IMG/VR virus record: IMGVR_UViG_3300045988_022519
Span: 1-57,776 of that record
Origin: a virus
Reading direction: 5' to 3' (one strand)
Length of the DNA stretch: 57,776 nt
The notes beneath the pieces are model-generated. The model did no database searches. It was given only the letters and a program-made list of their open reading frames with translations, and had not been told where the DNA came from. The position numbers and the translations under genes are program-made. Below are positions 1 through 57,776 of the stretch, piece after piece. How positions within the stretch are numbered: position 1 is the stretch's first letter; each line of letters opens with the position of its first letter.

Positions 1-99
1 AAATATAACTGCCGAACAAATAACATAATAAATATATGCGGTTTCCATGATTTATCCTTTCTATTCATTATGTTCAATGTTTTGATCGCGAAAAAAAAT
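1..99. repeat. Terminal direct repeat, left copy (identical to 57678-57776)
   Basis: First 99 nt (aaatataactgccgaac...gatcgcgaaaaaaaat) recur exactly as the last 99 nt; fits a circular contig overlap or short terminal redundancy. Confidence 0.95.
64..91 (-). promoter_or_regulatory. Conserved 28-nt promoter-like motif (duplicate of 57741-57768 created by the terminal overlap)
   Basis: Minus strand reads TCGCGATCAAAACATTGAACATAATGAA; matches consensus TCGCGAT-AAAA-CAT-N-GC-N-TATAATGAAA. Confidence 0.6.
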
Positions 100-136
100 A
101 AACCCAATGTGCAATCTCCGTGGTGCTACAATTGGG
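91..136 (-). terminator. Intrinsic terminator-like hairpin plus U-run
   Basis: Minus strand CCCAAT...ATTGGG stem (103-108/131-136, with extra inner pairs) followed by TTTATTTTTTTT. Confidence 0.65.
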
Positions 137-235
137 CTAAAAAGTGTGCCGGGGTTCGAACCCGGAATCAGACGACCTATTACTAGGTCTTGACTTACAA
201 TTTCCTTTGTGTGATTATGTCTGCTTAACACATGC
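99..235 (-). ncRNA. Candidate small non-coding RNA between a promoter-like motif and a terminator
   Basis: No ORF in 49-313. Promoter motif 238-265 upstream and terminator 91-136 downstream. Contains a 6-bp hairpin with GUAA tetraloop (174-189) and a tRNA T-arm-like hairpin CCGGG-UUCGAAC-CCCGG (149-165). Confidence 0.3.
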
Positions 236-237
236 TT

Positions 238-265
238 TTCATTATAGGCTATGATTATAATGCGA
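238..265 (-). promoter_or_regulatory. Conserved 28-nt promoter-like motif
   Basis: Minus strand TCGCATTATAATCATAGCCTATAATGAA; lies directly after terminator 268-304 and is not followed by an ORF. Confidence 0.55.
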
Positions 266-267
266 GG

Positions 268-304
268 AAAAATAAAGGATCCATGTATTTAACACGAGTC
301 CTTT
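268..304 (-). terminator. Hairpin terminator
   Basis: Minus strand AAAGGACUCGUG-loop-CAUGGAUCCUUU followed by AUUUUU; near-identical to 1079-1115. Confidence 0.65.
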
Positions 305-313
305 ATTAGTTAA

Positions 314-547
314 TCAGATGTTAAGGTATTTCTTGATTAGATGTTTGACATATGGTACGAATATCGAGTGTCGAATATGTACGTGAATATTGCGAATAAC
401 TCCGTCTCTTGCTGATCCTAAATTGTCAATCCTAGTAATAGTATATGAATGTCGGCTCAGCAACTGACAGAGAGCACCCAATTCTTCACGAACATTGATG
501 TTCTCAACTTCGATAAAATCGTATCCAGTATCAAGTTTGCAATCCAT
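314..547 (-). CDS. Hypothetical protein (77 aa)
   Basis: ORF with AAAAGGAG RBS and ATG, own promoter motif and terminator; no family recognised. Confidence 0.6.
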   Translation of the reverse strand: MDCKLDTGYDFIEVENINVREELGALCQLLSRHSYTITRIDNLGSARDGVIRNIHVHIRHSIFVPYVKHLIKKYLNI

Positions 548-567
548 GATAACTCCTTTTAGTTCCT

Positions 568-595
568 TTCATTAAAGGCTATGATTTTATCGCGA
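568..595 (-). promoter_or_regulatory. Conserved 28-nt promoter-like motif
   Basis: Minus strand TTCGCGATAAAATCATAGCCTTTAATGAA, upstream of the 314-547 RBS. Confidence 0.6.
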
Positions 596-600
596 ACGAA

Positions 601-637
601 AAAAATAAAGAGCTCATGATTTTGTCACGAGCTCTTT
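601..637 (-). terminator. Hairpin terminator
   Basis: Minus strand AAAGAGCUCGUG-loop-CAUGAGCUCUUU (about 12 bp) followed by AUUUUUUU. Confidence 0.75.
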
Positions 638-652
638 ATTTGGTTAAAATGA

Positions 653-1024
653 TTACTTCATTTCAAGTCTCATTTCTACTTTATGACCAAAGCCATCAAG
701 CATCACTACGTTGAGATCTTCGATCTCGAATTTGGCTGTTCCACCATATATAGCCATTGCTTTGTTGTATTGGTCAATAATCTTATTCCAATGTTCAGTG
801 ATAAATCGTTTATATTCTTCATTATTCATATAATCAATAATATTTGGGTGATCTTTATCGAATTCTGAATTCCAAGAATCGATTTGTTCATTGAAACGAT
901 CGGCCATCCAATTATAACCAATTACGTAAGCATGGGCCACTAGGTCCCAACCGATTCGATTTTGCGGTATAATCTCTCCGGTTTTGATGTCAGTGATGAC
1001 AATGTTTGCATAAATGTCGTTCAT
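653..1024 (-). CDS. Hypothetical protein (123 aa)
   Basis: ORF with AAAAGGAG RBS, flanked by promoter motif 1049-1076 and terminator 601-637. Confidence 0.65.
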   Translation of the reverse strand: MNDIYANIVITDIKTGEIIPQNRIGWDLVAHAYVIGYNWMADRFNEQIDSWNSEFDKDHPNIIDYMNNEEYKRFITEHWNKIIDQYNKAMAIYGGTAKFEIEDLNVVMLDGFGHKVEMRLEMK

Positions 1025-1048
1025 GATAACTCCTTTTAAAGTTTTCCT

Positions 1049-1076
1049 TTCATTATATGCGATGTTTCGATCGCGA
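1049..1076 (-). promoter_or_regulatory. Conserved 28-nt promoter-like motif
   Basis: Minus strand TCGCGATCGAAACATCGCATATAATGAA. Confidence 0.6.
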
Positions 1077-1078
1077 GG

Positions 1079-1115
1079 AAAAATAAAGGACCCATGTATT
1101 TAACACGAGTCCTTT
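1079..1115 (-). terminator. Hairpin terminator
   Basis: Minus strand AAAGGACUCGUG-UUAAAUA-CAUGGGUCCUUU followed by AUUUUU; ends the long late operon after the holin. Confidence 0.75.
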
Positions 1116-1123
1116 AACAAATT

Positions 1124-1393
1124 TTACTTATTATTCAGATTCTTCTGGTACTTGTTTGCACTGACCCCCAGAATAACACCAAGGAACACATCAAATGCAG
1201 CCACGGTAGCCGCAATCGGAACCGTAGCATCCCAATTCCAAATGGAACCAAGAGCCAGAATAAGAGTATTCAGAGCCGGCAGAATATACTGAACGATCCA
1301 CTTCAGGATATCATAGCCCTTGTCGGTCATACCGAAGAGTCCACGAATATCCGGAGTCTCATCCTTATCGTTCTCGAAATCGTTATCAGTCAT
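1124..1393 (-). CDS. Holin (Dp-1 / LL-H-like)
   Basis: 89 aa. ILKWIVQYILPALNTLILALGSIWNWDATVPIAATVAAFDVFLGVILGVS resembles Gram-positive phage holin families; two hydrophobic segments. Confidence 0.65.
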   Translation of the reverse strand: MTDNDFENDKDETPDIRGLFGMTDKGYDILKWIVQYILPALNTLILALGSIWNWDATVPIAATVAAFDVFLGVILGVSANKYQKNLNNK

Positions 1394-1743
1394 TGTTTTC
1401 CTTTCGTTTCGGGTTCGGTCAATGGGAGATTCTCAACTTCCCTCATGACCTTTCTCGCCATCCCATTGCCCCCAACACGTTCGTAGGGTTCATATAAGTA
1501 TTTAACAAAGTCTTCATATTCATCTTTGGTAACCCATCCTCGCTCGAGATATGCGTTACCGACAAATACGATTCTATCGTGGGCAAGCCCCTTCAGGAGA
1601 TCAACGAATGCGCTATTCGCATCGTTCTTGGCATTCTTACGATCGCGACGCGATTGCAGATATGCCCAGAATCCTGAAGAGGCCAGCACACTACCGACAA
1701 TGGTGATGGTGGTTATCATTAATTCATGATCCACCAAGTCCAT
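1390..1743 (-). CDS. N-terminally membrane-anchored protein next to the holin (possible lysis accessory)
   Basis: 117 aa with TM segment ITTITIVGSVLASSGFWAYL followed by a basic stretch; 4-nt overlap with the holin gene. Confidence 0.4.
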   Translation of the reverse strand: MDLVDHELMITTITIVGSVLASSGFWAYLQSRRDRKNAKNDANSAFVDLLKGLAHDRIVFVGNAYLERGWVTKDEYEDFVKYLYEPYERVGGNGMARKVMREVENLPLTEPETKGKQ

Positions 1744-1750
1744 TGTCCTC

Positions 1751-2203
1751 CTACGCCATGTCGTTGACGAGCTTGGTCAGAGTAGTCCGCATCTTTGCAC
1801 GAAGCTCAGGAGTCGCAGAGGACCAAATATCCTTCACACTCTTCTGATACGATTCGAACTTCTCTTCCGGAGACTTGTCATGTTCAGACTTGGCATCATG
1901 ACGCCACACATCGCGTTCGCGGTAATCGTCATCCATCATGCCACGAATATCATGACGAATATATGGACGGGCCATGCCCTCGGCAATTGTGCCATAATAC
2001 AGCGCCTGATGCCGGTAATTGATGGCCTCATCGATATCCTTGATCATGTCAATGATTTCACCCAGCTCGTGAATATCGCAGCCATAACCCACATTGCGGG
2101 TATACTCATCAGCGACCTCCATGAGACGGCACTTCATATCGCAAAGCGCCTTACATCCTTCGTGAGAGCACATTTCACTTCCCATTTTGACCTCCTCAAG
2201 CAA
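1751..2203 (-). CDS. Hypothetical Cys-containing protein (150 aa)
   Basis: ORF in the locally GC-richer cassette; start uncertain (MLEEVKMGSEM). Confidence 0.55.
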   Translation of the reverse strand: MLEEVKMGSEMCSHEGCKALCDMKCRLMEVADEYTRNVGYGCDIHELGEIIDMIKDIDEAINYRHQALYYGTIAEGMARPYIRHDIRGMMDDDYRERDVWRHDAKSEHDKSPEEKFESYQKSVKDIWSSATPELRAKMRTTLTKLVNDMA

Positions 2204-2603
2204 CTCGCTTGACCCAGAGACCGGAGCCAGCGGAAACAGTCACTGGATTCGTTCCGACATTGGTAATCGTAATGGTATCGTACTCTCCGCACGCATTACG
2301 GACGATCGTATCCGCATGGACGTTGTTCTCGACATTGGCTGCCGATGGAGTGGACACCATAAGGGTACCAGGAAGCGTGGAACCACCGATGGCAATTGCC
2401 AGCTGAACTGGAGTGGCTGCCGTTGCGGAGGAAACATTTCCTGTGAAATGAACCTCATAGATGCCGGGAACGCGCAGCTTTACGGCAGGCGTGGACTGGC
2501 GATGTCCTTCCGCCGAAGAGCAGGTGCGAAGTACAGTACTATCAAAGGTAATAGACTGCCCAGTGGTAAGGGTCTGGACCGTAAGATTTGACAGTGCAAT
2601 CAT
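2196..2603 (-). CDS. BclA C-terminal / C1q-TNF-like beta-sandwich domain protein
   Basis: 135 aa. Pattern ...VPGIYEVHFTGNV...VQLAIAIGGSTLPG...ITITNVG...SGLWVKRV resembles BclA-CTD-type small proteins of Firmicutes. Confidence 0.4.
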   Translation of the reverse strand: MIALSNLTVQTLTTGQSITFDSTVLRTCSSAEGHRQSTPAVKLRVPGIYEVHFTGNVSSATAATPVQLAIAIGGSTLPGTLMVSTPSAANVENNVHADTIVRNACGEYDTITITNVGTNPVTVSAGSGLWVKRVA

Positions 2604-2624
2604 AATATACCTCCTGAAGTGCTA

Positions 2625-3350
2625 TCAGATAGCGACGTTATTGTTGCAGCAACCGGTATACATGGATGCAAACGGATTTGCAACCTGGAATGCCGGAATC
2701 GGGCTCGGACGCAGCTGGGAGATCAGATATGCATTCTGCTGGCACTGGGATGCAGACAGATTCAGCTGATTGATCTCCTGGGCCTGATCGGCGATCTTGG
2801 ACTTGAGATCCTCCATACGATTCGCTACGATCTCGTCATGCAGCTGACGATAATTCGCGTTATCGTTCTGAATGATCTGCTGGGTCTGATTCTGGATCGC
2901 ATTCTGAATGGCGCAGGTATTCGTTGCCATATCATACTGGATCTGGGCCTGACCCTGCCGATTCTCGCAGCAGCACTGTGCGAGCTGCGTGGAAAGGGCA
3001 TTGGTGTTCTGCATGTTTGCGACCGTATCGGCATTGATAGCCTGCTGGGTTGCGTTGAAGCCCTGAAGCAGAGAGGTGTTCATGGCATAGAAGCCGTCGC
3101 ACATACCGCTGTTGATGCCGTTGAGCTTGTTCAGCATCGACTGGGTATCGAATCCTCGCTGGAGATCGCCGTTGGATGCCGGAGCTTCGCCGGCGCCATT
3201 GCGACCCCAGGCACCATTGCCCCAGCCACCGAAAATGGCGAAGAGAATGATGAGGACCCACCAACCGTTACCATTTCCGAATCCATCGTTGTTGCGATTT
3301 CCATCGGTAACCGCTGCAATGTCTGCAAGAGACGGAGTTGCATTCATCAT
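2625..3350 (-). CDS. Gly/Trp-rich membrane segment plus Gln/Asn/Cys-rich protein (241 aa), unknown function
   Basis: GNGNGWWVLIILFAIFGGWGNGAWG TM-like segment, then Q/N-rich region with CCC and CC clusters; AAGGAG RBS. Confidence 0.6.
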   Translation of the reverse strand: MMNATPSLADIAAVTDGNRNNDGFGNGNGWWVLIILFAIFGGWGNGAWGRNGAGEAPASNGDLQRGFDTQSMLNKLNGINSGMCDGFYAMNTSLLQGFNATQQAINADTVANMQNTNALSTQLAQCCCENRQGQAQIQYDMATNTCAIQNAIQNQTQQIIQNDNANYRQLHDEIVANRMEDLKSKIADQAQEINQLNLSASQCQQNAYLISQLRPSPIPAFQVANPFASMYTGCCNNNVAI

Positions 3351-3370
3351 AATATATACTCCTTAGGTTG

Positions 3371-3428
3371 TTCTGGTCTTTAAATATATGAGGCCCATAG
3401 AAAAGACCAGAAGAGTTCTATGGGCCTC
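3371..3428 (-). promoter_or_regulatory. 13-bp hairpin whose loop is complementary to a downstream 10-mer (pseudoknot or alternative fold)
   Basis: 3390-3402 pairs with 3416-3428 (13/13). Loop bases 3403-3412 are the exact reverse complement of 3371-3380, which abuts the RBS of 2625-3350. Confidence 0.4.
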
Positions 3429-3438
3429 AAATCCTATA

Positions 3439-3660
3439 TCACAATCCGAACATTCGCTTCAAAAACGGCGGTGCCGAATTGATGATCTGTTGCGGACTGA
3501 TGTTGTTCTGCTGACAGAACTGGTTTGCCAACTGCTGACCTGCATTTTTGTCTCCAGACTGCAAAGCCTGAATATACTGCTGGTTTTGTGCATTTGGCTG
3601 AACGTTATTCGTCTGCAGGAAGTTAAGAGCGTTCTGGATAGGATTAGCCATTTTAATCAC
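3439..3660 (-). CDS. Hypothetical Q/N-rich protein (73 aa)
   Basis: ORF with 4-nt overlap to the upstream gene. Confidence 0.5.
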   Translation of the reverse strand: MIKMANPIQNALNFLQTNNVQPNAQNQQYIQALQSGDKNAGQQLANQFCQQNNISPQQIINSAPPFLKRMFGL

Positions 3661-4100
3661 TTCCCAATTTGAGGAGTAGTAGCCTTGTCCATTAGAATAT
3701 CCTTGATTTCATCGAATTGCTTCTGCAGCCATTCCCTTGAATTGTCGGTAGTGGTCTGCGGTTGGGACTGCTGTTCAAGAACATAAACGCTGGTTGCGAT
3801 CTTTCCATCGGCAGTCCATGCCTTTCCGATTACTTTGGAATAATCCTTTAGAATAAACAGATGGACCTTGCCATCCATCGGAATATCATTTACCGAAATA
3901 TCATTCTCGGTGTCCACGATCTTTCCGGAGATATCAGACTTCACAAGAGCATCTGCTGAATTGCTGACAGTCTGAGGTTGCGGATTAAATGTCGGATACG
4001 TGGTCGGAGTCTGATATGGCGAATTTGGCTGCATCGGATAGTTTCCGTATTGGAATCCTCCGTACTGCGGCACATATGGATTCTGAATATAACCAGGCAT
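3657..4100 (-). CDS. Hypothetical protein with Pro/Tyr/Gln-rich N-terminus (147 aa)
   Basis: ORF packed between tail-associated genes. Confidence 0.55.
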   Translation of the reverse strand: MPGYIQNPYVPQYGGFQYGNYPMQPNSPYQTPTTYPTFNPQPQTVSNSADALVKSDISGKIVDTENDISVNDIPMDGKVHLFILKDYSKVIGKAWTADGKIATSVYVLEQQSQPQTTTDNSREWLQKQFDEIKDILMDKATTPQIGK

Positions 4101-4103
4101 GAT

Positions 4104-4511
4104 CTACTCCTTTTCAATCTTGATCCAAATATTTGGAGAATCGATCGGGTTATAATCAGGACGTGAAGTGTGTGAAATAAGACACTTGTATAGAACTGAT
4201 TCGTACGTAACTCGATCGTTTACTTTATACTCGACTGAATCCGAACTCCATTCAGGATATAGAACCGAATATTGGAGTGCGGTATTGTCGTCGAGCTTAC
4301 TTACCTGAGATGCTATGAATTTATCGATTGCCTCGGCCTTTGATAATTGAGATGTGACTTCCCATGATTGAATGATTTTACCATCGGTCTCAGTATATCG
4401 AGATACAGCCTTACAGTATTCTGGTACGGAAGGTTTGTCCGACTCGATAATAGGATAACCATCATCCGATAGGACGACCGTATTTTCCTGAGTAATTATA
4501 CCTGTTAGCAT
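4104..4511 (-). CDS. CBM5/12-like carbohydrate-binding domain protein
   Basis: C-terminus YPEWSSDSVEYKVNDRVTYESVLYKCLISHTSRPDYNPIDSPNIW fits the W..Y..GD.V.Y.G..Y.C...H.....W.P....LW chitin-binding-type motif. Confidence 0.55.
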   Translation of the reverse strand: MLTGIITQENTVVLSDDGYPIIESDKPSVPEYCKAVSRYTETDGKIIQSWEVTSQLSKAEAIDKFIASQVSKLDDNTALQYSVLYPEWSSDSVEYKVNDRVTYESVLYKCLISHTSRPDYNPIDSPNIWIKIEKE

Positions 4512-4522
4512 GAATACTCCTT

Positions 4523-5878
4523 TTAGATTTGAACCGGATATGTTATCGAACCATAATGAGTATCAGAAGAAAATGATGATCCGCGGTTTTGGAGTGAAAT
4601 ATTTCCATCTGAATGAACACCACCGATTACAGATGTAGATGCCGAACCGTTATCAGTAGATAAAGATGCATAGACATCGATCAATGGTCTATAACCTTCG
4701 CGGATCGCATTCTTGGCATAATTACTTGACCATGATGCGGGATTCGTCATTCGAGTATGGAATACAACGGTAACAAGAAATGGACTGTATATGATATCAA
4801 CGTTATCCTGTCCCAATGCCACGCGTTCCTTAAAACATCCACGATCATTACATTTAATCGTTCCTTTTAAATTCAAAGGATTTCCATAAATGGCAATTCC
4901 ATTCGAAGGAGCAGCTTGGCCAATTCCTATGCCTTTTCCATCTGCTGTTAAATCAAGTATGAATGAGGCTGGCCCAACACTTGATTCCATAGCAACTGTT
5001 GAATACTTATCAGTTACTTCGACTCGAGTTCCATATGATTTCGAAACATCATAACCACCATATATTTTAACAGTAGTTCCCTTTGTCCCGGAATTCGCAG
5101 CTGCATCATATTTATGCCAACCCTTGGAATCTTTATAGGAATATACCAATGACTTCAATGCATTCGTCGAATCGATTGATGTATCCAGTGACCAGATTGA
5201 CGTCATCTTGATATAACTTCCATCCGACTGATATGCGCCGGCGGAATCACATCGGTATACATCAAAACCAGAAATGGTTGGTGGTTTTGTAGAAAGCTTC
5301 CATACAGCATAATATGTGGCATTTGCATCCGAAACCCAGTATGATCCGCCAGGTCTATATGCGACGGATCCATTCTTGGTTGCAGACCATCCAAGGAATT
5401 CATAATTCGTTCGCTTAGGAATCGTGGATGGTATCGTTATCTGTTCACCATACCACTTGGTTATATTTCCGGGTTGACCACTTCCACCATTAGCATTGAA
5501 CGAAATTGTATGATGCGTTTTTGCATTAATCGTAAATGATCCGCTACATGTCGACGAACCGGCCGCATATCCCACAATATTGACATATCCAGAATAATTG
5601 ATGGTTCTAGCTTCATGCGTTTTTCTGATATAGTCTTTGTGGTATTCTACAATTGTGGCTTCGCCATTTACTGAAATATCACCACTCCAAGACTGTTCAT
5701 GACCACCACCGTCTACATAAGCACCACCGCCGCCTTTGATGCCGATGTAATACCAGCCATTTACAGCCTTGATATTTGTTACAACTTTTACATTTACAGC
5801 CTCATCATTTTCTGCAGTAATAAATGCGCCGGTATGAACCTGCCAATTGTGATTGATATTACCCCATATTTCAGCCAT
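4523..5878 (-). CDS. Receptor-binding-type tail protein with Listeria-Bacteroides repeat (Flg_new-like)
   Basis: HTISFNANGGSGQPGNITKWYGEQITIPSTIPKRTNYEFLGWSATKNGSVAYRPGGSYWVSDANATYYAVWK is the typical repeat; sits downstream of the fibre gene. Confidence 0.6.
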   Translation of the reverse strand: MAEIWGNINHNWQVHTGAFITAENDEAVNVKVVTNIKAVNGWYYIGIKGGGGAYVDGGGHEQSWSGDISVNGEATIVEYHKDYIRKTHEARTINYSGYVNIVGYAAGSSTCSGSFTINAKTHHTISFNANGGSGQPGNITKWYGEQITIPSTIPKRTNYEFLGWSATKNGSVAYRPGGSYWVSDANATYYAVWKLSTKPPTISGFDVYRCDSAGAYQSDGSYIKMTSIWSLDTSIDSTNALKSLVYSYKDSKGWHKYDAAANSGTKGTTVKIYGGYDVSKSYGTRVEVTDKYSTVAMESSVGPASFILDLTADGKGIGIGQAAPSNGIAIYGNPLNLKGTIKCNDRGCFKERVALGQDNVDIIYSPFLVTVVFHTRMTNPASWSSNYAKNAIREGYRPLIDVYASLSTDNGSASTSVIGGVHSDGNISLQNRGSSFSSDTHYGSITYPVQI

Positions 5879-5879
5879 A

Positions 5880-8800
5880 TCACACCTCCGGAGAATACTT
5901 TAATGCCATGTGACCATCCGATCGTGGCTGCCATACGAAATTTCCGATACGGAACGATTGCAGAACTTCAGCATTTGATATACGCATTTTATCATTTGAA
6001 ACGGATGCGACTTCGATATTATTCGAAGTAAATGACAATTTTGTATTCGTCAAACGCATCTTATTCGGACTTGATGAATTTCCCATATCCATGTATGGAT
6101 TCGATGCATCTTGTCCGAATTGAATATACGATTCTCGTAATTTTATTTCGTTATTAACTGAATCGCTCAAATGTTGTTGGGAATCCTGTATATCACTCAG
6201 GTTTTTATTTGTTGCATTAACATATCCAGTATAATCATCATTTGAAACCTTGTTGGCAATATCGGTAGCCTGATTCTGCACCGTATTCGTGAGATCGTTT
6301 ATAGTATCTTCAGGAGCCGCGGTCCATGGAGTCATACTATTTCCAGGTTCGAGCTTCATCTCACGAATGGTCACGTTACCTTTGGCATTATCCAATCGAA
6401 CAGCAATTCCTTTTACATTCGAATGATTAGTATTTGAAATGTAAAAATGTTTCGAATATGTCTGTTCACTGGTTCCGATATTGATATTAGTAATGCCATC
6501 GCCCATGCCCCATGGATTATCATTCCATTGCGGAAGTGCAGTTCCGCCAGCCGTATCCGACTTTATTTTGAACTGAATATTATACATACCAGCCGGGAGA
6601 TTGCTAAGATTTCCAGCGGCTAAATTGTACATTGCGACGGTTTGATTCGCAGCTTCATTACCGGTTACGACGGTCGGAACACTCGTTTTGAGGAGAAGGT
6701 TCTGTCCACCGACCGATTGCGAATTCTGGAATGCGATCGTCACCTTGTCGTTTGTCTGCGTCAGTTGGGACTGGGTCGCATAGTTCTTCATATCGGCTTT
6801 AGTCTGATAGGTCTTCGACACAGTCGTTGTAATGCTGTCCTTTGCGACCGTGATATCGGATTTCGTGGCCAGACCGGATCCATCAGCGCCCTTGTAATTC
6901 TGAACGACGCCGAGCGCCACCGATTTTGCTGTTTGGTCGACATATGACTTGTTTGCGTAAGCAGACATTCCATCTTTAGTCTGATATGTTTCAGCGACAG
7001 TAGTTTTAAAACCGTTTAGATTCTGTTCCACGGAAGAAACTCGATTGGATGTCGCGGCGGCCTCGGTGATATCACGGAATGCGACGTCATCCCACATAAT
7101 GGTTCCATTGGTTAGGTGCATCACCTCGATTTTGACCGAAGTGATCGAACCATCATCGGGGCATTTCCAATCGACATGTGTTTCCGACCATGACATTGAT
7201 TTGCTGCATGGAGCTTCGGCGATAAATGATCCGTCAGGTTTTGCCAATCTGAGTTTTTCACTGGACGGATTAACGTTCGATGGGACTGACAAATACCAGG
7301 CACAGTATCCCGACAGGCGATACGTGCGTCCCTTGGTGACCGGTATCGTGGTGGCTGATCCAGCCATACCTTTCTCATGAGTCAATGGGCATCGGTAATC
7401 TCCGGTGGCCGCATCGCAGACTAGGACATGTTTGCCATGATAGAATGATCCGATAGAAATACGGAATGGGTTCTTAAGTCCCTTCCACCATTCAGTCGAT
7501 TCAAAACCGCCATCTGTGATGAGGTTGTCACCTGCAAGTGCCGCATCGACAAGGTTAGCGGTTTGACTGATAGTGGCCTTATTGCTGTCAGCGGTACTCT
7601 TAGCCTCATTGGCTGTCTTGACGGTTGCATCGAGTGTCTTACCCTGTTCAGTGATCTTGGTCGAGAGACCCGAAGCGGTCTGTTCCACTGTAGTGGCTTT
7701 AGACATTGCACCATTTGCTGTCTTAGAGACCTCAGTGACCTGAGCTTTAATGGAATTCGCTGTCTGGTTTAATGCACTGGTTGTGGCGTAGTCCGCCATT
7801 CCAGATTTAGTCTGATATGTTTCAGCGACAGTAGTTTTAAAACCGTTTAGATTGGCTTCGAGACTCGTCGCCTTATCAACGGCACTTTGAGCGGTCTTCG
7901 CGTTTGCCGTAATGTTCGCACTAAGCGAATCGGAAGTCGCCTTCAGGCTCGTCTGGGTTGCATAAATGGCATCGTTCTGCGCTTTAGTATTGTAATTCTT
8001 CGACAGATTCAGAGTGACAGCATCTGCGGTCTGCTGAGCCTTCGATGCAGCTGTAACGGCACCATCGGCGGTTCCCTGCGCCTTGGTTACTTCTGCGGAA
8101 ATGCTATCCGAAGTCGCCTTCAGACTTGTCTTGGTCGCATATATCGTATCTGCCTGGGATTTTGTCTGGTAATTCTTTGTCAGATTTACGGAAATGCCAT
8201 CGGCGGTCTGCTGTGCCTTCGACGCGGCTGTCACTGCGCTATTCGCGGTTGTCTTGACCGACTCGACATTCGCCGTAATGGATTCCGCGGTCTGAGTCAG
8301 AGAACTCTTGGTCGCATATGTCTCGGGAATATCGATCTTCAGCTTATCGACATCGCCTTGAGCCTTGTTCGCACTGGATTGTGCGGCATCGGCTGCGTTC
8401 TTCGCTGTGGCCGCATTGCTGACTGCGGTATTTGCCGTCGATTGGGCCTTACCTGCGGCAGTGTTCGCTGCCGTTGCGGACGCCTGTGCATTGTTTGCAG
8501 AAGTCTGTGCCTTGGATGCATCCTCCAATGCCTTGGTGACGTCGGTATCCTGATTCAGTTCCCAAGTATATGTCACACCATCGTCAGAACCGAAACGATA
8601 TGCCTTACCGGTTGATTTGTCGTAATACAGATCACCGGAGTGCTTCTTCTTATCGTCGTTTGTGGTCCAGTCCGAAGCCGGCTTGTTCTCAAGTGTCGGA
8701 ACACCGGTTCCTCTCCATGATTCGATGGCGTTATCAGCAACGTTCTGGAGAGCGGACAATGCATCCTTCGTGGCATATGTCTTTGAGACCGAAGCCGTAA

Positions 8801-10982
8801 TGGAATCCGAAGTCTGCTTCAGATTCGACTGGGTCGCATAGATCTTATCGGCATCAGCCTTGGTCTGATACTCGGTCCTCAGAGTCGTGCTGATCTGATT
8901 GGCCGTCTGCACAGCTGCGGAAGACTGCTTGAGCGAATCAGTTGCAGTCTTGCTTGCTGATTCGGCAGTTGTCTTCGCAGCGGTTGCGGTCTGGGTCGCA
9001 GTGGTGCTCTGGGTAAGAGCGGTCTGCGAATCCTTGTATGCAGATGTGGCAGTGGTTGATGCCTCGGTAGCGGTCTGTTTGGCCTCCGTGGAGACACTTA
9101 GAGCACTTTCGGACTTCTTGACAGCATTGGTGACTTTCGTCGTCAGTTCGCCGAGCTCGGTGGTGTGCTGTTCGATGACTGCATTCGCGGAATCGAGATC
9201 TGATGCGACGTTCTCGGCCTTGGACTGTGCTTCGGCCGCGGCCTGTTTCGCTGCGATGGCCTTTGCATCGACGGCCTTGATGGATTTGTCCAGATCGACG
9301 GTTGATGCATTGGCTTTGTCGGCCGCCTTCTGGGCTGCATCTGCTGCGGACTGTGCTTTGTTGGCGGATGTTTGGGCGGCTTCGACTGCTGTATCCATTT
9401 CGGACTTCACATTTTGAACCTGCTGAGTAAGATCGGTTCTTACCTGATCCGCTTTAGCTGATGCGGCTTCGACCTGCTTGTCGATCTCTGCTGTCTTTTT
9501 CTTCAGTTCCTCAGCTGCCTTGTTCGCAGAATCGGCTGTTGTCTTGGCCTCAGTTGCGGTCTTAGATGCTTCAGTTGCCGTAGTTTGAGCTTTATTTGCT
9601 GTGGTGTTGGCAGTATTAGCAGTCGATTGAGCTTTGTTTGCTGTAGTATTGGCATTGAATGCATCTTCAGTTGCTTTTTGAGCTTTATCGTTTGCCTTCA
9701 CAGCTGTATTATTAGCAGCATCCGCAGTCTTGTTAGCAGTATCAGCAAGTTTGGCAGCTGCTTTTCCATAGCTCATAGCGGTATTGACATCTTCATAGTT
9801 TCTGTCAATGCTGCTATTGATTTGCTTTAGATAATTGGATTGACGACCAACGAGACTAACGTATTCGTCACCGAATGTATATGTTGTTTGAGATGGATCA
9901 TTCAAATCCAATTCCATTTCAGACAGCATAAAATAGTCATCCAAATTATGTCGGGCGGAACGAACTCGACACGCATCACCAATGTTCAGTTGTTCATATC
10001 CCGGATATGCAATCGACAGATCAATTGCTTTTGTTTCGATCGTGACTTTTGGAGACATCTGAAGTCTAAGCTGAAGAACCGCAGCTTTCAGAAGATTTGA
10101 AGGATCCAAAATATCATTATTGCTATAATAATATTCCCGATAACCATAACGTTTCGTTGCCGATAGCGAATATACGCAATCACCAGATTTTACTATATCC
10201 GAATCGGTATCAAAAGTGTTATCAGGAAGATTTTTGATGTTAATTGGTTTTGGATCCTTAGTATCTCCTTCTTTCTTTTCAGGAGTTCCGCCTCTAGGGA
10301 TCACAACCGTATAAAGTTCGTCATCATTTTCTTTATACGAAATTGAAAGAATATTCGATCCAAAATCAATAATCTGACTATTTGTAGAATGAACATCTGC
10401 ATACAGATTTAGAATGTTTCTATCATCTTTATATTCTACAAATAGATATCCGCCAAGACTGTCCAATACTTTATCATTGATTTCATCAAGAGTTGTTGGA
10501 TAGCCATCATTGGATCGAAGAATATAATCGTTTTTATCTAATGCAGCACCTTGATTCACTCCGACTTCAAAACGTTCGGATGCATCCTTGACATGAAGAT
10601 TATGCTGATCGATAAGCCATTGGAAATATCCCTCGACCGATGTCGGAGCTGTCAGATCAGCGTCACCAGGAACCGTTGAGTAACTACGAACACGAGTATG
10701 ATTCAAATATTGAAGTACCGAATTACAAGCTACAATTTTATATCCATAGTCATCAATTTCAATTTCGTTTATTTTTCCACGAAATTTAAGAACATTATCC
10801 GAATAAAATTCGACTAGTCCTTTATCTTTTTCAATGGTATTATACAATGGATGATTTGGAGCAATCGAGAAATCCAAATATGAAACAGAATTAGATTTAC
10901 CAGTATACTTAGCATCTGTAATTGCCGTAGATTGCATATAAGGATCAAACAAAATTTTCGAATCATATGTTAACTGGTACAT
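5880..10982 (-). CDS. Tail-associated (Tal, prophage-tail N-terminal domain) / tail fibre protein, about 1700 aa
   Basis: N-terminus resembles siphovirus Tal (Prophage_tail). Long Ala/Thr/Lys/Gln coiled-coil repeats and a CBM4/9-like module (NLITDGGFESTEWWKG). ATG at 10982 has AAGGAG 5 nt upstream; the ORF track starts at TTG 10985. Confidence 0.75.
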   Translation of the reverse strand: MYQLTYDSKILFDPYMQSTAITDAKYTGKSNSVSYLDFSIAPNHPLYNTIEKDKGLVEFYSDNVLKFRGKINEIEIDDYGYKIVACNSVLQYLNHTRVRSYSTVPGDADLTAPTSVEGYFQWLIDQHNLHVKDASERFEVGVNQGAALDKNDYILRSNDGYPTTLDEINDKVLDSLGGYLFVEYKDDRNILNLYADVHSTNSQIIDFGSNILSISYKENDDELYTVVIPRGGTPEKKEGDTKDPKPINIKNLPDNTFDTDSDIVKSGDCVYSLSATKRYGYREYYYSNNDILDPSNLLKAAVLQLRLQMSPKVTIETKAIDLSIAYPGYEQLNIGDACRVRSARHNLDDYFMLSEMELDLNDPSQTTYTFGDEYVSLVGRQSNYLKQINSSIDRNYEDVNTAMSYGKAAAKLADTANKTADAANNTAVKANDKAQKATEDAFNANTTANKAQSTANTANTTANKAQTTATEASKTATEAKTTADSANKAAEELKKKTAEIDKQVEAASAKADQVRTDLTQQVQNVKSEMDTAVEAAQTSANKAQSAADAAQKAADKANASTVDLDKSIKAVDAKAIAAKQAAAEAQSKAENVASDLDSANAVIEQHTTELGELTTKVTNAVKKSESALSVSTEAKQTATEASTTATSAYKDSQTALTQSTTATQTATAAKTTAESASKTATDSLKQSSAAVQTANQISTTLRTEYQTKADADKIYATQSNLKQTSDSITASVSKTYATKDALSALQNVADNAIESWRGTGVPTLENKPASDWTTNDDKKKHSGDLYYDKSTGKAYRFGSDDGVTYTWELNQDTDVTKALEDASKAQTSANNAQASATAANTAAGKAQSTANTAVSNAATAKNAADAAQSSANKAQGDVDKLKIDIPETYATKSSLTQTAESITANVESVKTTANSAVTAASKAQQTADGISVNLTKNYQTKSQADTIYATKTSLKATSDSISAEVTKAQGTADGAVTAASKAQQTADAVTLNLSKNYNTKAQNDAIYATQTSLKATSDSLSANITANAKTAQSAVDKATSLEANLNGFKTTVAETYQTKSGMADYATTSALNQTANSIKAQVTEVSKTANGAMSKATTVEQTASGLSTKITEQGKTLDATVKTANEAKSTADSNKATISQTANLVDAALAGDNLITDGGFESTEWWKGLKNPFRISIGSFYHGKHVLVCDAATGDYRCPLTHEKGMAGSATTIPVTKGRTYRLSGYCAWYLSVPSNVNPSSEKLRLAKPDGSFIAEAPCSKSMSWSETHVDWKCPDDGSITSVKIEVMHLTNGTIMWDDVAFRDITEAAATSNRVSSVEQNLNGFKTTVAETYQTKDGMSAYANKSYVDQTAKSVALGVVQNYKGADGSGLATKSDITVAKDSITTTVSKTYQTKADMKNYATQSQLTQTNDKVTIAFQNSQSVGGQNLLLKTSVPTVVTGNEAANQTVAMYNLAAGNLSNLPAGMYNIQFKIKSDTAGGTALPQWNDNPWGMGDGITNINIGTSEQTYSKHFYISNTNHSNVKGIAVRLDNAKGNVTIREMKLEPGNSMTPWTAAPEDTINDLTNTVQNQATDIANKVSNDDYTGYVNATNKNLSDIQDSQQHLSDSVNNEIKLRESYIQFGQDASNPYMDMGNSSSPNKMRLTNTKLSFTSNNIEVASVSNDKMRISNAEVLQSFRIGNFVWQPRSDGHMALKYSPEV
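6975..7022. repeat. 48-nt perfect direct repeat (copy 1) inside the fibre gene
   Basis: tttagtctgatatgtttcagcgacagtagttttaaaaccgtttagatt, identical to 7806-7853; encodes NLNGFKTTVAETYQTK. Confidence 0.9.
7806..7853. repeat. 48-nt perfect direct repeat (copy 2) inside the fibre gene
   Basis: Identical to 6975-7022; the two copies are 831 nt apart and bracket the CBM-like module. Confidence 0.9.
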
Positions 10983-10994
10983 CAATTCTCCTTA

Positions 10995-11486
10995 TTATTT
11001 CCAACGTCCAGTTGCATAACAAGAACAATACATGTTATTAAACGTAGACTTATTTGGATTTGCGTAATAGAAACTTCCAGAATTCGTTTTGCTTACCGAA
11101 GAAACATTTGGAGTATTGCTTCCACCCATTCCAATCCATCCGGCCATTCCACCATAATCGGCTTTAACAAGAGAGACTGTAAAGAATGGAATTTCAATAA
11201 AGGCAACCGGGAATGCACCAAATGTCAAAGCGCCACCAACATAAATTCCTTGAGCGGAACCCCATTGTGTTGAAGTGGTGTAGGTTCCAAAATTATGTGC
11301 ATCAACACCACATTCAAGACGGCCCGATCGCCATTTACGATACCACCAATCACCTTTTGTTCCATATTCGATGACACCATCTGCCAAACTCTCATCGAAT
11401 TTATCGAATGCTTTATTTATTGGATCGGGAATGATGTAATCGGATTCATTAATTTTGGTAATACCAAGATTTTTAGTTGCTGTCAT
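10995..11486 (-). CDS. Small tail-tip/fibre-like protein (163 aa)
   Basis: N-terminus (ITKINESDYIIPDPINKAFDKFDESL) is related to that of 11494-11934; lies between Dit and Tal. Confidence 0.45.
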   Translation of the reverse strand: MTATKNLGITKINESDYIIPDPINKAFDKFDESLADGVIEYGTKGDWWYRKWRSGRLECGVDAHNFGTYTTSTQWGSAQGIYVGGALTFGAFPVAFIEIPFFTVSLVKADYGGMAGWIGMGGSNTPNVSSVSKTNSGSFYYANPNKSTFNNMYCSCYATGRWK

Positions 11487-11493
11487 GTTTTAC

Positions 11494-11934
11494 TCATTTC
11501 GAAGAAATATACATAAAAGTCTCAATAAATCCGTAGTTGCTTTGTGCTCCACCTGAATTTTGATAGGACATTGCTCCATTCGGATCTATATGAATATACT
11601 TCATATTTGCACCATCTCGTCCAGCATGAGTGTAAGTGCAATGAACTGCAGGTCTCCAAGCTTTTGGCAATGTTCCGATATTTTCACTACCCCAGCCCTG
11701 ATTATTGGAATGATTGACAGTTAAAGTCAACTGTACAATTCTACCGAACTTGATTCCAACGACTTTACAATTGGAAGTGGAAATAAGTGTTGTCGATCCA
11801 GTAAATGCAGTATCCAAATTTTCAATTTTGGATTGCAATGCGTCGACCGCACTTTTAACATTATTGAAATTATTATTAATCGGTGTTGGACTAATATGAT
11901 CAGTACCATTAATTGTCGTAATCTCGACAGCCAT
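11494..11934 (-). CDS. Small tail-tip/fibre-like protein (146 aa)
   Basis: N-terminus INGTDHISPTPINNNFNNVKSAVDAL is paralogous to 10995-11486. Confidence 0.45.
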   Translation of the reverse strand: MAVEITTINGTDHISPTPINNNFNNVKSAVDALQSKIENLDTAFTGSTTLISTSNCKVVGIKFGRIVQLTLTVNHSNNQGWGSENIGTLPKAWRPAVHCTYTHAGRDGANMKYIHIDPNGAMSYQNSGGAQSNYGFIETFMYISSK

Positions 11935-12857
11935 TATAGATCCTTTACATCATATTCAATACGAATCGTTGCATCTGATGGGACGTTATTTTGATATTGA
12001 TAATTTAAATCATTCCATGACTTTGAAGAAATATCGGCATTGTCCCATGTTTCATCTGAAATATCATTCCAACGTGTGACATTTGTATAATTATCCTTGA
12101 CCCAACGCTGAACATCAGACCAACGATAATTGCGACGCTTTGCTTCCGCATACGTCAGACCAATAACTTCAGAACTGATTGGTAAATGACGTGCATCATG
12201 CCATGTTGTTGAAGTGATTCGGTATGTATTGAAATAGATTCTATTGATACCTTCAACAAATAGAACATTTGATAAACGATGAGATCCCTTTGGAACATAA
12301 AATGAATCGCCATTAAAATTGCATAGAACTTCATAGTTGGTTGTGATAATTGGACGCACTTTCTTTCTGCCGGAAGTGCATTCAATAACCTTACCACCTA
12401 TTGCTTCGGTTTCGATTACTCTATGCTCTTTTAATTTATATGGATCGGCACTCACTTTAACTTTCAATGATCCAACTGTTCCACCTTCGACATAAACTGC
12501 ATGACCATATTCTTCGACAGTAAAACGGCCATGATATGTGTATTCCGGATCCATGGTCATCTTATAATCGTATAAACGACCATGAAGGAAATTGGATATC
12601 ATAGTTTTACTACGTTCCCAATCATCTACATCAATAATCGCGAATGTAAATTCCTGTTCACGATTATTATATGCAACATCTCCGGTAAGTCCTTCTGTAA
12701 GATCGATCACACCATCCCCACCAGGAATATCAACCGTATAGGTTTTAGGTTCTGGTGGGGACAAAGTGTAACCATCGAGAAGGATCATGCCGTACTCTGT
12801 AGAAAGGTCAACACCATTTACAATCAAACGATTGTTTGGCAAACCTGGATACTGCAT
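11934..12857 (-). CDS. Distal tail protein (Dit, Sipho_tail-like)
   Basis: 307 aa directly after the tape measure. N-terminus LIVNGVDLSTEYGMILLDGYTLSPPEPKTYTVDIPGGDGVIDLTE is typical of Dit. Confidence 0.7.
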   Translation of the reverse strand: MQYPGLPNNRLIVNGVDLSTEYGMILLDGYTLSPPEPKTYTVDIPGGDGVIDLTEGLTGDVAYNNREQEFTFAIIDVDDWERSKTMISNFLHGRLYDYKMTMDPEYTYHGRFTVEEYGHAVYVEGGTVGSLKVKVSADPYKLKEHRVIETEAIGGKVIECTSGRKKVRPIITTNYEVLCNFNGDSFYVPKGSHRLSNVLFVEGINRIYFNTYRITSTTWHDARHLPISSEVIGLTYAEAKRRNYRWSDVQRWVKDNYTNVTRWNDISDETWDNADISSKSWNDLNYQYQNNVPSDATIRIEYDVKDL

Positions 12858-12859
12858 GA

Positions 12860-15800
12860 TTAAATTCCTCTCCTTTGGCGTAGACCAAGAGCCTGATCCA
12901 TCGGCTTCGCAATAGTCGAGGCAAGTTTCCTGCCATCGATATAAAGCTCAGTCGGAGGTTGCTTGGTGAGATCGATATTGCTTACATCATCCCTCAGTGA
13001 ATTGATCGCATCAGTTACTGTCTGGTTGCTTGCAATCATGTCGGACTGATATTGGCGCAGAATATTCTGATCACTCTTGACATCCATTATATTTCGAGCC
13101 ATTTTAGAACTTACAGACATGCGATAATTACTAGATATCGTATCTATAGAACTTCCAATATTTGAAATATCAATCTTAGGTGTTATGATCGGAGAATATC
13201 CAGACATGAAATCAGTATTCATCACAGCCTGATTTGCAGAATCGAGTGCATTTTTAGCCATGTCGGTTCCTGCAATCTTCACAAGATCAGAATATTTCTT
13301 CATACCATTGGCTAAACCAATTGCTGACCATCGACCGGTCTTGAAGAATTCACGAGATGGTGAATGAACTCCAAGTGTCCTGTTTGCAGCATCCAATGCC
13401 TGCTTTGCAGCTGATACCGCGGCCCTATTTATGATTCCAGAACCATCAGAAAGACCATTTGCGATACCCCGAGCCAAATTCGTACCAGTCGAATAGAAAG
13501 ATTGATAATATGAATTCAGTGAGGAAACGGCTTGACTTATTGCATTAGATGAACTGCTTCCCAAATTCCGAATCTTAGAAATAAAACTATTCTTAAGTCC
13601 ATTTCCAAGATTGCTACCGGCTTGCTTGAAAGATCCAACCATTCCATTTATCGTTGAACATGCTGCATTGAGATTCGATTGAGTGGATGTATTTATTCTG
13701 GATGTACTACTGGCAACATTATTCGCTGCTGTGGTAAATGCACTAGACAAAGAATTCACAGATCCATTTATACTTCCAGTACTTGCAGAAACAGAAGTAG
13801 CGATCTGCATAAATGATCCGCCGATATTCGCAGTCGACAGCGACGCATTTATTGATGCACATGCAGTTTGAATCTGAGCAGCTAAAGTCCCAAGCTGCTC
13901 ACCAATAGTTGTCGTGACATTCGGAATTGTATTGAGAGTGTTTACGAAACTTACAATATTCGAAGCATTGGTTGCGAAATCAATACCCGAAAGTGCACCG
14001 ACTCCATTAGCAAACACAGCCAGAGATTTACCGACTGTGTTCATTTCATTCGCTGCATCGGTCGAACCTGCGAAATTCTTGACACCTTTTGCCATAGTTG
14101 CAAGGTCGGTTCCAATATTCGGAGGTACTGAAACTCCATTCCACTTCTTAACTGAACCAGCAAGATCACCAAGAGGACCAGTTACCTGACCTAGAGACCA
14201 TCCACCAGCAAATGCAAGAGTGAAAGACTTGATGCCATCCGAAAGATTCTGGAGATCACTCTTGATATTCGGAGGTACCGAAACTCCATTCCACTTATTT
14301 ATTGCCGGAGCAAGCTGTCCCATACCAGTAGCAACTGCTGGTAGATTCTCAGCACCCCAACCAGATAAAGTGAATGATTTAACGCCATTGGCAAGATTCT
14401 GCAGATCGGTACTGATGTTCGGTGGAATTGAAATACCATTCCATTTTGACATCGCAGGAGCCAACTGACTCATACCAGTTGCAACTGTTGGAAGATTCTC
14501 AGCGCCCCAACCTGAAAGTGTGAATTTACCAACTCCCGAGGCAAGACCGGACAAATCACTTTCGATATTCTGAGGTACCGAAACACCGCTCCATGCAGAA
14601 ATTGCTGGAGCAAGATTCGTCATACCTGTGGCAACTGCCGGAATATTCTCAGCACCCCATCCAGAAAATGTAAATTTTCCTACTCCGGAAGCAAGAGCAG
14701 AAAGATCAGATTCAAGATTCGGAGGTACCGAAACTCCGTTCCATTTATCAACGGAATCAGCAAGATCGCCCAATGGTTTTGCATATGTTGCAATGGCACC
14801 AGCACCGAATCCCGAAAGAGAATTCATCAATGAACCAAGGCCAGCAGCACCAAGTGCACCACCCATTGCCGCAAGACCACGACCAATCTCGTCCCAAGAC
14901 ATTGATCCGAATTTCTTGAGTGCATCTGCGATGTCACCGAGAGACTGGACTGCAAGGAGAATGGCTCCACCGCCAAGTAGAGCGGGAAGACCTGCCAGAC
15001 TTCCAAGAGCTCCGGTAACAATAGCGATCTCACCAAGAGCACCGCCCATGGCAACGAGACCTCGTCCTACTTCATCCCAGGACATTGATCCCATCTGTTT
15101 AAGTGCATCTGCAATATCGCCAAGAGACTGGACTGCCAGTAATATGGCTCCGCCACCGATAAGAGATGACAATCCTGCAAATTTACCTAAAGCTCCAGTA
15201 ACGATAGCAATCTCACCGAGAGCACCACCCATGGCTGCAAGACCACGACCGATCTCGCTCCAGGACATATTTCCGAGCTTCTCAAGCGATGTAGCGATAT
15301 CCCATAGACCATCACAGACTAGACGAATCGACCCAGCTCCAATGAGTCCGGAAATACCTACAAGTTTACCGAGTGCTCCAGACACAATAGCGATCTCGCC
15401 AAGAGCACCACCCATGGCTGTAAGACCACGACCGATCTCGCTCCAGGACATTCCTCCCATTTTGAGGAGAGCGGTGGAAATGTCATAAAGACCATTAGTA
15501 ACTATTCGAATAGATCCAGCCGCAAAGATACTTGAGAATCCACCGATCTTTCCAAGGGCTGCAAGAACGATACCCATCTCAACAAGAGCACCACCCATGG
15601 CTGCAAGACCGTGTTCGATCTCTTCCCAGGACATTGATCCGAATTTCTTGAGTGCATCTGAGATGTCACCGAGACCGGAAACCACCATAAGAATGGATCC
15701 AGCCGCAAAGATGCTGGAGAATCCACCGATCTTTCCAAGGGCTGCAAGAACGATACCCATCTCAACAAGAGCACCACCCATGGCTGCAAGACCATGTCTG

Positions 15801-18800
15801 ATCTCTTCCCAGGAAAGGTTCGACAATTGTATCAATGGCTGCGCCATCATCTGCATTGCCTTGGCCATTGCGATCATTGCGACCGAATTCTTAAGACCCA
15901 CCTTCGAGAAACTAAGAAGTTTCATAGCGCCGGCCATCTCACCAAGTGCTGCACCAACAGCCGTGAGACCTTTGGCTATCTGTTCCCATGAAAGGGTTGA
16001 TAGCTGCTGAATCGGCTGAACAAGCATCTGAATGGCTTTGGCCATCGCGATCAAAGAAACCGAAGTCTTGAGAGAAACCTTCTTATCAAGACCCTTCATC
16101 GACTTGTTCAAAGCGAACATCATTACGCCAATTGAAACAAGTCCCTTGGCAATCTGTTCGACATCAAGGTCTTTAAGAGTGACCATTGCATCGGAGAGCA
16201 TCTGGATCGCCTTGGCATAAATAACCAATGCAGCGGCCGATTTGACGATCGACTTGCCCTTAGCGATGGTATTGGCCGATTTCACCAAAGACTTAAAGGA
16301 TTGATTCAGCATCGCCATCATGGCGCCCATGGCTGTGATGGACGTTCCAAGGGAAAGGACATCAATCTCAGATATTGTCTTAAGTGAATGGGCAAGAATA
16401 CCTATGGCAGCTGCGACTGCGACAATCGATGCGACCTTAAGACCCTGTGTGAATCCAGAAAGAGCATCTTTAACACCGTTGAGAATATCCTTAAGACCAA
16501 CTGCATCACTTGCAGCTTCCTTTGGCTTCTCGAATATTCCATTGATCTTTTCAAATACGTCCTTGACCTGATCAAAGGCCTTGGATATCTTCTGGATCAT
16601 TGCAAATAGGCCACCGCCGAGAAGACCCGCAAGTATATCACCTAGACTGACATTATTGGTGATCCATTTGATTGCCTCACCCAATCCATGTGTTATGGTT
16701 GTGACGACCTTGGTTATTACGTCACCTACTGAATCAAATATGGATGAGAACTTGTCTTTAAAGTCGCCTGAAGAAGTCAGGACCGACTTTAGTTTGTCCT
16801 TAAGCGATTCAAGTTTATTACCAATCACATCAAATGCATCGGTAGAAGATTTTATGCTTCTTCCAAGATCATTAAAATAATTGATAATGGACTGTACAAT
16901 TTTGATTATGATCTGAATTCCAGTCGCGATTCCGTTAGCGACCTTTACGAATATACCGGAAGATTTAATCGTCTCATCAATCTTGACCAGAAAATCGCCC
17001 ATTGAGGCGGTACCTTTAAGAATGCTATTGACGAATCCGCCCATAGCACCGTTTCCAGCAAGCTTTCCGATTGCTCCGATTACTGCGAATATAGCTTGTT
17101 TACCAATATCCAGAATCGCAAACAATCCCTTAAATGATCGTTTGATCAAATCAAGTTGTTCAGATGATGGCTTGATTGACTCCATAAGATTACGGAATTG
17201 AACGGTATACTGATAAAGAGTCTCTCCAGCCATCGGTGGGAAAATATCAGTCCATGCGCCCTTTACGGACTGTATAACCTTCCACAAAGAACTGAAGGCG
17301 GAAGACAAACCTTCAATTATATTTTCTCGACCGGATTTACGATTGAATTTCTTTGCGAATTCATCAGCCGAGATCGAACCATCATTAAGAGCTTGAGCTA
17401 ACTTGTTTGTCTTGTCGATTGTCGATGCGGAAATATCATTATTCTTTCGTTCCTCATCCGACATTTTGTTGTAGGAATCGGCCATATCATTGACGGATTC
17501 CTTAAGCATGTCTCCAGTTACCCAACCCTGTTTACATGCTTTTTCGAAAGAACCGGTATCATTGATGAGTTTCTCAATATTGACACCGTGATTCTTTGCG
17601 ACCTTAGTCAAGGATTCATTAAACTTTGCGGTATCCTCGATACCTTCATTCACAAATTGTTTATAACCAGTACTAAGGTTTCCTAGCAATGCATTTCTTG
17701 CATTTGCAGAATCATTAATGATTTTACCAAGACTATCGGAAATTCCAGTCCAAAGATCCTTGGCTTCCTCGAAATCACCGATCATCAACTGCCAGGATGT
17801 TGTCCAACCAGAACCGACAGCCTCTTTAAGTGTATCGATAAGCTGCGAAAATGTTTTGACCTTAGTGGCCGCATCCATGGCTGTTTTTGCCATATCAGCA
17901 ATCTGTTTGGCTTCTTCTTGGGTATATCCTTGGGCAACCAGATCCTTTATGGCATTATTATAATCTTCGGCAGTATCAACCGTAAGTGCAAACTGCTTAA
18001 GGGTATCAGTAAGAACTTGAGTTGTTAGCCATCCAGTTTGAAGAGATTCACGGAATGAGCCCTTAGCCTCGATAGCTGCTTTTGCACCAGTTTTAAGATG
18101 CTCAGAAGTTCGAATAAGTGCTTGCTGGAATACTTCACCGCCCATACCTGCATTGACAACGGAATTCCAGTCCATAAGCTTAACAGTACCAGCTGCGATT
18201 GCCTGCGAAAGCTGGTACATTGCAGTCGATGCCTGCTGAGATGTAGAACCTGAAACTGCTGCAAGGTTTGCAATACCCTGAATGGATGAAACAGAAGTCT
18301 TCAGATCGACACCGGCAGCTGTGAATGTACCGATGTTTTTCGTCATCTCCTGGAAATTATAAATCGTCTTATCAGCGTATGTATTAAGTTCACTTAGAGC
18401 AGCATTGACCTGAGTAAGGGTTGTTCCCTTGCTTGCGGTGTTCGCCATAATCGTCTGAATAGAACCCATGTACTGTTCATATTCAGCGAAACCTTCTCGA
18501 ATACCCTCAGTAGTACTCGAAATGATCTTTTGCCCACAATCAATTGCGGCATTTGTAAGCTTTTGGATTGCAGAAAATGCAACGGCTGCCATTGCACTGA
18601 ACTTCGATCCAGTTGATATGGCAGCTTCCTGCATTCCTGACATATTAAATTTACTGACAGCTGACGAAACCTTATCGATGCCATCAGTAGCACCCTTAAG
18701 TTTAAGACTTTGCTTAAGTTTTTCGAGCAGAGAAGATGTTGATTTTACCCCCGATTGAAATTGAGAGTTATCGATCTTCATCTTGACTACACGTTCATCA

Positions 18801-18811
18801 ATACTGCTCAC
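12860..18811 (-). CDS. Tape measure protein (1983 aa)
   Basis: TP901-type TMP core (NTYADKTIYNFQEMTKNIGTFTAAGVDLKTSVSSIQGIANLAAVSGSTSQQASTAMYQLSQAIAAGTVKLMDWNSV), size, hydrophobic repeats, position. Confidence 0.9.
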   Translation of the reverse strand: MSSIDERVVKMKIDNSQFQSGVKSTSSLLEKLKQSLKLKGATDGIDKVSSAVSKFNMSGMQEAAISTGSKFSAMAAVAFSAIQKLTNAAIDCGQKIISSTTEGIREGFAEYEQYMGSIQTIMANTASKGTTLTQVNAALSELNTYADKTIYNFQEMTKNIGTFTAAGVDLKTSVSSIQGIANLAAVSGSTSQQASTAMYQLSQAIAAGTVKLMDWNSVVNAGMGGEVFQQALIRTSEHLKTGAKAAIEAKGSFRESLQTGWLTTQVLTDTLKQFALTVDTAEDYNNAIKDLVAQGYTQEEAKQIADMAKTAMDAATKVKTFSQLIDTLKEAVGSGWTTSWQLMIGDFEEAKDLWTGISDSLGKIINDSANARNALLGNLSTGYKQFVNEGIEDTAKFNESLTKVAKNHGVNIEKLINDTGSFEKACKQGWVTGDMLKESVNDMADSYNKMSDEERKNNDISASTIDKTNKLAQALNDGSISADEFAKKFNRKSGRENIIEGLSSAFSSLWKVIQSVKGAWTDIFPPMAGETLYQYTVQFRNLMESIKPSSEQLDLIKRSFKGLFAILDIGKQAIFAVIGAIGKLAGNGAMGGFVNSILKGTASMGDFLVKIDETIKSSGIFVKVANGIATGIQIIIKIVQSIINYFNDLGRSIKSSTDAFDVIGNKLESLKDKLKSVLTSSGDFKDKFSSIFDSVGDVITKVVTTITHGLGEAIKWITNNVSLGDILAGLLGGGLFAMIQKISKAFDQVKDVFEKINGIFEKPKEAASDAVGLKDILNGVKDALSGFTQGLKVASIVAVAAAIGILAHSLKTISEIDVLSLGTSITAMGAMMAMLNQSFKSLVKSANTIAKGKSIVKSAAALVIYAKAIQMLSDAMVTLKDLDVEQIAKGLVSIGVMMFALNKSMKGLDKKVSLKTSVSLIAMAKAIQMLVQPIQQLSTLSWEQIAKGLTAVGAALGEMAGAMKLLSFSKVGLKNSVAMIAMAKAMQMMAQPLIQLSNLSWEEIRHGLAAMGGALVEMGIVLAALGKIGGFSSIFAAGSILMVVSGLGDISDALKKFGSMSWEEIEHGLAAMGGALVEMGIVLAALGKIGGFSSIFAAGSIRIVTNGLYDISTALLKMGGMSWSEIGRGLTAMGGALGEIAIVSGALGKLVGISGLIGAGSIRLVCDGLWDIATSLEKLGNMSWSEIGRGLAAMGGALGEIAIVTGALGKFAGLSSLIGGGAILLAVQSLGDIADALKQMGSMSWDEVGRGLVAMGGALGEIAIVTGALGSLAGLPALLGGGAILLAVQSLGDIADALKKFGSMSWDEIGRGLAAMGGALGAAGLGSLMNSLSGFGAGAIATYAKPLGDLADSVDKWNGVSVPPNLESDLSALASGVGKFTFSGWGAENIPAVATGMTNLAPAISAWSGVSVPQNIESDLSGLASGVGKFTLSGWGAENLPTVATGMSQLAPAMSKWNGISIPPNISTDLQNLANGVKSFTLSGWGAENLPAVATGMGQLAPAINKWNGVSVPPNIKSDLQNLSDGIKSFTLAFAGGWSLGQVTGPLGDLAGSVKKWNGVSVPPNIGTDLATMAKGVKNFAGSTDAANEMNTVGKSLAVFANGVGALSGIDFATNASNIVSFVNTLNTIPNVTTTIGEQLGTLAAQIQTACASINASLSTANIGGSFMQIATSVSASTGSINGSVNSLSSAFTTAANNVASSTSRINTSTQSNLNAACSTINGMVGSFKQAGSNLGNGLKNSFISKIRNLGSSSSNAISQAVSSLNSYYQSFYSTGTNLARGIANGLSDGSGIINRAAVSAAKQALDAANRTLGVHSPSREFFKTGRWSAIGLANGMKKYSDLVKIAGTDMAKNALDSANQAVMNTDFMSGYSPIITPKIDISNIGSSIDTISSNYRMSVSSKMARNIMDVKSDQNILRQYQSDMIASNQTVTDAINSLRDDVSNIDLTKQPPTELYIDGRKLASTIAKPMDQALGLRQRRGI
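14063..14734 (-). repeat. In-frame tandem repeat family B in the TMP (150-nt / 50-aa period, about 4.5 units)
   Basis: Units VSVPPN(L/I)ESDLS.LASGVGKFT.SGWGAEN.P.VATGM..LAPA...W.G; unit starts near 14734, 14584, 14434, 14284, 14134. Confidence 0.85.
14735..16168 (-). repeat. In-frame tandem repeat family A in the TMP (about 183-nt / 61-aa period, about 8 units)
   Basis: Units (M/L)SW.EI..GL.AMGGAL.E..IV..ALGK..G.S......GSI.....L.DI..AL.K.G.; M/L codons at 15994, 15817, 15634, 15451, 15268, 15085, 14902. Confidence 0.85.
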
Positions 18812-19188
18812 GATTCAACCACCACCTTCCATGCTCTTTCCGCTATTTTATCAAATATAGGACGAATAGCGGGATTAATATAATCTCGTCCTTGTACATA
18901 ACCGCCGGTTCCGGTTCCGTGACCATATTGAATGATCACGGCAATCGGAACACCCTCATTAATGTTTGAATTTGTCCAAACAATCTCAGTCTGGGATTTA
19001 CCTTTATGAATTTCATAATCCCAAGAGGCAGCGGTTTTACCAGAATCTGAGGGAGTAGCCGCAGCAAGCACATTCACACCTTGTCGTCCCAGATCATCCA
19101 AGACATTCAAATATGGCTGACTCTTCATGCGGTTCAAAAAGCGTTCAAGCTTATTAAAGTTACCACTTATTTGAAAATCTACTCCCAT
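18808..19188 (-). CDS. Conserved virion-module protein (126 aa), HK97 gp10-like?
   Basis: LAAATPSDSGKTAASWDYEI...IIQYGHGTGTGGYVQGRDYINPA pattern; 4-nt overlap with the TMP start. Confidence 0.35.
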   Translation of the reverse strand: MGVDFQISGNFNKLERFLNRMKSQPYLNVLDDLGRQGVNVLAAATPSDSGKTAASWDYEIHKGKSQTEIVWTNSNINEGVPIAVIIQYGHGTGTGGYVQGRDYINPAIRPIFDKIAERAWKVVVES

Positions 19189-19198
19189 TTTGACCCTT

Positions 19199-20257
19199 TC
19201 AGATCTTCGTCAGATAACGAGTTGATCCATCGGCCGTTCCTACTGCGATGTAACGAAGTGCACCACTGTATGCGGTGTAACGACCCCAAAGATATCCGTC
19301 ATGGATCTCGCTCCAACCGTCGAGAATCACAGTCTGACCAGCGCGATAGGTAGCAACGACAGTGGATGCCAGCGACTGGGCAGAACGAACATTCAAAGCC
19401 TCAACTGCAACACGATAGGTTCCAGCGCTCACAGTATTGGCAACAGACGGAACGGATCCAATTGAAAGATAGGTCTGAGAACCATCAGCCGTTCCGAGAG
19501 CGATGTAGCGAGTCGCACCGCTGTATGCGGTGTAACGACCCCACTTATATCCATCGGCAACAGTCATCCAGCCATCGAGATTGACAATCTGATTACGGGT
19601 ATAGGTTGCAACAACAGACGCCGAAGTCGATGCACCAGAACGAACGTGGAGCTGATCAACGACGACAGTATAAGAACCAGCATTAATGGAACCGGTCTGA
19701 GAAGCAGTTGGAGTAGTTGCAGGCTTGACAGGAGTTGGAGCAGGCTTGGAGCCAGTCATTGAATCATAGTATGCCTGAGCCTTCGCCATATAGGCATCGC
19801 GCTGATTTCCAGCAATGGATGCCGGGCAGGCGGTGGAAGAGAAGTGACTATGCGGGAAGACATTGACGCCCCACTGCGGTCGACCGAGCTTATAATACTT
19901 GCAGAGGGCAGCGACGAGGTGTGCACCATTGTCCAAAGTCGCCTCGGAAATATGCCAGGGGGAAGTGGAATCGTCAGCATGTTCGATACCGATGGACTCA
20001 ACATTTGCATTCCAATTTCCGGCATGCCAGGCGGTATCCTTATCCCACACAAGCTGACCAATGGTTCCATTAGCTTCAACCTGATAATGGGCGGAAGCTT
20101 CACGAGTCTGCCAAACATTGTAGCAGCCTTCAGTGGTCAGATTACCGCCATTGTGATGAACAACAATATAACGAATTGGATTTCCGGAACGTCCCGGAGT
20201 GAAATGAGTATTGATAATCTTGACTTTATCAGCGTCAAGAGTTTCCCAAGACTTCAT
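19199..20257 (-). CDS. Endolysin: N-acetylmuramoyl-L-alanine amidase (Amidase_2/PGRP) plus two SH3b-like repeats
   Basis: N-terminal IRYIVVHHNGG...AHYQV...WHAGN...IGIEH. Two C-terminal repeats GxYxVxVxxLxVRSxxSxxxxVVATYxxxQxVxLDGWxxxxDGYxWGRYTAYSGAxRYIAxGTADGS. Confidence 0.9.
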   Translation of the reverse strand: MKSWETLDADKVKIINTHFTPGRSGNPIRYIVVHHNGGNLTTEGCYNVWQTREASAHYQVEANGTIGQLVWDKDTAWHAGNWNANVESIGIEHADDSTSPWHISEATLDNGAHLVAALCKYYKLGRPQWGVNVFPHSHFSSTACPASIAGNQRDAYMAKAQAYYDSMTGSKPAPTPVKPATTPTASQTGSINAGSYTVVVDQLHVRSGASTSASVVATYTRNQIVNLDGWMTVADGYKWGRYTAYSGATRYIALGTADGSQTYLSIGSVPSVANTVSAGTYRVAVEALNVRSAQSLASTVVATYRAGQTVILDGWSEIHDGYLWGRYTAYSGALRYIAVGTADGSTRYLTKI

Positions 20258-20259
20258 GA

Positions 20260-20802
20260 TTAACCTTTCGATTTATTTTGAGCTCTTCGTTGCTCATTCA
20301 ATCTTCGATTCTGAGCATAAATTTCAGAATTTGACATCTTTCTAGGAGGAGAGTTTTTGACAGAACAGAACTCTATAAGTTTAAGCAAACGATTAAGATG
20401 CCAATGTTCACAAGGCTCAAATGGAATATGATTTACAATCATCCAGTAATAAATATCTTCAGAAGTAATTACCGAACGATGATTGCTGACTTTCATATTA
20501 TAGATTCGAGCCGCTGATTGTGTACTATTCATCCACTCGAATATCTGAGTGGCATATTGTGAATATACCAGTTGTTTTAGGTTCTCGTCGATATGCTCCA
20601 AACACATGCAATCAAAATAGTCGATTAACTCTTCTTCTGTTTTTTCAGGCGTATCGACGAGAAACGGTTTTTCCCATTTTGACTCCCATTTTGAAATTGA
20701 GAGCAAGGAATGCTCGAATCGAAGATGCATTGGTGGACAGTGAATTCCGTTATCGGTTACATCATTCCAATAATCCATTTCTGGAACATCGATTTCAAGC
20801 AT
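20260..20802 (-). CDS. Putative tail assembly chaperone (Gp15-like), 180 aa
   Basis: Lies directly after the major tail gene; ISKWESKWEKPFL...HWHLNRLLKLIE...SNSEIYAQNRRLNEQRRA resembles Gram-positive phage chaperone-position proteins. Confidence 0.4.
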   Translation of the reverse strand: MLEIDVPEMDYWNDVTDNGIHCPPMHLRFEHSLLSISKWESKWEKPFLVDTPEKTEEELIDYFDCMCLEHIDENLKQLVYSQYATQIFEWMNSTQSAARIYNMKVSNHRSVITSEDIYYWMIVNHIPFEPCEHWHLNRLLKLIEFCSVKNSPPRKMSNSEIYAQNRRLNEQRRAQNKSKG

Positions 20803-20814
20803 TAAAGATCCTTA

Positions 20815-21534
20815 TCAATGAGATTCATTATTCAATTTGGTTTCCGGAAGAGTAGTCGCATCCTTGAACAGAGCATATACATCACCAGGAAGCGGAAGCT
20901 TCGGATCCTTAGTTGCACTGCCATAAAGCATGGTTTCAAGAGACTTCAGCACAGTCTTCCCCGCTTCATCGAGCTTCGTCGTATCAATTGTGATTGTCGA
21001 CACTGGTCGAAGATCATCATTAGTAATGGAAACCGGAACAGTCGAGATCTCCCAAGACATACTCATCGCATCCGGAGAATCATTAGTAGTGGTGTAGCTA
21101 CGCTCGGACGGAGCAGCAGTCGCACCATAGATCAGATGCAGCTTGTAACCATCATCGGATTCGGTAGCAGTATCATTGCCGACATTGGTAACATAGGACA
21201 GACCGAAACCTCGACGCTTCTGCTGACCAAAGTTCACACCCTTGGCCGGAGAAACGGATCCATCACAAACACTGAATTCATCTGGATAAGTGTATGCCTC
21301 GATCGTACCGCCAAAGGTCTCAGCGGAACGCAGTGTAGCGTACTTAATGTTATCGGCATAAATATCATTGGCTTCTGCACCAGACGGAGACTCGGTGACA
21401 GTGGTAAGACCATTCCAGGCCACACCGACACCGTAATCACCAGTCTCAGTCATTGGATACAATACGCCCTTGGAAACACCGTTCTCAAAATAACGAGAAC
21501 CAGGAGCATCCCAAACAATCTGCTTGCCAGCCAT
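20815..21534 (-). CDS. Major tail (tube) protein
   Basis: MAGKQIVWDAPGSRYFENGVSKGVLYP...IKYATLRSAETFGGTIEAYTYPDEF resembles phi13/TP901-type major tail proteins. ATG 21534 has AAGGAG 7 nt upstream; the ORF track starts at TTG 21540. Confidence 0.7.
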   Translation of the reverse strand: MAGKQIVWDAPGSRYFENGVSKGVLYPMTETGDYGVGVAWNGLTTVTESPSGAEANDIYADNIKYATLRSAETFGGTIEAYTYPDEFSVCDGSVSPAKGVNFGQQKRRGFGLSYVTNVGNDTATESDDGYKLHLIYGATAAPSERSYTTTNDSPDAMSMSWEISTVPVSITNDDLRPVSTITIDTTKLDEAGKTVLKSLETMLYGSATKDPKLPLPGDVYALFKDATTLPETKLNNESH

Positions 21535-21545
21535 TAGCAAACTCC

Positions 21546-21869
21546 TTAATAGTAGATGTTGAATACGTCATGATTAAGATTATCGCTAACATAACACCTA
21601 TCCGATGAACACATAGGCATCATAGCAATAAGACGAGGAATCTTGCTATCCGGATTCTTGTCAATCACTGTAATCTGATAACGTACATGATAAATATACG
21701 GACTATCATCCGCGTATTTGGTATCCCCATAGTTTTTATTATAAACAATGCAAGGATACTTGATTTTAATATTAGAAGGTGGCTGAAAATATACATGATC
21801 AGCCAAAGAGGGATCGACTGATTTCATAATTGAAACGAGTCGATTGTGCAATTCAAGTCTAGTCCCCAT
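21546..21869 (-). CDS. Tail completion/terminator-type head-tail joining protein
   Basis: 107 aa between the head-closure gene and the tube gene; size and position typical. Confidence 0.45.
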   Translation of the reverse strand: MGTRLELHNRLVSIMKSVDPSLADHVYFQPPSNIKIKYPCIVYNKNYGDTKYADDSPYIYHVRYQITVIDKNPDSKIPRLIAMMPMCSSDRCYVSDNLNHDVFNIYY

Positions 21870-22176
21870 TATACAATTCCCCTAATGTAAGAATCAAACG
21901 AGGTCTTTGGACTTCAACGGAATCTACCTTCCATTTTGACCCGCGCCATACGACGTAGAGAATATCGTAGAAATGTGAATAGGCATAATCGTCTTTGGCG
22001 ATAATACTTATCGTGTTACTAATGGTGATGCCCTGGTTTACAGCATCTCCTCCTTGGATTCGACGTGTATCCCGGTTGACATCACCATAGTAACTTTTCT
22101 CAAATACTTTCTTTTCGTATACACCAGGCGAGGTTTCAGTATCGATTCCGTAACCAATCTTTCCATGAAACCTCAT
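21859..22176 (-). CDS. Head-tail adaptor / head-closure protein (SPP1 gp16-like)
   Basis: 105 aa; the C-terminal ...ILYVVWRGSKWKVDSVEVQRPRLILTLGE pattern and position fit. Confidence 0.45.
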   Translation of the reverse strand: MRFHGKIGYGIDTETSPGVYEKKVFEKSYYGDVNRDTRRIQGGDAVNQGITISNTISIIAKDDYAYSHFYDILYVVWRGSKWKVDSVEVQRPRLILTLGELYNGD

Positions 22177-22185
22177 GCGATATCA

Positions 22186-22500
22186 TCACTCGCTAGTCGG
22201 TGCTGGAAGAGTGGCTTCACCCTTCTTAACTGCCTTATCGAGAGAATCGACCTCGACCACAGTAATGATATTACCAGTCGCTCCGGTCACCTTAGAACCA
22301 GAAGTGAAATTCACCCAGTGATCCGAAACCGCGCACGTTGTGTTATAGTTCACAGTCGGCTTGCTAGTAGATGGAGTGATCCGATAACGAAGGGAATTAC
22401 CAGCAGCGGCCTCCGGGCTCACATTAACAGTCTGACCACCAGTAGTGGCATTAGCTGTCACATTGAGGACTCCAAGTTTCTCAGACTCCGGAGGCGTCAC
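22186..22500 (-). CDS. Ig-like domain ORF, probably expressed as a -1 frameshift extension of the capsid protein
   Basis: 104 aa, Thr/Ser/Val-rich beta-type sequence, no ATG (the ORF track uses GTG at 22500), no RBS. Lies in the -1 frame relative to the capsid gene, which ends with the slippery heptamer at 22503-22509. Confidence 0.55.
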   Translation of the reverse strand: MTPPESEKLGVLNVTANATTGGQTVNVSPEAAAGNSLRYRITPSTSKPTVNYNTTCAVSDHWVNFTSGSKVTGATGNIITVVEVDSLDKAVKKGEATLPAPTSE

Positions 22501-24260
22501 GCTTTTGGGGATTCGATCACAATCGCAGACTTGAGCTTCGACAGAGCACCAGACATACGGGTTTCCATCAGATACTTCTTCTGGTTATAATCGATATCGA
22601 AGTCCTCGAAGGAAGTAACAGCACCACCATTATCGGTACCAATGGTGTAGTCCCGGAGATTCACGATCAGAGCATCCACGTTGTTAGACTGCTTCTTCGG
22701 ATCAACAAGATTCTCAAACAGCGGAACCTCAACAATAGCGGACACACCCATTGCGGCTGCAAGAGATGCATCGGTGTCGTACAAACGACGACCGACCTTA
22801 TCACGCTGAACCATAAGCTGGCCGTGCTTGGACGGAGAAATAAACATGGTCGGAGTTCCAGAGCCAAGATAACCAGTCTTGGAGGTACGAACACGATCGA
22901 CAAATGCAGTCATATCCTCATCTGCAGCAGTAGCAACGGAATAGATCACATACATCTCATCATCACCAACGATTGGTCGAATGCACTCACTGTTGATATG
23001 ATCCTCATCACTTGCAGAACGACCATCACCGATCAGAACCGCACGAGCGATTTCCTCGTCGAGCATGACCTTCATTTCAGACATAAGGAAATTCACAACA
23101 GAGAAATCAGTGATGTCGATGATATCATCACGATCCAGCTTCTGCTTCTTATAGATCGTAGTTGGAGTGGTCTGACGCTTGGCGACCTTGAAGATCTCAT
23201 CCATCTTTCGATTGTTATTATCTCGATCAAGGGTAAAGCCCTTAGCACGAGCCGTATCCTCCGTAAGATCAGCATAGTACGTCTTAATACGCGAGAACGG
23301 AGTATGACGAGTGCCACTCAGAACAGTGGAAACCCATTCAGTATCGCGCTTATAGAGTTCGGGCTGGTTTTCAACAGCCTTGGCATCCGGGAAAAGAATA
23401 CCAATATCCTTGATACCATAGTCCTGGGCATGAGCGATCGCGAAGTCCTTAAACGAAGTCGGATTCTCCTTCGCCACAGCAGTCATGAATGCTTCCTGAT
23501 CCTCGTGGGAAACATAATCGGCAGTGCTCATTGCCATACCGTTCTTTTCAAAAATGTTCATTGCATCTCCTTCAAAAGCCGAATGCTCGGCAGTGTTATT
23601 TTCTTTATTACCAGTGGCATTATCAATAGCAAGGCCGATAAGAGCATAGACTACATTCTTCTGCTTATCGGTCAAAGTATCGAAGACATCCTGAATGGTT
23701 TCACCATCGGAATCTTCATCAGAACCATCAGCATGAGAAATATCATCTTCATATTCGGGTTCGTATTCATCATCCATCTGTACGATATCAAAAATATCCG
23801 AATGGTTGAGTTCTTCTCCCGAATAAATAACGGCTTCATCATCCAATTCATCAACATTCCCATCGGAGTGCTGAACGGCAACATTATCGATCATAGCACC
23901 CGGATTCGCTCCTGCCAGAACCAAACTGACCTCACGAATAACACCATGCTCGACGTTACCACCATTTTGACTCAAATGGTTTGCATAAATAGACAAGGAA
24001 TTGATGTCTCCATGGGATACGAGTTCCCTTGCCTGCTTTGCAGTCGGCGTATCATTGAACACACCATAGCAATAAACACCATCATCACGATTCTCGAGCA
24101 ATGCATGACCGAGAACGTTATCCGGCGAATTATGATCATGCTGCCAAACAAGGGGGACCACGTCTCCATCCTGTTCAGCAAATGCATTATGCATGATCGT
24201 GCGACCATCCGAGCAACGAATGTTGTTCTTAGTCGCGTAACCGCTGAAATCACTCTTCAT
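22497..24260 (-). CDS. Prohead protease (HK97/S78-like) fused to an HK97-fold major capsid protein
   Basis: N-terminal 130 aa (VPLVWQHDHNSPDNVLGHALLENRDDGVYCYG...GDINSLSIYAN...IREVSLVLAGANPGAMID) fits Peptidase_S78. An acidic linker follows, then a C-terminal Phage_capsid-like region (EEIARAVLIGDG...). Confidence 0.75.
   Translation of the reverse strand: MKSDFSGYATKNNIRCSDGRTIMHNAFAEQDGDVVPLVWQHDHNSPDNVLGHALLENRDDGVYCYGVFNDTPTAKQARELVSHGDINSLSIYANHLSQNGGNVEHGVIREVSLVLAGANPGAMIDNVAVQHSDGNVDELDDEAVIYSGEELNHSDIFDIVQMDDEYEPEYEDDISHADGSDEDSDGETIQDVFDTLTDKQKNVVYALIGLAIDNATGNKENNTAEHSAFEGDAMNIFEKNGMAMSTADYVSHEDQEAFMTAVAKENPTSFKDFAIAHAQDYGIKDIGILFPDAKAVENQPELYKRDTEWVSTVLSGTRHTPFSRIKTYYADLTEDTARAKGFTLDRDNNNRKMDEIFKVAKRQTTPTTIYKKQKLDRDDIIDITDFSVVNFLMSEMKVMLDEEIARAVLIGDGRSASDEDHINSECIRPIVGDDEMYVIYSVATAADEDMTAFVDRVRTSKTGYLGSGTPTMFISPSKHGQLMVQRDKVGRRLYDTDASLAAAMGVSAIVEVPLFENLVDPKKQSNNVDALIVNLRDYTIGTDNGGAVTSFEDFDIDYNQKKYLMETRMSGALSKLKSAIVIESPKA
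22503..22509 (-). promoter_or_regulatory. Candidate -1 programmed ribosomal frameshift site C_CCA_AAA
   Basis: Minus strand ...GAA TCC CCA AAA GCG TGA. The X_XXY_YYZ heptamer is in the correct zero-frame register two codons before the capsid stop. The -1 frame reads ...PK-SVTPPESEKLG..., the downstream ORF. Confidence 0.55.
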
Positions 24261-24328
24261 TGGTTAGACTCCTTTATTTTTATTTGTAAATTTCTTTATT
24301 GACTTTTTTCAAATAATAGAGACCGGCA

Positions 24329-25612
24329 TTATGTATTTTGAACCGTTCTTGTCAAATCATCCATCTCATTATTGGCATCGTCATACTCGTCCTGTTGAAT
24401 ATCATCGTCATGTTCGGAATCGTTTTGTTCCTCATCAATTGGATTAATATTTGCATTACGAAGCTGATCAGCATTGCTATCATCGGATTGTTTAAGTCCA
24501 AGAATAGCACGTACTTCATTGGATGTCATGACTTCGGATGATAGAAATACCGATGCCGAATTGGCGAGATCGTTTACAGTAACAAGCCGGAATGGATCCC
24601 GAAATGCCTTGATTCGTTGACCTTGGGTTCGAGCAGTCTTCGTAAGAAACGTCGATTGCATGGAATCCGTTATCGCTGAAATGACTGGTTCAATGGTTCC
24701 GTTATGGTAATTCAGCATCTCCTGATCTCCAGCAGTGCCATTGGCAATTGCCTCAGAAAAACCAAGATTGTTGTAAAGATCTGTCTTCAAATTCTTGATC
24801 TGATCGAGAAGATTATTATCAACTGGTCGATTCAGCTGAGTTACTTTTTCAGTACCATCGGTATACGCGATTCCATATTTGGACTTGGCAAGCTGGTCCT
24901 CGATCTGTTTACGACGTTTCTCAGCCTGTTGCATTCGTGCTTCCGATTTAATAGCGAACGGAAGCTGAATTATCATGTCCAATTTTCCAGATACTGTCTT
25001 GTCATCTATTTCATCCAAAAGATTCAGTTTATGAATAAGACGTTGAAGTGTCGAATTCGGCTGATTCATTATCGTATAAAATGGATTATTGGCGATCGCG
25101 ACCATACTCTTCGGAAGAGTTATTTTTTCACTTTCACCAGTTCTGTCGTTATACAACTGAACTTCAACATAATCCGGAAACCATTGATTCACACGTCCAA
25201 CTCGAAGAGATCGAATATCATAACTATTATTGTTGATTGGACTATTATCCACATCAACTGGAACGATTGCAGCAGCTCCGGCATCAAACATTGTAAGAAC
25301 AGCATCACGAATAAAATCACGCGATGTCTGATCCTTATTCGCTGCGAAGTGAAGGCAATCATTCAAACCGCTACTGACATCTTTGACGTATTCCTCGTCA
25401 TCATTGACATAACAATGACGAATCGGAAGTGCCGCAACATCAATTGCGATTTTGTTATATAATGATGTAATAATCGATCGTTCAGTTCCGCCGGAAAAAT
25501 ATGGACGATCAGGATTAGCCCAATTAGACGATCCGATTGATGGCCTAAAATCGGAAGCCGGTTGAAGAAAAGCATTCCAGGCGTGAACTAATCTGTCCGA
25601 TAATGTTGGCAC
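24329..25612 (-). CDS. Portal protein (candidate)
   Basis: 427 aa immediately upstream of the protease-capsid gene; GTG start 7 nt after AAGGAGG; acidic C-terminal tail. Called on position, size and general portal-like sequence character only. Confidence 0.55.
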   Translation of the reverse strand: MPTLSDRLVHAWNAFLQPASDFRPSIGSSNWANPDRPYFSGGTERSIITSLYNKIAIDVAALPIRHCYVNDDEEYVKDVSSGLNDCLHFAANKDQTSRDFIRDAVLTMFDAGAAAIVPVDVDNSPINNNSYDIRSLRVGRVNQWFPDYVEVQLYNDRTGESEKITLPKSMVAIANNPFYTIMNQPNSTLQRLIHKLNLLDEIDDKTVSGKLDMIIQLPFAIKSEARMQQAEKRRKQIEDQLAKSKYGIAYTDGTEKVTQLNRPVDNNLLDQIKNLKTDLYNNLGFSEAIANGTAGDQEMLNYHNGTIEPVISAITDSMQSTFLTKTARTQGQRIKAFRDPFRLVTVNDLANSASVFLSSEVMTSNEVRAILGLKQSDDSNADQLRNANINPIDEEQNDSEHDDDIQQDEYDDANNEMDDLTRTVQNT

Positions 25613-25624
25613 ATTGGCACCTCC

Positions 25625-26152
25625 TTATAGATTGAAACCGTGATTTCTCAGAAAAGCTTTGCCGATCGTCGCACCAATCTTGACTTCAGCTTGGGCCATA
25701 CGACCCGCATTTTGAACAAATGCCTTAGTTTCTTTCGGATTTTTGATAGCATATCCAATAGCGGCTGAAGCTGCTGTAGCCGCTGCAAATCCGACAGCTG
25801 CAGTTGCCTCTCTGGTAATTGTACGTCCGACCCGTCCAGCGCCTTGACGAAAACCTTTTGTTTTATCGGTAACAGTTCGCTGACGTTGCGCAGACCTTCG
25901 AGCCTTACTCAGATCCTGTTTGGCATACGCCTTTTCATATTCGGCTTTATACGTCGGATCCTTAGACTTTTGCTTTACAATGGCATTGATATTTCGTCTT
26001 CGGACACCAGCACCCTCACCATAATACATTTTGGCACGTGCTGATTCTTTCGCATCTCTTCGGGCTTCTCGTCGAACACCCCATTTCATGCCTTTGACGC
26101 CGAAATGCTCAAGGTAATCCGGATAGTAATAATCATTAATATCTTTCGTCAT
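25625..26152 (-). CDS. HFGVKGMKWGVR-leader family protein 1 (175 aa)
   Basis: N-terminus DYLEHFGVKGMKWGVRREARR, basic region, then Ala/Gly-rich hydrophobic segment ATAAVGFAAATAASAAIGYAI. Confidence 0.7.
   Translation of the reverse strand: MTKDINDYYYPDYLEHFGVKGMKWGVRREARRDAKESARAKMYYGEGAGVRRRNINAIVKQKSKDPTYKAEYEKAYAKQDLSKARRSAQRQRTVTDKTKGFRQGAGRVGRTITREATAAVGFAAATAASAAIGYAIKNPKETKAFVQNAGRMAQAEVKIGATIGKAFLRNHGFNL
26073..26110. repeat. 38-nt repeat encoding the leader motif (copy 1 of 6)
   Basis: cgaacaccccatttcatgcctttgacgccgaaatgctc. Confidence 0.9.
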
Positions 26153-26158
26153 TAGAAC

Positions 26159-26575
26159 CTACTTATAATTATTACGGATTCTACTGGCAACACTAACTGC
26201 ACCATATGCTGCAAGCAAGATTGCAGTATTCCTTACTGCATCACATTTAGCTTTCGCAGTAGCTTCGGAAACAGACATGTCATTATCAACTACATACTTA
26301 GCCGCCCTCTTTCGAGTGGCATCGTCGAACATGACTTTTTCATAAAATGACGAATTCTTATTAATACCTTTATATGTATCCTTTATTGCATTCTTACGTT
26401 CTCGTTTAGCACTTTTATATGCACTTTTGGCCGAGTTCAATTGATCTTTGCCTAAACCAGCCTTACGAGCTTTCTTGTATTCAGATTTTGCATTGAGAAC
26501 TTTTTGTTTTCGAACACCCCATTTCATGCCTTTGACGCCGAAATGCTCGAGATAATCGTCTTCGTTAATGATCAC
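26159..26575 (-). CDS. HFGVKGMKWGVR-leader family protein 2 (138 aa)
   Basis: MIINEDDYLEHFGVKGMKWGVRKQKV...; hydrophobic AILLAAYGAVSVAS near the C-terminus. Confidence 0.7.
   Translation of the reverse strand: MIINEDDYLEHFGVKGMKWGVRKQKVLNAKSEYKKARKAGLGKDQLNSAKSAYKSAKRERKNAIKDTYKGINKNSSFYEKVMFDDATRKRAAKYVVDNDMSVSEATAKAKCDAVRNTAILLAAYGAVSVASRIRNNYK
26511..26548. repeat. 38-nt leader-motif repeat (copy 2)
   Basis: cgaacaccccatttcatgcctttgacgccgaaatgctc (identical to copy 1). Confidence 0.9.
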
Positions 26576-26577
26576 TT

Positions 26578-26970
26578 TTATCTCCTTAAATTGTTTAATA
26601 GTGTTGGACCATACTGTTTTAGCAAAGATCCGCCTTTTGCAACACCATAAGCAATAACGGCACCTGCAGCCATATCGGCGATCTTTTGAACCGAAGTCTG
26701 TTCGAAACGGTCAACAAATTTCTTACCAATACCTTTGTAACTTCTATTGTTTTTATAAGTGTTCTCAAGTTGCAAACGATTGTTTGCTTCCTGAAGTTCA
26801 CGATTAGACATTTCATAAGGTTTTTTCTTCATGATGTCTCGAGAACGAGTGTAATCTTCACTTGCTACTCGTTTCGTTTTTCTGGATCTAGACGATCCAG
26901 AACTCTTCTTATCATGTCGAACGCCCCACTTCATGCCTTTGACGCCGAAGTGGTATAATTCGTCAGCCAT
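26578..26970 (-). CDS. HFGVKGMKWGVR-leader family protein 3 (130 aa)
   Basis: MADELYHFGVKGMKWGVRHDKK...; hydrophobic IADMAAGAVIAYGVAKGG. Confidence 0.7.
   Translation of the reverse strand: MADELYHFGVKGMKWGVRHDKKSSGSSRSRKTKRVASEDYTRSRDIMKKKPYEMSNRELQEANNRLQLENTYKNNRSYKGIGKKFVDRFEQTSVQKIADMAAGAVIAYGVAKGGSLLKQYGPTLLNNLRR
26918..26955. repeat. 38-nt leader-motif repeat (copy 3)
   Basis: cgaacgccccacttcatgcctttgacgccgaagtggta. Confidence 0.9.
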
Positions 26971-27310
26971 CGAATCCTCCTTCTGCCTGAACGTTCAAAC
27001 GCCATTCAAGCTCAGAGATGTTATTCTTGATGCTTTCAGTGACGAATGAATTGCTTGGTGGATCGAAAAGAAGACGGACTTTGGATTGAATATATGGCTT
27101 CAATGCAGCTATGATGCATTGATTATCGCTATAATCAGACCATGTGGTTTCAGATCCATTAATCAAAAAACCATTTTTAGGTCCTATTCCAAGTTGCCAA
27201 AGATTATAAAATGCACCATTTATATGATTGGTGATTTCTTCATCAAAAGAATCATCTTCAGGTTCGACACCAAGCATCTTTTTAATAGTGTTAAGAATAC
27301 TTGATTCCAT
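26963..27310 (-). CDS. Head-tail connector protein (gp6-like / Phage_connect_1)
   Basis: 115 aa; ILNTIKKMLGVEPEDDSFDEEITNHINGAF...KVRLLFDPPSNSF...ELEWRL is typical of the gp6-like connector family. Confidence 0.55.
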   Translation of the reverse strand: MESSILNTIKKMLGVEPEDDSFDEEITNHINGAFYNLWQLGIGPKNGFLINGSETTWSDYSDNQCIIAALKPYIQSKVRLLFDPPSNSFVTESIKNNISELEWRLNVQAEGGFDG

Positions 27311-27319
27311 TTTGACCTT

Positions 27320-27739
27320 TCATTTGGAGATCGGAGTCCAAAGACATGTATCTCCAGGATGACGTTCAATCGGTAATTTGAGAATCGATTGATCACCATA
27401 ATGTATAGCATTATGTGTAAGAATAGAACATGAGATCAGATAATTTGGATCCAAGATGGTTATGTCAGAATTCTCCAATGATTCAGGAGATAGAGGACAC
27501 ATATGATGAACCATTATTCGTCCCGGTATCGGGATATCCGAACATCCAAGATCAAACCCACCATCACGTTCTATTACATAATCGCGAATCCGTTTCCATT
27601 CACGAGAACGATAGAATTTTTGATTCATGTATCTTTCAGATCCAAAAGTAGGTTCACCCACTCGTCCATGAAGCATTAGATAATTGAATCGTTCATCAAA
27701 TGTACTCATCTGTTTTAGATCAGAGTATGTTCTAATCAT
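27320..27739 (-). CDS. HNH endonuclease (terminase-associated type)
   Basis: FYRSREWKRIRDYVIERDGGFDLGC...IMVHHMCPL...LDPNYLISCSILTHNAIH. Confidence 0.8.
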   Translation of the reverse strand: MIRTYSDLKQMSTFDERFNYLMLHGRVGEPTFGSERYMNQKFYRSREWKRIRDYVIERDGGFDLGCSDIPIPGRIMVHHMCPLSPESLENSDITILDPNYLISCSILTHNAIHYGDQSILKLPIERHPGDTCLWTPISK

Positions 27740-27933
27740 GCGAATGGATAGTATACGTTCTTTCTAGCAGTACTCTTGTAACGCTTCTTGATTTCAGATA
27801 CAGTAGCCATCTTCTGAATATCCTGTTGTGTCTGTAGCCACTGACGCATGGACTTATTCGAGTATTTCTTACGGGCGTGTCGAACACCCCATTTCATTCC
27901 TTTGACGCCGAAATGATATAGTTCGTCAGACAT
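27736..27933 (-). CDS. HFGVKGMKWGVR-leader family protein 4 (65 aa, leader plus short basic tail)
   Basis: MSDELYHFGVKGMKWGVRHARKKYSNKS... Confidence 0.6.
   Translation of the reverse strand: MSDELYHFGVKGMKWGVRHARKKYSNKSMRQWLQTQQDIQKMATVSEIKKRYKSTARKNVYYPFA
27881..27918. repeat. 38-nt leader-motif repeat (copy 4)
   Basis: cgaacaccccatttcattcctttgacgccgaaatgata. Confidence 0.9.
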
Positions 27934-27937
27934 CGAA

Positions 27938-29158
27938 TTACCTACTTTCTCTTATCTTTAAAATTTCATTATTGGATAGTTTGGTATTCGGATGTTGTTT
28001 ACGATACTTAGTTACAAATTTAGTTTCGATTGAATTCTCGGCTATTTTTATAGTACCCATAGATGCAACGACTGCCGCTCCTTGTGGTGCAAAGGAATTT
28101 ACTAAAGTATGAGCAGCGATTTTTCCGGTTTCCTTGCCATACAAACCATTAATATAATCGTTCCCAAGTTTAGTAAATTTGTCAACCTTGATCTTGTCAG
28201 TATCAAATACGATCAACGGATTCTTTGCAAAATATCCAGAATTCTCTTTATCATTAACATCGCGAATGGCTCCATATCCGGCGTTTTTCAGTGCAGAATA
28301 GAATTTCTCATTAAGTTTCTGCTGATCCTTATCATGATTAACCAACAAAGTGTTAAAGGCTTTATAAGTATTATCGCCTATTTTTCCAGAATCAAGTTCT
28401 TTCTTTGCCTTACCCCAAAGTCTACCTTGTTTACCTATCGATCCTTCCATAGCTTTAGCAAGAATATCAACTTCACTCTTGAATTTACTGAATGATTCCT
28501 TATCATTATCAAGCATGTTCTTTAGTACTTTACGAGCCGACTCAGGAGAAGCAATCTTAATATCTCCAGCGGCCTTCATGGCTTTACGATACACATCGGA
28601 TCCATCCAGTCCAAGCTGTTTTCCATAAAGACCCTCGTATCTTTTCTGGTCATGCTTATTTACGAATCCATAAAATGCTCGATTCGCTGGCTCTGAACCA
28701 TCTTTGGTTATTCGTCCGATCCAGTTTCCGTTTTTGAGAATATGATCAGTTACTTTATCATAATGTTTATATGCGGCATAAGCAACCGCAGAACTTACTG
28801 CAATTCCTCCAGCGACTTTGAGAATTGTTTCTGTTTTTGCTCTATTATACGCTTTGATTTCGGATTCGTCTTTGCTAAAACCCTGATCAATGTATTTCTT
28901 TTCAAGAGCCAGCTGACGTTTTGACTTTTTATTCTGACTTTCTAGTTTCAATCGGGTCTTAGCATCTTCAAATTCACGTCGTGAATACTCAGCCTTAGCA
29001 ACATTTGATCTTGTAGAGTACCACTTTGCAATCCTCTGATCATATCGCATCTGTTCTCTCTTTTTACCGAGAGATGTCAAGGATCCATCCTCGTTCTGAT
29101 ACTTTCGAACGCCCCACTTCATACCTTTGACGCCGAAATGATAAAGTTCATCAGACAT
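27938..29158 (-). CDS. HFGVKGMKWGVR-leader family protein 5 (406 aa)
   Basis: MSDELYHFGVKGMKWGVRKYQNEDGSLTSLGKKR...; TM-like ILKVAGGIAVSSAVAYAAY; large C-terminal domain of unknown function. ATG 29158 has AAGGAG 6 nt upstream; the ORF track starts at 29194. Confidence 0.7.
   Translation of the reverse strand: MSDELYHFGVKGMKWGVRKYQNEDGSLTSLGKKREQMRYDQRIAKWYSTRSNVAKAEYSRREFEDAKTRLKLESQNKKSKRQLALEKKYIDQGFSKDESEIKAYNRAKTETILKVAGGIAVSSAVAYAAYKHYDKVTDHILKNGNWIGRITKDGSEPANRAFYGFVNKHDQKRYEGLYGKQLGLDGSDVYRKAMKAAGDIKIASPESARKVLKNMLDNDKESFSKFKSEVDILAKAMEGSIGKQGRLWGKAKKELDSGKIGDNTYKAFNTLLVNHDKDQQKLNEKFYSALKNAGYGAIRDVNDKENSGYFAKNPLIVFDTDKIKVDKFTKLGNDYINGLYGKETGKIAAHTLVNSFAPQGAAVVASMGTIKIAENSIETKFVTKYRKQHPNTKLSNNEILKIRESR
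29106..29143. repeat. 38-nt leader-motif repeat (copy 5)
   Basis: cgaacgccccacttcatacctttgacgccgaaatgata. Confidence 0.9.
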
Positions 29159-29171
29159 TGGATGCTCCTTA

Positions 29172-29630
29172 TTATACAATTGTCGTATCGACAATTATTT
29201 TGTTTCCAATTGCTTTCAATGCTTCAGATGCTGGAGATGCCCAACTATACCCTTTGCCATAACGAGCTTTTAAATAATTCATATAAATCGGACTATGGGC
29301 GTATTTGTTTACTGCCTTATTTAAACCATAATTTAGTAAAATCCTACCCTGTGGGGATGCCATTATTGCAATACCACTGGCAGCTAGTCTCACTACACGT
29401 TGACGATTTTGTTCATGCTTAGCTGCTTGCACGTAGGTCTTTCCTTTATTCATGGAACGGTTAATTCGTTTGACTCCACGATCGCCATATTTAAAAGAAT
29501 CATTACGTCGATTATAACTCGTATAGTTCTTATTACGTGGTTCTTTTTGTTTTCGAACGCCCCACTTCATGCCTTTGACGCCGAAGTGTTCAAGGTAATC
29601 GTCTTCATTAATAATCACTGTTATCCACAA
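29172..29630 (-). CDS. HFGVKGMKWGVR-leader family protein 6 (about 148-152 aa)
   Basis: ...IINEDDYLEHFGVKGMKWGVRKQKE...; hydrophobic VVRLAASGIAIMASP. Start ambiguous (TTG 29630 or GTG 29618). Confidence 0.65.
   Translation of the reverse strand: MWITVIINEDDYLEHFGVKGMKWGVRKQKEPRNKNYTSYNRRNDSFKYGDRGVKRINRSMNKGKTYVQAAKHEQNRQRVVRLAASGIAIMASPQGRILLNYGLNKAVNKYAHSPIYMNYLKARYGKGYSWASPASEALKAIGNKIIVDTTIV
29554..29591. repeat. 38-nt leader-motif repeat (copy 6)
   Basis: cgaacgccccacttcatgcctttgacgccgaagtgttc. Confidence 0.9.
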
Positions 29631-29648
29631 CCTTTCGAATATATAGTA

Positions 29649-31391
29649 TCATTCAAACGAATCTCGATTAAGTTTCCAAGAAATATAAGCATCCATCATT
29701 GCGGCAACCGAATCGATTTTTGCTTCTCTTCGAAGCTTTGCCAACTTTCGATTATTATTGGTATCCATAAGGACGATACAATTACCCATGGTGAATGACA
29801 TGATCTCTTGATCAAAAATCAATCGACGATCTTCGGCCAATTTCTTAAGTTCTCCAAGCGGAACCGACTCGGTCTTAGCACCCTGAATTACCTTTTCGAT
29901 GGCGAAATCACCGTTTTCCAAAGCCCAACGTGCAATGAAATCTTTGGCATTATATGGATCATAGCCAACCGATCGAACATCGTATTCGTTATCAAGAATA
30001 AATCGTTCAAGATCCTCGTAAACCAGATTCATGTCAAGAACGGTTCCATCCATGATTATCAAAGAACCTTCCTTAATGAACTCGTCATACTTCTGACGAC
30101 TTGCTAATGGAAGTTTTGACAATGTGTATTCGGAAATGTAATTATGTGATTTCACACCAAATGTCTCATTCCCCAATGGGAACATGAACGTGAATGAACA
30201 GAAATCATCACCCTGAGAAAGATCACAACCCATTGCGCAAGGCATACCCCAGAAATCACGTTTCCTATGAGGTAGAGTTTCTTCATAGGTAAAGAAGTAT
30301 GTATAGCCCTCCATAGGAATTCCAAAACGCTTGGCCAAAATATCGTTGCGTGTCGCTGGTGCATTCTCGGCACGTTCGACATCCAACTGATAAGTTTCAT
30401 AGCTTACAGTCTTACCGATATTCGGATTTGCTTTAATCCATAAATCTGGGTTCGATACTTCCTGTACATCATCAAGTCGATAATAGAAAATCGAAACATG
30501 CGGATTGACATAGTCGCCTTTAAGGATCGACATCAATTCCATTTTGATGGTATCACCAGCGGAATTTCGAACGGTACCTTCTGAGGATGTGGCAATGATT
30601 ACATAGTCATCGATTTTAGATGCACCCTGTTCGATAGCTCCGATGACATCCTCGCGTATATCGCCAGACAACCATTCATCAACGGTATTTATCTTACTTC
30701 GAAGACCCTGAAGTTTATCAATAGACATTGGTCGAACTTCAAGCTTGGATCCTGTAAGGAAGTTTTTGATTCCTTCCTTTACGGAAGCAAGTTTAGCCTG
30801 TTTTGATTTCGGTCCCATTCCCGGAGCGCATCCATCAGTTAGGAATTTAAACAATGGACCGACCGAACGAGTAATAGCTGTTCGCAATGGAGCCATTACT
30901 TCATCAGCCTGTTTCATTGTTGGAGCAACCGTGATCTGATGGGTCGTGGATGTATCGATGACTAGGAAATATGCCTGAACGAATTCATCATACAGAGACT
31001 TCGCACCACCTCGGGCAACAATCAAATACTGTTTGTTAATCAAACGTTTCTTGATTCTACGATTTACATAATGACCGCCAGGTTTGTCTTTGTTTGGAAC
31101 ATAGACTGACTTAGTAACGAAATAATACCATCCAAATAATTCCTCACCCCATAGTTTGAATGAATCAAGCATATGGAATTTAGAACCGTCGGTGAGGGTG
31201 AGTTCGTTTTCACAGAATTTAATAAAACCTTCAACGGGTTCTGAATCGTAATAGATTCCAGGATTTCGAATAAGATCGTCAATTCGATTCATCTCCATGG
31301 AAATCTCACGACATACTGGAATTTCTCCACGCATTACTTTCTGACGAAACTCGCCATAATATTTTGGTGTCGCAGTATTGGAAAATACCAT
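29649..31391 (-). CDS. terL: Terminase large subunit
   Basis: 580 aa; Terminase_1-like ATPase region (LIVARGGAKSLYDEFVQAYFLVID...APTMKQADEV) and a C-terminal nuclease-type region; position upstream of the head genes. Confidence 0.85.
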   Translation of the reverse strand: MVFSNTATPKYYGEFRQKVMRGEIPVCREISMEMNRIDDLIRNPGIYYDSEPVEGFIKFCENELTLTDGSKFHMLDSFKLWGEELFGWYYFVTKSVYVPNKDKPGGHYVNRRIKKRLINKQYLIVARGGAKSLYDEFVQAYFLVIDTSTTHQITVAPTMKQADEVMAPLRTAITRSVGPLFKFLTDGCAPGMGPKSKQAKLASVKEGIKNFLTGSKLEVRPMSIDKLQGLRSKINTVDEWLSGDIREDVIGAIEQGASKIDDYVIIATSSEGTVRNSAGDTIKMELMSILKGDYVNPHVSIFYYRLDDVQEVSNPDLWIKANPNIGKTVSYETYQLDVERAENAPATRNDILAKRFGIPMEGYTYFFTYEETLPHRKRDFWGMPCAMGCDLSQGDDFCSFTFMFPLGNETFGVKSHNYISEYTLSKLPLASRQKYDEFIKEGSLIIMDGTVLDMNLVYEDLERFILDNEYDVRSVGYDPYNAKDFIARWALENGDFAIEKVIQGAKTESVPLGELKKLAEDRRLIFDQEIMSFTMGNCIVLMDTNNNRKLAKLRREAKIDSVAAMMDAYISWKLNRDSFE

Positions 31392-31404
31392 GAAAATTCA
31401 CCAC

Positions 31405-31950
31405 CTAAATGTTACTAGAAGGAGTTGGACCTGATTGATTCTGATAATGTGATCCAAGATTGGCGGAACCATATACGCGAGCCACTGCTCCGGTTAGTTC
31501 GAAGAAACACAATTGACCAATTCTCATTCCCGGGAATATGCGAATCGGGTGGTTGTTCTCGTTCTTTATCTCAAGGGTAATATCTCCTGAGAAACCAGGA
31601 TCAATAAATCCAGCAGTGATATGAGTCGCCAAACCGATTCGACCCATCGAAGATTTGCCTTCGTATCGAGCCGCTAGATCGGATGGAATATTAACGGATT
31701 CATTTGTTGAACCTAGAATAAATTCCCCTGGCTCAAGAGCATAACCTTCATCTGGAATGATGAACTTAAAATATTCCAGATCCCTAAGTGACTTATCAGA
31801 AGCGTTAATCTCGCCACTTCCGATATAACGAATGATAGACTTAGAAAGAGTCACATCATAACTACATGGTTGAAGATTATTCGGATCATAAGGAGAGATA
31901 AGTTCATGATGAATGGCTAGATCATCAATGGAAACATCATTCAGAATCAT
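31405..31950 (-). CDS. dcd: dCTP deaminase (dUTPase superfamily)
   Basis: MILNDVSIDDL...LQPCSYDVTLS...GEFILGSTNESVNIPSDLAARYEGKSSMGRIGLATHITAGFIDPGFSGDITLEIKN...IFPGMRIGQLCFFEL. Start set at the internal ATG 31950. Confidence 0.85.
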   Translation of the reverse strand: MILNDVSIDDLAIHHELISPYDPNNLQPCSYDVTLSKSIIRYIGSGEINASDKSLRDLEYFKFIIPDEGYALEPGEFILGSTNESVNIPSDLAARYEGKSSMGRIGLATHITAGFIDPGFSGDITLEIKNENNHPIRIFPGMRIGQLCFFELTGAVARVYGSANLGSHYQNQSGPTPSSNI

Positions 31951-32299
31951 ACTCGGCACTACTTTCAATTGTCTGATTCGTCGCAGCACCAGAATATGTC
32001 TTAAAAGCTTCAATTGCTGCATTGGCGATTCGTGTGTATTCGCCAGAATCCTGTACGGCATTGGTCTTAGCTTCGATCATTTTGGTTTCACACCGAATCT
32101 TGGCCTGCTCAAGCTGTTCGCGTGTAGAAGCAAGTTTCAGAAAATGTGTAAGGACCTGTGATGAGGCTGTTCCCTCTCGAATCTGTTTCTCAACTAGATC
32201 AATTGTCATGTTGATCAACTGATTCTCACGTCCGGCAACTGTTTTAGCCGGAGGTTCTCTTAGGGATAAAGGTTCGTTCGACTTTGCTCGTCGAGCCAT
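31937..32299 (-). CDS. Possible terminase small subunit (120 aa)
   Basis: First gene after the structured leader; basic N-terminus then helical REGTASSQVLTHFLKLASTREQLEQAKI. Assigned mainly by position. Confidence 0.35.
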   Translation of the reverse strand: MARRAKSNEPLSLREPPAKTVAGRENQLINMTIDLVEKQIREGTASSQVLTHFLKLASTREQLEQAKIRCETKMIEAKTNAVQDSGEYTRIANAAIEAFKTYSGAATNQTIESSAEYDSE

Positions 32300-32346
32300 A
32301 CCAAATCATCTCCAGTTCTCAATTGCTTTGTAATAGTTCAAATAAG

Positions 32347-32477
32347 ATTCGGACTACTAAACAAGGGTATGGATGCTTTTATGCTATGATTGAAAGGAGT
32401 TTCCACCGGTTTTTAAGCCGTCATGACGTGGAATTTTGTTTATCAAAGCATCCACACCCCTGCTTAGTAGCCCGAAT
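32347..32477 (-). promoter_or_regulatory. Large RNA hairpin (33-bp stem, 65-nt structured loop) in the leader of the late/packaging operon
   Basis: Arm 32347-32379 is complementary to 32445-32477. The 4 non-Watson-Crick positions are all G-U on the minus-strand transcript but A-C on the plus strand. Confidence 0.6.
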
Positions 32478-32548
32478 CACACCCAAGAAGAAAACGACTT
32501 TCCAGAAAAATCACCCGCGGAGAATTTTCGAAGGGAGCGGCGATGCAG

Positions 32549-32582
32549 GAGGGGGTGCGATTTTGGATGAGCCCACCCCCTC
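32549..32582. other. GC-rich 9-bp hairpin in a GC-rich island (candidate cos/pac-region element or plus-sense terminator)
   Basis: gagggggtg (32549-32557) / caccccctc (32574-32582); a T-run follows only on the plus strand. Confidence 0.3.
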
Positions 32583-32611
32583 TTTTAATCATTTTATATT
32601 CAGAAACATAA

Positions 32612-32890
32612 TTATTTTTGAATATTTTCTGGATTTGTTTTCATATCTTTAGATATTCGAATGTAAATACCTAAAGGATCATGAGCTATGATGCGATTCA
32701 TTGCTTGATTGTACTCATACTCTTGTTCTTCATCTGTCATCTCAATGGATGATGTGATGAATCGAGCAATGTAAGCACATGTATGATAGCCCATACGTTC
32801 ATCGTATGCATACCAACCATCATAGTCAATCCATGGATTGAAAGGATTGTCAATAGTAGTAAGCATGTATTCTTTATCTGCCATCATCAA
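32612..32890 (-). CDS. Hypothetical protein (92 aa)
   Basis: ORF TTIDNPFNPWIDYDGWYAYDERMGYHTCAYIARF...; no family named. Confidence 0.6.
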   Translation of the reverse strand: MMMADKEYMLTTIDNPFNPWIDYDGWYAYDERMGYHTCAYIARFITSSIEMTDEEQEYEYNQAMNRIIAHDPLGIYIRISKDMKTNPENIQK

Positions 32891-32911
32891 CTCCTTTCAT
32901 CTGTATGATTG

Positions 32912-35704
32912 TTAGTCTTTGTCATCAGAAGTTCCAGCCTTCTTAGGTTCAAGGTTCCTATAGAGAGTGGATGTAGAGATGCCAAGACGCTCTGCTACCT
33001 GTGATTGTGTATAGCCACGTTTGAGTAAGGTTTCAGCCATGCTAAGCATAGATGCTGACATACCAGTCTCAGTATGTGGCATAGCCAATTGCTTCAACTT
33101 GTCAGGATCTGAGTTAGCCAGTATTCTGCTAAGTGTATTAGCGCTGACTGCATGATTCTGTATGGCTTCCCATTCCTTATCAGTGATGTCAATCTGTTGC
33201 TTTTTGGCACCGGTTCTCTGACGGGCCTCTGTAAGACACTGTCCTTTAAGACGTTTCTTATCAGAGTTATCATATTCTGGATGCTCATCCAACTTGATTT
33301 TATATAGTTGGTTTGCAACAAACTGGGCTCGGCGTTCCAAAGGAGAGTTCTTTTCTGCAATGTTAAGTTTAGCATTGAGAGATTGAACTTCAGTCGCATA
33401 CTTCTGCTTGGCTGCTGGATCATACTTGAAAGAACCGGCAGACAGATATGATTTGCGGGTTTGATTTGCCAGGGCCTTCATTTTATTAGCATAGTCTGCA
33501 TAAATATTTTCCATCTGGGTACCAGTTGAAAGAGAATATGCATCCTTTGCATAAGCCATCTTAGTGGTCTTTGTAAGATAAGGAATCGTCTTTTCGGAAA
33601 TGATGTTCCCTTCTTTGTCATACTTTTTCTTCACATAAGAACGATTTGTATTCTTATAGCGAAGTTCACCAGTATTTGGATCGATGGGACCACCTTCAGA
33701 AGCTTTCCAAAGACGACGTTCGGGAACATCGATCTCAGACTTAGCTCTAGAAATAAGAGTCGAAGCACCACCTGGTTTTCCACCACCAGGTTTGGGCTGA
33801 TACTTTGCCTTAAGAGCATCAATTCCATTATCGATTTCAGACTGACGCCAATTAAGCTTATGCTTCTCGGCATCAATAACCACCATCGAATGACGAACTG
33901 CCCTTTCGATCTCAGACCATTCCGCACCTTTAAGGGTCATGTCTGTAATAAGGTTTGAGACCTTACCCATCTCAGTTCCCTTTTGCTTTTTGGTCATTAC
34001 TTTCATGCCTTCATAGGCAGGATATGCCTCTTTAGGATCAAAGTTTTTAAGACCAGCAAGCGGAGCTCGAGTCTTAATCTCATGTCTTGGGTTCGGAATA
34101 ACCAAAACATTATCACCATCGAAATCTGCACCAGAAAGAATTTCAGCAACATGCGAATTAATACCTACTGCATCACTTGGATGAGTTCCCATAACTCGCT
34201 TTGCTTCTGCATTTTTGTTGTTGACTTTCAATTCTGGAATTTCGAATTTACCTCCATGTGGGAAACGAATAAGAACTACATCTTCACCATCACGAAGATG
34301 AGGGGCGTAGATCTCATTGTCCTTCAAAGAGGTGATCGGTAAAATAACTTTAGTCGCCTGACGTGGCATAGCTGCTGCCTTTAGATCTACAGCCGCTGTG
34401 TCGCATTCATCTGCAAACTCTTTAAGCATCTTGGCTTTTACAATCGGATTTGTCAGACTCATAATATCATCATACTGACTCTTACGAACCTGGTAATCAA
34501 TATCCAATTGTTTCTTGGCAAGACTCTTGTCCTGTTTTGAAAGCATCTGAGATGGAAGCACAGACTTCCATTCCGACCAAACACCTTCTCCATTGACAAG
34601 ATTTATAGCGGACTGCTTCTGGTTTCCGTCCTTATCGATATAATGATAGTTCTTGAAGGTTGCACCGAATGGAATATCCCAATCGATATCACCTTGGCTA
34701 CCATCAGGATTCTTGACTTTCTTCAAAGGCTTCAAAACATCATCAATTTCATTTGTCTTTCCTGTTTTAGGATCGACTCGATGCTTGTTCGTGTTGAATA
34801 TGATGTCAACGCCTTTAGGGAAGTCCTTTTCTTGACCGTAGACAGCCATACCTTTCAAATATGACTTATCTCCAACATTAATTCGGACCTGTGCGTATAG
34901 CATATTTCCCATACGAAGATCAGCAGCCGAAGGACGAATCTCCATAACGCCATCTTTTTCGATTCCGCCTTCTTCATTGTAACGAATTTTCACTCGTTTA
35001 GGATCGACGGAAATCGGCCTTTGAAATTTCGAACCTTGTCCCTCAGGATGTTTTTCATCAAGAGGATTTGCGATTGATTTAAATAAGGATGGATTATCCC
35101 AAATATCCTTCACAGTCGTTCCTGGAGCCAATAGAACCTTAATATCAGTGGTATTATCTGGTCCACTCGCTCCAAGTTGCTTAACATAAAGATGACCAAC
35201 ATGATAACCTTCATTTTTAAGCATCTCAGCTGCTACTTTTAGCTTATCGGCTGAACTATTCAAATATAGCTCAGTCGACTTGCCAATATCGACACATCCT
35301 TTTTCACCAATGGTATCTTTGAGATTTGTGGCGATTGTCTGAGCGACGTCAGTGCGAACTTTCAAAGAAGGATCCAGCCAATTACGAACCGTGGATTCAT
35401 TGGTATTCATTCGCTGAGCGATGGCCACATTAGAATATCCCTTTTTCTTCAGGCGGTATGCCATTGAAATATTCGCTTGACGTTCCTCTGCGAGCGCAAT
35501 GGACTTTTGGGCCCTGTATTGGGTTGTAGTCATTCCGAGAGCTCGTGCAATTTCAGTCTGTGTAAGACCTTTACTCGCAAGTTCTCGAGAACGACCTAAA
35601 AATCCAGGCTCATGCTGATATGGATCTTCACCAGATCCCCATTTGTATCGACCGGAACGACGTTTGACACCTTCGTGCATCAAATATGATTCTTCAAGCA
35701 TCAT
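32912..35704 (-). CDS. Putative single-chain two-barrel (YonO / RdRP-like) RNA polymerase with N- and C-terminal HTH modules
   Basis: beta-like barrel segment YLKGMAVYGQEKDFPKGVDIIFNTN (34784-34849). beta-prime-like catalytic segment DVVLIRFPHGG...ILSGADFDGDNVLVIPNP (DFDGD at 34112-34126). HTH-like LTQTEIARALGMTTTQYR, YSNVAIAQRMNTNESTVRNW, YTQSQVAERLGISTSTLYRNL. Confidence 0.6.
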   Translation of the reverse strand: MMLEESYLMHEGVKRRSGRYKWGSGEDPYQHEPGFLGRSRELASKGLTQTEIARALGMTTTQYRAQKSIALAEERQANISMAYRLKKKGYSNVAIAQRMNTNESTVRNWLDPSLKVRTDVAQTIATNLKDTIGEKGCVDIGKSTELYLNSSADKLKVAAEMLKNEGYHVGHLYVKQLGASGPDNTTDIKVLLAPGTTVKDIWDNPSLFKSIANPLDEKHPEGQGSKFQRPISVDPKRVKIRYNEEGGIEKDGVMEIRPSAADLRMGNMLYAQVRINVGDKSYLKGMAVYGQEKDFPKGVDIIFNTNKHRVDPKTGKTNEIDDVLKPLKKVKNPDGSQGDIDWDIPFGATFKNYHYIDKDGNQKQSAINLVNGEGVWSEWKSVLPSQMLSKQDKSLAKKQLDIDYQVRKSQYDDIMSLTNPIVKAKMLKEFADECDTAAVDLKAAAMPRQATKVILPITSLKDNEIYAPHLRDGEDVVLIRFPHGGKFEIPELKVNNKNAEAKRVMGTHPSDAVGINSHVAEILSGADFDGDNVLVIPNPRHEIKTRAPLAGLKNFDPKEAYPAYEGMKVMTKKQKGTEMGKVSNLITDMTLKGAEWSEIERAVRHSMVVIDAEKHKLNWRQSEIDNGIDALKAKYQPKPGGGKPGGASTLISRAKSEIDVPERRLWKASEGGPIDPNTGELRYKNTNRSYVKKKYDKEGNIISEKTIPYLTKTTKMAYAKDAYSLSTGTQMENIYADYANKMKALANQTRKSYLSAGSFKYDPAAKQKYATEVQSLNAKLNIAEKNSPLERRAQFVANQLYKIKLDEHPEYDNSDKKRLKGQCLTEARQRTGAKKQQIDITDKEWEAIQNHAVSANTLSRILANSDPDKLKQLAMPHTETGMSASMLSMAETLLKRGYTQSQVAERLGISTSTLYRNLEPKKAGTSDDKD

Positions 35705-35718
35705 ACGCCCTTTCTAAA

Positions 35719-36285
35719 TCAAAGTTCCTGCATTCGTTCTTTTTCCTGATTGATGAGATCATCGAAGTGAATGATGCGACCCATAATATCATGAATCTCA
35801 TCCACATTTGGATGATCATCTACGAAAATATCATCGTTCTGATAGATGCGGAATTCACTTCTGATATCTTTCGGATCGATGTTGTATTCAAGACAGAACA
35901 ATGCACCGTAAATATAAAGCTGAGTCATCTTAGCTGGATGCGAACCAGTCTTAAGATCATGAATTCGAAGAAGTCGACCATCAAAGGATATAGCATCCGA
36001 TGTGCCGAAACAATTTGGAGAATAAAACAGAACAACTTCTGGACTCATATGGAATCGAATGGCATCATTCACATGCATATTCAAAGTCTTATGAGTATTC
36101 GGAAGTTTAATTTTCTTACGAATAAGCTGTTCCGCAATCGCATGGAGTTCGGTTCCTTCTTGGGCAGCCATGCTCGAGTGATAAACCTCTAAAAGATGAT
36201 CGTCATCGTAATTGGTCCAGGCATATTTGCTTGCTCCCAAAAATGCGTGCATACCTTCGAGGTTATGATGATCATTAAACTGCAT
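35719..36285 (-). CDS. PD-(D/E)XK family nuclease
   Basis: 188 aa; GTSDAISFDGRLLRIHDLKTG gives the D...(D/E)-x-K arrangement; sits in the recombination/nuclease neighbourhood. Confidence 0.5.
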   Translation of the reverse strand: MQFNDHHNLEGMHAFLGASKYAWTNYDDDHLLEVYHSSMAAQEGTELHAIAEQLIRKKIKLPNTHKTLNMHVNDAIRFHMSPEVVLFYSPNCFGTSDAISFDGRLLRIHDLKTGSHPAKMTQLYIYGALFCLEYNIDPKDIRSEFRIYQNDDIFVDDHPNVDEIHDIMGRIIHFDDLINQEKERMQEL

Positions 36286-36590
36286 TACGACTCCTTGAAA
36301 TATGCTATCGTCTGATCAATTACAGAATCCATGTTGGAAGGATCAATGAATGATGCAAAACCATCCTGATTCATCATCTTGACATAAAAATCCTGATTCG
36401 GTCGATGCCTTGCATTCGGATCATTCTTAACTTCAAGAGCAGCAAATCGACCATGATGTAAAACAAGCAGATCTGGAATACCTTGCAAATATGTTGGATC
36501 TGTCTTGATAACGATGCATCCAGGCATTCGTTGTTTCAGCTCTTTGATCACCTTTGGCTGAAATCTTCGTTCGAGTGTCATGAAACTCAC
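36285..36590 (-). CDS. VRR-NUC domain nuclease
   Basis: 101 aa; LQGIPDLLVLHHGRFAALEVKNDPNARHRPNQDFYVKMMNQDG fits G.PD...h.h.E.K......Q. Confidence 0.65.
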   Translation of the reverse strand: MSFMTLERRFQPKVIKELKQRMPGCIVIKTDPTYLQGIPDLLVLHHGRFAALEVKNDPNARHRPNQDFYVKMMNQDGFASFIDPSNMDSVIDQTIAYFKES

Positions 36591-36651
36591 CTTTCAAAGA
36601 ATATAGAAGCTAGGAAAATGCTCCGAAAAAGAGCATATTGTATGCCTATCT

Positions 36652-36679
36652 TCCATTATGTGCGATGTTATGAATCCGA
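36652..36679 (-). promoter_or_regulatory. Variant copy of the promoter-like motif
   Basis: Minus strand TCGGATTCATAACATCGCACATAATGGA directly after the stop of 36696-37022 and preceded by GTGCACAG; followed by hairpin AUGCUC-CGAAAAA-GAGCAU. Confidence 0.5.
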
Positions 36680-36695
36680 ATCGTGCACAGATGAA

Positions 36696-37022
36696 TCAGC
36701 AATATTCAAGGTGGTATCCAAAGAAGTTTGGCTTCCGTCCTTTGAGGACATCGTAGATCTCACTGGCACTGCATCCAAGCAAATATGACATTGTGGTCAC
36801 ATCGGTGTATGTCTTTCCGGTTTCGATGATACGAACCGGTTTGTGAGATTTGCTTCTCCAACTATCCTTCCAGCAAATATGGATACTATTGACAACTCCT
36901 CGATTACCAGGATGGTTGAGGGCTTTGAGGATCGCATCTTCGGTCGTCTCCAGATATAAAGCTGCAGACTTCGGAGATGACAATGTCTTCTGATCCTCGA
37001 TTACATAAACTTCCTTACCCAT
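36696..37022 (-). CDS. Stand-alone homing-endonuclease-type DNA-binding (NUMOD/IENR-like) protein
   Basis: 108 aa; C-terminus VRIIETGKTYTDVTTMSYLLGCSASEIYDVLKGRKPNFFGYHLEYC parallels the C-terminus of the HNH enzyme at 37174-37725. Confidence 0.45.
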   Translation of the reverse strand: MGKEVYVIEDQKTLSSPKSAALYLETTEDAILKALNHPGNRGVVNSIHICWKDSWRSKSHKPVRIIETGKTYTDVTTMSYLLGCSASEIYDVLKGRKPNFFGYHLEYC

Positions 37023-37129
37023 TTCAAATTCCTTTTCTAAACAAAAATAAAGGAGAGATGTTTTCGCTGCGCATCTGGAATGATCCTATGAGTTCAACTT
37101 GCTGAATATGCATGCGAACAAAAACATCT

Positions 37130-37157
37130 CTCATATAGTGCGATGATTTGAATCCGA
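37130..37157 (-). promoter_or_regulatory. Variant copy of the promoter-like motif
   Basis: Minus strand TCGGATTCAAATCATCGCACTATATGAG preceded by ATGCACAG; followed by a 12-bp-stem hairpin (gagagatgtttt / aaaacatctctc). Confidence 0.45.
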
Positions 37158-37173
37158 TTAATGCACAGATTAA

Positions 37174-37725
37174 TCAGACTCGTATGAAGTGGTATCCATG
37201 TATGTCATCTATTCCTTCTTTCGAAATATAAGCCAGATAGCCGATGCAACAATCGCCGAGACCTTTCTTCTCGAGCCATCGCATGGCATCTCGTGCTGAA
37301 TCGAATATAGTTCCTGTCTCAACGCATTTGATTGGGATTGGTTTATGCTTGGGCTCTTTATGGTGAAGTCCGTAATTGATGCTTGCTCGACCTTTAGGTT
37401 TGCTTGGCCAAATATCTGTGTTGTATGGTTCTATCTCATAAATAAGATCGGCTTGATCCATTGCAACAAGATTTGAAAGCTCATCATTTTCTGGATCCAT
37501 GTCATCATGCATTATGACATAATATGAGTCATTAAATTCAAATTCCGGATGGAACGCCCAATATACCAAACGAGCTACCTGTCGATTAGATCCTCCAATA
37601 CATACTTGCGAATATCCGTTTCGTTTAAACTTTCTTAAGATTCTTTCTGTTTTGGTTCTGCGAATATCACCTTCATCAGATGCCTCGTAATTCGGGAAAC
37701 CCGGAATCTGTCGCCATTCTACCAT
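37174..37725 (-). CDS. HNH homing endonuclease with NUMOD4-like N-terminus
   Basis: WRQIPGFPNYEASDEGDIRR (NUMOD4 pattern), VARLVYWAF..., degenerate H-N-N region IMHDDMDPENDELSNLV, C-terminal DNA-binding module CVETGTIFDSARDAMRWL. Confidence 0.7.
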   Translation of the reverse strand: MVEWRQIPGFPNYEASDEGDIRRTKTERILRKFKRNGYSQVCIGGSNRQVARLVYWAFHPEFEFNDSYYVIMHDDMDPENDELSNLVAMDQADLIYEIEPYNTDIWPSKPKGRASINYGLHHKEPKHKPIPIKCVETGTIFDSARDAMRWLEKKGLGDCCIGYLAYISKEGIDDIHGYHFIRV

Positions 37726-37744
37726 TGTTGTTCCTTTCAGAAAA

Positions 37745-37867
37745 TTTTTACTTCATACATTATAGCATTTTATACTGGTTTCTTATTTATGTGTATTTTT
37801 TCTTATATTATTATTATTTTATTCTATTCTATTCTAATAGTAAAAGCTATAATGTATGAAGTAAAAA
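37745..37867. repeat. Perfect 22-bp inverted repeat around a 79-nt AT-rich spacer
   Basis: tttttacttcatacattatagc (37745-37766) / gctataatgtatgaagtaaaaa (37846-37867). Spacer contains (attct)x3; each arm carries GCTATAATG reading outward. Confidence 0.9.
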
Positions 37868-37868
37868 G

Positions 37869-37983
37869 AAACCATCCTCGAAAAATAAGCCCAAAAGTCC
37901 CAAAAACGTTGGAATTTCAACGTTTTCAGCACTTTTGAGACCCATAAACCATCCTCGAAAAATAGACCCAAAAGTCCAAAAAA
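37869..37983. repeat. Two 38-nt direct repeats, 77-nt period (iteron-like)
   Basis: aaaccatcctcgaaaaataagcccaaaagtcccaaaaa (37869-37906) vs aaaccatcctcgaaaaatagacccaaaagtccaaaaaa (37946-37983). Confidence 0.85.
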
Positions 37984-37990
37984 TCAAAGT

Positions 37991-38090
37991 TGTGCACAGA
38001 TGAGCATTTTTCGAATACCCCCTAACTTGATGAAAAATTCGGATTTTTTCATCAATTTTTCGAGGTTCGAAAAATGCTCATCTGTGCACA
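37991..38090. repeat. Perfect 25-bp inverted repeat with a nested 11-bp inverted repeat
   Basis: tgtgcacagatgagcatttttcgaa (37991-38015) / ttcgaaaaatgctcatctgtgcaca (38066-38090); inner ttgatgaaaaa/tttttcatcaa (38027-38055). Confidence 0.9.
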
Positions 38091-38109
38091 CCCATTTTTC
38101 AAGGCCCTT

Positions 38110-38131
38110 CATTTGTGCACATGCACAAATG
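38110..38131. repeat. 10-bp-arm palindrome containing TGTGCACA
   Basis: catttgtgca-ca-tgcacaaatg; third TGTGCACA octamer within 140 nt. Confidence 0.8.
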
Positions 38132-38143
38132 AAATCGACCAAA

Positions 38144-38653
38144 TCACCATGCATTTAGTGTCATAAATGGCTCCAAATCTACTGAAAAATCGGTCGGAAT
38201 AGGCACATCAAACACCTTTCTACACTTGTGACAGTACACTTTATGTGTCAAATATACGTCATTCATGCTTGAAATTTCGGATCTAGACATGCCCCAAGGA
38301 AGTAATCTTGGCGAAATATCTAGTTGATTCCAATGAAAACAGTGGTTTTTACTTACAAAATCACGCACACAATCGATAGCAATACCTGAAATATACGGTA
38401 ATTCCTCGATTCCGCATACGAATTTCGTGCGTTTATGGCACCCAATACAGTATGCACGCATCTCAAAACCGTCATTTCCATACATTCCGACCAAATTTTC
38501 GAAGTCATTCGGGTCTTTTGGGTCAAAATCTTCAGGATAAATATCCGGAATCGTTATGGCACACACCGTATTGAAGGGGCATTTACACCCCAAAAGGGTT
38601 CTAGCCATACGATATGCGCCCGCGACTTCATCATAATCCATCTGAAACTTCAC
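38144..38653 (-). CDS. Cys-rich (zinc-finger-like) hypothetical protein (169 aa)
   Basis: CKCP...C, CIGCHKRTKFVC and CHKC clusters; ATGA overlap with the helicase gene. Confidence 0.6.
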   Translation of the reverse strand: MKFQMDYDEVAGAYRMARTLLGCKCPFNTVCAITIPDIYPEDFDPKDPNDFENLVGMYGNDGFEMRAYCIGCHKRTKFVCGIEELPYISGIAIDCVRDFVSKNHCFHWNQLDISPRLLPWGMSRSEISSMNDVYLTHKVYCHKCRKVFDVPIPTDFSVDLEPFMTLNAW

Positions 38654-39933
38654 TATGCGGCCTTTCCGAAGCTGTCTCCGACCGATTTCTTAAGGAATCT
38701 GATGGGTTGGAACTTCTTTTTGAGCTTAAGAGCCCTAAGTATGGCCACATCGATAGGTGCAAAGCTCCGGAGCAGGTAGTAATTCAGCTCCTTATACTTC
38801 GTATTCATTCTATCAATGCGTCCAGAAGCCTGTTCCATCACCTTATATGAGTAATTCAGACTGTAGAATATGATGGTATCCGTCGTGATGCAGTTCCAGC
38901 CTTCGCATCCAGCCGTGTATTGCACCAGATAGATCCATTCATCACTATCCGGAATATCCTCATGCTTATGTCCGTTCCACTCGGCCACCTTGATACCGGT
39001 GAGATCATGAAGCCTCCTTAGTTCCTCCAGTTCGGCATCAAGATTGTAGAATATGATCGTACGTTTTCGTTCTATACAGATCCTCACACACTCTTTGATG
39101 CGTGAACGATCCGTATTCACGATCTTACGCAATGCGATCATAAGCTCGGATATGTTCTGAATTGGCTCATTCGTATACGGATTCAGCCTGAATATGCTAC
39201 CATCCGGCTGTATAATACCCTTCAGAGTCGATTTATACAGATTTTTGTCGTAGTCACAGATGATCTGATATACTTTCCTATGGGTATCACGCTCGATCTC
39301 CATAGGAACCAGTATCATTTGCCTAAGACGTTTCAGATGGTTTTCCTCGATCCATTTATCGACCTTCGGAAACTTCGCATATCGAGAATATACCGCGTGT
39401 CGATTCATGAATTGTGTTTTGTTCTTATAGAACCCATTGGCCACGAAGACCGGAATATAATCACTCCAGGTATCACCAGGCGTTGCAGAGAGCAATATCC
39501 AATGATTATGTGCTGCGATCTTATAGAACGATTTGACCCATTCACCGCTTCCAACAAGACGTTGTTCATCGAATATGAAGAACGCGCCTCGCACATCGAC
39601 GAAATGACCTATGTTGTTCCACGACTGGATCGTGATATTGATACCGCCCATTTTCCGGTTCTCACCGGATTTCAGGTGGTATTTGAGCATATCGGATTCC
39701 CATTCGAGATTATCACGCTTCTTTGCTGTCGTGATGATATAGAGATCCGGAGATCCCTTCTCTGGAATATAGGATACTCCGTCCTTTCCTTCGACTGATT
39801 TGCTTCGACATTCACGTGACAGATAATATGCAAGAGACGTCAGCGATTTACCAGAACCAACACCTCCAGCCAATATCTTTCCAGAACGAAGGCGCATTAC
39901 CGCCTCGCGTTGTTCAGGCATTAACTTTACCAT
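38653..39933 (-). CDS. SF2 (DEAD/SNF2-like) helicase
   Basis: Walker A GGVGSGKS, motif II FIFDEQ, C-terminal QYTAGCEGWN...EQASGRIDR (motif VI). Confidence 0.8.
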   Translation of the reverse strand: MVKLMPEQREAVMRLRSGKILAGGVGSGKSLTSLAYYLSRECRSKSVEGKDGVSYIPEKGSPDLYIITTAKKRDNLEWESDMLKYHLKSGENRKMGGINITIQSWNNIGHFVDVRGAFFIFDEQRLVGSGEWVKSFYKIAAHNHWILLSATPGDTWSDYIPVFVANGFYKNKTQFMNRHAVYSRYAKFPKVDKWIEENHLKRLRQMILVPMEIERDTHRKVYQIICDYDKNLYKSTLKGIIQPDGSIFRLNPYTNEPIQNISELMIALRKIVNTDRSRIKECVRICIERKRTIIFYNLDAELEELRRLHDLTGIKVAEWNGHKHEDIPDSDEWIYLVQYTAGCEGWNCITTDTIIFYSLNYSYKVMEQASGRIDRMNTKYKELNYYLLRSFAPIDVAILRALKLKKKFQPIRFLKKSVGDSFGKAA

Positions 39934-39942
39934 TAGTAACTC

Positions 39943-40215
39943 CTAATATAGTCCGTCTAATCTTCGAAAATGACCGAATGGATCAGCATCCTCGGATGTG
40001 AATATCGTAGTACCAGGAACAGTATTTGAAGAAATATCATACGCTCCGGTTATCAGAAACTGAATGCTTCTGTTATCGTTCACTCTTTGGGTAACGGTAC
40101 ACTTGTCTTTGGATCCATAAATGAGAATATCACGACCGCTCGGAGTTGCAATACGAACCTCGACAGTATTCGGAGGAAGCGGAGGATCCAGCGGAAAACT
40201 GTAAATATCAGTCAT
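39943..40215 (-). CDS. Hypothetical protein (90 aa)
   Basis: Start moved to ATG 40215 with AAAGGAGAG RBS (MTDIYSFPLDPP...); the ORF track begins at 40302. Confidence 0.55.
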   Translation of the reverse strand: MTDIYSFPLDPPLPPNTVEVRIATPSGRDILIYGSKDKCTVTQRVNDNRSIQFLITGAYDISSNTVPGTTIFTSEDADPFGHFRRLDGLY

Positions 40216-40546
40216 TGTTCTCTCCTTTGAAGTCGATATATTGATCAAGATCTTTACGGGTATTCTTATAACGCTTATCCAGTTCCTTCTGCATGATCTC
40301 ACGGATCTCGATAGTGGAATCTATAGCCATCTTGAAGAAATCAGATTGACGAAGACAAATCGGTTTTTGGAATCCCTCGAACTTTGAATATAGCTTATCA
40401 AAATAGTCCGCCTCCCAGGCATTCACATGTTTGAAGAAGAAGTCCATAATATCATGGTAGGCATCGAGCTTTCCATAATCATAACCAATCTTGAACTCGT
40501 CTCGTTTGCTGTTGTCGTATACATCAGACATTTGATATTTTGTCAT
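40208..40546 (-). CDS. Hypothetical protein (112 aa)
   Basis: ORF, tightly packed. Confidence 0.55.
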   Translation of the reverse strand: MTKYQMSDVYDNSKRDEFKIGYDYGKLDAYHDIMDFFFKHVNAWEADYFDKLYSKFEGFQKPICLRQSDFFKMAIDSTIEIREIMQKELDKRYKNTRKDLDQYIDFKGENND

Positions 40547-40548
40547 AA

Positions 40549-40848
40549 TCAGATCTTTCCACTCTTTGAGAATTTATCATCGACAATTACCGATGTAAAT
40601 CCCGATGCACCACACGATTGACACTCACAATATAGATCAAGAGACCAATAGTCCGGATCCCTCCAGTCATGATGGATAAAATTCAGTCGTCCTTTATCGA
40701 TCGAACGATCCCAATCGACAAATATAATCGGATTATCTGTCGGACATTTGGCGTCATGATCCTGTTCAATCTTATTGCGAATATAGTTTTGATCAAGATC
40801 TTTGAGAGTTAGTTTTGTTGGATCAAACTGCATGATGGTTCCTTTCAC
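40549..40848 (-). CDS. Hypothetical Cys-containing protein (99 aa)
   Basis: ORF, 4-nt overlap with the upstream gene. Confidence 0.55.
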   Translation of the reverse strand: MKGTIMQFDPTKLTLKDLDQNYIRNKIEQDHDAKCPTDNPIIFVDWDRSIDKGRLNFIHHDWRDPDYWSLDLYCECQSCGASGFTSVIVDDKFSKSGKI

Positions 40849-41360
40849 ATTATTCCATGCATCAATTTATTATCGAGTTCTATTTTATCGAAATTACGAA
40901 TATAACGGGCAACCGTTCTGGAATCAAGGCCAATTATTCGTCCGATAGCGCTGAAACAGGGATGTGGTAATGTATAATATAGATCTATGGCTTCATTGGC
41001 ATTGAAGAACTTCTCTTCTTCTCGAGCTATATGATACATTGTTACGAGCTGTTCATTGGTGGTTATTGCATATTTATCATTGAAAGCTTCATCATGAACT
41101 CCATTTCGATAATCATTTAGAAATGTATGCCAGTCTTTCTTATTAGGTTCCGAACTCCATTTACTTGGGAAATATCGTGTGTAACGATCTCTGCGTGATT
41201 TCTCATATGGTACAAGATGCCATCCATGCCAGGTGTTGGTGCGACACATAAGGGCATTGCGTATAGCTTGACGACCAGAACCATATTGGTTCATCAATGA
41301 TTGGATTGTCGGAAAATATTCATCAGTTTCATATATGAACAGATCGAATTCGTTTGACAT
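40845..41360 (-). CDS. Putative DNA-binding protein with C-terminal HTH
   Basis: 171 aa; C-terminus FSAIGRIIGLDSRTVARYIRNF is HTH-like; the N-terminus resembles endonuclease-type DNA-binding modules. Confidence 0.45.
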   Translation of the reverse strand: MSNEFDLFIYETDEYFPTIQSLMNQYGSGRQAIRNALMCRTNTWHGWHLVPYEKSRRDRYTRYFPSKWSSEPNKKDWHTFLNDYRNGVHDEAFNDKYAITTNEQLVTMYHIAREEEKFFNANEAIDLYYTLPHPCFSAIGRIIGLDSRTVARYIRNFDKIELDNKLMHGIM

Positions 41361-41391
41361 GATAAACTCCTAAAAATATAAAGCCATGTAT

Positions 41392-41431
41392 AAAGGGCTC
41401 TGGAGATCTTTCGATACTCGCAGAGCCCTTT
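41392..41431 (-). terminator. Hairpin (11-bp stem) after the SSB-like gene
   Basis: aaagggctctg / cagagcccttt; on the minus strand followed by UUAUACAUGGCUUUAUAUUUUU, which also resembles the core of the promoter motif. Confidence 0.5.
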
Positions 41432-41443
41432 GTTGTTAAAATA

Positions 41444-42001
41444 TCAGTCTTCGATGGACTTCACAGCAGCGAAGGTCATCGTGTTACCGAACGAATCAGG
41501 TTCATCCTGATATGCATCCTCGAACGGATCCTCATCCATCTCCACATGAAGAATCCTCAAATATGCGGTGACGGTCGGATTGCCTTCACGATCCTTGTTA
41601 TGATAGGCATTGAACGAAATATCACCGATGCTGAACTCCCTTGGAGAATCCAGGATCGCGACATTCTCTGAAGTCAGAAGACGACGTCCGTGGGATCCAT
41701 GAATATAGATCTTCGGATCGAGTTCGGGATTGTCATCGTGATAACGAACATTGACCTTCATTGTAAGACGGGTCGGAAGCTCCGGATCATTCGGAACACG
41801 TTCCTTGATGTTGAAGCCATAGTCCTTAAGCTGCTTTGCAATCTCTGGAGTCAATTCGATGTTGAAATTACGATTGCCTTCGTTGTTGTAAACACCCTTT
41901 GCTCCGGAGAAATTCTTCCAAAGAAGCGGAACATTCTTGATCGCGACGCCGCTACGATCCGGATCGAACTTGACGAGTTCTTCGATTTCAGTGTTTGCCA
42001 T
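41444..42001 (-). CDS. Putative ssDNA-binding protein with acidic C-terminal tail
   Basis: 185 aa from ATG 42001 (AAAGGAAAAAAC RBS); C-terminal EMDEDPFEDAYQDEPDSF acidic tail; replication-module position. Confidence 0.4.
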   Translation of the reverse strand: MANTEIEELVKFDPDRSGVAIKNVPLLWKNFSGAKGVYNNEGNRNFNIELTPEIAKQLKDYGFNIKERVPNDPELPTRLTMKVNVRYHDDNPELDPKIYIHGSHGRRLLTSENVAILDSPREFSIGDISFNAYHNKDREGNPTVTAYLRILHVEMDEDPFEDAYQDEPDSFGNTMTFAAVKSIED

Positions 42002-42103
42002 TTTGTTTTTTCCTTTCTGGAATGTAATTGATTTGTTAGAATAGAATTTCGTTGAATACAATGATTGTCATTACTATTACTATTAAGAATAGAATACGAT
42101 CGA

Positions 42104-42292
42104 TCATTGGACACCCATACTGGCACGGAGCAGTTCATTCAGCTGATGGCTCTTACCGGTTTGGTAACCAATATAGAACACAACTGCTGCTCCAAATAGA
42201 ATTACTTCTGGATGATCCGAAATATACTCATGAACGGCGGTCTTTCCATTCTTAACCATTTCATTGGCATTGATGGTTTCGTTGTTTTCCAT
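42104..42292 (-). CDS. Small membrane protein (62 aa)
   Basis: ATG 42292 with AAAGGAGAAC RBS; TM EVILFGAAVVFYIGY. Confidence 0.5.
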   Translation of the reverse strand: MENNETINANEMVKNGKTAVHEYISDHPEVILFGAAVVFYIGYQTGKSHQLNELLRASMGVQ

Positions 42293-42348
42293 TTTGTTCT
42301 CCTTTTGCTTAAACAGATTTTTACGAACTGGAATATTTACTTCGAATT

Positions 42349-42633
42349 TCATTTCGTTTCCTCAATTTCCATACGATTATAAGCATGAAGTGTAATATCA
42401 TCGATCTTGTTAATCGGTCCGGAAATTCGTACAAGTTTTTGGCAGCCAGTGCACATGAGGATCGCTCCATATGCTTTTTCGCCATCGGAATTCTCGAATA
42501 CATAATTCGAGATAAAATTCACAGGTGCCTGGCAATCACAATCCAGAATATCATCGATGAGTTCACTGTATTCATCAACTTCTGGAGATTCGTTTTTCAT
42601 GATTATCCTTTCAATCAAAGAATAAGGATCCAT
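42349..42633 (-). CDS. Cys-rich zinc-ribbon-like hypothetical protein (94 aa)
   Basis: CDCQ...CTGCQ; downstream of promoter motif 42750-42777 and a roughly 110-nt leader. Confidence 0.55.
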   Translation of the reverse strand: MDPYSLIERIIMKNESPEVDEYSELIDDILDCDCQAPVNFISNYVFENSDGEKAYGAILMCTGCQKLVRISGPINKIDDITLHAYNRMEIEETK

Positions 42634-42749
42634 GTTTCCATGAATCCAAAAATATAATGAAAGAATTCAGCAATCGGCCCAACGAAAACCTAATTGCGGT
42701 AGGTGTGGAAACGTCCACACGCCTTCGTGTCTTACCTTTTTATTATCCT

Positions 42750-42777
42750 TTCATTATAAGCCATGTTTTTATCGCGA
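42750..42777 (-). promoter_or_regulatory. Conserved 28-nt promoter-like motif
   Basis: Minus strand TCGCGATAAAAACATGGCTTATAATGAA; leader contains hairpin gtgtgga-aacg-tccacac. Confidence 0.6.
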
Positions 42778-42832
42778 GGATAACCAACTAATGAAGGTCG
42801 CAGCAATTATAACGACTACGAAACAAATAGTG

Positions 42833-42907
42833 TCATTTAGCGTCATTTAATAATTTCTCCATTGTCTTGTTTGATTTAGGATTCAGTAAAATATGGTGAG
42901 CATACAT
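42833..42907 (-). pseudogene. Remnant duplicate of the 3' end of the PolB palm gene
   Basis: Reads ...LLNPKSNKTMEKLLNDAK* versus the authentic C-terminus ...ISPNPESNKTMERLFNGVN*; 19-nt identical core (42858-42876 = 43061-43079). Confidence 0.4.
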
Positions 42908-43019
42908 AATCAATAACGAATATGCAGATTAATAGAATCACAGAACAAATAATATCACTCATTGTTGATTCTGTATTGCAAAGCCATACCATAACAAGTA
43001 TGAAAATTAGTAATGCCAT
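42876..43019 (-). CDS. Possible small hydrophobic protein (47 aa)
   Basis: MALLIFILVMVWLCNTESTMSDIICSVILLICIFVIDYV...; internal ATG of the 112-aa ORF-track entry that otherwise overlaps the polymerase gene; no clear RBS. Confidence 0.25.
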   Translation of the reverse strand: MALLIFILVMVWLCNTESTMSDIICSVILLICIFVIDYVCSPYFTES

Positions 43020-43035
43020 TAAAACAACAATGATA

Positions 43036-44145
43036 TCAGTTAACACCATTGAATAGTCTTTCCATTGTCTTGTTTGATTCCGGATTCGGTGAAATATAAG
43101 GTTCATCTGAAACAAACCATCCATAGTCACCTCGTTCATTGATCGCTCCAATTGCATCATCGGCAAGTTTTTCGTAATATGACATGTCGATTTCATTATT
43201 GAGATTACGATCACGGACTATTGATGCTTCTTTCCACCGATAGCCTTTTGCTCCAGTGGCACTTGAATATCCTCCTTTGCCATCGCTTCTGACAAGTTCT
43301 CCACCGCCGAAACCACTTTTGACTGGAATGAATGCACCAACTTTTCCAACGAATGAGTAATTATGCTCATCTGCTGGTAGATCTTCATTGAAGTCGAGAT
43401 ATAGTGATGTCTGTACACTTTTAGTCTCCGATAGATCCGATAGGCTGATTGGCTCACCTGAAAATAAGGTCTTGAATACATATGGAACCTGAAACTGCAA
43501 CCCTGTAGCGGTCCATTCACCAGCGTGTTCACCCCATGCGGAATGAGCAATATACGTGGACTTATTGACAATGCAAAGCTTGTCATAAGTTGCCTCGTGT
43601 TCGAATGTGTATCCATACTTATGTCCAAAATCAGTCACCCAGTTGATAATATAATCATCAGCATCTGCGATCTTGATCGAATCAGTTTTGATGTGGACTA
43701 CGGTATAACCCATCTCCTGGACTTTATGCTTCAGCGTGATCATAAATAATGCACCACGCTTGGCAACTTTATTGTCCTTGTTTCGATCTCCAGGACCAGC
43801 TGCGACATCGTTGAACCTTGTCGGAAAATGCGCCGAAGTCAGACCATAAACAGAATTGATCGGAATCTTCAATGCTGTTGACAGGATCTTCTGGTTCTCA
43901 CGAAGCTCGGCATCTGTGAATTTGTTGTCCAGAAGCTTTTCCGCGGTTGCGAAATCTCCATGTTTGATTGCGATACGCGTATCCAGAATATCCTTGTATC
44001 GTTTTGTATATGGTCCGAACATGTTCATAGCAATGATCGAATGCGGATGCATCGAAGCAATATCCAGCAATGCGACATTACCGAACATGCCACCTAGCAT
44101 TGGTTTGTCAGTCATGATTTCTGTAATACTCCTCCGAAAGTTCAT
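43036..44145 (-). CDS. Family B DNA polymerase, C-terminal (palm/thumb) half
   Basis: Motif A LLDIASMHPHSII (about 44040-44075), motif B KIPINSVYGL (about 43841-43870), motif C HIKTDSI (about 43669-43697). Alternative start ATG 44115 (MTDKPMLGG...) is coupled to the stop of the preceding small ORF. Confidence 0.85.
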   Translation of the reverse strand: MNFRRSITEIMTDKPMLGGMFGNVALLDIASMHPHSIIAMNMFGPYTKRYKDILDTRIAIKHGDFATAEKLLDNKFTDAELRENQKILSTALKIPINSVYGLTSAHFPTRFNDVAAGPGDRNKDNKVAKRGALFMITLKHKVQEMGYTVVHIKTDSIKIADADDYIINWVTDFGHKYGYTFEHEATYDKLCIVNKSTYIAHSAWGEHAGEWTATGLQFQVPYVFKTLFSGEPISLSDLSETKSVQTSLYLDFNEDLPADEHNYSFVGKVGAFIPVKSGFGGGELVRSDGKGGYSSATGAKGYRWKEASIVRDRNLNNEIDMSYYEKLADDAIGAINERGDYGWFVSDEPYISPNPESNKTMERLFNGVN

Positions 44146-44281
44146 CGAGTGATTTGGCTAATGAGGGCCAATTCCTTCTGACCCTGTCTTTCATATTACG
44201 ATGATATTCAGGACACCTGCCTTCAACAGACCATGCCAAAATAACATCGACAACTGATCGATTTAAAGCCTTGTTACTCAT
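44108..44281 (-). CDS. Small ORF (57 aa) inside the polymerase split
   Basis: [34 protein letters not shown]...; TAATG coupling upstream and ATGACTGA coupling downstream. Confidence 0.4.
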   Translation of the reverse strand: MSNKALNRSVVDVILAWSVEGRCPEYHRNMKDRVRRNWPSLAKSLDELSEEYYRNHD

Positions 44282-44382
44282 TATTCATCTCCGAAAAATA
44301 GAGCAATGGCGAGAAATATCACGATAATAGCAATACCGATCAATGTCTCGCCACTGAAGTTTTCAAATATCTCTTCAATCAT
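44281..44382 (-). CDS. Small membrane ORF (33 aa) inside the polymerase split
   Basis: [33 protein letters not shown]; ATGA overlap with the thyA stop. Confidence 0.4.
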
Positions 44383-45272
44383 ACAGCCACAGGAGCCTTG
44401 ATTGCGGGATGACACTTGTAGTTTTCCAGATGGAAGTCTTCAAGCTTGTAGCTGAAAATATCCTTGGCTTTATCGATCTTCATCTTCGGGAAAGGATATG
44501 GAGTTCGATGAAGCTCTGTTTCAACCTGATCGAGATGATTCAGATAAATATGGCAATCGCCACCAGTCCAGATCAAACGTCCAGGTTCAAGACCAGTCTG
44601 TTGGGCCATCATCATAGTCAACAGAGAATATGATGCGATGTTAAACGGAACTCCGAGGAACATGTCTGCAGACCTCTGATAGATCTGACAATCAAGACGT
44701 TCGGATTCCGTAACATAGAACTGGAAGAACGTATGACATGGAGGAAGAGCCATATCAGGAATCTTGGACGGATTCCAGGCACTCACAATGATCCTGCGAG
44801 AATATGGATCGTTCTTGATAAGATCGATGGCATTCTGTATCTGATCAATATGATCGCCATTCCAGTCACGCCATTGCTTACCATAGATCGGTCCGAGATC
44901 TCCATTCTCGTCTGCCCATTCATCCCAAATATGAACACCATTGTCATTCAGGTATTTGATGTTGGTATCACCATTGAGGAACCACAGAAGTTCGGCAATT
45001 ACACCTTTCAAATATACCTTCTTGGTGGTAACCAGTGGGAAATATAGCGACAGATAGAATTCCATCTGGAGACCAAATGTCGACAGAGTACCAACTCCTG
45101 TTCGATCCTTACGAATGGTTCCGAGATCGACTACCTTTTTCAATGTCTGTTCATAAATATCGTTACAGAATGTTGTGGAATCACGAAGATGCGCGACTCT
45201 GACAAAATCATTGTCCATATATTTCAGAACATTCTTATACATGTCTGGAAGGGTTTCTTGAATATCAGTCAT
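44379..45272 (-). CDS. thyA: Thymidylate synthase (ThyA family)
   Basis: [24 protein letters not shown] (catalytic Cys), [27 protein letters not shown]. Confidence 0.95.
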
Positions 45273-45291
45273 GATTAACTCCTTTTATCTA

Positions 45292-45537
45292 TTAGATGAA
45301 AAATAGTGCTTTATCGTCTTGAAGATAACTGCTAACCGCAGTGGTATTCGATTTTGACAGATACGTTACTTCGTAAATACGATCATCGCTTGGTTCATCT
45401 GTTACGACAAACGCATAGTAATTCCCACAAATATATCCACTCGATTTGATAGACAGATTGTAATCTCTTTTCTGTTTTAAATATCCCTTCTTATCGATAT
45501 AGCGACGAACCGCATATTCGATTAACTGATAATTCAT
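45292..45537 (-). CDS. Hypothetical protein (81 aa) inside the polymerase split
   Basis: ATG 45537 with GGGAGGAAC RBS and ATGA overlap with the stop of the 953-aa gene. Confidence 0.5.
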   Translation of the reverse strand: MNYQLIEYAVRRYIDKKGYLKQKRDYNLSIKSSGYICGNYYAFVVTDEPSDDRIYEVTYLSKSNTTAVSSYLQDDKALFFI

Positions 45538-48395
45538 TGTTCCTCCCATGGATGTTTAATATTCATATAATCCTGATCGACATCGCCATTCTCCATGCCA
45601 TACACAAATACGTAACCGCCTTCCGACGGATACTCGCCCATATACTTGGACTTTTGATCCTTTGGTGCATACGGATCAAATGTATAGCCAGGAAATAGTT
45701 CAGCAAGATCCGGATAATTAAATTTGCTTTGTGGATTACGCTCGTCACCGAATATGATCTTGGCTGTATGCGTATTGTTGGTATCGTTTACTGTAAGACC
45801 TGAAAGCTGAGCCAGAATTTTACGAGCTTCGAAATCACCACTTAGATGATTGAAGACTGCCTTTGTGGCTCGAACATCGTCCTTACAATATGATTCCACC
45901 AATGGCCATTGCTCTTTTGGAATATCAGAATCCCAATCCATGCCAAGCTCATGATGATCGATTCCCAATTCGATCTCCCATTTCTTAAGAGATTGCTTCT
46001 TTGATGAGAAATCGTAGATATCCGCATATGAGATGTTGTATGCTTGACCGAATAATGCATCTTTTTGACCAGATACAATACGTTTCGACAGATCATACAA
46101 TTGGGCATTACTATAATTAAGAAATCCCCAAGCATAGAGAATATGATTGTCATACTTACGGTTATTGAATCCGACCAGATTCTGTTCCATAAGCGTGATA
46201 ACGGATTCCCTAGGTGGATTGATCCATGATCTGACAATATCGGAATCACTATCCATAAAGCAGATCATAAAGAGATTCGGAAACACCTCGACATCGTAAA
46301 ATATGATTTTATCCGTGTTTGACGGATTTAATCCCTCTGGCATTTTTTCAGATTGGAATTTCATATTCGTCACCACAGTCAGGCAATAATCTGCCCAATG
46401 TGTTGATCCCATGGCGAAGTGCATGACCTTTTGTTGGAGATCTCTGACATCATAAACCAAGCCTTGCTCATATGCCTCATCCAGTACCTTTGCGATGAAA
46501 TCGATACTTGGTTTGGTTCCAGGTTGGTACTTTTTGAGAAGAGCATTCTTTATGATGTTCCTCAGATGCCTTTCATCCTGAATCTCCTGTTGATTGATCA
46601 AGGTCTTTTCTCCTTTCAACGGAAGTCCTGAGGAAATATGGGCCACTTCGAGATCATTACATCTGGATAACTGTCGTCTTAAAGACGATTTGCCTTTGTA
46701 AACTTTGATCTCAATATGAGTACTGTAAAGATTCTTCAATCTCGATACATCACCATCATAAATATAATGGAGATGCAGACCGTTTCCGGACTTTGACACT
46801 TCAGTATATGTAGGAGGAAACTCAGAAGCTGCTTTGATATTTGCTTCCAGATTCTTCTCTCCATCCTCACCTCGTACATCAAAGTCGAGAACAATATGAT
46901 TCTCGGGTACTCTGACCCAATGAAGTTTCTTGGTATCAATATCTTTCAATGTGGTTTTTACATTGTCCCATGCCTCCTTTGGAGCTCCGGATTCATCGTT
47001 TCTGGCATATTGAGCTTGATAATCTGCAGCAAGTTTATCGAACTCAGAAATATCAGTATCCAAACGGATCCAGCTAGTCGGTGTTTCGGTCTTTGTCTTT
47101 TTCGATGTGAACTTGTCATATTTGAATCCCTGGAATGTGACATTACTTCCATGTCGTTCCATTGTATCAAAATATGTCTGAAGTTCATACATGAAGTCGG
47201 AACGTTTAAGCATTACATTGACTTTGAAGTCATCCGCCCATGCTTTATACGTTCTCCACAACATTGCGAGACTCAGTGGATCATCGGTATCGAATATCTC
47301 GAATTCATCCTGAATGAAATTATACACATCATTCGTTCGAGCAATCATATCAGTTGGAATATATCCATCATAATATGATCGACCGAGATTCCGATAAATC
47401 TTCAGACAATGATCGGCAATCGCCCCGAGCTCGAATTTGATTCCGTCAAGATCTTTGAAATACTCATCCGGCTTTATTTTCTTACCAGTCGGATGAATAT
47501 CAATCAATCTTCGAATCAAACCAGATTTCGAGTCAGTTACTTTTACCGGATGATTCGTAGCCATGAATAACATGGTGCGAAGTTCGATCGGATACTGTTT
47601 GACACCTTTCTCATTCACCTGTATAGTTTCGTGAGATACTATCTGGTTGAGAATCGTGTTATTCCATAGACGTGACAAATCACCATCATGTTGAATCGCC
47701 ACCAATGGAGCATTTCGGAATGCAGCAGTTGCAAACTGATATCCTTTACCGAGATCTTCAGCTGAGAAATATGCGATGTATCCAGGAAATAGTTCTTCAA
47801 TGATGTTCAAAATCGTCGATTTACCAGTTCCAGGATCACCATAGATCACGAACATCTTTTGGATCTTCTGAATATCATGACCATCAATCATGGCTCCGAT
47901 ACCCCACTCTAGTTTTTGTCTCTCAGCTGGAGCATAGAGTGTCGACATAAGTTCCTCATAGCAAGGACACTTACCCGGTTTGATTGAATAATCAAGTTTC
48001 AGTGTCGCATAATCTTCACGCTCTGGAACCTGATCAGAAAATATCATCTTCTGATTCAGGGTTCCAGGACTATTATCAAGGTTTCTTAGGAAACCCAAAT
48101 ATCGATTCCAACACCCATTGCTTCCATCATTCATGAACATTGGTGCGACAACAGCACCATCTTTAGATTCATAGGAATCATAGAAGTTTTGAATATCATT
48201 GTCGATCAGTTTACTGAGTGTTTCACGTTTCTGAGACCACAGATGAGTTGAAGGATCATAGACAGCGTAGAACTCGCCTCCTTTTACCAACAAATCATGA
48301 AACCCTCGGACCTTCGGATCTGCATAGATTTGTTCATGGCCTTTGGTCGTAGGCTTCACACGAATCTTTACCTGATCCAAGGTTACTCCTTTCAC
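45534..48395 (-). CDS. Fusion protein: SF3 (D5/P4-type) helicase, AEP primase-polymerase, PolB 3'-5' exonuclease domain
   Basis: Walker A VIYGDPGTGKST. AEP motifs VLDFDV and SKSGNGLHLHY. ExoI FYDVEVF (about 46287-46298), ExoII NNRKYDNH (about 46140-46172), ExoIII YCKDDV (about 45862-45895). Ends PSEGGYVF... just before where PolB motif A is expected. Confidence 0.8.
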   Translation of the reverse strand: MKGVTLDQVKIRVKPTTKGHEQIYADPKVRGFHDLLVKGGEFYAVYDPSTHLWSQKRETLSKLIDNDIQNFYDSYESKDGAVVAPMFMNDGSNGCWNRYLGFLRNLDNSPGTLNQKMIFSDQVPEREDYATLKLDYSIKPGKCPCYEELMSTLYAPAERQKLEWGIGAMIDGHDIQKIQKMFVIYGDPGTGKSTILNIIEELFPGYIAYFSAEDLGKGYQFATAAFRNAPLVAIQHDGDLSRLWNNTILNQIVSHETIQVNEKGVKQYPIELRTMLFMATNHPVKVTDSKSGLIRRLIDIHPTGKKIKPDEYFKDLDGIKFELGAIADHCLKIYRNLGRSYYDGYIPTDMIARTNDVYNFIQDEFEIFDTDDPLSLAMLWRTYKAWADDFKVNVMLKRSDFMYELQTYFDTMERHGSNVTFQGFKYDKFTSKKTKTETPTSWIRLDTDISEFDKLAADYQAQYARNDESGAPKEAWDNVKTTLKDIDTKKLHWVRVPENHIVLDFDVRGEDGEKNLEANIKAASEFPPTYTEVSKSGNGLHLHYIYDGDVSRLKNLYSTHIEIKVYKGKSSLRRQLSRCNDLEVAHISSGLPLKGEKTLINQQEIQDERHLRNIIKNALLKKYQPGTKPSIDFIAKVLDEAYEQGLVYDVRDLQQKVMHFAMGSTHWADYCLTVVTNMKFQSEKMPEGLNPSNTDKIIFYDVEVFPNLFMICFMDSDSDIVRSWINPPRESVITLMEQNLVGFNNRKYDNHILYAWGFLNYSNAQLYDLSKRIVSGQKDALFGQAYNISYADIYDFSSKKQSLKKWEIELGIDHHELGMDWDSDIPKEQWPLVESYCKDDVRATKAVFNHLSGDFEARKILAQLSGLTVNDTNNTHTAKIIFGDERNPQSKFNYPDLAELFPGYTFDPYAPKDQKSKYMGEYPSEGGYVFVYGMENGDVDQDYMNIKHPWEEQ

Positions 48396-48940
48396 TCAGA
48401 AATATGATTCTCAGTAATCCAATATTGCATCTGCCACCATAGTTCGATCGTTCTAAGATCACACGGAGGTTTCTTCATAGGAAACAATCCACCATGTTCA
48501 CCATTGTAATCATAGTCATGATTCAATGTCACACGAATATGGTTTCCGATCGCTTCGTCATACTCATCGATATCTTTACCGATGAAATATGAAAGTCCCA
48601 TGTTCTCAATGAACATCGCATACCATTCTGAAATATCATGAACGTATCCGCATGTTTCCTCACAACGGGACGCTAGTGCGATCAATGCTTCAAAAACAGA
48701 CGCATTCGGAGAATCATCGCTTGGCTTGATTCCATGAGAATCAAAATATGTTTGTCGCATGTATAATCCATCGGAATTTCTGTTCTCATCCATACGAATG
48801 GGCGAATAGAAATAATGTTGATGAATTGCCCAGTCTAGAACTGGATCGAAATGAACCAGACTTTCAAGCCACTGAAAATATGATTCATCCTTATTGTAAT
48901 TATTAACGCTTGTTCCTTCCACGAGTCTCCTCCATATCAT
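48392..48940 (-). CDS. Hypothetical protein (182 aa)
   Basis: ORF; 4-nt overlap with the downstream gene, 38-nt overlap upstream (start uncertain). Confidence 0.55.
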   Translation of the reverse strand: MIWRRLVEGTSVNNYNKDESYFQWLESLVHFDPVLDWAIHQHYFYSPIRMDENRNSDGLYMRQTYFDSHGIKPSDDSPNASVFEALIALASRCEETCGYVHDISEWYAMFIENMGLSYFIGKDIDEYDEAIGNHIRVTLNHDYDYNGEHGGLFPMKKPPCDLRTIELWWQMQYWITENHISE

Positions 48941-49931
48941 CGGCTAGTTCCTTGTTAAACTTACGAGGGACTACTCGACTATCTTCATCTGGAATGCCAA
49001 GAACTTCATTCTGGAATGATCCGGTATGTCTTGTAACAATATAATCGGTTTCGAGTTCATCATTGCGACAATATACGACATTTGGATCAGACGACATCGA
49101 ATTCTTTCCAAAATGATTCAGAACAGTTAGATCTATTAAATGAGATGGATTTGGAACAATATCTCTGCCAAGTGCGAGAATATCATCCACTTCATAATAG
49201 TCGAGTTCTTCAGTATCAAGGAATTCAGGCATGTCATGATGCTCTTGTTCACTGATCTGATACATTGGTTCTTTTTCATCAATGGAATTAATGAATCGTT
49301 CTTCCTTAATATTAATCAAAATGGAGTTCTCAATATCGGGATCCCCACCTGCATTATCATACTCAGCTTGTTCATCATCAGTCAATGGTCCATCCCATCG
49401 CTTATTGCCATCATTGATGACATACCTACCGAAAAATCGTTTAGTCATCGCAAATTCTTTCTCTGATTGCTCTTCTGCATCATCAGAACGAAGTCCGCGT
49501 TCAGACTCAGACGATCGATCAGTCTCGTAATCGTTCGAATAATCCTCATCAGTCGATTGAGTTTCTTCGAATTTCTTTTCATAATATTCCTCATCTCTGT
49601 TGATGGCATCAGGATTCCCCTGATCCGCGACCAACTGATTATTCTGTTTCAGTTCTTCCTTTACGGCATCAAGCTGGGACTCGTAAAAATCGAGTTCTTT
49701 ATCCATTCGAGCCGTGCCCCGTTTCGTGGATTCCGAAAGGGAATCATATGAATTCTGAATCTTTTCGATTTTCGCGAGAAGCTCACGTTTGTGAGACTCA
49801 AGTTCATTGATCGAATCGTTTAGCTTGTTCAACGGAACATACTTACGATATACCAAATATGCTCCAACACCGACAATCGAAGCTCCAGATAAAGCTCCAA
49901 TCGAAAGCATAATCAGATCGTGCTTGTCCAT
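48903..49931 (-). CDS. Membrane-anchored coiled-coil, acidic protein (342 aa)
   Basis: Start reset to ATG 49931 (MDKHDLIMLSIGALSGASIVGVGAYLVY...) because the ORF-track start lies inside terminator 49944-49985. Confidence 0.6.
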   Translation of the reverse strand: MDKHDLIMLSIGALSGASIVGVGAYLVYRKYVPLNKLNDSINELESHKRELLAKIEKIQNSYDSLSESTKRGTARMDKELDFYESQLDAVKEELKQNNQLVADQGNPDAINRDEEYYEKKFEETQSTDEDYSNDYETDRSSESERGLRSDDAEEQSEKEFAMTKRFFGRYVINDGNKRWDGPLTDDEQAEYDNAGGDPDIENSILINIKEERFINSIDEKEPMYQISEQEHHDMPEFLDTEELDYYEVDDILALGRDIVPNPSHLIDLTVLNHFGKNSMSSDPNVVYCRNDELETDYIVTRHTGSFQNEVLGIPDEDSRVVPRKFNKELADDMEETRGRNKR

Positions 49932-49943
49932 GATAACCTTTCT

Positions 49944-49985
49944 AAAATAAAAAGGGTCATGCATTCTTATGAACACATGACCCTT
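49944..49985 (-). terminator. Hairpin terminator
   Basis: Minus strand AAGGGUCAUG-loop-CAUGACCCUU followed by UUUAUUUU. Confidence 0.75.
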
Positions 49986-49994
49986 AAAAACATA

Positions 49995-50912
49995 TCAGAT
50001 GTGATCGTAAATAACGGAAGAGCCATCAAGATTGAAATTCAGCTTGATGCCCATCTTTCCGTCCCATGCGCAATCGTTTACCGAATCCCAAGCTTGACCA
50101 GAGTCATCAATAACACCAAAATCAACATAGGCGTCCTGATGATCAGCATCATACAGCCATCCGACAACACGGCTTGCTGGAGTCTGAGTGATACCCAGCC
50201 AATCATAAATATCGCTTAGGAACAAATATCCATGAGCATAAAGATAATCGTTCGCTTGGGACGCGACAGCCTCCAGATGAGCGACATTCAGTTCAGGATT
50301 ATTTTTGCACCAGAATGGAGAGAATTCATCGAAGAATGCCTGGGAGAAATCTGGCATATGATTGTCTACAGTTTTCTTCTTTTCGACAACCTTACCTTTC
50401 TCATCCTTGACTTCCTCAGTCAAGATCTCATTATAGAATTCACGATCCTTTTCGGCACCATACTCGTCACGAACATGAGCACGATAATCCATGAACTTGT
50501 TTGAGACAGCTGCGAATGCCGCACTCAGAGCAGCATTACGCTTCGACATGATATTATGAGCCGAGAGAATGCAGGTGATGCTCAGACCAGTCAGAATAAC
50601 TGTCGGCATATATAGACGTGCAAAGGAAATAGCACTCTTCATGTACACAACGGTCTTGTCCGAACGTTGCTTTTCGACAGGATATGTAAGAGTATCATCG
50701 TTCTCGACAGCCTGTTTAGCCATCTCAATCTTATTCATGTTTGCCTTATGTGTATCCAGAATGGAATCACAATGAAGCGTCGAGTTAACTGCAGTGGCAG
50801 TTGCACCGATGCCAGCTACAATGCCGACAGCGGTCAGGATTTCAGGAGAGTACTTCTTGGTGACGAGGATTACTCGATTGATTCCAAGAACCATTTGCTG
50901 TTTGATGCCCAT
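49995..50912 (-). CDS. Two-TM membrane protein, paralogue of 53096-53839
   Basis: Shared layout: N-terminal ...ILTAVGIVAGIGATA, then about 60 aa, then YMPTVILTGLSITCIL...SKRNAALSAAFAAVS (compare ILTALGCVGVVGVA ... YIPTILISSATIMCLV...SGRTAAYAGALALAQ). Confidence 0.65.
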   Translation of the reverse strand: MGIKQQMVLGINRVILVTKKYSPEILTAVGIVAGIGATATAVNSTLHCDSILDTHKANMNKIEMAKQAVENDDTLTYPVEKQRSDKTVVYMKSAISFARLYMPTVILTGLSITCILSAHNIMSKRNAALSAAFAAVSNKFMDYRAHVRDEYGAEKDREFYNEILTEEVKDEKGKVVEKKKTVDNHMPDFSQAFFDEFSPFWCKNNPELNVAHLEAVASQANDYLYAHGYLFLSDIYDWLGITQTPASRVVGWLYDADHQDAYVDFGVIDDSGQAWDSVNDCAWDGKMGIKLNFNLDGSSVIYDHI

Positions 50913-50926
50913 TTAAATATAACTCC

Positions 50927-51202
50927 TTAGTTGAGCGTTTTCAATTCTGCTGAACCATGTTCAGTCGTTTTAAATTCAAGGATCCGTCCATCATAGGTCA
51001 GAATAACCAAAGACCTTGGCAGATTCTTCGGATCATAAATGCGAAAGCGATACTCTCTTGCTTTTGGAACAAGTTCCGGAAAATATGATGCGAATCGATC
51101 CTTCCAAATCTTTAGAAGACTCTCTTCAGTTTTATCCTCATATGTTTCCGCAAGAAAATCATATACACCTGGTATTGTCGATGCGTTAGTATCAGTAATC
51201 AT
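50927..51202 (-). CDS. Hypothetical protein (91 aa)
   Basis: ORF, 4-nt overlap upstream. Confidence 0.55.
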   Translation of the reverse strand: MITDTNASTIPGVYDFLAETYEDKTEESLLKIWKDRFASYFPELVPKAREYRFRIYDPKNLPRSLVILTYDGRILEFKTTEHGSAELKTLN

Positions 51203-51360
51203 CCTTCTGGATGCTCCTTCCGGTATTTGCGAGCACTCTGCAATCGCATGAGAACTGCGAATACCTGCTTATCTGACATGTGATTTACTTTATGAGCCCA
51301 GCTGGGTGCGCTATAGAATTTAGTCAACTCTGCTCGGGCTTGTTCTGCGCTTACCATCAT
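51199..51360 (-). CDS. Small hypothetical protein (53 aa)
   Basis: Start reset to ATG 51360 (GAGGAG RBS, overlaps the stop of the upstream gene): MMVSAEQARAELTKFYSAPSWAHKVNHMSDKQVFAVLMRL... Confidence 0.5.
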   Translation of the reverse strand: MMVSAEQARAELTKFYSAPSWAHKVNHMSDKQVFAVLMRLQSARKYRKEHPEG

Positions 51361-51977
51361 ATCTCCTCGGTCGGCGGAAGTTCCATTAGCCATCCTTCTC
51401 GGATCTGACGGATCTGGGCACGTGCCATCGATCGCCATCCCCACTTTTCATCAGTAAATGTCGCTTGGGATCCTTTACCGATTGCGTGTAGAAAATCACC
51501 AACAGTGGCTTGTCCCTTACGCTCGATTAGTTCTGTCAAATATGTCAGAACCTCATCGGCTTGATCCCGGGATGGAGCAATGAAATTACTGAACTCGTGA
51601 GTATCTCGTTCACGTTGAGTAAGTTCGCGAAATCCGCGCTGCGACGATTGACGATTGCTGTAGTATTGACCATAGCTTGTGAATTCACGACGACTCGGAC
51701 GTGCTCCACGTGTCGGTGCATCGTTTCCATAAATAAGACGGTCCATACCTTTAGTGACAATATCATGCAGAAGATCCTTGCCGGTTGGGATGATGACATC
51801 ATAAATGATGCACGTCATCACATCCTTGACATCTCCACCCAGAAATGTCTCCGCAACCTTCTGGGCTTTGTTCTTCTTTTTCTCAACGAAATTGTTACCG
51901 ATCACTTTTCGATCTTCAGTTGAATCTTCAAGACCAAGAGCTTTACGGGAAATATCGATGTCTTTATTTTCAGACAT
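51357..51977 (-). CDS. Hypothetical protein (206 aa)
   Basis: ORF; no family named. Confidence 0.6.
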   Translation of the reverse strand: MSENKDIDISRKALGLEDSTEDRKVIGNNFVEKKKNKAQKVAETFLGGDVKDVMTCIIYDVIIPTGKDLLHDIVTKGMDRLIYGNDAPTRGARPSRREFTSYGQYYSNRQSSQRGFRELTQRERDTHEFSNFIAPSRDQADEVLTYLTELIERKGQATVGDFLHAIGKGSQATFTDEKWGWRSMARAQIRQIREGWLMELPPTEEI

Positions 51978-52077
51978 TGTAAAACCTTTCGGAATAGTTC
52001 ATGAAAAACTCCAAATGAGGAGCCATGACCGAAACAAGATCACAGCTCCTCATATTAAGCGATGAAAATATCGCGAA

Positions 52078-52557
52078 TCACTTCTGGAACGGATTATAAG
52101 CCTTGGAATCCGATTCCTGGATCTGACCAAAGACGGCATCAAGAGTCTTGCTGTGATCCTCGTCCTTCGGCATGATCTTCTCGAGAACCGCTCGGTTTGG
52201 CATAACGGAACGCATAAAGTTCATGATCGCACCTTCAGAAGCAGTGAGCTCGATGAACAGAATATCCCAACCATCGGATTCGAAGAAATATTTCTTTTCA
52301 TCTTCAGTCATTGGGCGGAATTCGGTGAATCCACTATCCTTATGAACCGGGAAGCCAATCGACATGTCGACAAAGCTCTTAAGAATATACATGAGATCTT
52401 CCGTGGAAGAATTCGGAGAGAAATTCTGCATCTTCTTCATAAGATCTTCATTGTTGACGATGTCAAGCAGCTGATTAATCGAGAGACGGAAAATAAGGTC
52501 GTAGGAAACGTTACGACCGTCAAGATCCTGATACTGAATAGTAGTCTTGTATGCCAT
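52078..52557 (-). CDS. Hypothetical protein (159 aa)
   Basis: ORF; no family named. Confidence 0.6.
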   Translation of the reverse strand: MAYKTTIQYQDLDGRNVSYDLIFRLSINQLLDIVNNEDLMKKMQNFSPNSSTEDLMYILKSFVDMSIGFPVHKDSGFTEFRPMTEDEKKYFFESDGWDILFIELTASEGAIMNFMRSVMPNRAVLEKIMPKDEDHSKTLDAVFGQIQESDSKAYNPFQK

Positions 52558-52580
52558 TGTAATTATCCTTTCAATATTTA

Positions 52581-52691
52581 TTAACTATTCTTGCGGAAGA
52601 AACGGAGTACGATCCATACCAACCACAAGCCACCTGTAAGACCAATCATTAAAAGGTCAAACAGAAAATTCATGATACCATAATGTTTCAT
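52581..52691 (-). CDS. Small membrane protein (36 aa)
   Basis: MKHYGIMNFLFDLLMIGLTGGLWLVWIVLRFFRKNS with AAGGAG RBS; below the ORF-track size cut-off. Confidence 0.45.
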   Translation of the reverse strand: MKHYGIMNFLFDLLMIGLTGGLWLVWIVLRFFRKNS

Positions 52692-52703
52692 TATAAGCTC
52701 CTT

Positions 52704-52737
52704 AAAATAAGAGCCCATGTAATGAACATGAGCTCTT
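52704..52737 (-). terminator. Hairpin terminator
   Basis: Minus strand AAGAGCUCAUG-UUCAUUA-CAUGGGCUCUU followed by AUUUU. Confidence 0.7.
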
Positions 52738-52744
52738 AGATTTT

Positions 52745-53008
52745 TCAATCTTCGTTCGATTCTTCCGAGTCGATGGATTCGTTATCTTCAGCAACTTCAG
52801 CTTTTGGAATATCCTTCGACTTCTGTTTGGTCATCTTCTCTTTAACGATATCGGATACACGAACCTTGACAATGGTTTCTGCAATAACACTTACTGCAAG
52901 AGCACCAAGTCCAAGGACCGCGTTTCCGGCATTCGCTCCGAGAGCGATGTCCTCCAGAGTTTTGGTCTTTCCAAGAGCTTTCGCTGCGATAGAAAATACA
53001 TTTGCCAT
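52745..53008 (-). CDS. Small membrane protein with acidic tail (87 aa)
   Basis: NAVLGLGALAVSVIAETIV hydrophobic core; TAAGGAG RBS. Confidence 0.6.
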   Translation of the reverse strand: MANVFSIAAKALGKTKTLEDIALGANAGNAVLGLGALAVSVIAETIVKVRVSDIVKEKMTKQKSKDIPKAEVAEDNESIDSEESNED

Positions 53009-53036
53009 AATAACTCCTTATAATAAAACGTATAGT

Positions 53037-53064
53037 TTCATTATAAGCAATGTTTTTACTGCGA
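53037..53064 (-). promoter_or_regulatory. Conserved 28-nt promoter-like motif
   Basis: Minus strand TCGCAGTAAAAACATTGCTTATAATGAA. Confidence 0.55.
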
Positions 53065-53095
53065 CATCAACTCTGCGAATTCGCTCCAGAAAATA

Positions 53096-53839
53096 TCAGT
53101 ATTTTCGTAGTGTGTCGGGGAAGGGAGGGTTTCGAAAGTTCATTACGATATTCGGATTGCCATTTTCATCGAGACGAGACGAGAACGTGATATCGATCAT
53201 GGTATCATAGTCCCATCCAAGTTCCTCTCCGATCTGAGCCGGAGGTAAACCAATCTCATCGTAGAACTCATTGAGAGAGCACCATCCTTCGGACAGGATC
53301 TTTTTGTTCTTACGATTCTGAGCGGCCTCGATCTTGTTCATGTCTGATGCGAACTTTCGATCAGTTAGACTGTCATAGCAAATATAAGGTCCAGTTCCGA
53401 AGACCGTTGGATTCTTCCCATCGATCTTTTTGATCTGTTCGTCAGCGACTTTGTCGTCGATTTCCTTTGCCTTCTTTGGACCAACAGTTTCCTCGACCTT
53501 TTCTCGATAGGTGCGTGCTGCCTCCTGGGCAAGAGCGAGTGCTCCAGCATATGCGGCAGTTCGTCCAGAAGATATACGATTCGATGCCACAAGGCACATA
53601 ATCGTTGCGCTGGAGATCAGGATCGTCGGAATATAGATCGGAACGACCAGCTTGGTCTTTTCCTTCGGGGTAAGCACCCTATCGGTTTCATACGTCTTCG
53701 CTCGAAGAACCTTATCTGCCTCTAGCGAATTCTTACCAGATACGATCGCCACTCCGACTACTCCGACACACCCCAGAGCCGTAAGAATATTTGAACCGTT
53801 CTCAGAAATGAACTTTTTGATCGAATGCGGGATTTCCAT
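53096..53839 (-). CDS. Two-TM membrane protein, paralogue of 49995-50912
   Basis: See 49995-50912; AAGGAG RBS. Confidence 0.65.
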   Translation of the reverse strand: MEIPHSIKKFISENGSNILTALGCVGVVGVAIVSGKNSLEADKVLRAKTYETDRVLTPKEKTKLVVPIYIPTILISSATIMCLVASNRISSGRTAAYAGALALAQEAARTYREKVEETVGPKKAKEIDDKVADEQIKKIDGKNPTVFGTGPYICYDSLTDRKFASDMNKIEAAQNRKNKKILSEGWCSLNEFYDEIGLPPAQIGEELGWDYDTMIDITFSSRLDENGNPNIVMNFRNPPFPDTLRKY

Positions 53840-53854
53840 GATTACTCCTTAGAC

Positions 53855-53888
53855 AAAATATAGGTCCCATGTTTCCATGAGACCTATA
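53855..53888 (-). terminator. 13-bp hairpin with GAAA tetraloop plus U-run
   Basis: Minus strand UAUAGGUCUCAUG-GAAA-CAUGGGACCUAUA followed by UUUUG; homologous element at 56283-56315. Confidence 0.65.
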
Positions 53889-53904
53889 GGTTTTGACTGA
53901 TTAT

Positions 53905-54093
53905 TCAGTCCTCGGTAATTTCGTTAACGTTGGTATCGTTTACATCTGCGGAATCGTCATCATCAGATACCAATTCAGCAGAGGCCTGAATCAATGCGAT
54001 AGTTGCAATGCAACCAAGCACGATTCCGCCACAAATGAAATCGGTCTTATGATCTTTGACGAATTTCTTAGCAGATTCAAACTTTTCCTTCAT
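53905..54093 (-). CDS. Small membrane protein with acidic tail (62 aa)
   Basis: Start reset to ATG 54093 (AAAGGAGTTATC-ATG): MKEKFESAKKFVKDHKTDFICGGIVLGCIATIALI... Confidence 0.55.
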   Translation of the reverse strand: MKEKFESAKKFVKDHKTDFICGGIVLGCIATIALIQASAELVSDDDDSADVNDTNVNEITED

Positions 54094-54124
54094 GATAACT
54101 CCTTTGTGAGAGGTTTGAATATCT

Positions 54125-54152
54125 TTCATTATGTGCCATGTTTTTATTGCGA
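54125..54152 (-). promoter_or_regulatory. Conserved 28-nt promoter-like motif
   Basis: Minus strand TCGCAATAAAAACATGGCACATAATGAA. Confidence 0.55.
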
Positions 54153-54154
54153 TT

Positions 54155-54658
54155 TCAAACAGCATCCTGTGTCTTGTAAGGCAAGAGAATATCATGTGTT
54201 CGGAATGTTGTCGAATCACTTACGGGAACATCAGTTTGAAGATACGATTTTCCATTTCTGGAAATATAATGGAAACATTTGTGGTTTCCATTATAGGTAA
54301 ACATGGCGCTGGACGTATTGTGTTCATTCTCGAAGTCTGGATCAAGTACCGATCCTATGCGAATATCATTCGATTCAAGATCATTCATGGCTATCAAACC
54401 TCGCCACATGATTGTCGAACTAACCGAGTTCGTATAATATACGGTTATATTCTTTTCAGTCAATATGATCTCATAAGTACATTCGGATGATCCATCATCG
54501 CAATGGTTATCATGATAGATCTGTGAATATACACCATAAATCGATTGCGCTGGAGCTTCAGATTTTTTTGCTTTGGGAAGAATACATGCAATCCCGAGAA
54601 AAGCGAGTACGAGTATTAATGTTAGAAACTTTTTAATGAATTTATGATTCTTATTCAA
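54155..54658 (-). CDS. Secreted protein / possible lipoprotein (167 aa)
   Basis: Signal-peptide-like MNKNHKFIKKFLTLILVLAFLGIAC with Cys after the hydrophobic core (imperfect lipobox). Confidence 0.55.
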   Translation of the reverse strand: MNKNHKFIKKFLTLILVLAFLGIACILPKAKKSEAPAQSIYGVYSQIYHDNHCDDGSSECTYEIILTEKNITVYYTNSVSSTIMWRGLIAMNDLESNDIRIGSVLDPDFENEHNTSSAMFTYNGNHKCFHYISRNGKSYLQTDVPVSDSTTFRTHDILLPYKTQDAV

Positions 54659-55133
54659 TTGGTGTTCCTTTCACATCAGCTCTGCATGTTTCGAAGCCAT
54701 ATGCATCCTCATATGCGTGGAATTTATACGAGAACGAAACGAGAGCGGCATAAAGATATGGAGCATATAAAGCAATCAAATCTTTATAATTAATCCATAA
54801 AATATGTTTTTCTTTTAATCGATCAAATTCTCGAACAATATCCTCGAATGGCTGACAATAATCGAACATTTCGATCGTTATTAGTCCATCGCGGTAATCG
54901 AAATATGAATTAATCGATGTTCGTAATGTACTCATTAGTTCTGGAAAGCACCGATCAAGAACCCATAGTTTCTGAGGTTCCATCAAATATCCGATTTTGA
55001 TCATGCGGAAATCTTCATTGTTATTTATACAATCTTCGCAGAATTCATCATATATATCCCAATCAGGAACAGCCCTAGGCACAAAAATATAATAGATGAG
55101 TATCCTAAAAATACGCATGATAACTCCTTTCAA
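54651..55133 (-). CDS. Hypothetical protein (160 aa)
   Basis: ORF. Confidence 0.55.
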   Translation of the reverse strand: MKGVIMRIFRILIYYIFVPRAVPDWDIYDEFCEDCINNNEDFRMIKIGYLMEPQKLWVLDRCFPELMSTLRTSINSYFDYRDGLITIEMFDYCQPFEDIVREFDRLKEKHILWINYKDLIALYAPYLYAALVSFSYKFHAYEDAYGFETCRADVKGTPIE

Positions 55134-55136
55134 ACA

Positions 55137-55334
55137 TCATTGATATTTCTGGATTACATCACAACTTCGTGTATAGTCGCCATTGTCAATGCAAACCCAA
55201 TCGATATCTCCCGTTTTGATATGTTCGACTTTATTTACATTATCTTCTTCGCCAAGATTAAAGGCAATCATCGTACCTAATCCCATTAACAACATTCCGG
55301 CAAGAAACCATGACAAACATGCCCAGATTTTCAT
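55137..55334 (-). CDS. Small membrane protein (65 aa)
   Basis: WACLSWFLAGMLLMGLGTMIAF TM. Confidence 0.55.
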   Translation of the reverse strand: MKIWACLSWFLAGMLLMGLGTMIAFNLGEEDNVNKVEHIKTGDIDWVCIDNGDYTRSCDVIQKYQ

Positions 55335-55480
55335 TCTGTTTCTCCTTCTATTATTTGACTTATTGCGACATGCTCTTTCTCATCGAGTTCTTCGAGCATT
55401 CGTGGATCATCCAATCGTATCATTATATCAATATCGCCATACATTGTTTGATGGGCTTTTATGACAGTTCCATTTATCAT
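55331..55480 (-). CDS. Small ORF (49 aa)
   Basis: MINGTVIKAHQTMYGDIDIMIRLDDPRMLEELDEKEHVAISQIIEGETE; ATGA overlaps at both ends fill an otherwise empty 140-nt gap. Confidence 0.45.
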   Translation of the reverse strand: MINGTVIKAHQTMYGDIDIMIRLDDPRMLEELDEKEHVAISQIIEGETE

Positions 55481-56064
55481 TTCTTAATTCCATTCATTTG
55501 TATGGATCGAATTATACCATTTGCGATCATTGACGGGTTTTTATTGGAATTATAAATACTTCTATCTATGACACATTTGTAAATATCCTTGTTTATATCA
55601 TGGTTTCTAAGTTCTGCAAAATCCTCTCGATCTGATTCGATTCGTCTATCGACTTCTTTCGGATCATCTCCTCGTGCAAGAGCACGCATCTGGCAAATCT
55701 CCTCGGGTGCATCTAAGAATACACCGAATACCGATTCTCCGATATCAGGAGCCAGATATTCAAACGATGATGGATCCAGGATCGTAACCGTATCGCGATC
55801 CTGCTGGAATTCCTTCATCGAGATTCCGTATCGCCAGATTCCGAACTTCGTAGAATATACACGAATCGCCCGAACATCATCCCAAATCACAGCGGATTTG
55901 AATCCTTCATTATCCGTGAAAAAATATTCGTCATCGGGTTCGTTAGGTCTTTTTGGTCGTGTTGTTATAGCTCTGGTTTTGACAAAACCATTTTTCGCCA
56001 ATTCATTGGCGATTGTTGTCTTCCCCGATCCCATTGGACCTATCAGGAAAATATCAGTTTTCAT
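55477..56064 (-). CDS. Guanylate kinase-like / dNMP kinase
   Basis: P-loop LIGPMGSGKTT and TTRPKRPNEPDDEYFF (guanylate kinase signature TTR.PR..E..G.dY.F). Confidence 0.7.
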   Translation of the reverse strand: MKTDIFLIGPMGSGKTTIANELAKNGFVKTRAITTRPKRPNEPDDEYFFTDNEGFKSAVIWDDVRAIRVYSTKFGIWRYGISMKEFQQDRDTVTILDPSSFEYLAPDIGESVFGVFLDAPEEICQMRALARGDDPKEVDRRIESDREDFAELRNHDINKDIYKCVIDRSIYNSNKNPSMIANGIIRSIQMNGIKK

Positions 56065-56266
56065 GATCTACTCCTTTGTATTTTCCGGTCAATGTATAAC
56101 TGAAATCTTTATCCGAACGATAGTTCGTGACTTTGAAGTCGCAGACCATTCCATTATCTAAATATACGATCACATTATTATATGCTCTAAGATGATAATG
56201 GGAACGTTGCTTCCAAAATCCTGGAAATATCTCTTCAAAACAACGGATGACCCTATAAGTCTGCAT
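56054..56266 (-). CDS. Hypothetical protein (70 aa)
   Basis: Start reset to ATG 56266 because the ORF-track ATG (56305) lies inside the hairpin at 56286-56315. Confidence 0.5.
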   Translation of the reverse strand: MQTYRVIRCFEEIFPGFWKQRSHYHLRAYNNVIVYLDNGMVCDFKVTNYRSDKDFSYTLTGKYKGVDHEN

Positions 56267-56282
56267 TTTTGATTCCTTAGAC

Positions 56283-56315
56283 AAATATAGATCCCATGTT
56301 TCCATGAGATCTATA
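56283..56315 (-). terminator. 13-bp hairpin with GAAA tetraloop (homologue of 53855-53888)
   Basis: Minus strand UAUAGAUCUCAUG-GAAA-CAUGGGAUCUAUA; differs from the other copy by one compensated base pair (G-C to A-U). Confidence 0.6.
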
Positions 56316-56341
56316 GATTAAACGATTGTCAGTAAATATGA

Positions 56342-56644
56342 TCAGGCTTTAGGTTTCGGAATGAATCCTAGAACTTTAGATGTAATCACATGTGATTCCT
56401 CAAATCCAAGCATGACGATGATTCCGAGCAAAGTGGTTCCAGCTGCAATCGACTTTACAATCGTGTCGTGCCTATCCGAGTTGTAATCTCGTTTGGCTTC
56501 GACAAGAGTCTTAATGTCACTTACCAACTTTCCACGTGCTTCGGAATCATCGTCAAGCGTATACAATTGAGAAATCAGCAACGTGATGTCATCATCAAAA
56601 TTCTGATTGATATCATTGCGATTGTCCTTATTGTTCTTGAACAT
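56342..56644 (-). CDS. C-terminally membrane-anchored hypothetical protein (100 aa)
   Basis: Start reset to ATG 56644 (GAAAGGAG RBS) because the ORF-track ATG is the ATG inside the TATAATGAAA promoter box. Confidence 0.55.
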   Translation of the reverse strand: MFKNNKDNRNDINQNFDDDITLLISQLYTLDDDSEARGKLVSDIKTLVEAKRDYNSDRHDTIVKSIAAGTTLLGIIVMLGFEESHVITSKVLGFIPKPKA

Positions 56645-56663
56645 ATTGCTCCTTTCAAATGAT

Positions 56664-56691
56664 TTCATTATATGCCATGAATATATCGCGA
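56664..56691 (-). promoter_or_regulatory. Conserved 28-nt promoter-like motif
   Basis: Minus strand TCGCGATATATTCATGGCATATAATGAA. Confidence 0.6.
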
Positions 56692-56692
56692 C

Positions 56693-56736
56693 AAAAATAA
56701 AAGCCCATGTAATTATTATAAACTACATGGGCTTTT
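56693..56736 (-). terminator. Hairpin terminator
   Basis: Minus strand AAAAGCCCAUGUA-loop-UACAUGGGCUUUU followed by AUUUUUGU. Confidence 0.75.
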
Positions 56737-56737
56737 A

Positions 56738-57073
56738 TTAGTTCTTATTATTCTTCAGCTCAGTGAAGGTGTCAACAATACGTTGAAATTCTTCATAGTC
56801 GAGAGGATTGAGAACGTCGTTCTCCTTGATCCATTTGATGGCTTCATCGATATGATCAGCATCCGGTACCGTGATCGCGATTTTTGCGGGATCGAGTACG
56901 TATGTCAGAGAATCTGCACAATCTGTAATATTGTTATCAAGATTCCTGATTTCACGAATCGCGAATGCAAAATATGCGATCCAAATACCAGCCGCTGCTG
57001 TTGCGGTGATTCCAAGAATATGGTCCTGGCAGAACTTGCTGACATTCCTCTTTACTTCATCGAACTTCTTCAT
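56738..57073 (-). CDS. Membrane protein (111 aa)
   Basis: TM ILGITATAAAGIWIAYFAFAI; AAAGGAGTTAATC-ATG. Confidence 0.6.
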   Translation of the reverse strand: MKKFDEVKRNVSKFCQDHILGITATAAAGIWIAYFAFAIREIRNLDNNITDCADSLTYVLDPAKIAITVPDADHIDEAIKWIKENDVLNPLDYEEFQRIVDTFTELKNNKN

Positions 57074-57105
57074 GATTAACTCCTTTGTAAGAGGTTTCGA
57101 ATAGT

Positions 57106-57133
57106 TTCATTATATGCAATGATTTTAATGCGA
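57106..57133 (-). promoter_or_regulatory. Conserved 28-nt promoter-like motif
   Basis: Minus strand TCGCATTAAAATCATTGCATATAATGAA; promoter plus leader 57071-57135 is near-identical to 57408-57472. Confidence 0.6.
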
Positions 57134-57161
57134 AAATAAAGAGGATTAAAATCGATTTTAA

Positions 57162-57410
57162 TTACCAACGTAAAATAGTGGAATTGGTCACATGACTTTC
57201 AATAGCCTGCTTCTCTTTTATTGAGATGTGGCGAACTGTGATAGAATTGCAACCATCACAATGTGTTATAGTAATTGAACATTTAGGTGCGATCAGCTTT
57301 ACATCCTTGATGAAACGTTCTATGGCATCTTCGTCGAAGCTAAACAGTACAATTTCTTCGGTATGCAGGTTATTCATGAAAATGGAAATTAGCTGAACAA
57401 TGTCGAACAT
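57162..57410 (-). CDS. Hypothetical protein (82 aa)
   Basis: ORF with AAAGGAGTTAATC-ATG. Confidence 0.6.
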   Translation of the reverse strand: MFDIVQLISIFMNNLHTEEIVLFSFDEDAIERFIKDVKLIAPKCSITITHCDGCNSITVRHISIKEKQAIESHVTNSTILRW

Positions 57411-57442
57411 GATTAACTCCTTTATAAGAGGTTTCGAATAGT

Positions 57443-57470
57443 TTCATTATATGCAATGATTTTAATGTGA
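57443..57470 (-). promoter_or_regulatory. Conserved 28-nt promoter-like motif
   Basis: Minus strand TCACATTAAAATCATTGCATATAATGAA. Confidence 0.55.
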
Positions 57471-57503
57471 AAGAAATAAGAAGCCATGTAAATATGGCTT
57501 CTT
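57471..57503 (-). terminator. Hairpin terminator
   Basis: Minus strand AAGAAGCCAU-AUUUAC-AUGGCUUCUU followed by AUUUCUUU. Confidence 0.7.
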
Positions 57504-57509
57504 ATAATC

Positions 57510-57725
57510 TTATAGAAGTGAGTAACCTACGTAATAACCCCACAAGATCAATGCTATCATTCCAACAGCCATAAACATTCGGATGATTTTGGCTCCGATT
57601 GTGATACGATACTTCAAAGCTACGAATGTATCTTTGATGAAAATATACACAGCTGGGATAAAGATCGTTCCGAGTGTAAATATAACTGCCGAACAAATAA
57701 CATAATAAATATATGCGGTTTCCAT
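57510..57725 (-). CDS. Two-TM small membrane protein (71 aa)
   Basis: METAYIYYVICSAVIFTLGTIFIPAVYIFI...IRMFMAVGMIALILWGYYVGY; its 5' end is duplicated at nt 1-48 by the terminal overlap. Confidence 0.6.
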   Translation of the reverse strand: METAYIYYVICSAVIFTLGTIFIPAVYIFIKDTFVALKYRITIGAKIIRMFMAVGMIALILWGYYVGYSLL

Positions 57726-57776
57726 GATTTATCCTTTCTATTCATTATGTTCAATGTTTTGATCGCGAAAAAAAAT
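57678..57776. repeat. Terminal direct repeat, right copy (identical to 1-99)
   Basis: Exact 99-nt identity with the window start. Confidence 0.95.
57741..57768 (-). promoter_or_regulatory. Conserved 28-nt promoter-like motif
   Basis: Minus strand TCGCGATCAAAACATTGAACATAATGAA, upstream of 57510-57725. Confidence 0.6.

Follow-up and report, generated by a model that had tools for sequence, protein, structure and literature searches.

Between the large terminase (TerL) gene and the portal gene of a gut phage, an array of six minus-strand genes is found whose products start almost identically and then diverge, and this locus raises the question of what the common start does. The window referred to below is the complete stretch of DNA that was analysed (57,776 nucleotides; IMG/VR virus record IMGVR_UViG_3300045988_022519).

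The six leaders belong to a catalogued family

All six open reading frames named in the initial annotation are present:

25625-26152, minus strand: g1, 175 aa; DUF7211 leader and phrog_6291-family body; orthologue of ReqiPepy6 gp021
26159-26575, minus strand: g2, 138 aa; DUF7211 leader and 116-aa body
26578-26970, minus strand: g3, 130 aa; DUF7211 leader and phrog_7021 body
27736-27933, minus strand: g4, 65 aa; DUF7211 leader and 47-aa basic tail
27938-29158, minus strand: g5, 406 aa; DUF7211 leader and 388-aa body (phrog_7502); orthologue of ReqiPepy6 gp020
29172-29630, minus strand: g6, 152 aa; DUF7211 leader and 126-aa basic body (phrog_34327)

The near-identical leader was recovered in all six proteins as a common core, HFGVKGMKWGVR, which is preceded by ..L. 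and lies 6-15 residues past the start. For g6 the GTG at 29618 may be the start instead of the TTG at 29630, and from this GTG its N-terminus is identical to that of g2. The leaders match the 25-position Pfam model PF23847 (DUF7211) at 39-48.5 bits (gathering cut-off 27 bits) and are thus members of this family. A leader HMM, which was built independently from 185 copies outside the window, scored them at 44.6-51.4 bits (E 1e-13 to 1e-15) and detected no further significant copies among the 985 six-frame segments of the window. The consensus of the tag, which comprises about 20 residues, reads Φ-L-x-H-[F/Y/H]-G-[V/I]-K-G-M-[K/R]-W-G-[V/I]-[R/K]. The motif is not new, since it is already catalogued as DUF7211, a Pfam 'family of unknown function'. 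In the literature searched, neither DUF7211 nor its motif was found mentioned. Beyond the entry name of PF23847, our analysis describes multi-copy arrays, polyproteins, enzyme fusions, a link to a lineage bearing an RNA polymerase (RNAP) and a role in recombination.

The small size of g4 is the one feature that might suggest an artefact, with open reading frames that are not real genes or a motif that is low-complexity noise. We rejected this reading, the probability of which is close to nil, because of the Shine-Dalgarno sequences, the tight operon spacing, the Pfam matches, the orthologues in hundreds of phages and the E-values given above.

When the six bodies were compared by BLAST, no mutual similarity was detected save for a weak match between g3 and g5. 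Thus, the bodies are divergent, as had been proposed, in that they are unrelated to one another, but they are not idiosyncratic, since those of g1, g3 and g5 represent families with orthologues across the lineage described below. The g3 family ('LS..EL.....R..LE..Y') is widespread and forms the terminal unit of polyproteins in relatives. The g5 protein shows conserved motifs (LKKG..L.R, PS, GY.A..D.ND..SGY..K.PLI.FD), and it is hydrophobic in two segments, around residues 111-129 and around residues 355-372.

Genomic context and distribution

The array lies among genes of the head module, and two of these, which the initial annotation had also recognized, interrupt it:

22497-24260, minus strand: prohead protease-major capsid protein fusion (phrog_3270)
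24329-25612, minus strand: portal protein (PF04860), with g1 directly upstream
26963-27310, minus strand: head-tail connector (Phage_connect_2, PF24829), interrupting the array
27320-27739, minus strand: HNH endonuclease (phrog_4321), interrupting the array
29649-31391, minus strand: TerL; identity with the TerL proteins of all related loci, 59-77%

The motif is by no means limited to the window. It marks a cross-phylum '1706/Pepy6/Arthrobacter AM-AU' siphophage lineage, which also has a YonO-like RNAP and a fused protease-capsid gene. By tblastn it was found at 927 places in 238 isolated phages, and an exhaustive profile search yielded 25,757 protein clusters with DUF7211 at E<=1e-3. The RNAP, which co-occurs with DUF7211 across the lineage, was found in 250 records, and the counts of both are equal for six host genera (Arthrobacter 95, Gordonia 55, Streptomyces 54, Curtobacterium 7, Rhodococcus 4, Microbacterium 4). 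When 185,579 genomes of bacteria and archaea were scanned once with one variant pattern ([EY]HFGVKGM), only three small MAG contigs were returned. These data support a phage-specific motif that is confined to one phage lineage.

In 79 of the 82 related loci, the tagged genes lie in a connector-TerL-portal-protease/capsid module, where they flank TerL, which is better conserved than any other protein in the lineage. The order is connector, DUF7211 genes, TerL, DUF7211 genes, portal and protease-capsid fusion. At one locus (L061) tagged genes were seen without a recognisable head module. ReqiPepy6 carries seven tagged paralogues between TerL and portal and a LigT fusion upstream; its gp020 is annotated 'hypothetical membrane protein'. 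ORF7 of Lactococcus phage 1706 contains two DUF7211 copies and is annotated 'structural protein' in GenBank, and Garneau et al. 2008 reportedly support this status.

Polyproteins, enzyme fusions and the junction motif

Polyproteins that string 2-5 DUF7211 copies and reach up to 1,569 aa are common in relatives, and DUF7211 is also found there behind N-terminal enzyme domains. Because it is repeated inside polyproteins and placed after enzyme domains, the motif is not a strictly N-terminal leader, as had been assumed. The domains fused to it in relatives include GNAT (2e-11) and LigT/2_5_RNA_ligase2 (2.4e-07); weaker matches were obtained for a papain-fold deamidase (Gln_amidase, 2.4e-6) and an ADP-ribosyltransferase (ADPrib_exo_Tox, 5.7e-5).

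About 10 residues upstream of the internal copies, we found a junction motif, Φ-x-[H/Q/M]-[S/A/D]. Among phylogenetically related proteins, on which all these statistics were computed, H[S/A] showed a peak 10-12 residues ahead of internal tags (45 of 295 vs. about 4 expected), and Φ-x-H-[S/A/D] occurred 142 times in 30 protease-capsid linkers (23.8±4.6 in shuffles), at 20 times its density in the capsid domain. The linker of the window carries five Φ-x-H-[S/A/E] sites (LNHSD, ISHAD, AEHSA, VSHED, IAHAQ). From these sequences we infer that the junctions may be cleavage sites; some Met-containing internal junctions could be internal translation starts instead. Since the motif is common to polyproteins and protease-capsid linkers, it points to processing by the head protease, and the protease-capsid fusion is a candidate both for the processing enzyme and for the docking partner. 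However, processing at a junction upstream of the tag would expose the leader and not remove it, so that the removal of the leader by the prohead protease, which had been envisaged, finds no support.

The junction motif is regularly spaced from the tag and recurs in the protease-capsid linker, and both facts would also fit a DUF7211 that is mainly a recognition or exosite element of the prohead protease, that is, a signal for polyprotein processing without any targeting or delivery. The products would then be minor structural or scaffolding parts of the head, which are degraded or kept in the capsid. We consider this improbable, since the single-gene versions, including all six here, need no processing and yet keep the tag perfectly. 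Moreover, in the protease-capsid linker of the window the leader HMM detected no DUF7211 although the junction motif is present, and conserved enzymes are not expected on scaffold debris.

A basic stretch followed by an Ala/Gly-rich hydrophobic segment had been described for most of the proteins. In fact, all six are strongly basic (net +11 to +27), and five of them contain a single such segment, g4 being the exception. This architecture, which is also seen in most Pepy6 paralogues, suggests a possible reading that we nevertheless doubt, namely that the tagged proteins are membrane-anchored factors acting in the infected cell (as a portal/prohead assembly platform, in superinfection exclusion or in lysis timing, for example) and are neither packaged nor injected. 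DUF7211 would then serve in the cytoplasm as a peptide that docks onto TerL, portal or another phage protein. The hydrophobicity of the segments (Kyte-Doolittle 1.0-1.6 in the window, up to 2.1 in Pepy6) could reflect true transmembrane anchors, and the annotation of Pepy6 gp020, the excess of membrane proteins for which the lineage is noted (PMC5513430) and the position of the tagged genes on either side of the highly conserved TerL are consistent with this reading. However, values of 1.0-1.6 are marginal for a transmembrane helix, and g4, Pepy6 gp017 and 1706 ORF7 lack a hydrophobic segment altogether, the latter being annotated as structural. LigT and GNAT, the domains fused to the tag, are soluble enzyme domains that most plausibly would work in the cytoplasm, and the junction motif shared with the protease-capsid linker argues for head-protease processing.

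Leader DNA and cassette exchange

The recurring DNA block reported initially was confirmed within 1 nt at all positions, as 36-nt leader cores:

26072-26107, minus strand: g1 core; homology with the relatives L002 and L003 resumes 12-28 nt upstream
26510-26545, minus strand: g2 core; homology with both L002 and L003 stops at 26510
26917-26952, minus strand: g3 core
27880-27915, minus strand: g4 core; L002 homology stops at 27879
29105-29140, minus strand: g5 core; Gordonia phage DNA match (95% over 41 nt)
29553-29588, minus strand: g6 core, encoding HFGVKGMKWGVR; L003 homology stops at 29552

The g1 and g2 cores are identical, as had been noted. The proposal that the DNA is more conserved than the peptide needs was also substantiated: the mean pairwise difference is 2.33 nt, while 6.19 nt are expected from the codon usage of the window, and none of 20,000 simulations gave a value as low (P<5e-5). 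Six of the ten degenerate leader codons are invariant among the six copies. Across 221 copies the codon bias is position-specific (GGC 132 vs. 62 expected, GTC 103 vs. 55, AAA 119 vs. 62), and window leaders share 33-41-nt DNA matches with Gordonia phages.

When the window was compared with the two closest relatives, blocks of homology were seen to terminate no more than 1 nt from the 3' ends of the g4, g2 and g6 leaders. The entire g2 cassette is missing from both relatives, the g2 body being an indel with the identical g1 and g2 leaders on its two sides, and the g4 body is swapped for a different one in L002. Homology blocks that end exactly at leaders are direct evidence of cassette exchange, as the initial annotation had suspected.

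The likeness of the window copies beyond the need of the peptide, the codon bias, the Gordonia matches and the breakpoints could also mean that selection acts mainly on the nucleic acid, as a 36-39-nt recombination, regulatory or 5'-cistron mRNA element, with the peptide as passenger. This is very unlikely, since other phages use many synonymous codons (GGT/GGA, GTT/GTA/GTG, CGN/AGR) at invariant amino acids, and the motif also lies internally in long open reading frames, where an element of the cistron's 5' end would be meaningless. We prefer to read recombination at the repeats as a consequence of, and a bonus from, a conserved peptide.

The RNA polymerase

A relaxed version of the leader had been described at the N-terminus of the putative RNAP, whose gene adjoins the structural module directly upstream:

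32912-35704, minus strand: YonO-like single-subunit RNAP, 930 aa (phrog_4291; GADFDGD)
35630-35689, minus strand: degenerate leader-like N-terminus of the RNAP, SYLMHEGVKRRSGRYKWGSG

The protein has HTH domains at both ends and belongs to the class of YonO-like two-barrel RNAPs with DxDGD (bioRxiv 10.1101/842583). Its N-terminus, YLMHEGVKRRSGRYKWGSG, reached 2.4 bits with the leader HMM (E 5.9), which is not significant alone, but orthologues elsewhere (ΦL.HYG[VIM].R.SGRYPWGSG) scored 9-13 bits. The relaxed leader is thus partly confirmed. For the proposal that the RNAP is one of the injected proteins, the link in the window is weak, and the 1706 orthologue (orf75) carries no 'structural' annotation.

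A putative head-loading and ejection tag

By analogy with the T4 capsid-targeting sequence (CTS) or MuF toxins, DUF7211 may be a head-loading/ejection tag on accessory proteins of the head module. This is our best explanation, and we judge the case for it to be evenly balanced. The capsid-targeting or ejection leader of the initial annotation is retained here as a common tag on a head-module set, and not as a leader that is cleaved off.

We infer that the proteins dock in the procapsid, that the prohead protease cleaves, that ejection brings the products into the host and that the RNAP is packaged, as follows. The proteins would be made late from one tight operon with TerL, connector, portal and protease-capsid fusion, and the tag would dock each protein, or each polyprotein unit, within the assembling procapsid, most plausibly at the linker of the protease-capsid fusion, which is acidic and scaffold-like, or at the portal. 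In relatives with polyproteins, the prohead protease would cut Φ-x-[H/Q/M]↓[S/A/D] about 10 residues upstream of every tag, so that the units carry it near the N-terminus, as single-gene products do. The proteins, which are basic and have one hydrophobic segment each, would remain in the DNA-filled head and exit with the DNA upon infection. The LigT-type 2H phosphoesterase and the GNAT acetyltransferase of relatives would travel by the same route, as would the possible papain-fold deamidase and ADP-ribosyltransferase, and the RNAP with its diverged tag may follow. The near-identical 36-39-nt tag DNA would provide homologous-recombination sites at which bodies are gained, lost and swapped.

Virion-packaged RNAPs (N4 gp50, crAss-like gp66) resemble the window RNAP in that its gene lies upstream of the structural module and its N-terminus is tag-like; packaging of the window enzyme is putative, and its 1706 orthologue is not annotated as structural.

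With the T4 CTS (IPI-III, Alt), DUF7211 shares the design of a short conserved N-terminal peptide on diverse basic proteins, some of them enzymatic; sequence homology is not claimed. In T4 the gp21 protease cuts the CTS off, whereas removal of DUF7211 is not evident and its junction motif is located on the upstream side of the tag. In polyproteins DUF7211 also occurs internally and in several copies, and it belongs to siphoviruses that have a protease-capsid fusion but no separate scaffold.

Like MuF, DUF7211 is a phage-specific N-terminal module near the portal in the packaging/head module, fused to variable toxin-like or enzyme domains. MuF toxins are abundant in gut phages, and injection has been put forward as their route of delivery (Jamet et al. 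2017, PMC5576092). However, DUF7211 is about 20 residues long, whereas MuF folds into a domain of about 100-200 aa, and a Pfam search detected no MuF domain (PF04233) in the six window proteins. A single MuF gene per genome is typical, whereas DUF7211 occurs in many copies per genome. DUF7211 phages are apparently virulent and, apart from the three small MAG contigs in the scan with one variant pattern, absent from bacterial genomes, whereas MuF-domain polymorphic toxins belong to temperate phages.

The DUF7211 lineage also has an HK97-family protease-capsid fusion, which recalls encapsulins. Their cargo-loading peptides, which are short, conserved and terminal on diverse cargo, bind the interior of an HK97-fold shell; they have no sequence relation to DUF7211, and encapsulin cargo is not ejected.

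The demarcation motifs of CdiA (VENN) and Rhs (PxxxxDPxGL) are likewise short invariant peptides with conserved DNA at the boundary of variable C-terminal cassettes that recombination exchanges, and in the window homology with relatives is lost no more than 1 nt from where leader and body meet. Very large secreted bacterial proteins carry the CdiA and Rhs motifs at their end, whereas DUF7211 heads small phage proteins, for which the virion would be the delivery vehicle.

Six genes between terminase and portal share a DUF7211 tag

The window is a complete-looking siphophage genome of about 58 kb and its minus strand carries essentially all genes. Between the genes for the large terminase (TerL) and the portal, six minus-strand genes (g1-g6) begin with a shared tag of about 20 residues. 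The features of this region are listed below in the direction of transcription.

Features of the TerL-portal region (coordinates, strand, description)
29649-31391, -, TerL (large terminase), upstream border of the array
29172-29630, -, g6, first transcribed of the six
27938-29158, -, g5
27736-27933, -, g4
27320-27739, -, HNH endonuclease, breaks the array
26963-27310, -, Phage_connect_2 connector, breaks the array
26578-26970, -, g3
26159-26575, -, g2
25625-26152, -, g1, last transcribed of the six
24329-25612, -, portal, downstream border of the array

All six proteins carry HFGVKGMKWGVR 6-15 residues past the start, and the flanks of the tag fall into two subtypes, (I)NEDDYLE- (g1, g2, g6) versus (S/A)DELY- (g3, g4, g5). 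When we compared the proteins with Pfam, each of them matched DUF7211 (PF23847) with 39.0-48.5 bits, which is above the gathering score of 27. An independent leader HMM, as proposed in the initial annotation, was built from 185 copies out of other phages. It scored the six proteins at 44.6-51.4 bits and found nothing else significant among 985 six-frame segments of the window. The six-gene array described in the initial annotation is thus confirmed by its coordinates, the shared motif and both sets of scores. The feature is genuine, leaves no statistical doubt and extends across the lineage. DUF7211 is catalogued in Pfam but uncharacterised; our literature search retrieved no paper that uses "DUF7211" or, in this sense, "GMKWG", and the motif goes unmentioned in the genome papers on Arthrobacter and Gordonia phages.

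The genes of the array are separated by gaps of 2-18 nt or overlap slightly, and Shine-Dalgarno sequences are present. The start of g6 is ambiguous, since a GTG at 29618 would yield MIINEDDYLEHFG, the same as in g2. Apart from a weak match between g3 and g5, the bodies of the six proteins are without detectable mutual similarity. All six are strongly basic (net charge +11 to +27) and five carry one Ala/Gly-rich hydrophobic stretch each (Kyte-Doolittle 1.0-1.6). The maxima were 1.60 (g1), 1.47 (g5), 1.24, 1.08, 0.97 and -0.58, to be read against a transmembrane criterion of a hydrophobic helix of about 19 residues with a mean of at least 1.6; among the paralogues of phage ReqiPepy6, values of up to 2.1 were reached. 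The main alternative to the reading that we prefer starts from these segments and from the known excess of membrane proteins in this lineage: the tagged proteins may be membrane-anchored and act in the infected cell. Some tagged proteins have no hydrophobic segment, and for this and two further reasons given below we consider membrane anchoring unlikely.

For g5, the AlphaFold2 model was unusable (mean pLDDT 50.7, pTM 0.40; alignment of 15 sequences with 72-89% identity). An assignment of its body as ADP-ribosyltransferase found no support, as Pfam searches with the g5 family at E≤1 gave DUF7211 alone. PDB sequence searches with the g5-family profile and with the leader profile returned no significant match, and the motif occurs in no solved structure. 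Homologue searches with the leader profile yielded DUF7211-only fragments of 30-84 amino acids and nothing else, and those with g5 alone or the g5-family profile recovered a single gut clade of about 73% identity, so that none of them added usable diversity. Hundreds of such g5 versions (about 73% identical) were found on 50-57-kb contigs from human-associated metagenomes, with single g5 clusters on up to 133 contigs. The window therefore is part of a gut phage clade that is very abundant and has been sampled heavily.

The tag is a hallmark of one phage lineage

When we searched isolated phages with the leader by tblastn, 238 phages matched in 927 places. Their hosts were Arthrobacter (95), Gordonia (55), Streptomyces (54), Lactococcus (9), Curtobacterium (7), Microbacterium (4), Rhodococcus (4) and Faecalibacterium (2). 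A search with the RNA polymerase of the window retrieved 250 records, and its counts equal those of the leader for Arthrobacter, Gordonia, Streptomyces, Curtobacterium, Microbacterium and Rhodococcus hosts. The motif is a hallmark of one phage lineage, the Actinobacteria-Firmicutes "supercluster", which has been described together with its DxDGD two-barrel polymerase (bioRxiv 10.1101/842583); the leader was not reported there.

At least 440 IMG/VR stretches matched, and the 80 loci fetched from this resource (GC 35-59%) carry 1-7 copies each, all on one strand. The same highly conserved TerL is encoded in 79 of the 82 related loci (59-77% identity). Where the contig allowed reading it, the common gene order was RNA polymerase, a gene like gp04 of Lactococcus phage 1706, HNH, connector, tagged genes, TerL, tagged genes, portal and a protease-capsid fusion. 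In ReqiPepy6, seven tagged paralogues (gp015-gp021) lie between TerL and portal, of which gp021 and gp020 are the orthologues of g1 and g5, respectively. Relatives of the g1, g3 and g5 bodies were detected in 17, 28 and 13 loci.

When the profile was run exhaustively against 1.84 billion representative proteins, 25,757 clusters matched at E≤1e-3. Cellular genomes were scanned with the narrow pattern [EY]HFGVKGM; among 185,579 from bacteria and archaea, only three short MAG contigs matched, an absence from cells that applies to this HF variant. Taken together, clusters, loci and genome scan indicate that the motif is phage-specific and, with the exception of one locus (L061), part of the head module. 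This IMG/VR contig carries two DUF7211 genes (L061:9049-10960), one with a g5-family body. Within 20 kb there is no recognisable TerL, portal or capsid gene of the lineage, and genes of unknown PHROGs and an HNH gene adjoin. Here, the tag may be present in a second, unrelated phage type.

Several further observations concern the surrounding genes. TerL is unusually conserved, with 59-77% amino acid identity to Gordonia, Rhodococcus and Lactococcus phages and 79 metagenomic loci across phyla and GC contents; the corresponding values are 36-59% for the portal and 35-58% for the capsid protein. The HNH (27320-27739) and connector (26963-27310) genes lie upstream of TerL in most relatives. A few gut relatives (L002, L003, L026, L075) differ from this, as does the window: both genes have moved into the TerL-portal array and lie between tagged genes. 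Two small conserved genes, phrog_4303 (32612-32890, -) and the 1706-gp04-like phrog_4259 (31937-32299, -), are always found between the polymerase gene and the head module. The lineage lacks an annotated small terminase, for which the gp04-like protein is a candidate. A dCTP deaminase/dUTPase-like gene (phrog_1663; 31405-32061, -) is located between the gp04-like gene and TerL. Its longest ORF overlaps the gp04-like gene by 125 nt, and since the profile match begins at residue 31, the real start is probably downstream. Only 6 of the 83 loci have this gene, which points to an insertion confined to the gut clade of the window. An endolysin gene (phrog_14048; 19199-20257, -) sits inside the tail genes between the major tail protein and a 1,983-aa ORF (12860-18811), and ReqiPepy6 has LysB at the equivalent position.

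DUF7211 is a module of polyproteins and fused enzymes

The initial annotation had called the tag an invariant N-terminal leader. This description fits the six proteins of the window, but elsewhere in the lineage internal and multiple copies are present. Among 225 tagged ORFs in the related loci, 12 carry two to four copies and 15 a single internal copy, and the best 150 representative proteins are mostly polyproteins of up to 1,569 amino acids with 2-5 copies. DUF7211 is therefore a module and not strictly an N-terminal leader. In most polyproteins, the final unit is g3-like with the motif LS..EL.....R..LE.

Examples of internal and repeated tags in relatives
L037 (related locus), ORF of 760 aa: four copies about 190 residues apart
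L019 (related locus), ORF: LigT, then three tagged units
ReqiPepy6 gp013 and Gordonia phage Avazak gp12: 2H-phosphoesterase domain, then tag at residue ~350
Lactococcus phage 1706 ORF7: two copies

In relatives of the window, enzyme or toxin domains are attached to the tag; the six proteins of the window carry none. LigT/2_5_RNA_ligase2 domains were found on 3 of 92 and 10 of 74 sampled tagged proteins and GNAT acetyltransferase domains on 3 of 92 and 5 of 74. A papain-fold glutamine deamidase (Gln_amidase) was detected on 4 of 92 (best E 2.4e-6) and an ADP-ribosyltransferase (ADPrib_exo_Tox) on 1 of 92 (E 5.7e-5). These domains are soluble enzymes and would most plausibly act in the cytoplasm, which argues against membrane anchoring of the tagged proteins.

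Bodies are exchanged at the leader DNA

The six 36-nt leader cores differ from each other by a mean of 2.33 nt, compared with 6.19 nt predicted by the codon usage of the window, and none of 20,000 simulations gave a value as low as 2.33. Six of ten degenerate codons are invariant, among them GGC, which makes up 16% of the Gly codons in this genome, and the g1 and g2 copies are identical over 39 nt. These data uphold the earlier proposal that conservation of the DNA exceeds what the peptide needs. Strict DNA-level conservation across phages was rejected, as the codons vary in 221 copies from 83 loci; over the same copies, a position-specific, roughly 2-fold preference for GGC-GTC-AAA persists. 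Megablast detected stretches of 33-41 nt with 95-100% nucleotide identity between the window (29105-29145 and 29551-29583) and Gordonia phages (Avazak gp15); the gut phage of the window has 42% and Gordonia phages have about 52% GC. These matches are confined to the leader and are explained by the GGC-GTC-AAA-GG codon preference common to both.

We next compared the window with its two closest relatives (L002, L003), the TerL proteins of which are 100% identical to that of the window. Homology with L002 stops at 27879 and that with L003 at 29552, in each case 1 nt beyond a leader (of g4 and g6, respectively). With both relatives, homology breaks off at 26510, where the g2 leader has its last base, and picks up again 12-28 nt upstream of the g1 leader. 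Neither of them has the g2 body, and this indel is flanked by the leaders of g1 and g2, which are identical. L002 has a different g4 body, and in L003 the g6 body and g5 are replaced. Because the homology blocks end at the leaders, these are the points where bodies are gained, lost and swapped. The suggestion of cassette shuffling is thus directly supported by L002 and L003, and in part by a more distant pair (L026 versus L075), in which only some breakpoints fall at leaders. A primarily nucleic-acid role for the repeat would account for the exchange at these sites; it explains fewer of the data on the tagged proteins and we consider it very improbable.

Polyprotein junctions resemble the linker of the protease-capsid fusion

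To characterise the junctions, 295 internal tag copies were aligned on the invariant His. The upstream consensus was Φ-x-[H/Q/M]-[S/A/D/T]-x(3-6)-[D/E]-[D/E]-Φ-L-x-H, with a peak of H[S/A] 10-12 residues upstream of the tag (45 of 295 versus about 4 expected). H and Q interchange in paralogous junctions (e.g., IIHSLG and IIQSLG). In the window, prohead protease and major capsid protein are encoded by a single ORF of 587 amino acids (22497-24260, -) with an acidic linker, which contains five Φ-x-H-[S/A/E] strings (LNHSD, ISHAD, AEHSA, VSHED, IAHAQ). The frequency of Φ-x-H-[S/A/D] per 100 residues was 2.54 in linkers, 0.82 in protease domains and 0.12 in capsid domains. Thirty linkers contained 142 such strings, compared with 23.8±4.6 in composition-preserving shuffles, an approximately 6-fold excess. 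The linker also holds a QDVFDTLTDKQKNVVYALIG helix module, of which L003 and ReqiPepy6 have two copies. A PDB sequence search with the fusion gave no significant match.

The linker string may be where cleavage takes place at maturation, with H/Q/M in the P1 position. Since the fusion must be cut in its linker at maturation, we infer from the sequence patterns that Φ-x-H-[S/A/D] is the prohead protease site and that the polyproteins are substrates of this protease, which would put them inside proheads. Such a link to the protease also speaks against membrane anchoring. The predicted products would begin with S/A-D/E-...-Φ-L-x-H-Y-G, like the Met-removed N-termini of single genes (MSDELYHFG, MADELYHFG), so that processing would expose the tag rather than remove it. 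Removal of the leader by the prohead protease, initially raised as a possibility, is unsupported. The candidate motif Φ-x-[H/Q/M]-[S/A/D] is located upstream of internal tags. Directly after the tag, V-R-H-D (g3) and V-R-H-A (g4) are present, and g1, g2, g5 and g6 have no such string. Met is found at some internal junctions, where internal translation starts could be an alternative. The tag might also serve purely for recognition by the protease, for which its position at the junctions would speak; this role explains fewer data and appears quite improbable to us.

The N-terminus of the RNA polymerase

The polymerase of the window (930 aa; 32912-35704, -) is a YonO-like two-barrel enzyme (phrog_4291, E=0) with the catalytic GADFDGD (DxDGD motif) and HTH domains at both ends. 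A relaxed version of the leader had been suspected at its N-terminus, SYLMHEGVKRRSGRYKWGSG (residues 6-25). This sequence scored 2.4 bits with the leader HMM (E 5.9, not significant), and DUF7211 was not among the Pfam matches listed for the enzyme (25 of 39 families), which leaves the claim unsupported for the window. Orthologues begin with D/E-x-Φ-L-x-H-Y-G-[V/T/M/I]-[L/K/P]-R-[R/K]-S-G-R-Y-P-W-G-S-G and score 9-13 bits. This consensus resembles the first half of DUF7211 joined to W-G, with four residues inserted, and a relationship between polymerase N-terminus and tag is plausible. The polymerase gene is always located directly upstream of the structural module, a position that fits a packaged enzyme; the annotation of orf75 in phage 1706 is RNA-dependent RNA polymerase only and not structural. 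Right after the tag-like N-terminus (residues ~29-35; window 35600-35620, -), the polymerases have the conserved string (D/N)PYQH(S/E), as seen in the window and in L017, L026, L034 and L051. It is akin to the Φ-x-H-[S/A/D] junction and might be a processing site.

A possible head-loading and ejection signal

The best-supported reading of the tag is that of a head-loading and ejection signal, for which we see the chances as evenly balanced. Tagged proteins and polyproteins would be expressed late and dock in the procapsid, and the fused protease would dice the polyproteins where needed. The proteins would then stay with the DNA and be delivered at infection, with which their strongly basic character is consistent, and the DNA of the tag would act as a recombination site that diversifies the payload. 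The one piece of direct evidence for a place in the virion is the GenBank annotation of ORF7 of phage 1706 as "structural protein", which reportedly stems from SDS-PAGE and LC-MS/MS work of Garneau and co-workers in 2008. Of the initial explanation, a shared targeting leader with cassette shuffling stands as the best available one, with the shuffling directly supported; leader removal and the tag on the window polymerase are not supported.

A more comprehensive scenario is possible, and we put it forward only tentatively. DUF7211 would be a portable loading and ejection tag of about 20 residues in a whole cross-phylum siphophage lineage (Actinobacteria, Firmicutes and abundant human-gut phages). 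The fused protease, 3C-like with Φ-x-(H/Q/M)↓(S/A) specificity, would dice polyproteins in the procapsid. The customisable payload would comprise anti-defence or host-takeover enzymes, membrane-active proteins and the phage's own YonO-like polymerase; an injected single-subunit two-barrel RNA polymerase would then be a first among siphoviruses. The tag DNA would double as shuffling site.

As the motif is already a Pfam DUF, the family itself is not new; new are the functional hypothesis, the link between polyproteins and protease site and the breakpoint evidence. If true, our reading would account for the genes that occupy the stretch between TerL and portal in hundreds of isolated phages, including the SEA-PHAGES collections from Arthrobacter, Gordonia and Streptomyces, dairy Lactococcus phages of the 1706 type and very abundant gut phages. 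[quoted passage not shown] Testable in easily grown hosts are the polymerase as virion enzyme, the cleavage specificity of the protease-capsid fusion and cargo diversification by recombination at the motif.

Comparison with known systems

Judged by Pfam, the six proteins belong to DUF7211. They are not members of the T4 capsid targeting system and no homology is claimed; like there, a short conserved N-terminal peptide is found on otherwise unrelated proteins of one phage. Nor are they MuF toxins, as Pfam detected no Phage_Mu_F domain at E≤0.1 in any of them. The likeness to MuF toxins consists in the variable toxin or enzyme domains on a conserved module, as seen in DUF7211 relatives, and in the location of the genes in the DNA-packaging and head module near the portal. 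The domains fused to DUF7211 in relatives are of a kind that also occurs in polymorphic toxins and injected phage proteins. With the VENN and Rhs demarcation motifs of polymorphic toxins, the tag shares that homology ends at a conserved motif and unrelated sequence follows downstream. Finally, the polymerase of the window resembles the virion RNA polymerases of N4 and crAss-like phages in its two-barrel DxDGD motif.

Follow-up and report, generated by a model that had tools for sequence, protein, structure and literature searches.

The long hairpin that stands before the first late gene of the window (the whole 57,776-nt stretch of viral DNA analysed here) is, on the evidence of sequence comparison, a putative structured RNA that is widely conserved and previously uncatalogued. 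Covariation, folding and strand asymmetry in related phages make it very probable that the element is structured on the sense strand and functional, and it probably acts as RNA rather than as single-stranded DNA. Taken as a whole, a leader RNA that is processed by RNase III and acts on the processing and translation of the late genes is a plausible account of its role, which we put forward tentatively.

The stem of the hairpin, P1, is formed by two segments that contain the arms recognised in the initial annotation:

32442-32486, minus strand: 5' strand of P1, containing the earlier arm 2 (32445-32477)
32338-32382, minus strand: 3' strand of P1, containing the earlier arm 1 (32347-32379)

These arms pair over 33 positions at the coordinates originally given. 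A direct reading of the letters bears out that all four non-Watson-Crick positions are A in arm 1 and C in arm 2 on the plus strand, which become U-G on the minus, coding strand, and the 33 contiguous pairs comprise 29 Watson-Crick and 4 G-U pairs. A repeat search returned a 37-nt inverted repeat (32346-32382 / 32442-32478) that is 86% complementary as DNA; with G-U allowed, P1 (32338-32382 with 32442-32486) grows to 43 pairs, interrupted by 2 mismatches, and scores higher than any other stem of the whole 57.7-kb genome. Folding of the region, which the initial annotation had proposed as a check, gave a stable minus-strand hairpin of -66.7 kcal/mol (z = -9.9; 0 of 200 shuffles as stable), and the plus-strand fold, with four interior mismatches, reached -56.4 kcal/mol. 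From the uniform minus-strand orientation of the genes alone we infer that both arms are on one transcript. With 33 and up to 43 pairs, P1 supplies the near-continuous double-stranded RNA helix of at least ~20 bp that is expected of an RNase III substrate, and we consider it quite possible, if somewhat short of probable, that it is one. The length of P1 in relatives is 23-45 pairs; in the L005 group it has bulges, and a perfect duplex is therefore not required.

P1 encloses an inner domain whose sequence, unlike that of P1, is conserved:

32383-32441, minus strand: inner domain, 59 nt, enclosed by P1
32434-32441, minus strand: single-stranded junction AAACAAAA between P1 and P2, kept in the window, the L005 group and BitterVaud1
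32428-32433, minus strand: 5' strand of P2a, UUCCAC, pairing with 32401-32406, with compensatory changes in relatives
32407-32420, minus strand: P2b, in the MFE fold CGG (32418-32420) with CCG (32407-32409) and loop CUUAAAAA
32401-32406, minus strand: 3' strand of P2a, GUGGAA, directly 5' of the motif
32390-32400, minus strand: invariant single-stranded motif ACUCCUUUCAA, directly 3' of P2

This domain shows zero changes among four full haplotypes of the lineage and is the conserved block of an alignment (A2) of three lineages with polymerases that are 53-60% identical. Two pairings had been proposed for the loop. The helix UUCCAC/GUGGAA covaries, reading UUCCUC/GAGGAA and UUGCCC/GGGCAA in relatives, whereas the palindrome CGUCAUGACG is not a kept helix there; the consensus fold pairs CGG with CCG instead (P2b, helix 3 of A2, 3 pairs changed on both sides). 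The initial annotation was right about the hairpin pairing but missed the invariant inner domain and the anti-Shine-Dalgarno-like motif within it. The hexamer TAGCAT is present in the loop of the window only and is not conserved in relatives.

Eight bases of the motif, CUCCUUUC, reproduce exactly the anti-Shine-Dalgarno region at the 3' tail of 16S rRNA, and the motif is identical to the tail of the Bifidobacterium host type (...CACCUCCUUUCUA). The sense strand of the genome holds a single copy of CTCCTTTCA, namely the motif itself, and the five plus-strand copies are complements of ribosome-binding sites. The phage's own ribosome-binding sites read UGAAAGGAG and are complementary to CUCCUUUC, and the best predicted duplexes of the motif genome-wide include several ribosome-binding-site-like sequences of this type. 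CTCCTT occurs in 10 of 16 loops and its complement in none of the 16; in the L025 lineage a purine-rich GGGAGGUGA replaces the motif. Two further readings of the motif were tried and set aside. As an antisense small ORF, the plus strand of the motif would read as a ribosome-binding site, but most lineages have no start codon at a workable distance, the only case being annotated gene 2 of Mudcat; short ORFs called across the hairpin, this one included, are probably spurious. Mimicry of a tRNA or anticodon loop (CUC-CUUUCAA-GAG) was rejected because no tRNA is predicted and the window lineage lacks the 3-bp stem.

How far is the pairing maintained in other phages? Within this lineage, the four haplotypes leave the 5' strand of P1 unchanged except in the outer extension and carry C/U polymorphisms in the 3' strand opposite G, which toggle between G-C and G-U; of 9 variable P1 pairs, 8 are preserved via C-G, U-G or U-A. 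A 98%-identical group displays the series from GC through GU to AU. Hairpins are found in many lineages with the same YonO-like polymerase, comprising gut Bifidobacterium-type phages, five Arthrobacter phages, Lactococcus phage P162 and uncultured groups, and their position is kept in divergent phages whose polymerases are 45-60% identical. The arms are unalignable between lineages, yet the pairing is preserved. In the Bifidobacterium-phage set, 98.8% of cells are paired, compared with 85% in shuffles and 41-57% in slid controls, and none of 500 shuffles reaches the observed values. The arms there are compensatory at 25 of 38 pairs, which have changed on both sides, so that the covariation for which the initial annotation had suggested searching is present, and an independent Arthrobacter-phage set is compensatory at 25 of 42 pairs. 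A covariance model (R1) scores 149.6 bits on the sense and 32.8 bits on the antisense strand, with one copy in the genome; it reaches the L049 group at E = 0.005 and found only its seeds and that group, and no wider family. Remote lineages are linked through position, architecture and motif only, and their hairpins may be homologous or, by convergence, analogous. Several phages that bear the polymerase have no element or a degenerate one (Streptomyces phages RosaAsantewaa and Rima, Curtobacterium phage Yotsuba, Gordonia phages Petito and Duffington).

These comparative data already contradict a reading in which the hairpin has no function and is a chance or selfish inverted repeat, such as a miniature transposon, with G-U pairs that result from C-to-T bias on the non-template strand. 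For the window alone, four wobbles out of four have a chance of about 1 in 16 under a transition-only model, and a C-to-U change relative to a 99%-identical relative accounts for three of them, which share one arm, as such a bias might leave them. However, the element is single-copy per genome and syntenic across the divergent polymerase carriers described above, its arms have diverged fully and still pair around an invariant inner domain, the asymmetry survives a control for base composition, and the flanks of P1 have no target-site duplication. We give lack of function next to no credence.

The initial annotation took the strand asymmetry of the wobble pairs as a sign of selection at the RNA level, and this argument holds in part. 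Across 20 non-redundant hairpins, G-T exceeds A-C by 59 to 17 on the sense strand (p = 1.4e-6, or 4e-5 when tested against the compositional expectation of 0.54). In 15 of 17 lineages the sense fold is the more stable one, by a mean of 8.7 kcal/mol (Wilcoxon p = 7.6e-5), and in the L005 group the hairpin exists on the sense strand only (z = -2.9, versus -0.25 for the antisense strand). Together with the covariation, these observations strongly support selection on a single-stranded fold of the sense strand, but G-U pairs by themselves do not separate RNA from single-stranded DNA of that same strand. G-T is the least destabilising mismatch in DNA, and the asymmetry is therefore also compatible with a hairpin of single-stranded DNA.

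Such a coding-strand DNA hairpin might serve the YonO-like polymerase as an N4-like promoter or provide a priming signal of the ssoA/G4 type, with the loop motif being recognised. It would be equally expected to fold strand-specifically with G-T rather than A-C, its variable stems and short invariant loop motif would resemble plasmid single-strand origins, and minimal two-barrel polymerases work without a melting factor while this enzyme has sigma region 4-like helix-turn-helix domains. The combination of a strand-specific hairpin with a conserved loop motif that marks single-strand origins and hairpin promoters is indeed present, and RNA elements share it, so that it does not discriminate. 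Several points argue against a role as DNA. YonO is processive on double-stranded templates and strictly DNA-dependent, a cruciform would involve both strands, which predicts no asymmetry, and resection in the 5'-to-3' direction from the left end would lay bare the template strand, opposite to the one that folds. The phage has its own replication genes (primase-polymerase, helicase, annealing protein, exonuclease); no rolling-circle Rep that would indicate a single-stranded DNA stage was found among the proteins scanned, which did not comprise every ORF, and the conserved CS-6 motif TAGCGT is absent, the TAGCAT of the window loop being unmatched in relatives. In addition, P2 covaries although it lies upstream of the motif, which is unexpected if transcription began at the motif, and the fixed place of the hairpin just before the first late gene, at any distance from cos, points to gene expression. 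We therefore regard a single-stranded DNA hairpin as very unlikely and favour an RNA.

The surroundings of the hairpin are as follows:

31937-32299, minus strand: first late gene, 120 aa, PHROG 4259, homologues of which follow the hairpin in most lineages
32506-32528, no strand assigned: conserved palindromic box AAAATTCTCCGCGGGTGATTTTT beside the genome end, which opens the genomes of all isolates examined
32534-32542, minus strand: putative cohesive-end overhang CGCCGCTCC, from contig ends of diverse relatives and isolate ends
32549-32582, no strand assigned: conserved G-rich stem-loop (GAGGGGGTG...CACCCCCTC), directly before the right genome end
32912-35704, minus strand: YonO/RdRP-like single-chain RNA polymerase, 930 aa (PHROG 4291, E = 0)

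The non-coding gap of 312 nt (32300-32611) and the minus-strand orientation of the genes were described correctly, as was the placement of the hairpin directly upstream of the first late gene: P1 finishes 38 nt before it, and the spacing is 24-85 nt in relatives. The designation as a late-operon leader is right about this position but overlooked the cohesive end of the genome within this gap. Similarly, the gene region upstream is that of the polymerase, as had been stated, but a 92-aa gene intervenes between the polymerase and the gap. By its position, the first late gene is a candidate for the small terminase subunit; searches of Pfam, NCBIfam and PDB sequences with its product gave no match. 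The polymerase belongs to the YonO/RdRP-like family (10.1101/842583), and carries helix-turn-helix (sigma region 4-like) domains at both ends. In isolates it is encoded by the last gene but one at the right end, and this gene is the signature of element-bearing phages.

Isolate genomes and the contigs of diverse relatives terminate at ...GCAT/CGCC, a junction that maps to ~32543 of the window. On the right, the genome finishes with ...CCUGCAT (T at 32543); on the left, it begins at ~32533, so that P1 starts ~47 nt in from the left cohesive end of the packaged DNA. Right ends of isolates read ...CTGCAT/CGCCGGCCT (Mudcat) and ...CTGCAT/CGCCCCAGTC (P162), and the motif lies ~120-135 nt from the start of metagenome contigs. 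That assemblies of these phages break here is explained by the element together with the cos site. The palindromic box is probably a site for terminase or another DNA-binding protein, and the G-rich stem-loop is found just ahead of the genome end in nearly all relatives. A plus-strand small RNA ending at this stem-loop and a T run was considered and rejected, as the T run is unconserved and the stem-loop abuts the genome end.

The proximity of the cohesive end raises the question of whether the inverted repeat acts as double-stranded DNA, as a cosB-like site for the small terminase or another dimeric protein. Its neighbours are putative packaging genes and, at a distance of 47 nt, the inferred genome end, and inverted half-sites may co-evolve with the protein that binds them. 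The distance from genome end to hairpin, however, is 31 nt in P162, 47 nt in the window and ~180-540 nt in the Arthrobacter phages, which departs from the fixed close spacing of cosB, and in the latter phages the hairpin is still just before the first long gene, so that the element is not tied to cos. No second copy of the cos-proximal palindrome was found beside the distant hairpins of Mudcat and CapnMurica. Moreover, sequence is conserved between lineages in the separate palindromic box at the end but not in the arms, and G-T/A-C asymmetry, sense-only folding and covarying internal helices would be unexpected for recognition of duplex DNA. A packaging signal is highly improbable in our view.

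Where would a transcript containing the RNA begin? In several lineages only ~35 nt separate the genome end from the hairpin, and a transcript with both arms would have to start at or across the joined cos site. A promoter scan of the gap upstream returned nothing convincing. Both points weigh against the leader reading. A sigma-70 promoter in or just after the hairpin was rejected: TA-rich hexamers follow P1 in many lineages, with no consistent -35/-10 pair.

In the mechanism that we propose, the element would be a conserved structured RNA encoded in cis, within the 5' untranslated leader that precedes the packaging, structural and lysis genes of the long late operon. Transcripts entering the operon would fold P1, and host RNase III would cut this two-to-four-turn duplex. 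Cleavage would set the 5' end of the late mRNA, sever read-through RNA that arrives across the joined cos site, and liberate the inner domain or leave it accessible. At that stage the CU-rich motif could pair with Shine-Dalgarno sequences. Its nearest target would be the first late gene's ribosome-binding site, for which folding of this phage also predicts sequestration by a CU-rich 5' flank, in a helix termed P0. The element would thereby adjust RNA processing and stability as well as translation for the packaging genes. The P0 segments are:

32490-32500, minus strand: tentative 5' strand of P0, AAGUCGUUUUC, pairing, in an extended fold prediction, with the first late gene's ribosome-binding site
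32300-32313, minus strand: Shine-Dalgarno GGAG and spacer of the first late gene, of which 32303-32313 is the tentative 3' strand of P0

That the motif acts through pairing with Shine-Dalgarno sequences is conceivable, and we hold it with some doubt. CUCCUUUC is the kind of pyrimidine-rich segment complementary to ribosome-binding sites that characterises a cis-acting anti-Shine-Dalgarno repressor; with the first late gene's own GGAG the motif pairs over 4-5 bp only. The extended fold of the window pairs the 5' flank with the ribosome-binding site over 11 bp, and a pairing of this type is predicted in only ~6 of 13 lineages, which keeps P0 tentative; it could be due to chance beside the C-rich cos-proximal sequence.

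A leader of this kind could alternatively act on the polymerase. In processive antitermination, nascent P2 and the motif, held by P1, might bind the transcribing enzyme and render it terminator-resistant along the ~30-kb late operon; this might be the host enzyme with Nus factors, by analogy to boxA-boxB of rrn and nut, or the phage YonO-like enzyme, by analogy to HK022 put. The element stands at the very start of a long single-strand operon, its hairpin is followed by a conserved U/C-rich single-stranded box in the order of boxB-boxA, and phages that infect different host phyla and share one conserved polymerase keep the motif invariant. The L038 variant CCCUCUUUCAUAA looks boxA-like, and the Arthrobacter-phage motif ACUCCUUUCAAGAGCG and the actinobacterial rrn leader block GAGAACUCAAGAGCGUGU both have ACUC...AAGAGCG. 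Nonetheless, ACUCCUUUCAA fits the boxA consensus GYUCUUUAANA (PMC5725501) at 7 of 11 positions only and deviates at position 5, and identity with boxA was rejected on this consensus. The resemblance of Bifidobacterium-type phages to the Bifidobacterium rrn leader is weak, its block GUGGUGGUUUGAGAACUCAAGAGCGUGU having only AACUC..AA in common with the window. Known antitermination RNAs, furthermore, need no perfect helix of 30-45 bp, and several polymerase-bearing phages are without the element. Antitermination thus appears unlikely.

The same cleavage by RNase III might instead release a trans-acting small RNA or decoy, a stem-loop of ~80-110 nt with an exposed mimic of the 16S tail. Such an RNA could mask ribosome-binding sites of early or host mRNAs, in an early-to-late switch or host shut-off, or act as a decoy for factors or nucleases that recognise the anti-Shine-Dalgarno sequence. 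The layout is that of a miniature pre-16S rRNA, with a long processing stem around a hairpin and then CUCCUUUC, and several ribosome-binding sites in the early/replication half, along with the one of the 92-aa gene, match the complement of the motif perfectly over 9-12 nt. Exposed C-rich seeds against Shine-Dalgarno sequences are the norm in Gram-positive regulatory RNAs, which counts in favour of a role in trans. On the other hand, outside the 8-mer the element shows no significant similarity to the 16S 3' domain; a more extended mimicry of h45 and tail was rejected after local alignment to the Bifidobacterium 16S 3' end (z = 0-3). A generic Shine-Dalgarno seed also lacks target specificity, and late structural genes would be hit as well. 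We consider it distinctly unlikely that the element is a miniature pre-rRNA-like module, a stable RNA that is excised by RNase III, consists of a hairpin and a 16S anti-Shine-Dalgarno tail, and acts in trans. If it were, it would constitute a new class of viral regulatory RNA common to phages of Actinobacteria and Firmicutes with YonO-like polymerases.

If the hairpin is indeed a leader RNA, a widespread and uncatalogued structured RNA marks the entry to the late operon in a large phage supercluster, whose polymerase is carried by at least 250 sequenced isolates. The carriers also encode a little-understood polymerase, the single-chain enzyme of the YonO type. The element would offer a mutable handle on where and how late transcription starts in these phages, on the processing and balance of a 30-kb late operon from which little terminase and much capsid protein are needed, and on whether phages exploit an anti-Shine-Dalgarno mimic to manipulate translation. 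Several carriers, among them Arthrobacter and Lactococcus phages, can be cultured on non-pathogenic hosts, which makes these predictions directly testable.

How does the element relate to known systems? Rfam 15, which includes phi29 pRNA, 6S RNA, ribozymes and riboswitches, gave 0 matches in the window at gathering thresholds; sub-threshold matches in the gap are to generic long-hairpin models only (microRNA precursors, snoRNAs). Literature searches on the element, on promoters of the YonO type and on left-end structures of Arthrobacter phages returned nothing specific. The pRNA of phi29 likewise lies beside the genome end and the packaging genes and combines a long 5'/3' helix with a central domain, its structure being conserved and its stem sequence not. 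Unlike the present element, it comes from protein-primed podoviruses without cos and has its own early promoter, and as no Rfam pRNA match is found here, the likeness is a resemblance only.

A parallel in gene order is the late-operon leader of the Bacillus prophage SPbeta, which YonO transcribes; there the gene for a YonO-family polymerase is also followed by a small gene, a non-coding stretch and the late/packaging operon. A mapped YonO start in SPbeta lies upstream of an unannotated non-coding RNA (PMC5467207). A hairpin with a CU-rich loop (CAUCUCCUUUAUAUC) just upstream of yonK may be a weak parallel at the level of sequence. SPbeta differs in that its gap is 1.7 kb long, with DUF3800-VIII as the sole Rfam match, has no detectable sequence homology, and belongs to a temperate prophage with another genome layout.

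With boxA-boxB of nut and rrn, the element has in common a small hairpin adjoining a conserved U/C-rich box near the start of a long operon; it differs by its departure from the boxA consensus, by its very long enclosing helix, and in that no N-like protein was identified. The C/U-rich seeds with which Gram-positive regulatory RNAs target Shine-Dalgarno sequences, and cis-acting anti-Shine-Dalgarno leaders, such as the loops of S. aureus RNAIII and RNA thermometers, similarly expose a pyrimidine-rich sequence complementary to ribosome-binding sites, and RNase III is the usual partner of such duplexes. Here, by contrast, the identity is to 8 nt of the 16S tail and is located in an operon leader, and no specific target or covarying partner was found.

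Finally, RNase III hairpins, including the T7 R sites, the lambda N-leader and sib, early RNA of B. subtilis phage SP82 and the stems flanking 16S and 23S rRNA, share with the element a long duplex of the sense transcript in a non-coding gap between transcription units. The 23-45 bp found here equal or exceed the approximately two helical turns required by RNase III. The T7 R sites are shorter hairpins with an internal bubble and are unlike the element in this respect, whereas the pre-16S stem, like P1, surrounds a functional RNA segment rather than a simple loop. What distinguishes the present element from this group is that the domain it encloses is conserved in sequence and carries an anti-Shine-Dalgarno-like motif, and that it adjoins a cohesive end.

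The arms of the hairpin lie at 32347-32379 and 32445-32477, as the initial annotation had placed them, and direct reading agrees with it that at each of the four imperfect positions the plus strand has A against C, which becomes U-G on the minus strand, the strand that carries all long ORFs of the window. A repeat search returns an inverted repeat at 32346-32382 and 32442-32478 (37 nt, 86% complementary as DNA), and with G-U pairs allowed the closing helix, P1, comprises 43 pairs and two mismatches (32338-32382 with 32442-32486), the top-scoring stem of the whole genome when both strands are considered. The minus-strand RNA is predicted to fold at -66.7 kcal/mol (z = -9.9, matched by 0 of 200 shuffles), and the plus-strand RNA at -56.4 kcal/mol with the expected four interior mismatches. 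The reported 312-nt gap (32300-32611) is likewise present.

Long hairpins occupy the same place in most related lineages, including Arthrobacter phages Mudcat, CapnMurica, Uzumaki, Shiba and Qui, Lactococcus phage P162 and Bifidobacterium phage BitterVaud1; stems of different lineages cannot be aligned by sequence, and pairing is nonetheless kept. Covariation, which had been proposed as a check, was found: in a Bifidobacterium-type alignment of the window, its near-identical relative, the 60% group (the group of related locus L005) and BitterVaud1, pairing extends to 98.8% of cells, compared with 85% in shuffles, 25 of 38 pairs have changed on both sides, the observed values were reached by none of 500 shuffles, and sliding the partner by 1-3 columns lowers pairing to 41-57%. 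An independent alignment of the five Arthrobacter phages contains 25 compensatory pairs out of 42, and a 98%-identical gut group shows a G-C, G-U, A-U series at one position together with two double changes. Closer to the window, three of its four wobbles are G-C in a 99%-identical relative, and four full haplotypes of its lineage differ at nine P1 pairs, eight of which still pair via C-G, U-G or U-A, with zero changes in the 59-nt inner domain enclosed by P1. These data show that the element is conserved and that the conserved property is its structure; that it is a non-functional repeat is effectively excluded by the same comparison.

Which strand folds can be read from the imperfect pairs, as helices were found in a strand-neutral manner with G-T and A-C scored equally. 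On the sense strand, 20 non-redundant hairpins contain 525 Watson-Crick pairs, 59 G-T and 17 A-C (p = 1.4e-6), an asymmetry that persists against the share of 0.54 expected from base composition (p = 4e-5). Folding energies favour the sense strand in 15 of 17 lineages (mean difference 8.7 kcal/mol, p = 7.6e-5), and the bulged hairpin of the 60% group is formed by the sense strand only (z = -2.9 versus -0.25 for the antisense). The alignment also yielded a covariance model, which gives the window 149.6 bits on the sense strand versus 32.8 bits on the antisense strand. With this model the genome shows a single copy, and one remote group is recovered (E = 0.005). A duplex-DNA site or a cruciform is thereby excluded as the selected form. 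The earlier argument from strand asymmetry to selection at the RNA level thus holds for the sense-strand fold, while the asymmetry alone fits RNA and single-stranded coding-strand DNA alike, and the element may instead be a hairpin in single-stranded DNA that serves the polymerase or a primase. Elsewhere in the window, a 420-nt intergenic region (37726-38143) holds two perfect 25-bp inverted repeats (37745-37867 and 37991-38090) that lack a G-U bias, which places them at the DNA level. The region also contains GGACTTTTGGGTCTATTTTTCGAGGATGGTTT twice, as a direct repeat, and a block rich in A/T, and it resembles a replication origin or a regulatory region.

The surroundings of the hairpin are as follows.

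32912-35704, minus strand: YonO/RdRP-like RNA polymerase, 930 aa, with a helix-turn-helix at both ends, upstream of the gap
Between polymerase gene and gap: a 92-aa gene
32549-32582: conserved G-rich stem-loop, preceding ...GCAT and then the overhang CGCCGCTCC
About 32543: putative right genome end
32534-32542: putative cohesive overhang, about CGCCGCTCC
About 32533: putative left genome end
After the overhang, within the cohesive-end region 32506-32582: conserved palindromic box AAAATTCTCCGCGGGTGATTTTT
Downstream of the gap, in order: 120-aa gene (PHROG 4259), dCTP-deaminase-like gene, large terminase subunit

The first 99 nt of the window (1-99) recur at 57678-57776, which makes it a circular or circularised assembly of a 57,677-bp genome. 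Among 80 related loci collected with the polymerase as probe, many contigs (polymerase 45-99% identical) stop at a homologous spot, ...CCCTCC(C/T)GCAT, just 3' of the conserved G-rich stem-loop. Sequenced isolates carry the polymerase gene at the extreme right end, stopping about 330-470 nt before the genome end, with one small gene after it in both right ends read, those of Mudcat (...CCCCCTCTGCAT-CGCCGGCCT) and P162 (...CCTCCTCTGCAT-CGCCCCAGTC). Isolate genomes open with CC(T/C)NAAAAAT-CCCCGNGGGG-ATATTT, a box with a match in the window, and metagenome contigs of the window's lineage begin about 120-135 nt ahead of the loop motif. Many relatives' contigs and isolate genomes thus end or start exactly at 32506-32582, and the gap therefore contains a cohesive-end site (cos), with the true genome ends at about 32533/32543. 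A late-operon leader had been proposed; the first late gene does follow, in a more specific context, since the gap holds this site. Measured from the left end of the virion DNA, the hairpin starts about 47 nt in, and 38 nt separate its far side from the first late gene.

Several neighbouring genes have features of their own. The first late gene (ORF 31937-32299) overlaps the dCTP-deaminase-like ORF (31405-32061) by 125 nt (31937-32061); deaminase homology begins only at residue 31-39, so that the real start is probably further downstream. At both termini (residues about 40-115 and 885-920) the polymerase has helix-turn-helix domains resembling sigma-70 region 4; these could read a double-stranded promoter, the twofold-symmetric cos-adjacent box being a candidate. 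A separate primase-polymerase (PHROG 4210; 43036-48395) is split into ORF 45534-48395 (profile 2-949) and ORF 43036-44145 (profile 953-1296); the thymidylate synthase gene (44379-45272) and small ORF between the halves may be an insertion into this gene.

Is the hairpin part of the cohesive end? In the Arthrobacter phages 180-540 nt separate it from the end, yet it still sits just upstream of the first long gene, and no second copy of the cos-proximal palindrome accompanies these end-distant hairpins. We therefore reject a cos-tied element, and a cos-associated duplex site is effectively excluded by the comparative data. The element is absent from the polymerase-bearing Streptomyces phages RosaAsantewaa and Rima and Curtobacterium phage Yotsuba, and short and degenerate in polymerase-bearing Gordonia phages. 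Being neither universal among these phages nor cos-tied, it is an accessory element, and neither the obligatory promoter of the polymerase nor part of the packaging site. Streptomyces phage Kardashian (L246, 43-135) has a different hairpin in the same genomic place, in which anti-Shine-Dalgarno-like CCUCCUUGC pairs with Shine-Dalgarno-like GCAAGGAGG, which suggests that pairings between CU-rich and Shine-Dalgarno-like sequences are a recurrent feature of the late-operon start, also where the long element is missing. The left end of CapnMurica (L087, 1-746) comprises about 746 nt without an annotated gene, and a second hairpin there (45-143) pairs a second motif copy, CCUCUUUCAAGC, with GCUUGAAAGAG. 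In Mudcat (L083, 371-568), the conserved hairpin's loop contains the start of annotated reverse gene 2, which is probably a spurious call.

What had been described as a 65-nt loop does contain the UUCCAC/GUGGAA pairing, and is a structured domain instead of a simple loop, with these parts.

Junction: AAACAAAA
P2, the small inner hairpin: UUCCAC/GUGGAA plus CGG/CCG
Directly 3' of P2: single-stranded ACUCCUUUCAA

P2 covaries (UUCCUC/GAGGAA and UUGCCC/GGGCAA in relatives), and a small hairpin with (A/U)(C/U)CUCCUUUCAAGAG immediately after it recurs in lineages with unrelated stems, such as L019, L027, the L049 group and all five Arthrobacter phages, with variants in P162 (CCUCCUUAAG), BitterVaud1 (ACUCCUUACAAAAG) and L038 (CCCUCUUUCAUAA). 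CTCCTT is found on the sense strand of 10 of 16 loops, its complement in 0 of 16. The window has one sense-strand copy of CTCCTTTCA; five plus-strand copies are complements of coding-strand ribosome-binding-site-like sequences (UGAAAGGAG). The 8-mer CUCCUUUC is identical to the 16S rRNA 3' tail, ...GGAUCACCUCCUUUCUACGGAG (from 31 Bifidobacterium rrn loci), with no significant 16S similarity past the 8-mer. One uncultured lineage (L025, 2996-3107) is an exception: it keeps the long helix, with purine-rich GGGAGGUGA replacing the CU-rich motif in its loop. The motif weakly resembles an actinobacterial rrn leader block; boxA was rejected, as 7 of 11 consensus positions match and position 5 deviates, and so was an antisense gene, since the motif complement is not followed by a conserved start codon. 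Rfam gave no family match at gathering thresholds and generic long-hairpin models only at permissive ones, and tRNA prediction found none.

In bacteria, a helix of two to four turns that is free in sequence and strict in pairing is above all a substrate of RNase III, an enzyme present in all host groups concerned. P1, which in the joined genome has the right-arm genes on one side and the late operon on the other, would be cleaved by RNase III; cleavage would separate the late mRNA from read-through RNA, give this mRNA a defined 5' end, and free the inner domain or make it accessible. Since the invariant motif is exactly complementary to canonical ribosome-binding sites, pairing with them would be its simplest function; several ribosome-binding-site-like sequences are among the best duplexes predicted for it across the genome, and the closest ribosome-binding site belongs to the first late gene. 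An extended fold of the window adds, at the base of P1, a pairing between a CU-rich 5' flank (32490-32500) and this site (32303-32313). Because only about half of the lineages are predicted to form it, this pairing, P0, is tentative; it would mask the site, which cleavage could therefore unmask. We infer transcription, cleavage and the role of the motif, and the same structure may alternatively serve as a put- or nut-like processive antitermination RNA, or be excised as a trans-acting small RNA or decoy.

No description of the element was found in Rfam or in the literature searched. Its general kind is familiar, that of structured leaders or processing hairpins in phages, but the RNA motif itself is new and is unusual in three respects: how long its helix is, its conserved anti-Shine-Dalgarno-like inner domain and its place at the genome end of phages with a YonO-like polymerase. 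In SPbeta (L088, NC_001884), a 1.7-kb non-coding gap between yonN and yonK (19152-20834), downstream of yonO, matches the Rfam motif DUF3800-VIII (19409-19474, minus strand, 47.5 bits); immediately ahead of yonK, CAAUAAUCUCCUUCGGG/UCCGAAGGAGCUUAUUG form a hairpin whose loop is CU-rich. The SPbeta sequence offers only a weak structural parallel to the window hairpin; the YonO-transcribed late operon of SPbeta starts upstream of an unannotated non-coding RNA (PMC5467207), a useful precedent for a structured leader.

Follow-up and report, generated by a model that had tools for sequence, protein, structure and literature searches.

The window, which is the entire 57,776-nt stretch of viral DNA analysed here, has a G+C content of 42%, and its two ends are a 99-nt exact repeat. 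Megablast against 50,697 phage records returned no near DNA match to it, and tRNA and Rfam family searches were without hits. The ORF reported at 32912..35704 in the first-pass annotation exists on the minus strand, starts with ATG and encodes 930 aa, in which all peptides quoted there are present. It was the only polymerase gene found in the genome; PHROGs searches with 30 early and middle ORFs gave neither a sigma factor nor a further RNAP subunit, in agreement with the earlier claim that none is visible. The gene and its surroundings are listed below.

36285-36590, minus strand: VRR-Nuc-type endonuclease (phrog_93), conserved upstream partner
35719-36285, minus strand: RecB/Cas4-like exonuclease (phrog_3953), conserved upstream partner
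32912..35704, minus strand: gene of the predicted single-chain two-barrel RNA polymerase (ATG start, 930 aa; phrog_4291 / phage 1706 ORF75 family)
32612..32890, minus strand: small ORF directly downstream of the polymerase gene (phrog_4303), syntenic in all relatives
1084..1116, minus strand: intrinsic terminator ending the late unit (14-bp stem, T-run)
603-641: second terminator (17-bp stem, T-run)

The neighbourhood of the polymerase gene is conserved, with synteny in six relatives, and the order endonuclease-exonuclease-polymerase is kept in Streptomyces, Gordonia, Arthrobacter, and Rhodococcus phages. The late region was described initially as lacking internal terminators; no strong one was detected inside it, and the terminator at its end (1116 to 1084, minus strand) was found again.

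The protein matched phrog_4291 almost from end to end (E=0, 1152 bits), with aa 2-919 aligned to positions 6-906 of the 909-position profile, and is 38% identical to ORF75 of phage 1706 (E 1e-176). Its nearest homolog is the metagenomic protein P0001 with 99% identity, and all other homologs are at most 60% identical. The family comprises 1,484 clusters at 50% identity, nearly all with an N-terminal extension of 130-170 aa. Its genes are carried by 250 phages with sequenced genomes, including many SEA-PHAGES isolates that can be cultivated, and members include actinophage clusters BI, AM, AU, DJ, CC, and EL as well as Faecalibacterium phage FP_oengus. The window protein shares with them full-length homology (38-60% identity), the order of leader, two N-terminal helix-turn-helix (HTH) modules, core, and C-terminal HTH module, and the gene order of VRR-Nuc endonuclease, RecB-like exonuclease, polymerase, and small downstream ORF, followed by packaging genes. 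The architecture was unfamiliar to the first-pass annotation but is already known: the phage 1706 family was called YonO-like in 2010 (PMC2919709), and Koert et al. (bioRxiv 10.1101/842583) presented the HTH-RdRP-HTH arrangement including DxDGD in 2019-21 and reported an HHpred value of 95.7% for the family alignment. PHROGs and RefSeq already name the family RNA-dependent RNA polymerase, and its members are often deposited as 'helix-turn-helix DNA-binding domain protein'. The polymerase is an added member of an already described family that is known on paper, not from the bench; in the literature searched, no experiment on any phrog_4291 / 1706 ORF75 family member was found. A search of supplements to the P23-45 paper, which surveys two-barrel polymerases of viruses, brought up no mention of the hosts of these phages.

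The AlphaFold (AF2) model of the 930-aa protein had a pLDDT of 81.1 and a pTM of 0.72. In the Foldseek comparison with the PDB that had been proposed as a check, the top 11 matches were all QDE-1 (E 3e-10 to 2e-7, probability 1.0), followed by the non-virion RNAP gp62 of P74-26 (1.4e-6) and by RDR2 (5e-5 to 1e-3). These leading matches, all two-barrel polymerases, filled ranks 1-17, 16 of them with E<=1e-3; beyond rank 17 came beta-prime/Rpb1/A-prime chains (E 0.03-0.16). The global TM-scores were low, with 0.25-0.31 in general and 0.43 (on target) for gp62. A structure search of BFVD gave P23-45 gp64 and, weakly, segments of crAss-like phage proteins. Two barrel regions are predicted.

34589..34993, minus strand: beta-like barrel region (aa 238-372), strand-rich in the model, with D251, R274, K284, and K307 invariant
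34085..34357, minus strand: beta-prime-like barrel (aa 450-540), with six strands at 450-537 in the model

Across an alignment of 121 homologs with 52-60% identity, R480, P482, D527, F528, D529, G530, and D531 were invariant (121/121), as were K284, G285, R274, D251, and K307, a degree of conservation well beyond chance. In the second barrel, R480-x-P482 is encoded at nt 34259-34267, and the DFDGD metal loop (aa 527-531) lies at nt 34112-34126, exactly where it had been noted. The surrounding segments DVVLIRFPHGG...ELKV (aa 475-494) and AEILSGADFDGDNVLVIPNP (aa 520-539) have 25 residues between them; R-x-P and DFDGD are about 45 residues apart, the same spacing as in QDE-1. The corresponding catalytic residues are D479/481/483, R446, and P448 in Rpb1 and D1007/1009/1011, R962, and P964 in QDE-1. 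Judged from the sequence, the putative catalytic centre of R-x-P and DFDGD is shown to be intact. For the first barrel, the motif KSYLKGMAVYG...NTNKH reported earlier is present (aa 280-308), but the span given for it, 34784-34849, was slightly too narrow and is actually nt 34781-34867. First barrels contribute an Asp and two basic residues (Rpb2 D837, K979, K987; QDE-1 D709, R738, K743), and the invariant D251, R274, and K284 (also K307) follow in this order as candidate equivalents. We infer that D251/R274/K284 may correspond residue by residue to QDE-1 D709/R738/K743.

Searches at the sequence level gave a different picture. Only HTH families exceeded the threshold when the whole protein was run against Pfam, whereas PF05183 (RdRP) matched the core below threshold (13.3 bits vs a cutoff of 23.8, E 0.033, aa 518-547 only). 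Similarly, phmmer and a profile of the 121 sequences found HTH proteins but no polymerase among PDB sequences, and an NCBIfam search gave nothing relevant. Of the initial label 'YonO / QDE-1-like', the second half holds, QDE-1 being the closest structural match. Membership in the YonO family was rejected because profile-profile comparison was not significant with YonO alone (hhalign probability 1.9%) or with a 28-member YonO profile (0.6%, E 0.1). As Foldseek ranks QDE-1, gp62, RDR2, and beta-prime chains and the catalytic motifs are invariant, the predicted structure supports the product being what had been proposed, an RNA polymerase that has two barrels in a single chain and HTH modules at either end.

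The closest solved structures, QDE-1 and RDR2, copy RNA, and the weak Pfam match is to an RdRP family. Both would suit a genuine RNA-dependent RNA polymerase with transcripts of the phage or the host as its substrates, e.g. in dsRNA synthesis or counter-defence. We consider this very improbable: RdRP as a name was taken over from the Pfam family, QDE-1 copies DNA too (PMC9508822), the characterised single-chain two-barrel enzymes of phages (YonO, crAss gp66, P23-45 gp96, and gp64) are all DNA-dependent, and the HTH modules together with a conserved dsDNA motif, described below, point to DNA templates.

The HTH modules flank the core.

35309..35602, minus strand: two N-terminal HTH modules and connecting helices (aa 35-132; Pfam Sigma70_r4_2, HTH_28, HTH_23)
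32951..33055, minus strand: C-terminal HTH module (aa 884-918; Pfam HTH_23, HTH_3, HTH_38, Sigma70_r4)

Three HTH segments had been suspected (aa 47-64, 90-109, and 898-918), and each is supported by Pfam matches and a three-helix bundle in the model, with N-terminal helices at 35-44, 49-55, 60-87, 92-98, and 103-110 and C-terminal ones at 884-895, 900-907, and 911-918. The Pfam matches span aa 44-110 and 882-919 (HTH_23 4.8e-14, Sigma70_r4_2 1.1e-7; HTH_3 and others also match), and the homologs have an identical Pfam HTH set. A regulator or ejection ('pilot') protein could be built in this way, its HTH modules on the motif activating or recruiting host RNAP and its core being secondary, e.g. 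for priming or short RNAs. The wide deposition of the family as HTH DNA-binding protein, the restriction of above-threshold Pfam matches to HTH, and the host-type -10 kept in the motif fit this idea. However, none of the 121 sequences deviates in DFDGD, R-x-P, or the first-barrel basic residues, and conservation of the core extends over 1,484 clusters, which argues for a selected enzymatic activity; furthermore, it is the core that portal-fused versions (see below) have kept, and the HTH modules that they have lost. We regard a mainly regulatory role as improbable.

The 31-nt motif TCGCGATaAAAaCATnGCnTATAATGAAA occurs in 13 copies on the gene strand and in none on the opposite strand, compared to 0.6 expected from shuffles. 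The copies mostly precede early genes.

52046..57470, minus strand: early region with six motif copies, 16-43 nt upstream of SD and start codon, at 57470-57440, 57133-57103, 56691-56661, 54152-54122, 53064-53034, and 52076-52046
61..1076, minus strand: early region continued over the window ends, with copies at 1076-1046, 595-565, 265-235, and 91-61
42747..42777, minus strand: motif copy in the replication region, with the best score (41.8 bits)
36649..36679, minus strand: weaker variant TCGGATTCATAACATCGCACATAATGGAAGA (PWM 21.2 bits), candidate promoter of the long late unit
37127..37157, minus strand: second weaker variant (PWM 19.9 bits)

The motif also marks the early regions of polymerase-bearing Bifidobacterium, Streptomyces, Arthrobacter, and Gordonia phages. 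In genomes outside the matrix, the counts were 8/0 for Arthrobacter phage Mudcat and 9/0 for Gordonia phage Schwartz33 (expected 0.2-0.35). Its actinophage form was found at 727 places in 153 of the 50,697 phage records; the query with the window-type motif was weakly informative because that form is AT-rich and short. The actinophage form was confined to host groups in which the numbers of motif-bearing and polymerase-bearing records agreed: Gordonia (55/55), Rhodococcus (4/4), G. terrae 3612 (15/15), G. rubripertincta (36/36), and S. griseus (18/18). This co-occurrence was judged from host counts and about 11 names common to both sets rather than for individual records. In phage 1706, the polymerase of which is 38% identical, the motif has diverged. 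Common descent could be partly responsible for motif conservation within this related phage group.

The motif holds a perfect TATAAT (-10 hexamer), an upstream TCGC...ACA, and a downstream GAAA/GAGACC, and the two outer elements are conserved across hosts of two phyla, tracking the polymerase gene. A TTGACA at -35 is missing, and canonical sites of the sigma-70 type (TTGACA-N17-TATAAT) are no more frequent in the window than by chance. Both observations disfavour a host-type promoter, although the host sigma-A holoenzyme could use the motif because of its perfect TATAAT. The motif qualifies as a conserved, phage-specific candidate promoter ahead of early genes.

The first-pass annotation implied that host RNAP transcribes the early genes and a non-virion phage polymerase, made during infection like YonO, the late operon that begins near the polymerase gene. 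YonO, the best-studied relative from a bacterial virus, is indeed a non-virion late-gene transcriber (PMC5467207), the close structural matches P23-45 gp64 and P74 gp62 are non-virion enzymes, the motif contains a perfect -10 hexamer, and the polymerase gene heads a unit of about 35 kb without terminators. The motif copies, however, lie mainly ahead of early genes, contrary to the implied late-operon role. A distinct family of late promoters did not emerge from the window, and every motif-like site near the late unit is a weaker form of the early motif, so that one recognition system seems to serve both. The variant at 36649..36679 lies directly upstream of the endonuclease-exonuclease-polymerase block, and Mudcat has an analogous site. 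Moreover, TCGC...ACA and GAAA/GAGACC tracking the polymerase across phyla would be unexpected for host sigma-A promoters, and a non-virion enzyme leaves unexplained the structural annotation in phage 1706, the portal fusion, and the common leader described below. We therefore consider this division of labour unlikely, if still the strongest competing explanation. The position by the late operon most likely means that the polymerase gene is itself a late, virion-component gene.

A short leader links the polymerase with proteins of the head module.

35609..35704, minus strand: N-terminal leader SYLMHEGVKRRSGRYKWGSG (aa 1-32; pLDDT <50), proposed capsid-targeting signal
25625..29630, minus strand: six leader-bearing ORFs between large terminase and portal with the near-identical start L-x-HFGVKGMKWGVR, at 29172-29630, 27938-29194, 27736-27933, 26578-26970, 26159-26575, and 25625-26152

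In the polymerase, the leader is disordered in the model, and H10, G12, S17, G18, R19, Y20, G23, and G25 are at least 90% conserved among the 121 homologs. The leader matches 13 PHROGs, one of which is labelled virion structural protein, and in relatives from Bifidobacterium and Streptomyces the terminase has leader proteins as neighbours. The window has six such head-module ORFs, whereas the 1706-family relatives examined have one or two. That these six share the leader was evident, as stated initially; its claimed relation to the polymerase N-terminus fared less uniformly. No match to the N-terminus of the polymerase was obtained with the PHROG leader-family profiles. The relation is based on a local, unfiltered leader HMM, which matched with 7-21 bits over '(acidic)-L-x-H-Y/F-G-I/V-K', and on relatives such as ReqiPoco6, whose polymerase start INEDDYLAHYGILRRSGRYPWGSG resembles the window leader IINEDDYLEHFGVKGMKWGVRK. 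A literature motif search for 'GMKWG' gave nothing relevant.

Further hints at virion association come from relatives. Phage 1706 ORF75 is annotated as a structural protein in GenBank, as is the leader-bearing 1706 ORF7. In the metagenomic protein P0290, a portal (Pfam Phage_portal, 102.7 bits) is joined via a linker to the polymerase core, and it occupies the portal position in a head module. In a second metagenomic sample, portal and polymerase genes are adjacent with overlapping stop and start; fusion and coupled pair were thus seen in one contig each from two samples. Neither the leader nor any of the three HTH modules is present in these portal-fused or coupled polymerases, and promoter reading by HTH modules can therefore not be universal in the family. 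The 1706 annotation, the fusion/fission pair, and the common leader agree with the earlier idea that the enzyme may be packaged, and suggest that the polymerase is carried inside the virus particle. An argument against delivery through the tail is that a folded 105-kDa protein would need unfolding to traverse a siphovirus tail.

On balance, we slightly favour a DNA-dependent polymerase of the 1706 ORF75 family that is made late, packaged into the virion, ejected, and transcribes early genes from the 31-nt motif. It would be expressed late as the third gene of the approximately 35-kb unit, which would begin at the weak variants (36.6-37.2 kb), comprise the genes for packaging, head, tail, and lysis, and end with the terminator at 1116-1084. 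The polymerase would be loaded into the procapsid, with the leader as targeting or portal-docking signal, and would be ejected into the cell along with the DNA. Sigma-free initiation would then occur at about ten copies of the motif ahead of early genes, where the HTH modules may read the upstream TCGC...ACA part. More tentatively, and with the odds somewhat against it, the whole could form a self-contained virion-delivered system in which a two-barrel core with sigma-region-4-like HTH modules reads a dsDNA promoter, either leader-targeted or portal-fused. Freedom from host sigma factors would help to explain its spread across Actinobacteria and Firmicutes with one promoter.

Known systems resemble individual parts of this proposal. 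QDE-1 and RDR2 share the barrel order and R-x-P plus D-x-DGD in the second barrel and are the best structural matches, but they are eukaryotic, RNA-copying (QDE-1 also DNA) enzymes of about 12% identity without HTH modules or leader. SPbeta YonO is likewise a single-chain two-barrel enzyme of a Gram-positive siphovirus with collinear RxPH, DxDGD, and GxxSNxIT. The YonO family differs by its length of about 840 aa, the lack of HTH Pfam domains, and the invariant C799, C802, C816, and C819 near the C-terminus, a cysteine cluster that the window protein does not have; YonO also acts as a non-virion late-gene enzyme, unlike the virion role proposed here. The polymerases of the Thermus siphoviruses P23-45/P74-26 are single-chain two-barrel enzymes too, gp62 being the best structural match from a phage. 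P23-45 gp96, a virion constituent in which the polymerase is joined to the tape measure protein, is a precedent for a fusion of polymerase and virion protein, and these phages also provide one for conserved phage-specific early promoters. They differ in showing no sequence similarity and no HTH, and in the fusion partner, tape measure instead of portal; the window, moreover, yielded a single polymerase gene. N4 gp50 and crAss-like phi14:2 gp66 follow the logic proposed here: expressed late, packaged, ejected with the DNA, and active on conserved early promoters. Both are very large podovirus proteins with demonstrated packaging, whereas packaging is inferred here, and N4 gp50 is T7-like, not two-barrel.

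If the proposal is true, no known RNA polymerase of the cellular type would achieve promoter recognition without a separate sigma factor in a simpler way than this enzyme, and its packaging would be a fourth route beside those of N4, crAss-like, and P23-45-type phages. The 31-nt motif offers a handle for in vitro transcription, 5'-end mapping, and orthogonal expression tools in Gram-positive bacteria. Furthermore, phage-borne transcription could explain why the G+C content of this group is far below that of its hosts and why its host ranges are unusually flexible.

The 930-aa open reading frame postulated by the first-pass annotation is present at 32912..35704 on the minus strand, which carries all genes of the window, and every peptide quoted from it was found in the translation. 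The DFDGD loop lies exactly where it had been placed (aa 527-531, nt 34112-34126). The beta-subunit-like barrel segment, motif (a), is present as well, but its span had been given slightly short and covers nt 34781-34867. The window ends in an exact 99-nt direct repeat (1-99 and 57678-57776, repeat family D13); owing to these identical ends it represents a single genome, complete at 57,677 bp and either circularly assembled or terminally redundant.

Several further features of this genome were recorded. The primase-polymerase (phrog_4210), which relatives encode as a single gene of ~1,300 aa, is here divided over two ORFs that match positions 2-949 and 953-1296 of the profile; a thymidylate synthase gene is inserted between the halves (43036-44145, 44379-45272, and 45534-48395, minus strand). 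The tape measure gene (1,983 aa, ORF 12860-18811, minus strand) contains tandem arrays at 14091-15814, made up of five 183-nt units and three 150-nt units, and both periods recur in the tape measure gene of phage BitterVaud1 (19339-20825). Downstream of the tail genes, a 1,701-aa ORF (5880-10985, minus strand) carries several diverged repeats spaced by 177 nt or multiples thereof and probably encodes a repetitive protein that serves as tail fibre or in host binding.

In Pfam, the 930-aa protein matched HTH domains only (aa 44-110 and 882-919), and PHROGs returned an end-to-end match (E=0, 1152 bits) to phrog_4291, a family that bears the label 'RNA-dependent RNA polymerase'. Among PDB chain sequences, no polymerase was reached with either the single protein or a 121-sequence profile as query. 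The HTH-free core gave only a sub-threshold Pfam RdRP match on the DFDGD loop (13.3 bits vs a cutoff of 23.8). AlphaFold2, supplied with 121 homologs, produced a confident model (pLDDT 81.1, pTM 0.72) with a disordered N-terminal stretch (aa 1-32), helical HTH modules at both termini, and segments rich in beta-strands at aa 238-372 and 450-540.

In a Foldseek search of the PDB with this model, the first 11 matches were the silencing polymerase QDE-1 (E 3e-10 to 2e-7, probability 1.0), followed by gp62 of Thermus phage P74-26 (1.4e-6), plant RDR2, and, at marginal E-values, the largest RNA polymerase subunits of bacteria, archaea, and eukaryotes. A viral structure library additionally yielded gp64 of Thermus phage P23-45 and segments of crAss-like phage proteins. 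Global TM-scores ranged from 0.25 to 0.43, low values of the kind expected when multi-domain proteins of 12% identity are compared; the significant matches were two-barrel polymerases without exception. Invariant in the 121-sequence alignment were R480, P482, and D527-F-D-G-D531, as well as D251, R274, K284, and K307 of the first barrel. These matches and invariant motifs place the DFDGD loop in a pair of barrels and not in an unrelated fold. The protein thus has the fold and active site of a single-chain two-barrel polymerase with HTH modules at both ends, and the original observation was both real and correctly interpreted.

The label 'YonO / QDE-1-like' holds in its second half, QDE-1 being the top structural match. 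Profile-profile comparison with YonO from SPbeta and with a 28-member YonO family alignment was not significant (probability 1.9% and 0.6%, respectively), and the sole alignment to YonO obtained was collinear in the RxPH, DxDGD, and GxxSNxIT motifs. YonO relatives lack HTH domains and share four invariant C-terminal cysteines, whereas the polymerase described here has HTH modules and no such cysteines. Membership in the YonO family was rejected on these grounds: the enzyme probably works like YonO, yet stands outside its family.

By tblastn, full-length homologs at ~50% identity were found in 250 phage records, with Arthrobacter (95), Gordonia (55), Streptomyces (54), and Lactococcus (13) among the hosts. 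Their annotations differ between records: some are called hypothetical, others HTH DNA-binding, RNA-dependent RNA polymerase, or structural protein. The HTH-flanked architecture, taken at first to be unfamiliar, had already been published. Ruprich-Robert and Thuriaux (2010) distinguished five 'YonO-like' families, distantly related to each other, and assigned the phage 1706 protein to one of them (PMC2919709). Koert et al. described the same arrangement of HTH at both termini and a DxDGD loop, with a family HHpred match to PF05183 (95.7%), as a signature of a phage supercluster across Actinobacteria and Firmicutes (bioRxiv 10.1101/842583). The identification is thus right, though others had made it before. 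With at most 60% identity to any homolog except one 99%-identical metagenomic sequence, the polymerase is a new member of this published family. No experimental work on the phrog_4291 / 1706 ORF75 family was found in the literature searched.

Repeat analysis revealed about ten copies of a 30-40-nt element reading TCGCGATaAAAaCATnGCnTATAATGAAA on the coding strand. A hairpin and T-run usually stand before it, and an SD sequence and start codon usually follow after 12-43 nt. The element contains a perfect -10-like hexamer, TATAAT, with no TTGACA 17 bp upstream; instead, TCGC is found 19 nt upstream of the hexamer, and the bases after the hexamer are also conserved. Throughout the genome, canonical sigma-70-type matches occurred at chance level only. 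The copies are distributed as follows.

Copies of the proposed promoter element in the window (gene strand)
Early region spanning the window ends: nine strong copies, clustered
42.7 kb: strong copy
52.0 kb: one more copy
37.1 and 36.7 kb: two weaker variants (TCGG...)

The weak variant at 36.7 kb lies directly upstream of the endonuclease-exonuclease-polymerase block, and an analogous site is present in Arthrobacter phage Mudcat. Between 36.6 kb and the terminator at 1116-1084, neither further copies nor a strong terminator were detected, in agreement with the terminator-free late region proposed earlier, so that the polymerase gene would be the third gene of a ~35-kb late unit.

Two copies precede stretches of another kind. 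Downstream of the copy at 265-235, ~130 nt (100-235, minus strand) contain no ORF; they fold stably (-37.2 kcal/mol, z = -2.4) and include, at 165-149, a T-arm like that of tRNAs, CCGGGTTCGAACCCCGG. Neither ARAGORN nor Rfam gave a match in this stretch, which may be a small structured RNA. The best-scoring copy (42777-42747) is followed by more than 100 nt with short hairpins and no start codon (42634-42746, minus strand), possibly a non-coding transcript or a long leader.

In relatives, this element is found where the early arms begin, with seven copies in BitterVaud1 (Bifidobacterium) and six in RosaAsantewaa (Streptomyces). A weight matrix built from three genomes gave 13/0 matches on the gene/opposite strand of the window (shuffles 0.6) and, outside the training set, 8/0 in Mudcat and 9/0 in Gordonia phage Schwartz33 (shuffles 0.2-0.35). 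Lactococcus phage 1706, whose polymerase is 38% identical, has ten copies of a diverged form, CACATGTTTTACATACACTATAGTAGAAAGA (24030-42931); its core, ...CACTATAG..., resembles a T7-type promoter core, a likeness that may be coincidental.

The motif is associated with the polymerase gene. In a search of all 50,697 phage records, its actinophage form occurred at 727 places in 153 records and in no mycobacteriophage. Records with the motif and records with the polymerase, compared by host counts and about eleven shared names, were equal in number for Gordonia (55/55) and Rhodococcus (4/4), and by strain for G. terrae 3612 (15/15), G. rubripertincta B-16540 (36/36), and S. griseus ATCC 10137 (18/18). 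According to the main rival explanation, less probable but plausible, the protein is a YonO-like non-virion enzyme and the TATAAT-containing motif is used by the host RNA polymerase; this leaves unexplained why the non-canonical parts of the promoter are conserved across phyla.

Packaging of the polymerase was suggested by its N-terminus. A common leader, L-x-HFGVKGMKWGVR, opens six ORFs that lie between the genes for the large terminase (29649-31391) and the portal (24329-25612). On its own it matches 13 PHROGs, one of them labelled virion structural protein; leader proteins also flank the terminase in Bifidobacterium and Streptomyces relatives. The proposed kinship was missed by the PHROG profiles of the leader, but an unfiltered local HMM matched the polymerase N-terminus (7-21 bits), and the ReqiPoco6 homolog starts INEDDYLAHYG.... 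Judged by sequence, the polymerase N-terminus appears to be a divergent copy of the leader. A 65-aa ORF in 27320-27933 (minus strand) has a perfect leader, MSDELYHFGVKGMKWGVRH..., directly followed by an HNH endonuclease gene (phrog_4321), and looks like a leader-protein gene truncated by homing endonuclease insertion.

In GenBank EU081845, both the 1706 polymerase homolog (ORF75) and the leader-bearing ORF7 are annotated 'structural protein', an annotation that the non-virion explanation does not account for. The identical label in ReqiPoco6 was simply copied from 1706. The 1706 labels themselves reportedly derive from virion mass spectrometry by Garneau et al. in 2008.

When the HTH-free core was searched against 1.84 billion representative proteins, it matched 1,484 clusters (739 at E<=1e-30), nearly all with a 130-170-aa N-terminal extension. 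Two outliers of ~1,800 aa differed. The cores listed here lie on two high-G+C metagenomic phage contigs.

Polymerase cores fused to or next to a portal
L009 1866-7235: portal-fused core (P0290), in a terminase-portal-protease-capsid module
L010 2-5658: core (P0285) directly after the portal gene with overlapping stop/start, in the same type of module, without leader and HTH modules

In P0290, a portal domain (Pfam Phage_portal, aa 76-389, 102.7 bits) is joined through a linker of 600 aa to the core of the polymerase, likewise without leader and HTH modules. It occupies the portal position, with a terminase-like gene on one side and prohead protease and capsid genes on the other. In the second sample, the core of P0285 is 80% identical and is preceded by a separate upstream gene, which overlaps the polymerase start in GTGATG; the terminal part of this gene aligns to that of the portal domain in P0290 (E 6e-10). 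A pair of this kind, fused in one case and split in the other and each known from a single contig, is classically taken to indicate a functional link; the portal fusion, too, is left unexplained by a non-virion enzyme.

The findings are explained most economically by a single-chain DNA-dependent RNA polymerase that would be expressed late, packaged in the capsid, and ejected with the genome. It would then start early transcription at the conserved promoter, the upstream half of which is probably read by the HTH modules. As the portal-fused variants lack these modules, caution is advised against assuming universal HTH-based recognition. As had been claimed, neither a sigma factor nor another polymerase subunit was found among 30 early and middle ORFs. 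A precedent exists in phage P23-45, where a two-barrel polymerase is fused to a virion protein and an early promoter motif of its own is present (PMC10770324).

The interest of the polymerase lies in the large family to which it belongs and in two testable leads, the promoter and the packaging. The phage group is noted for low G+C relative to its hosts and for flexible host ranges, properties that, speculatively, would fit a phage-carried transcription system.
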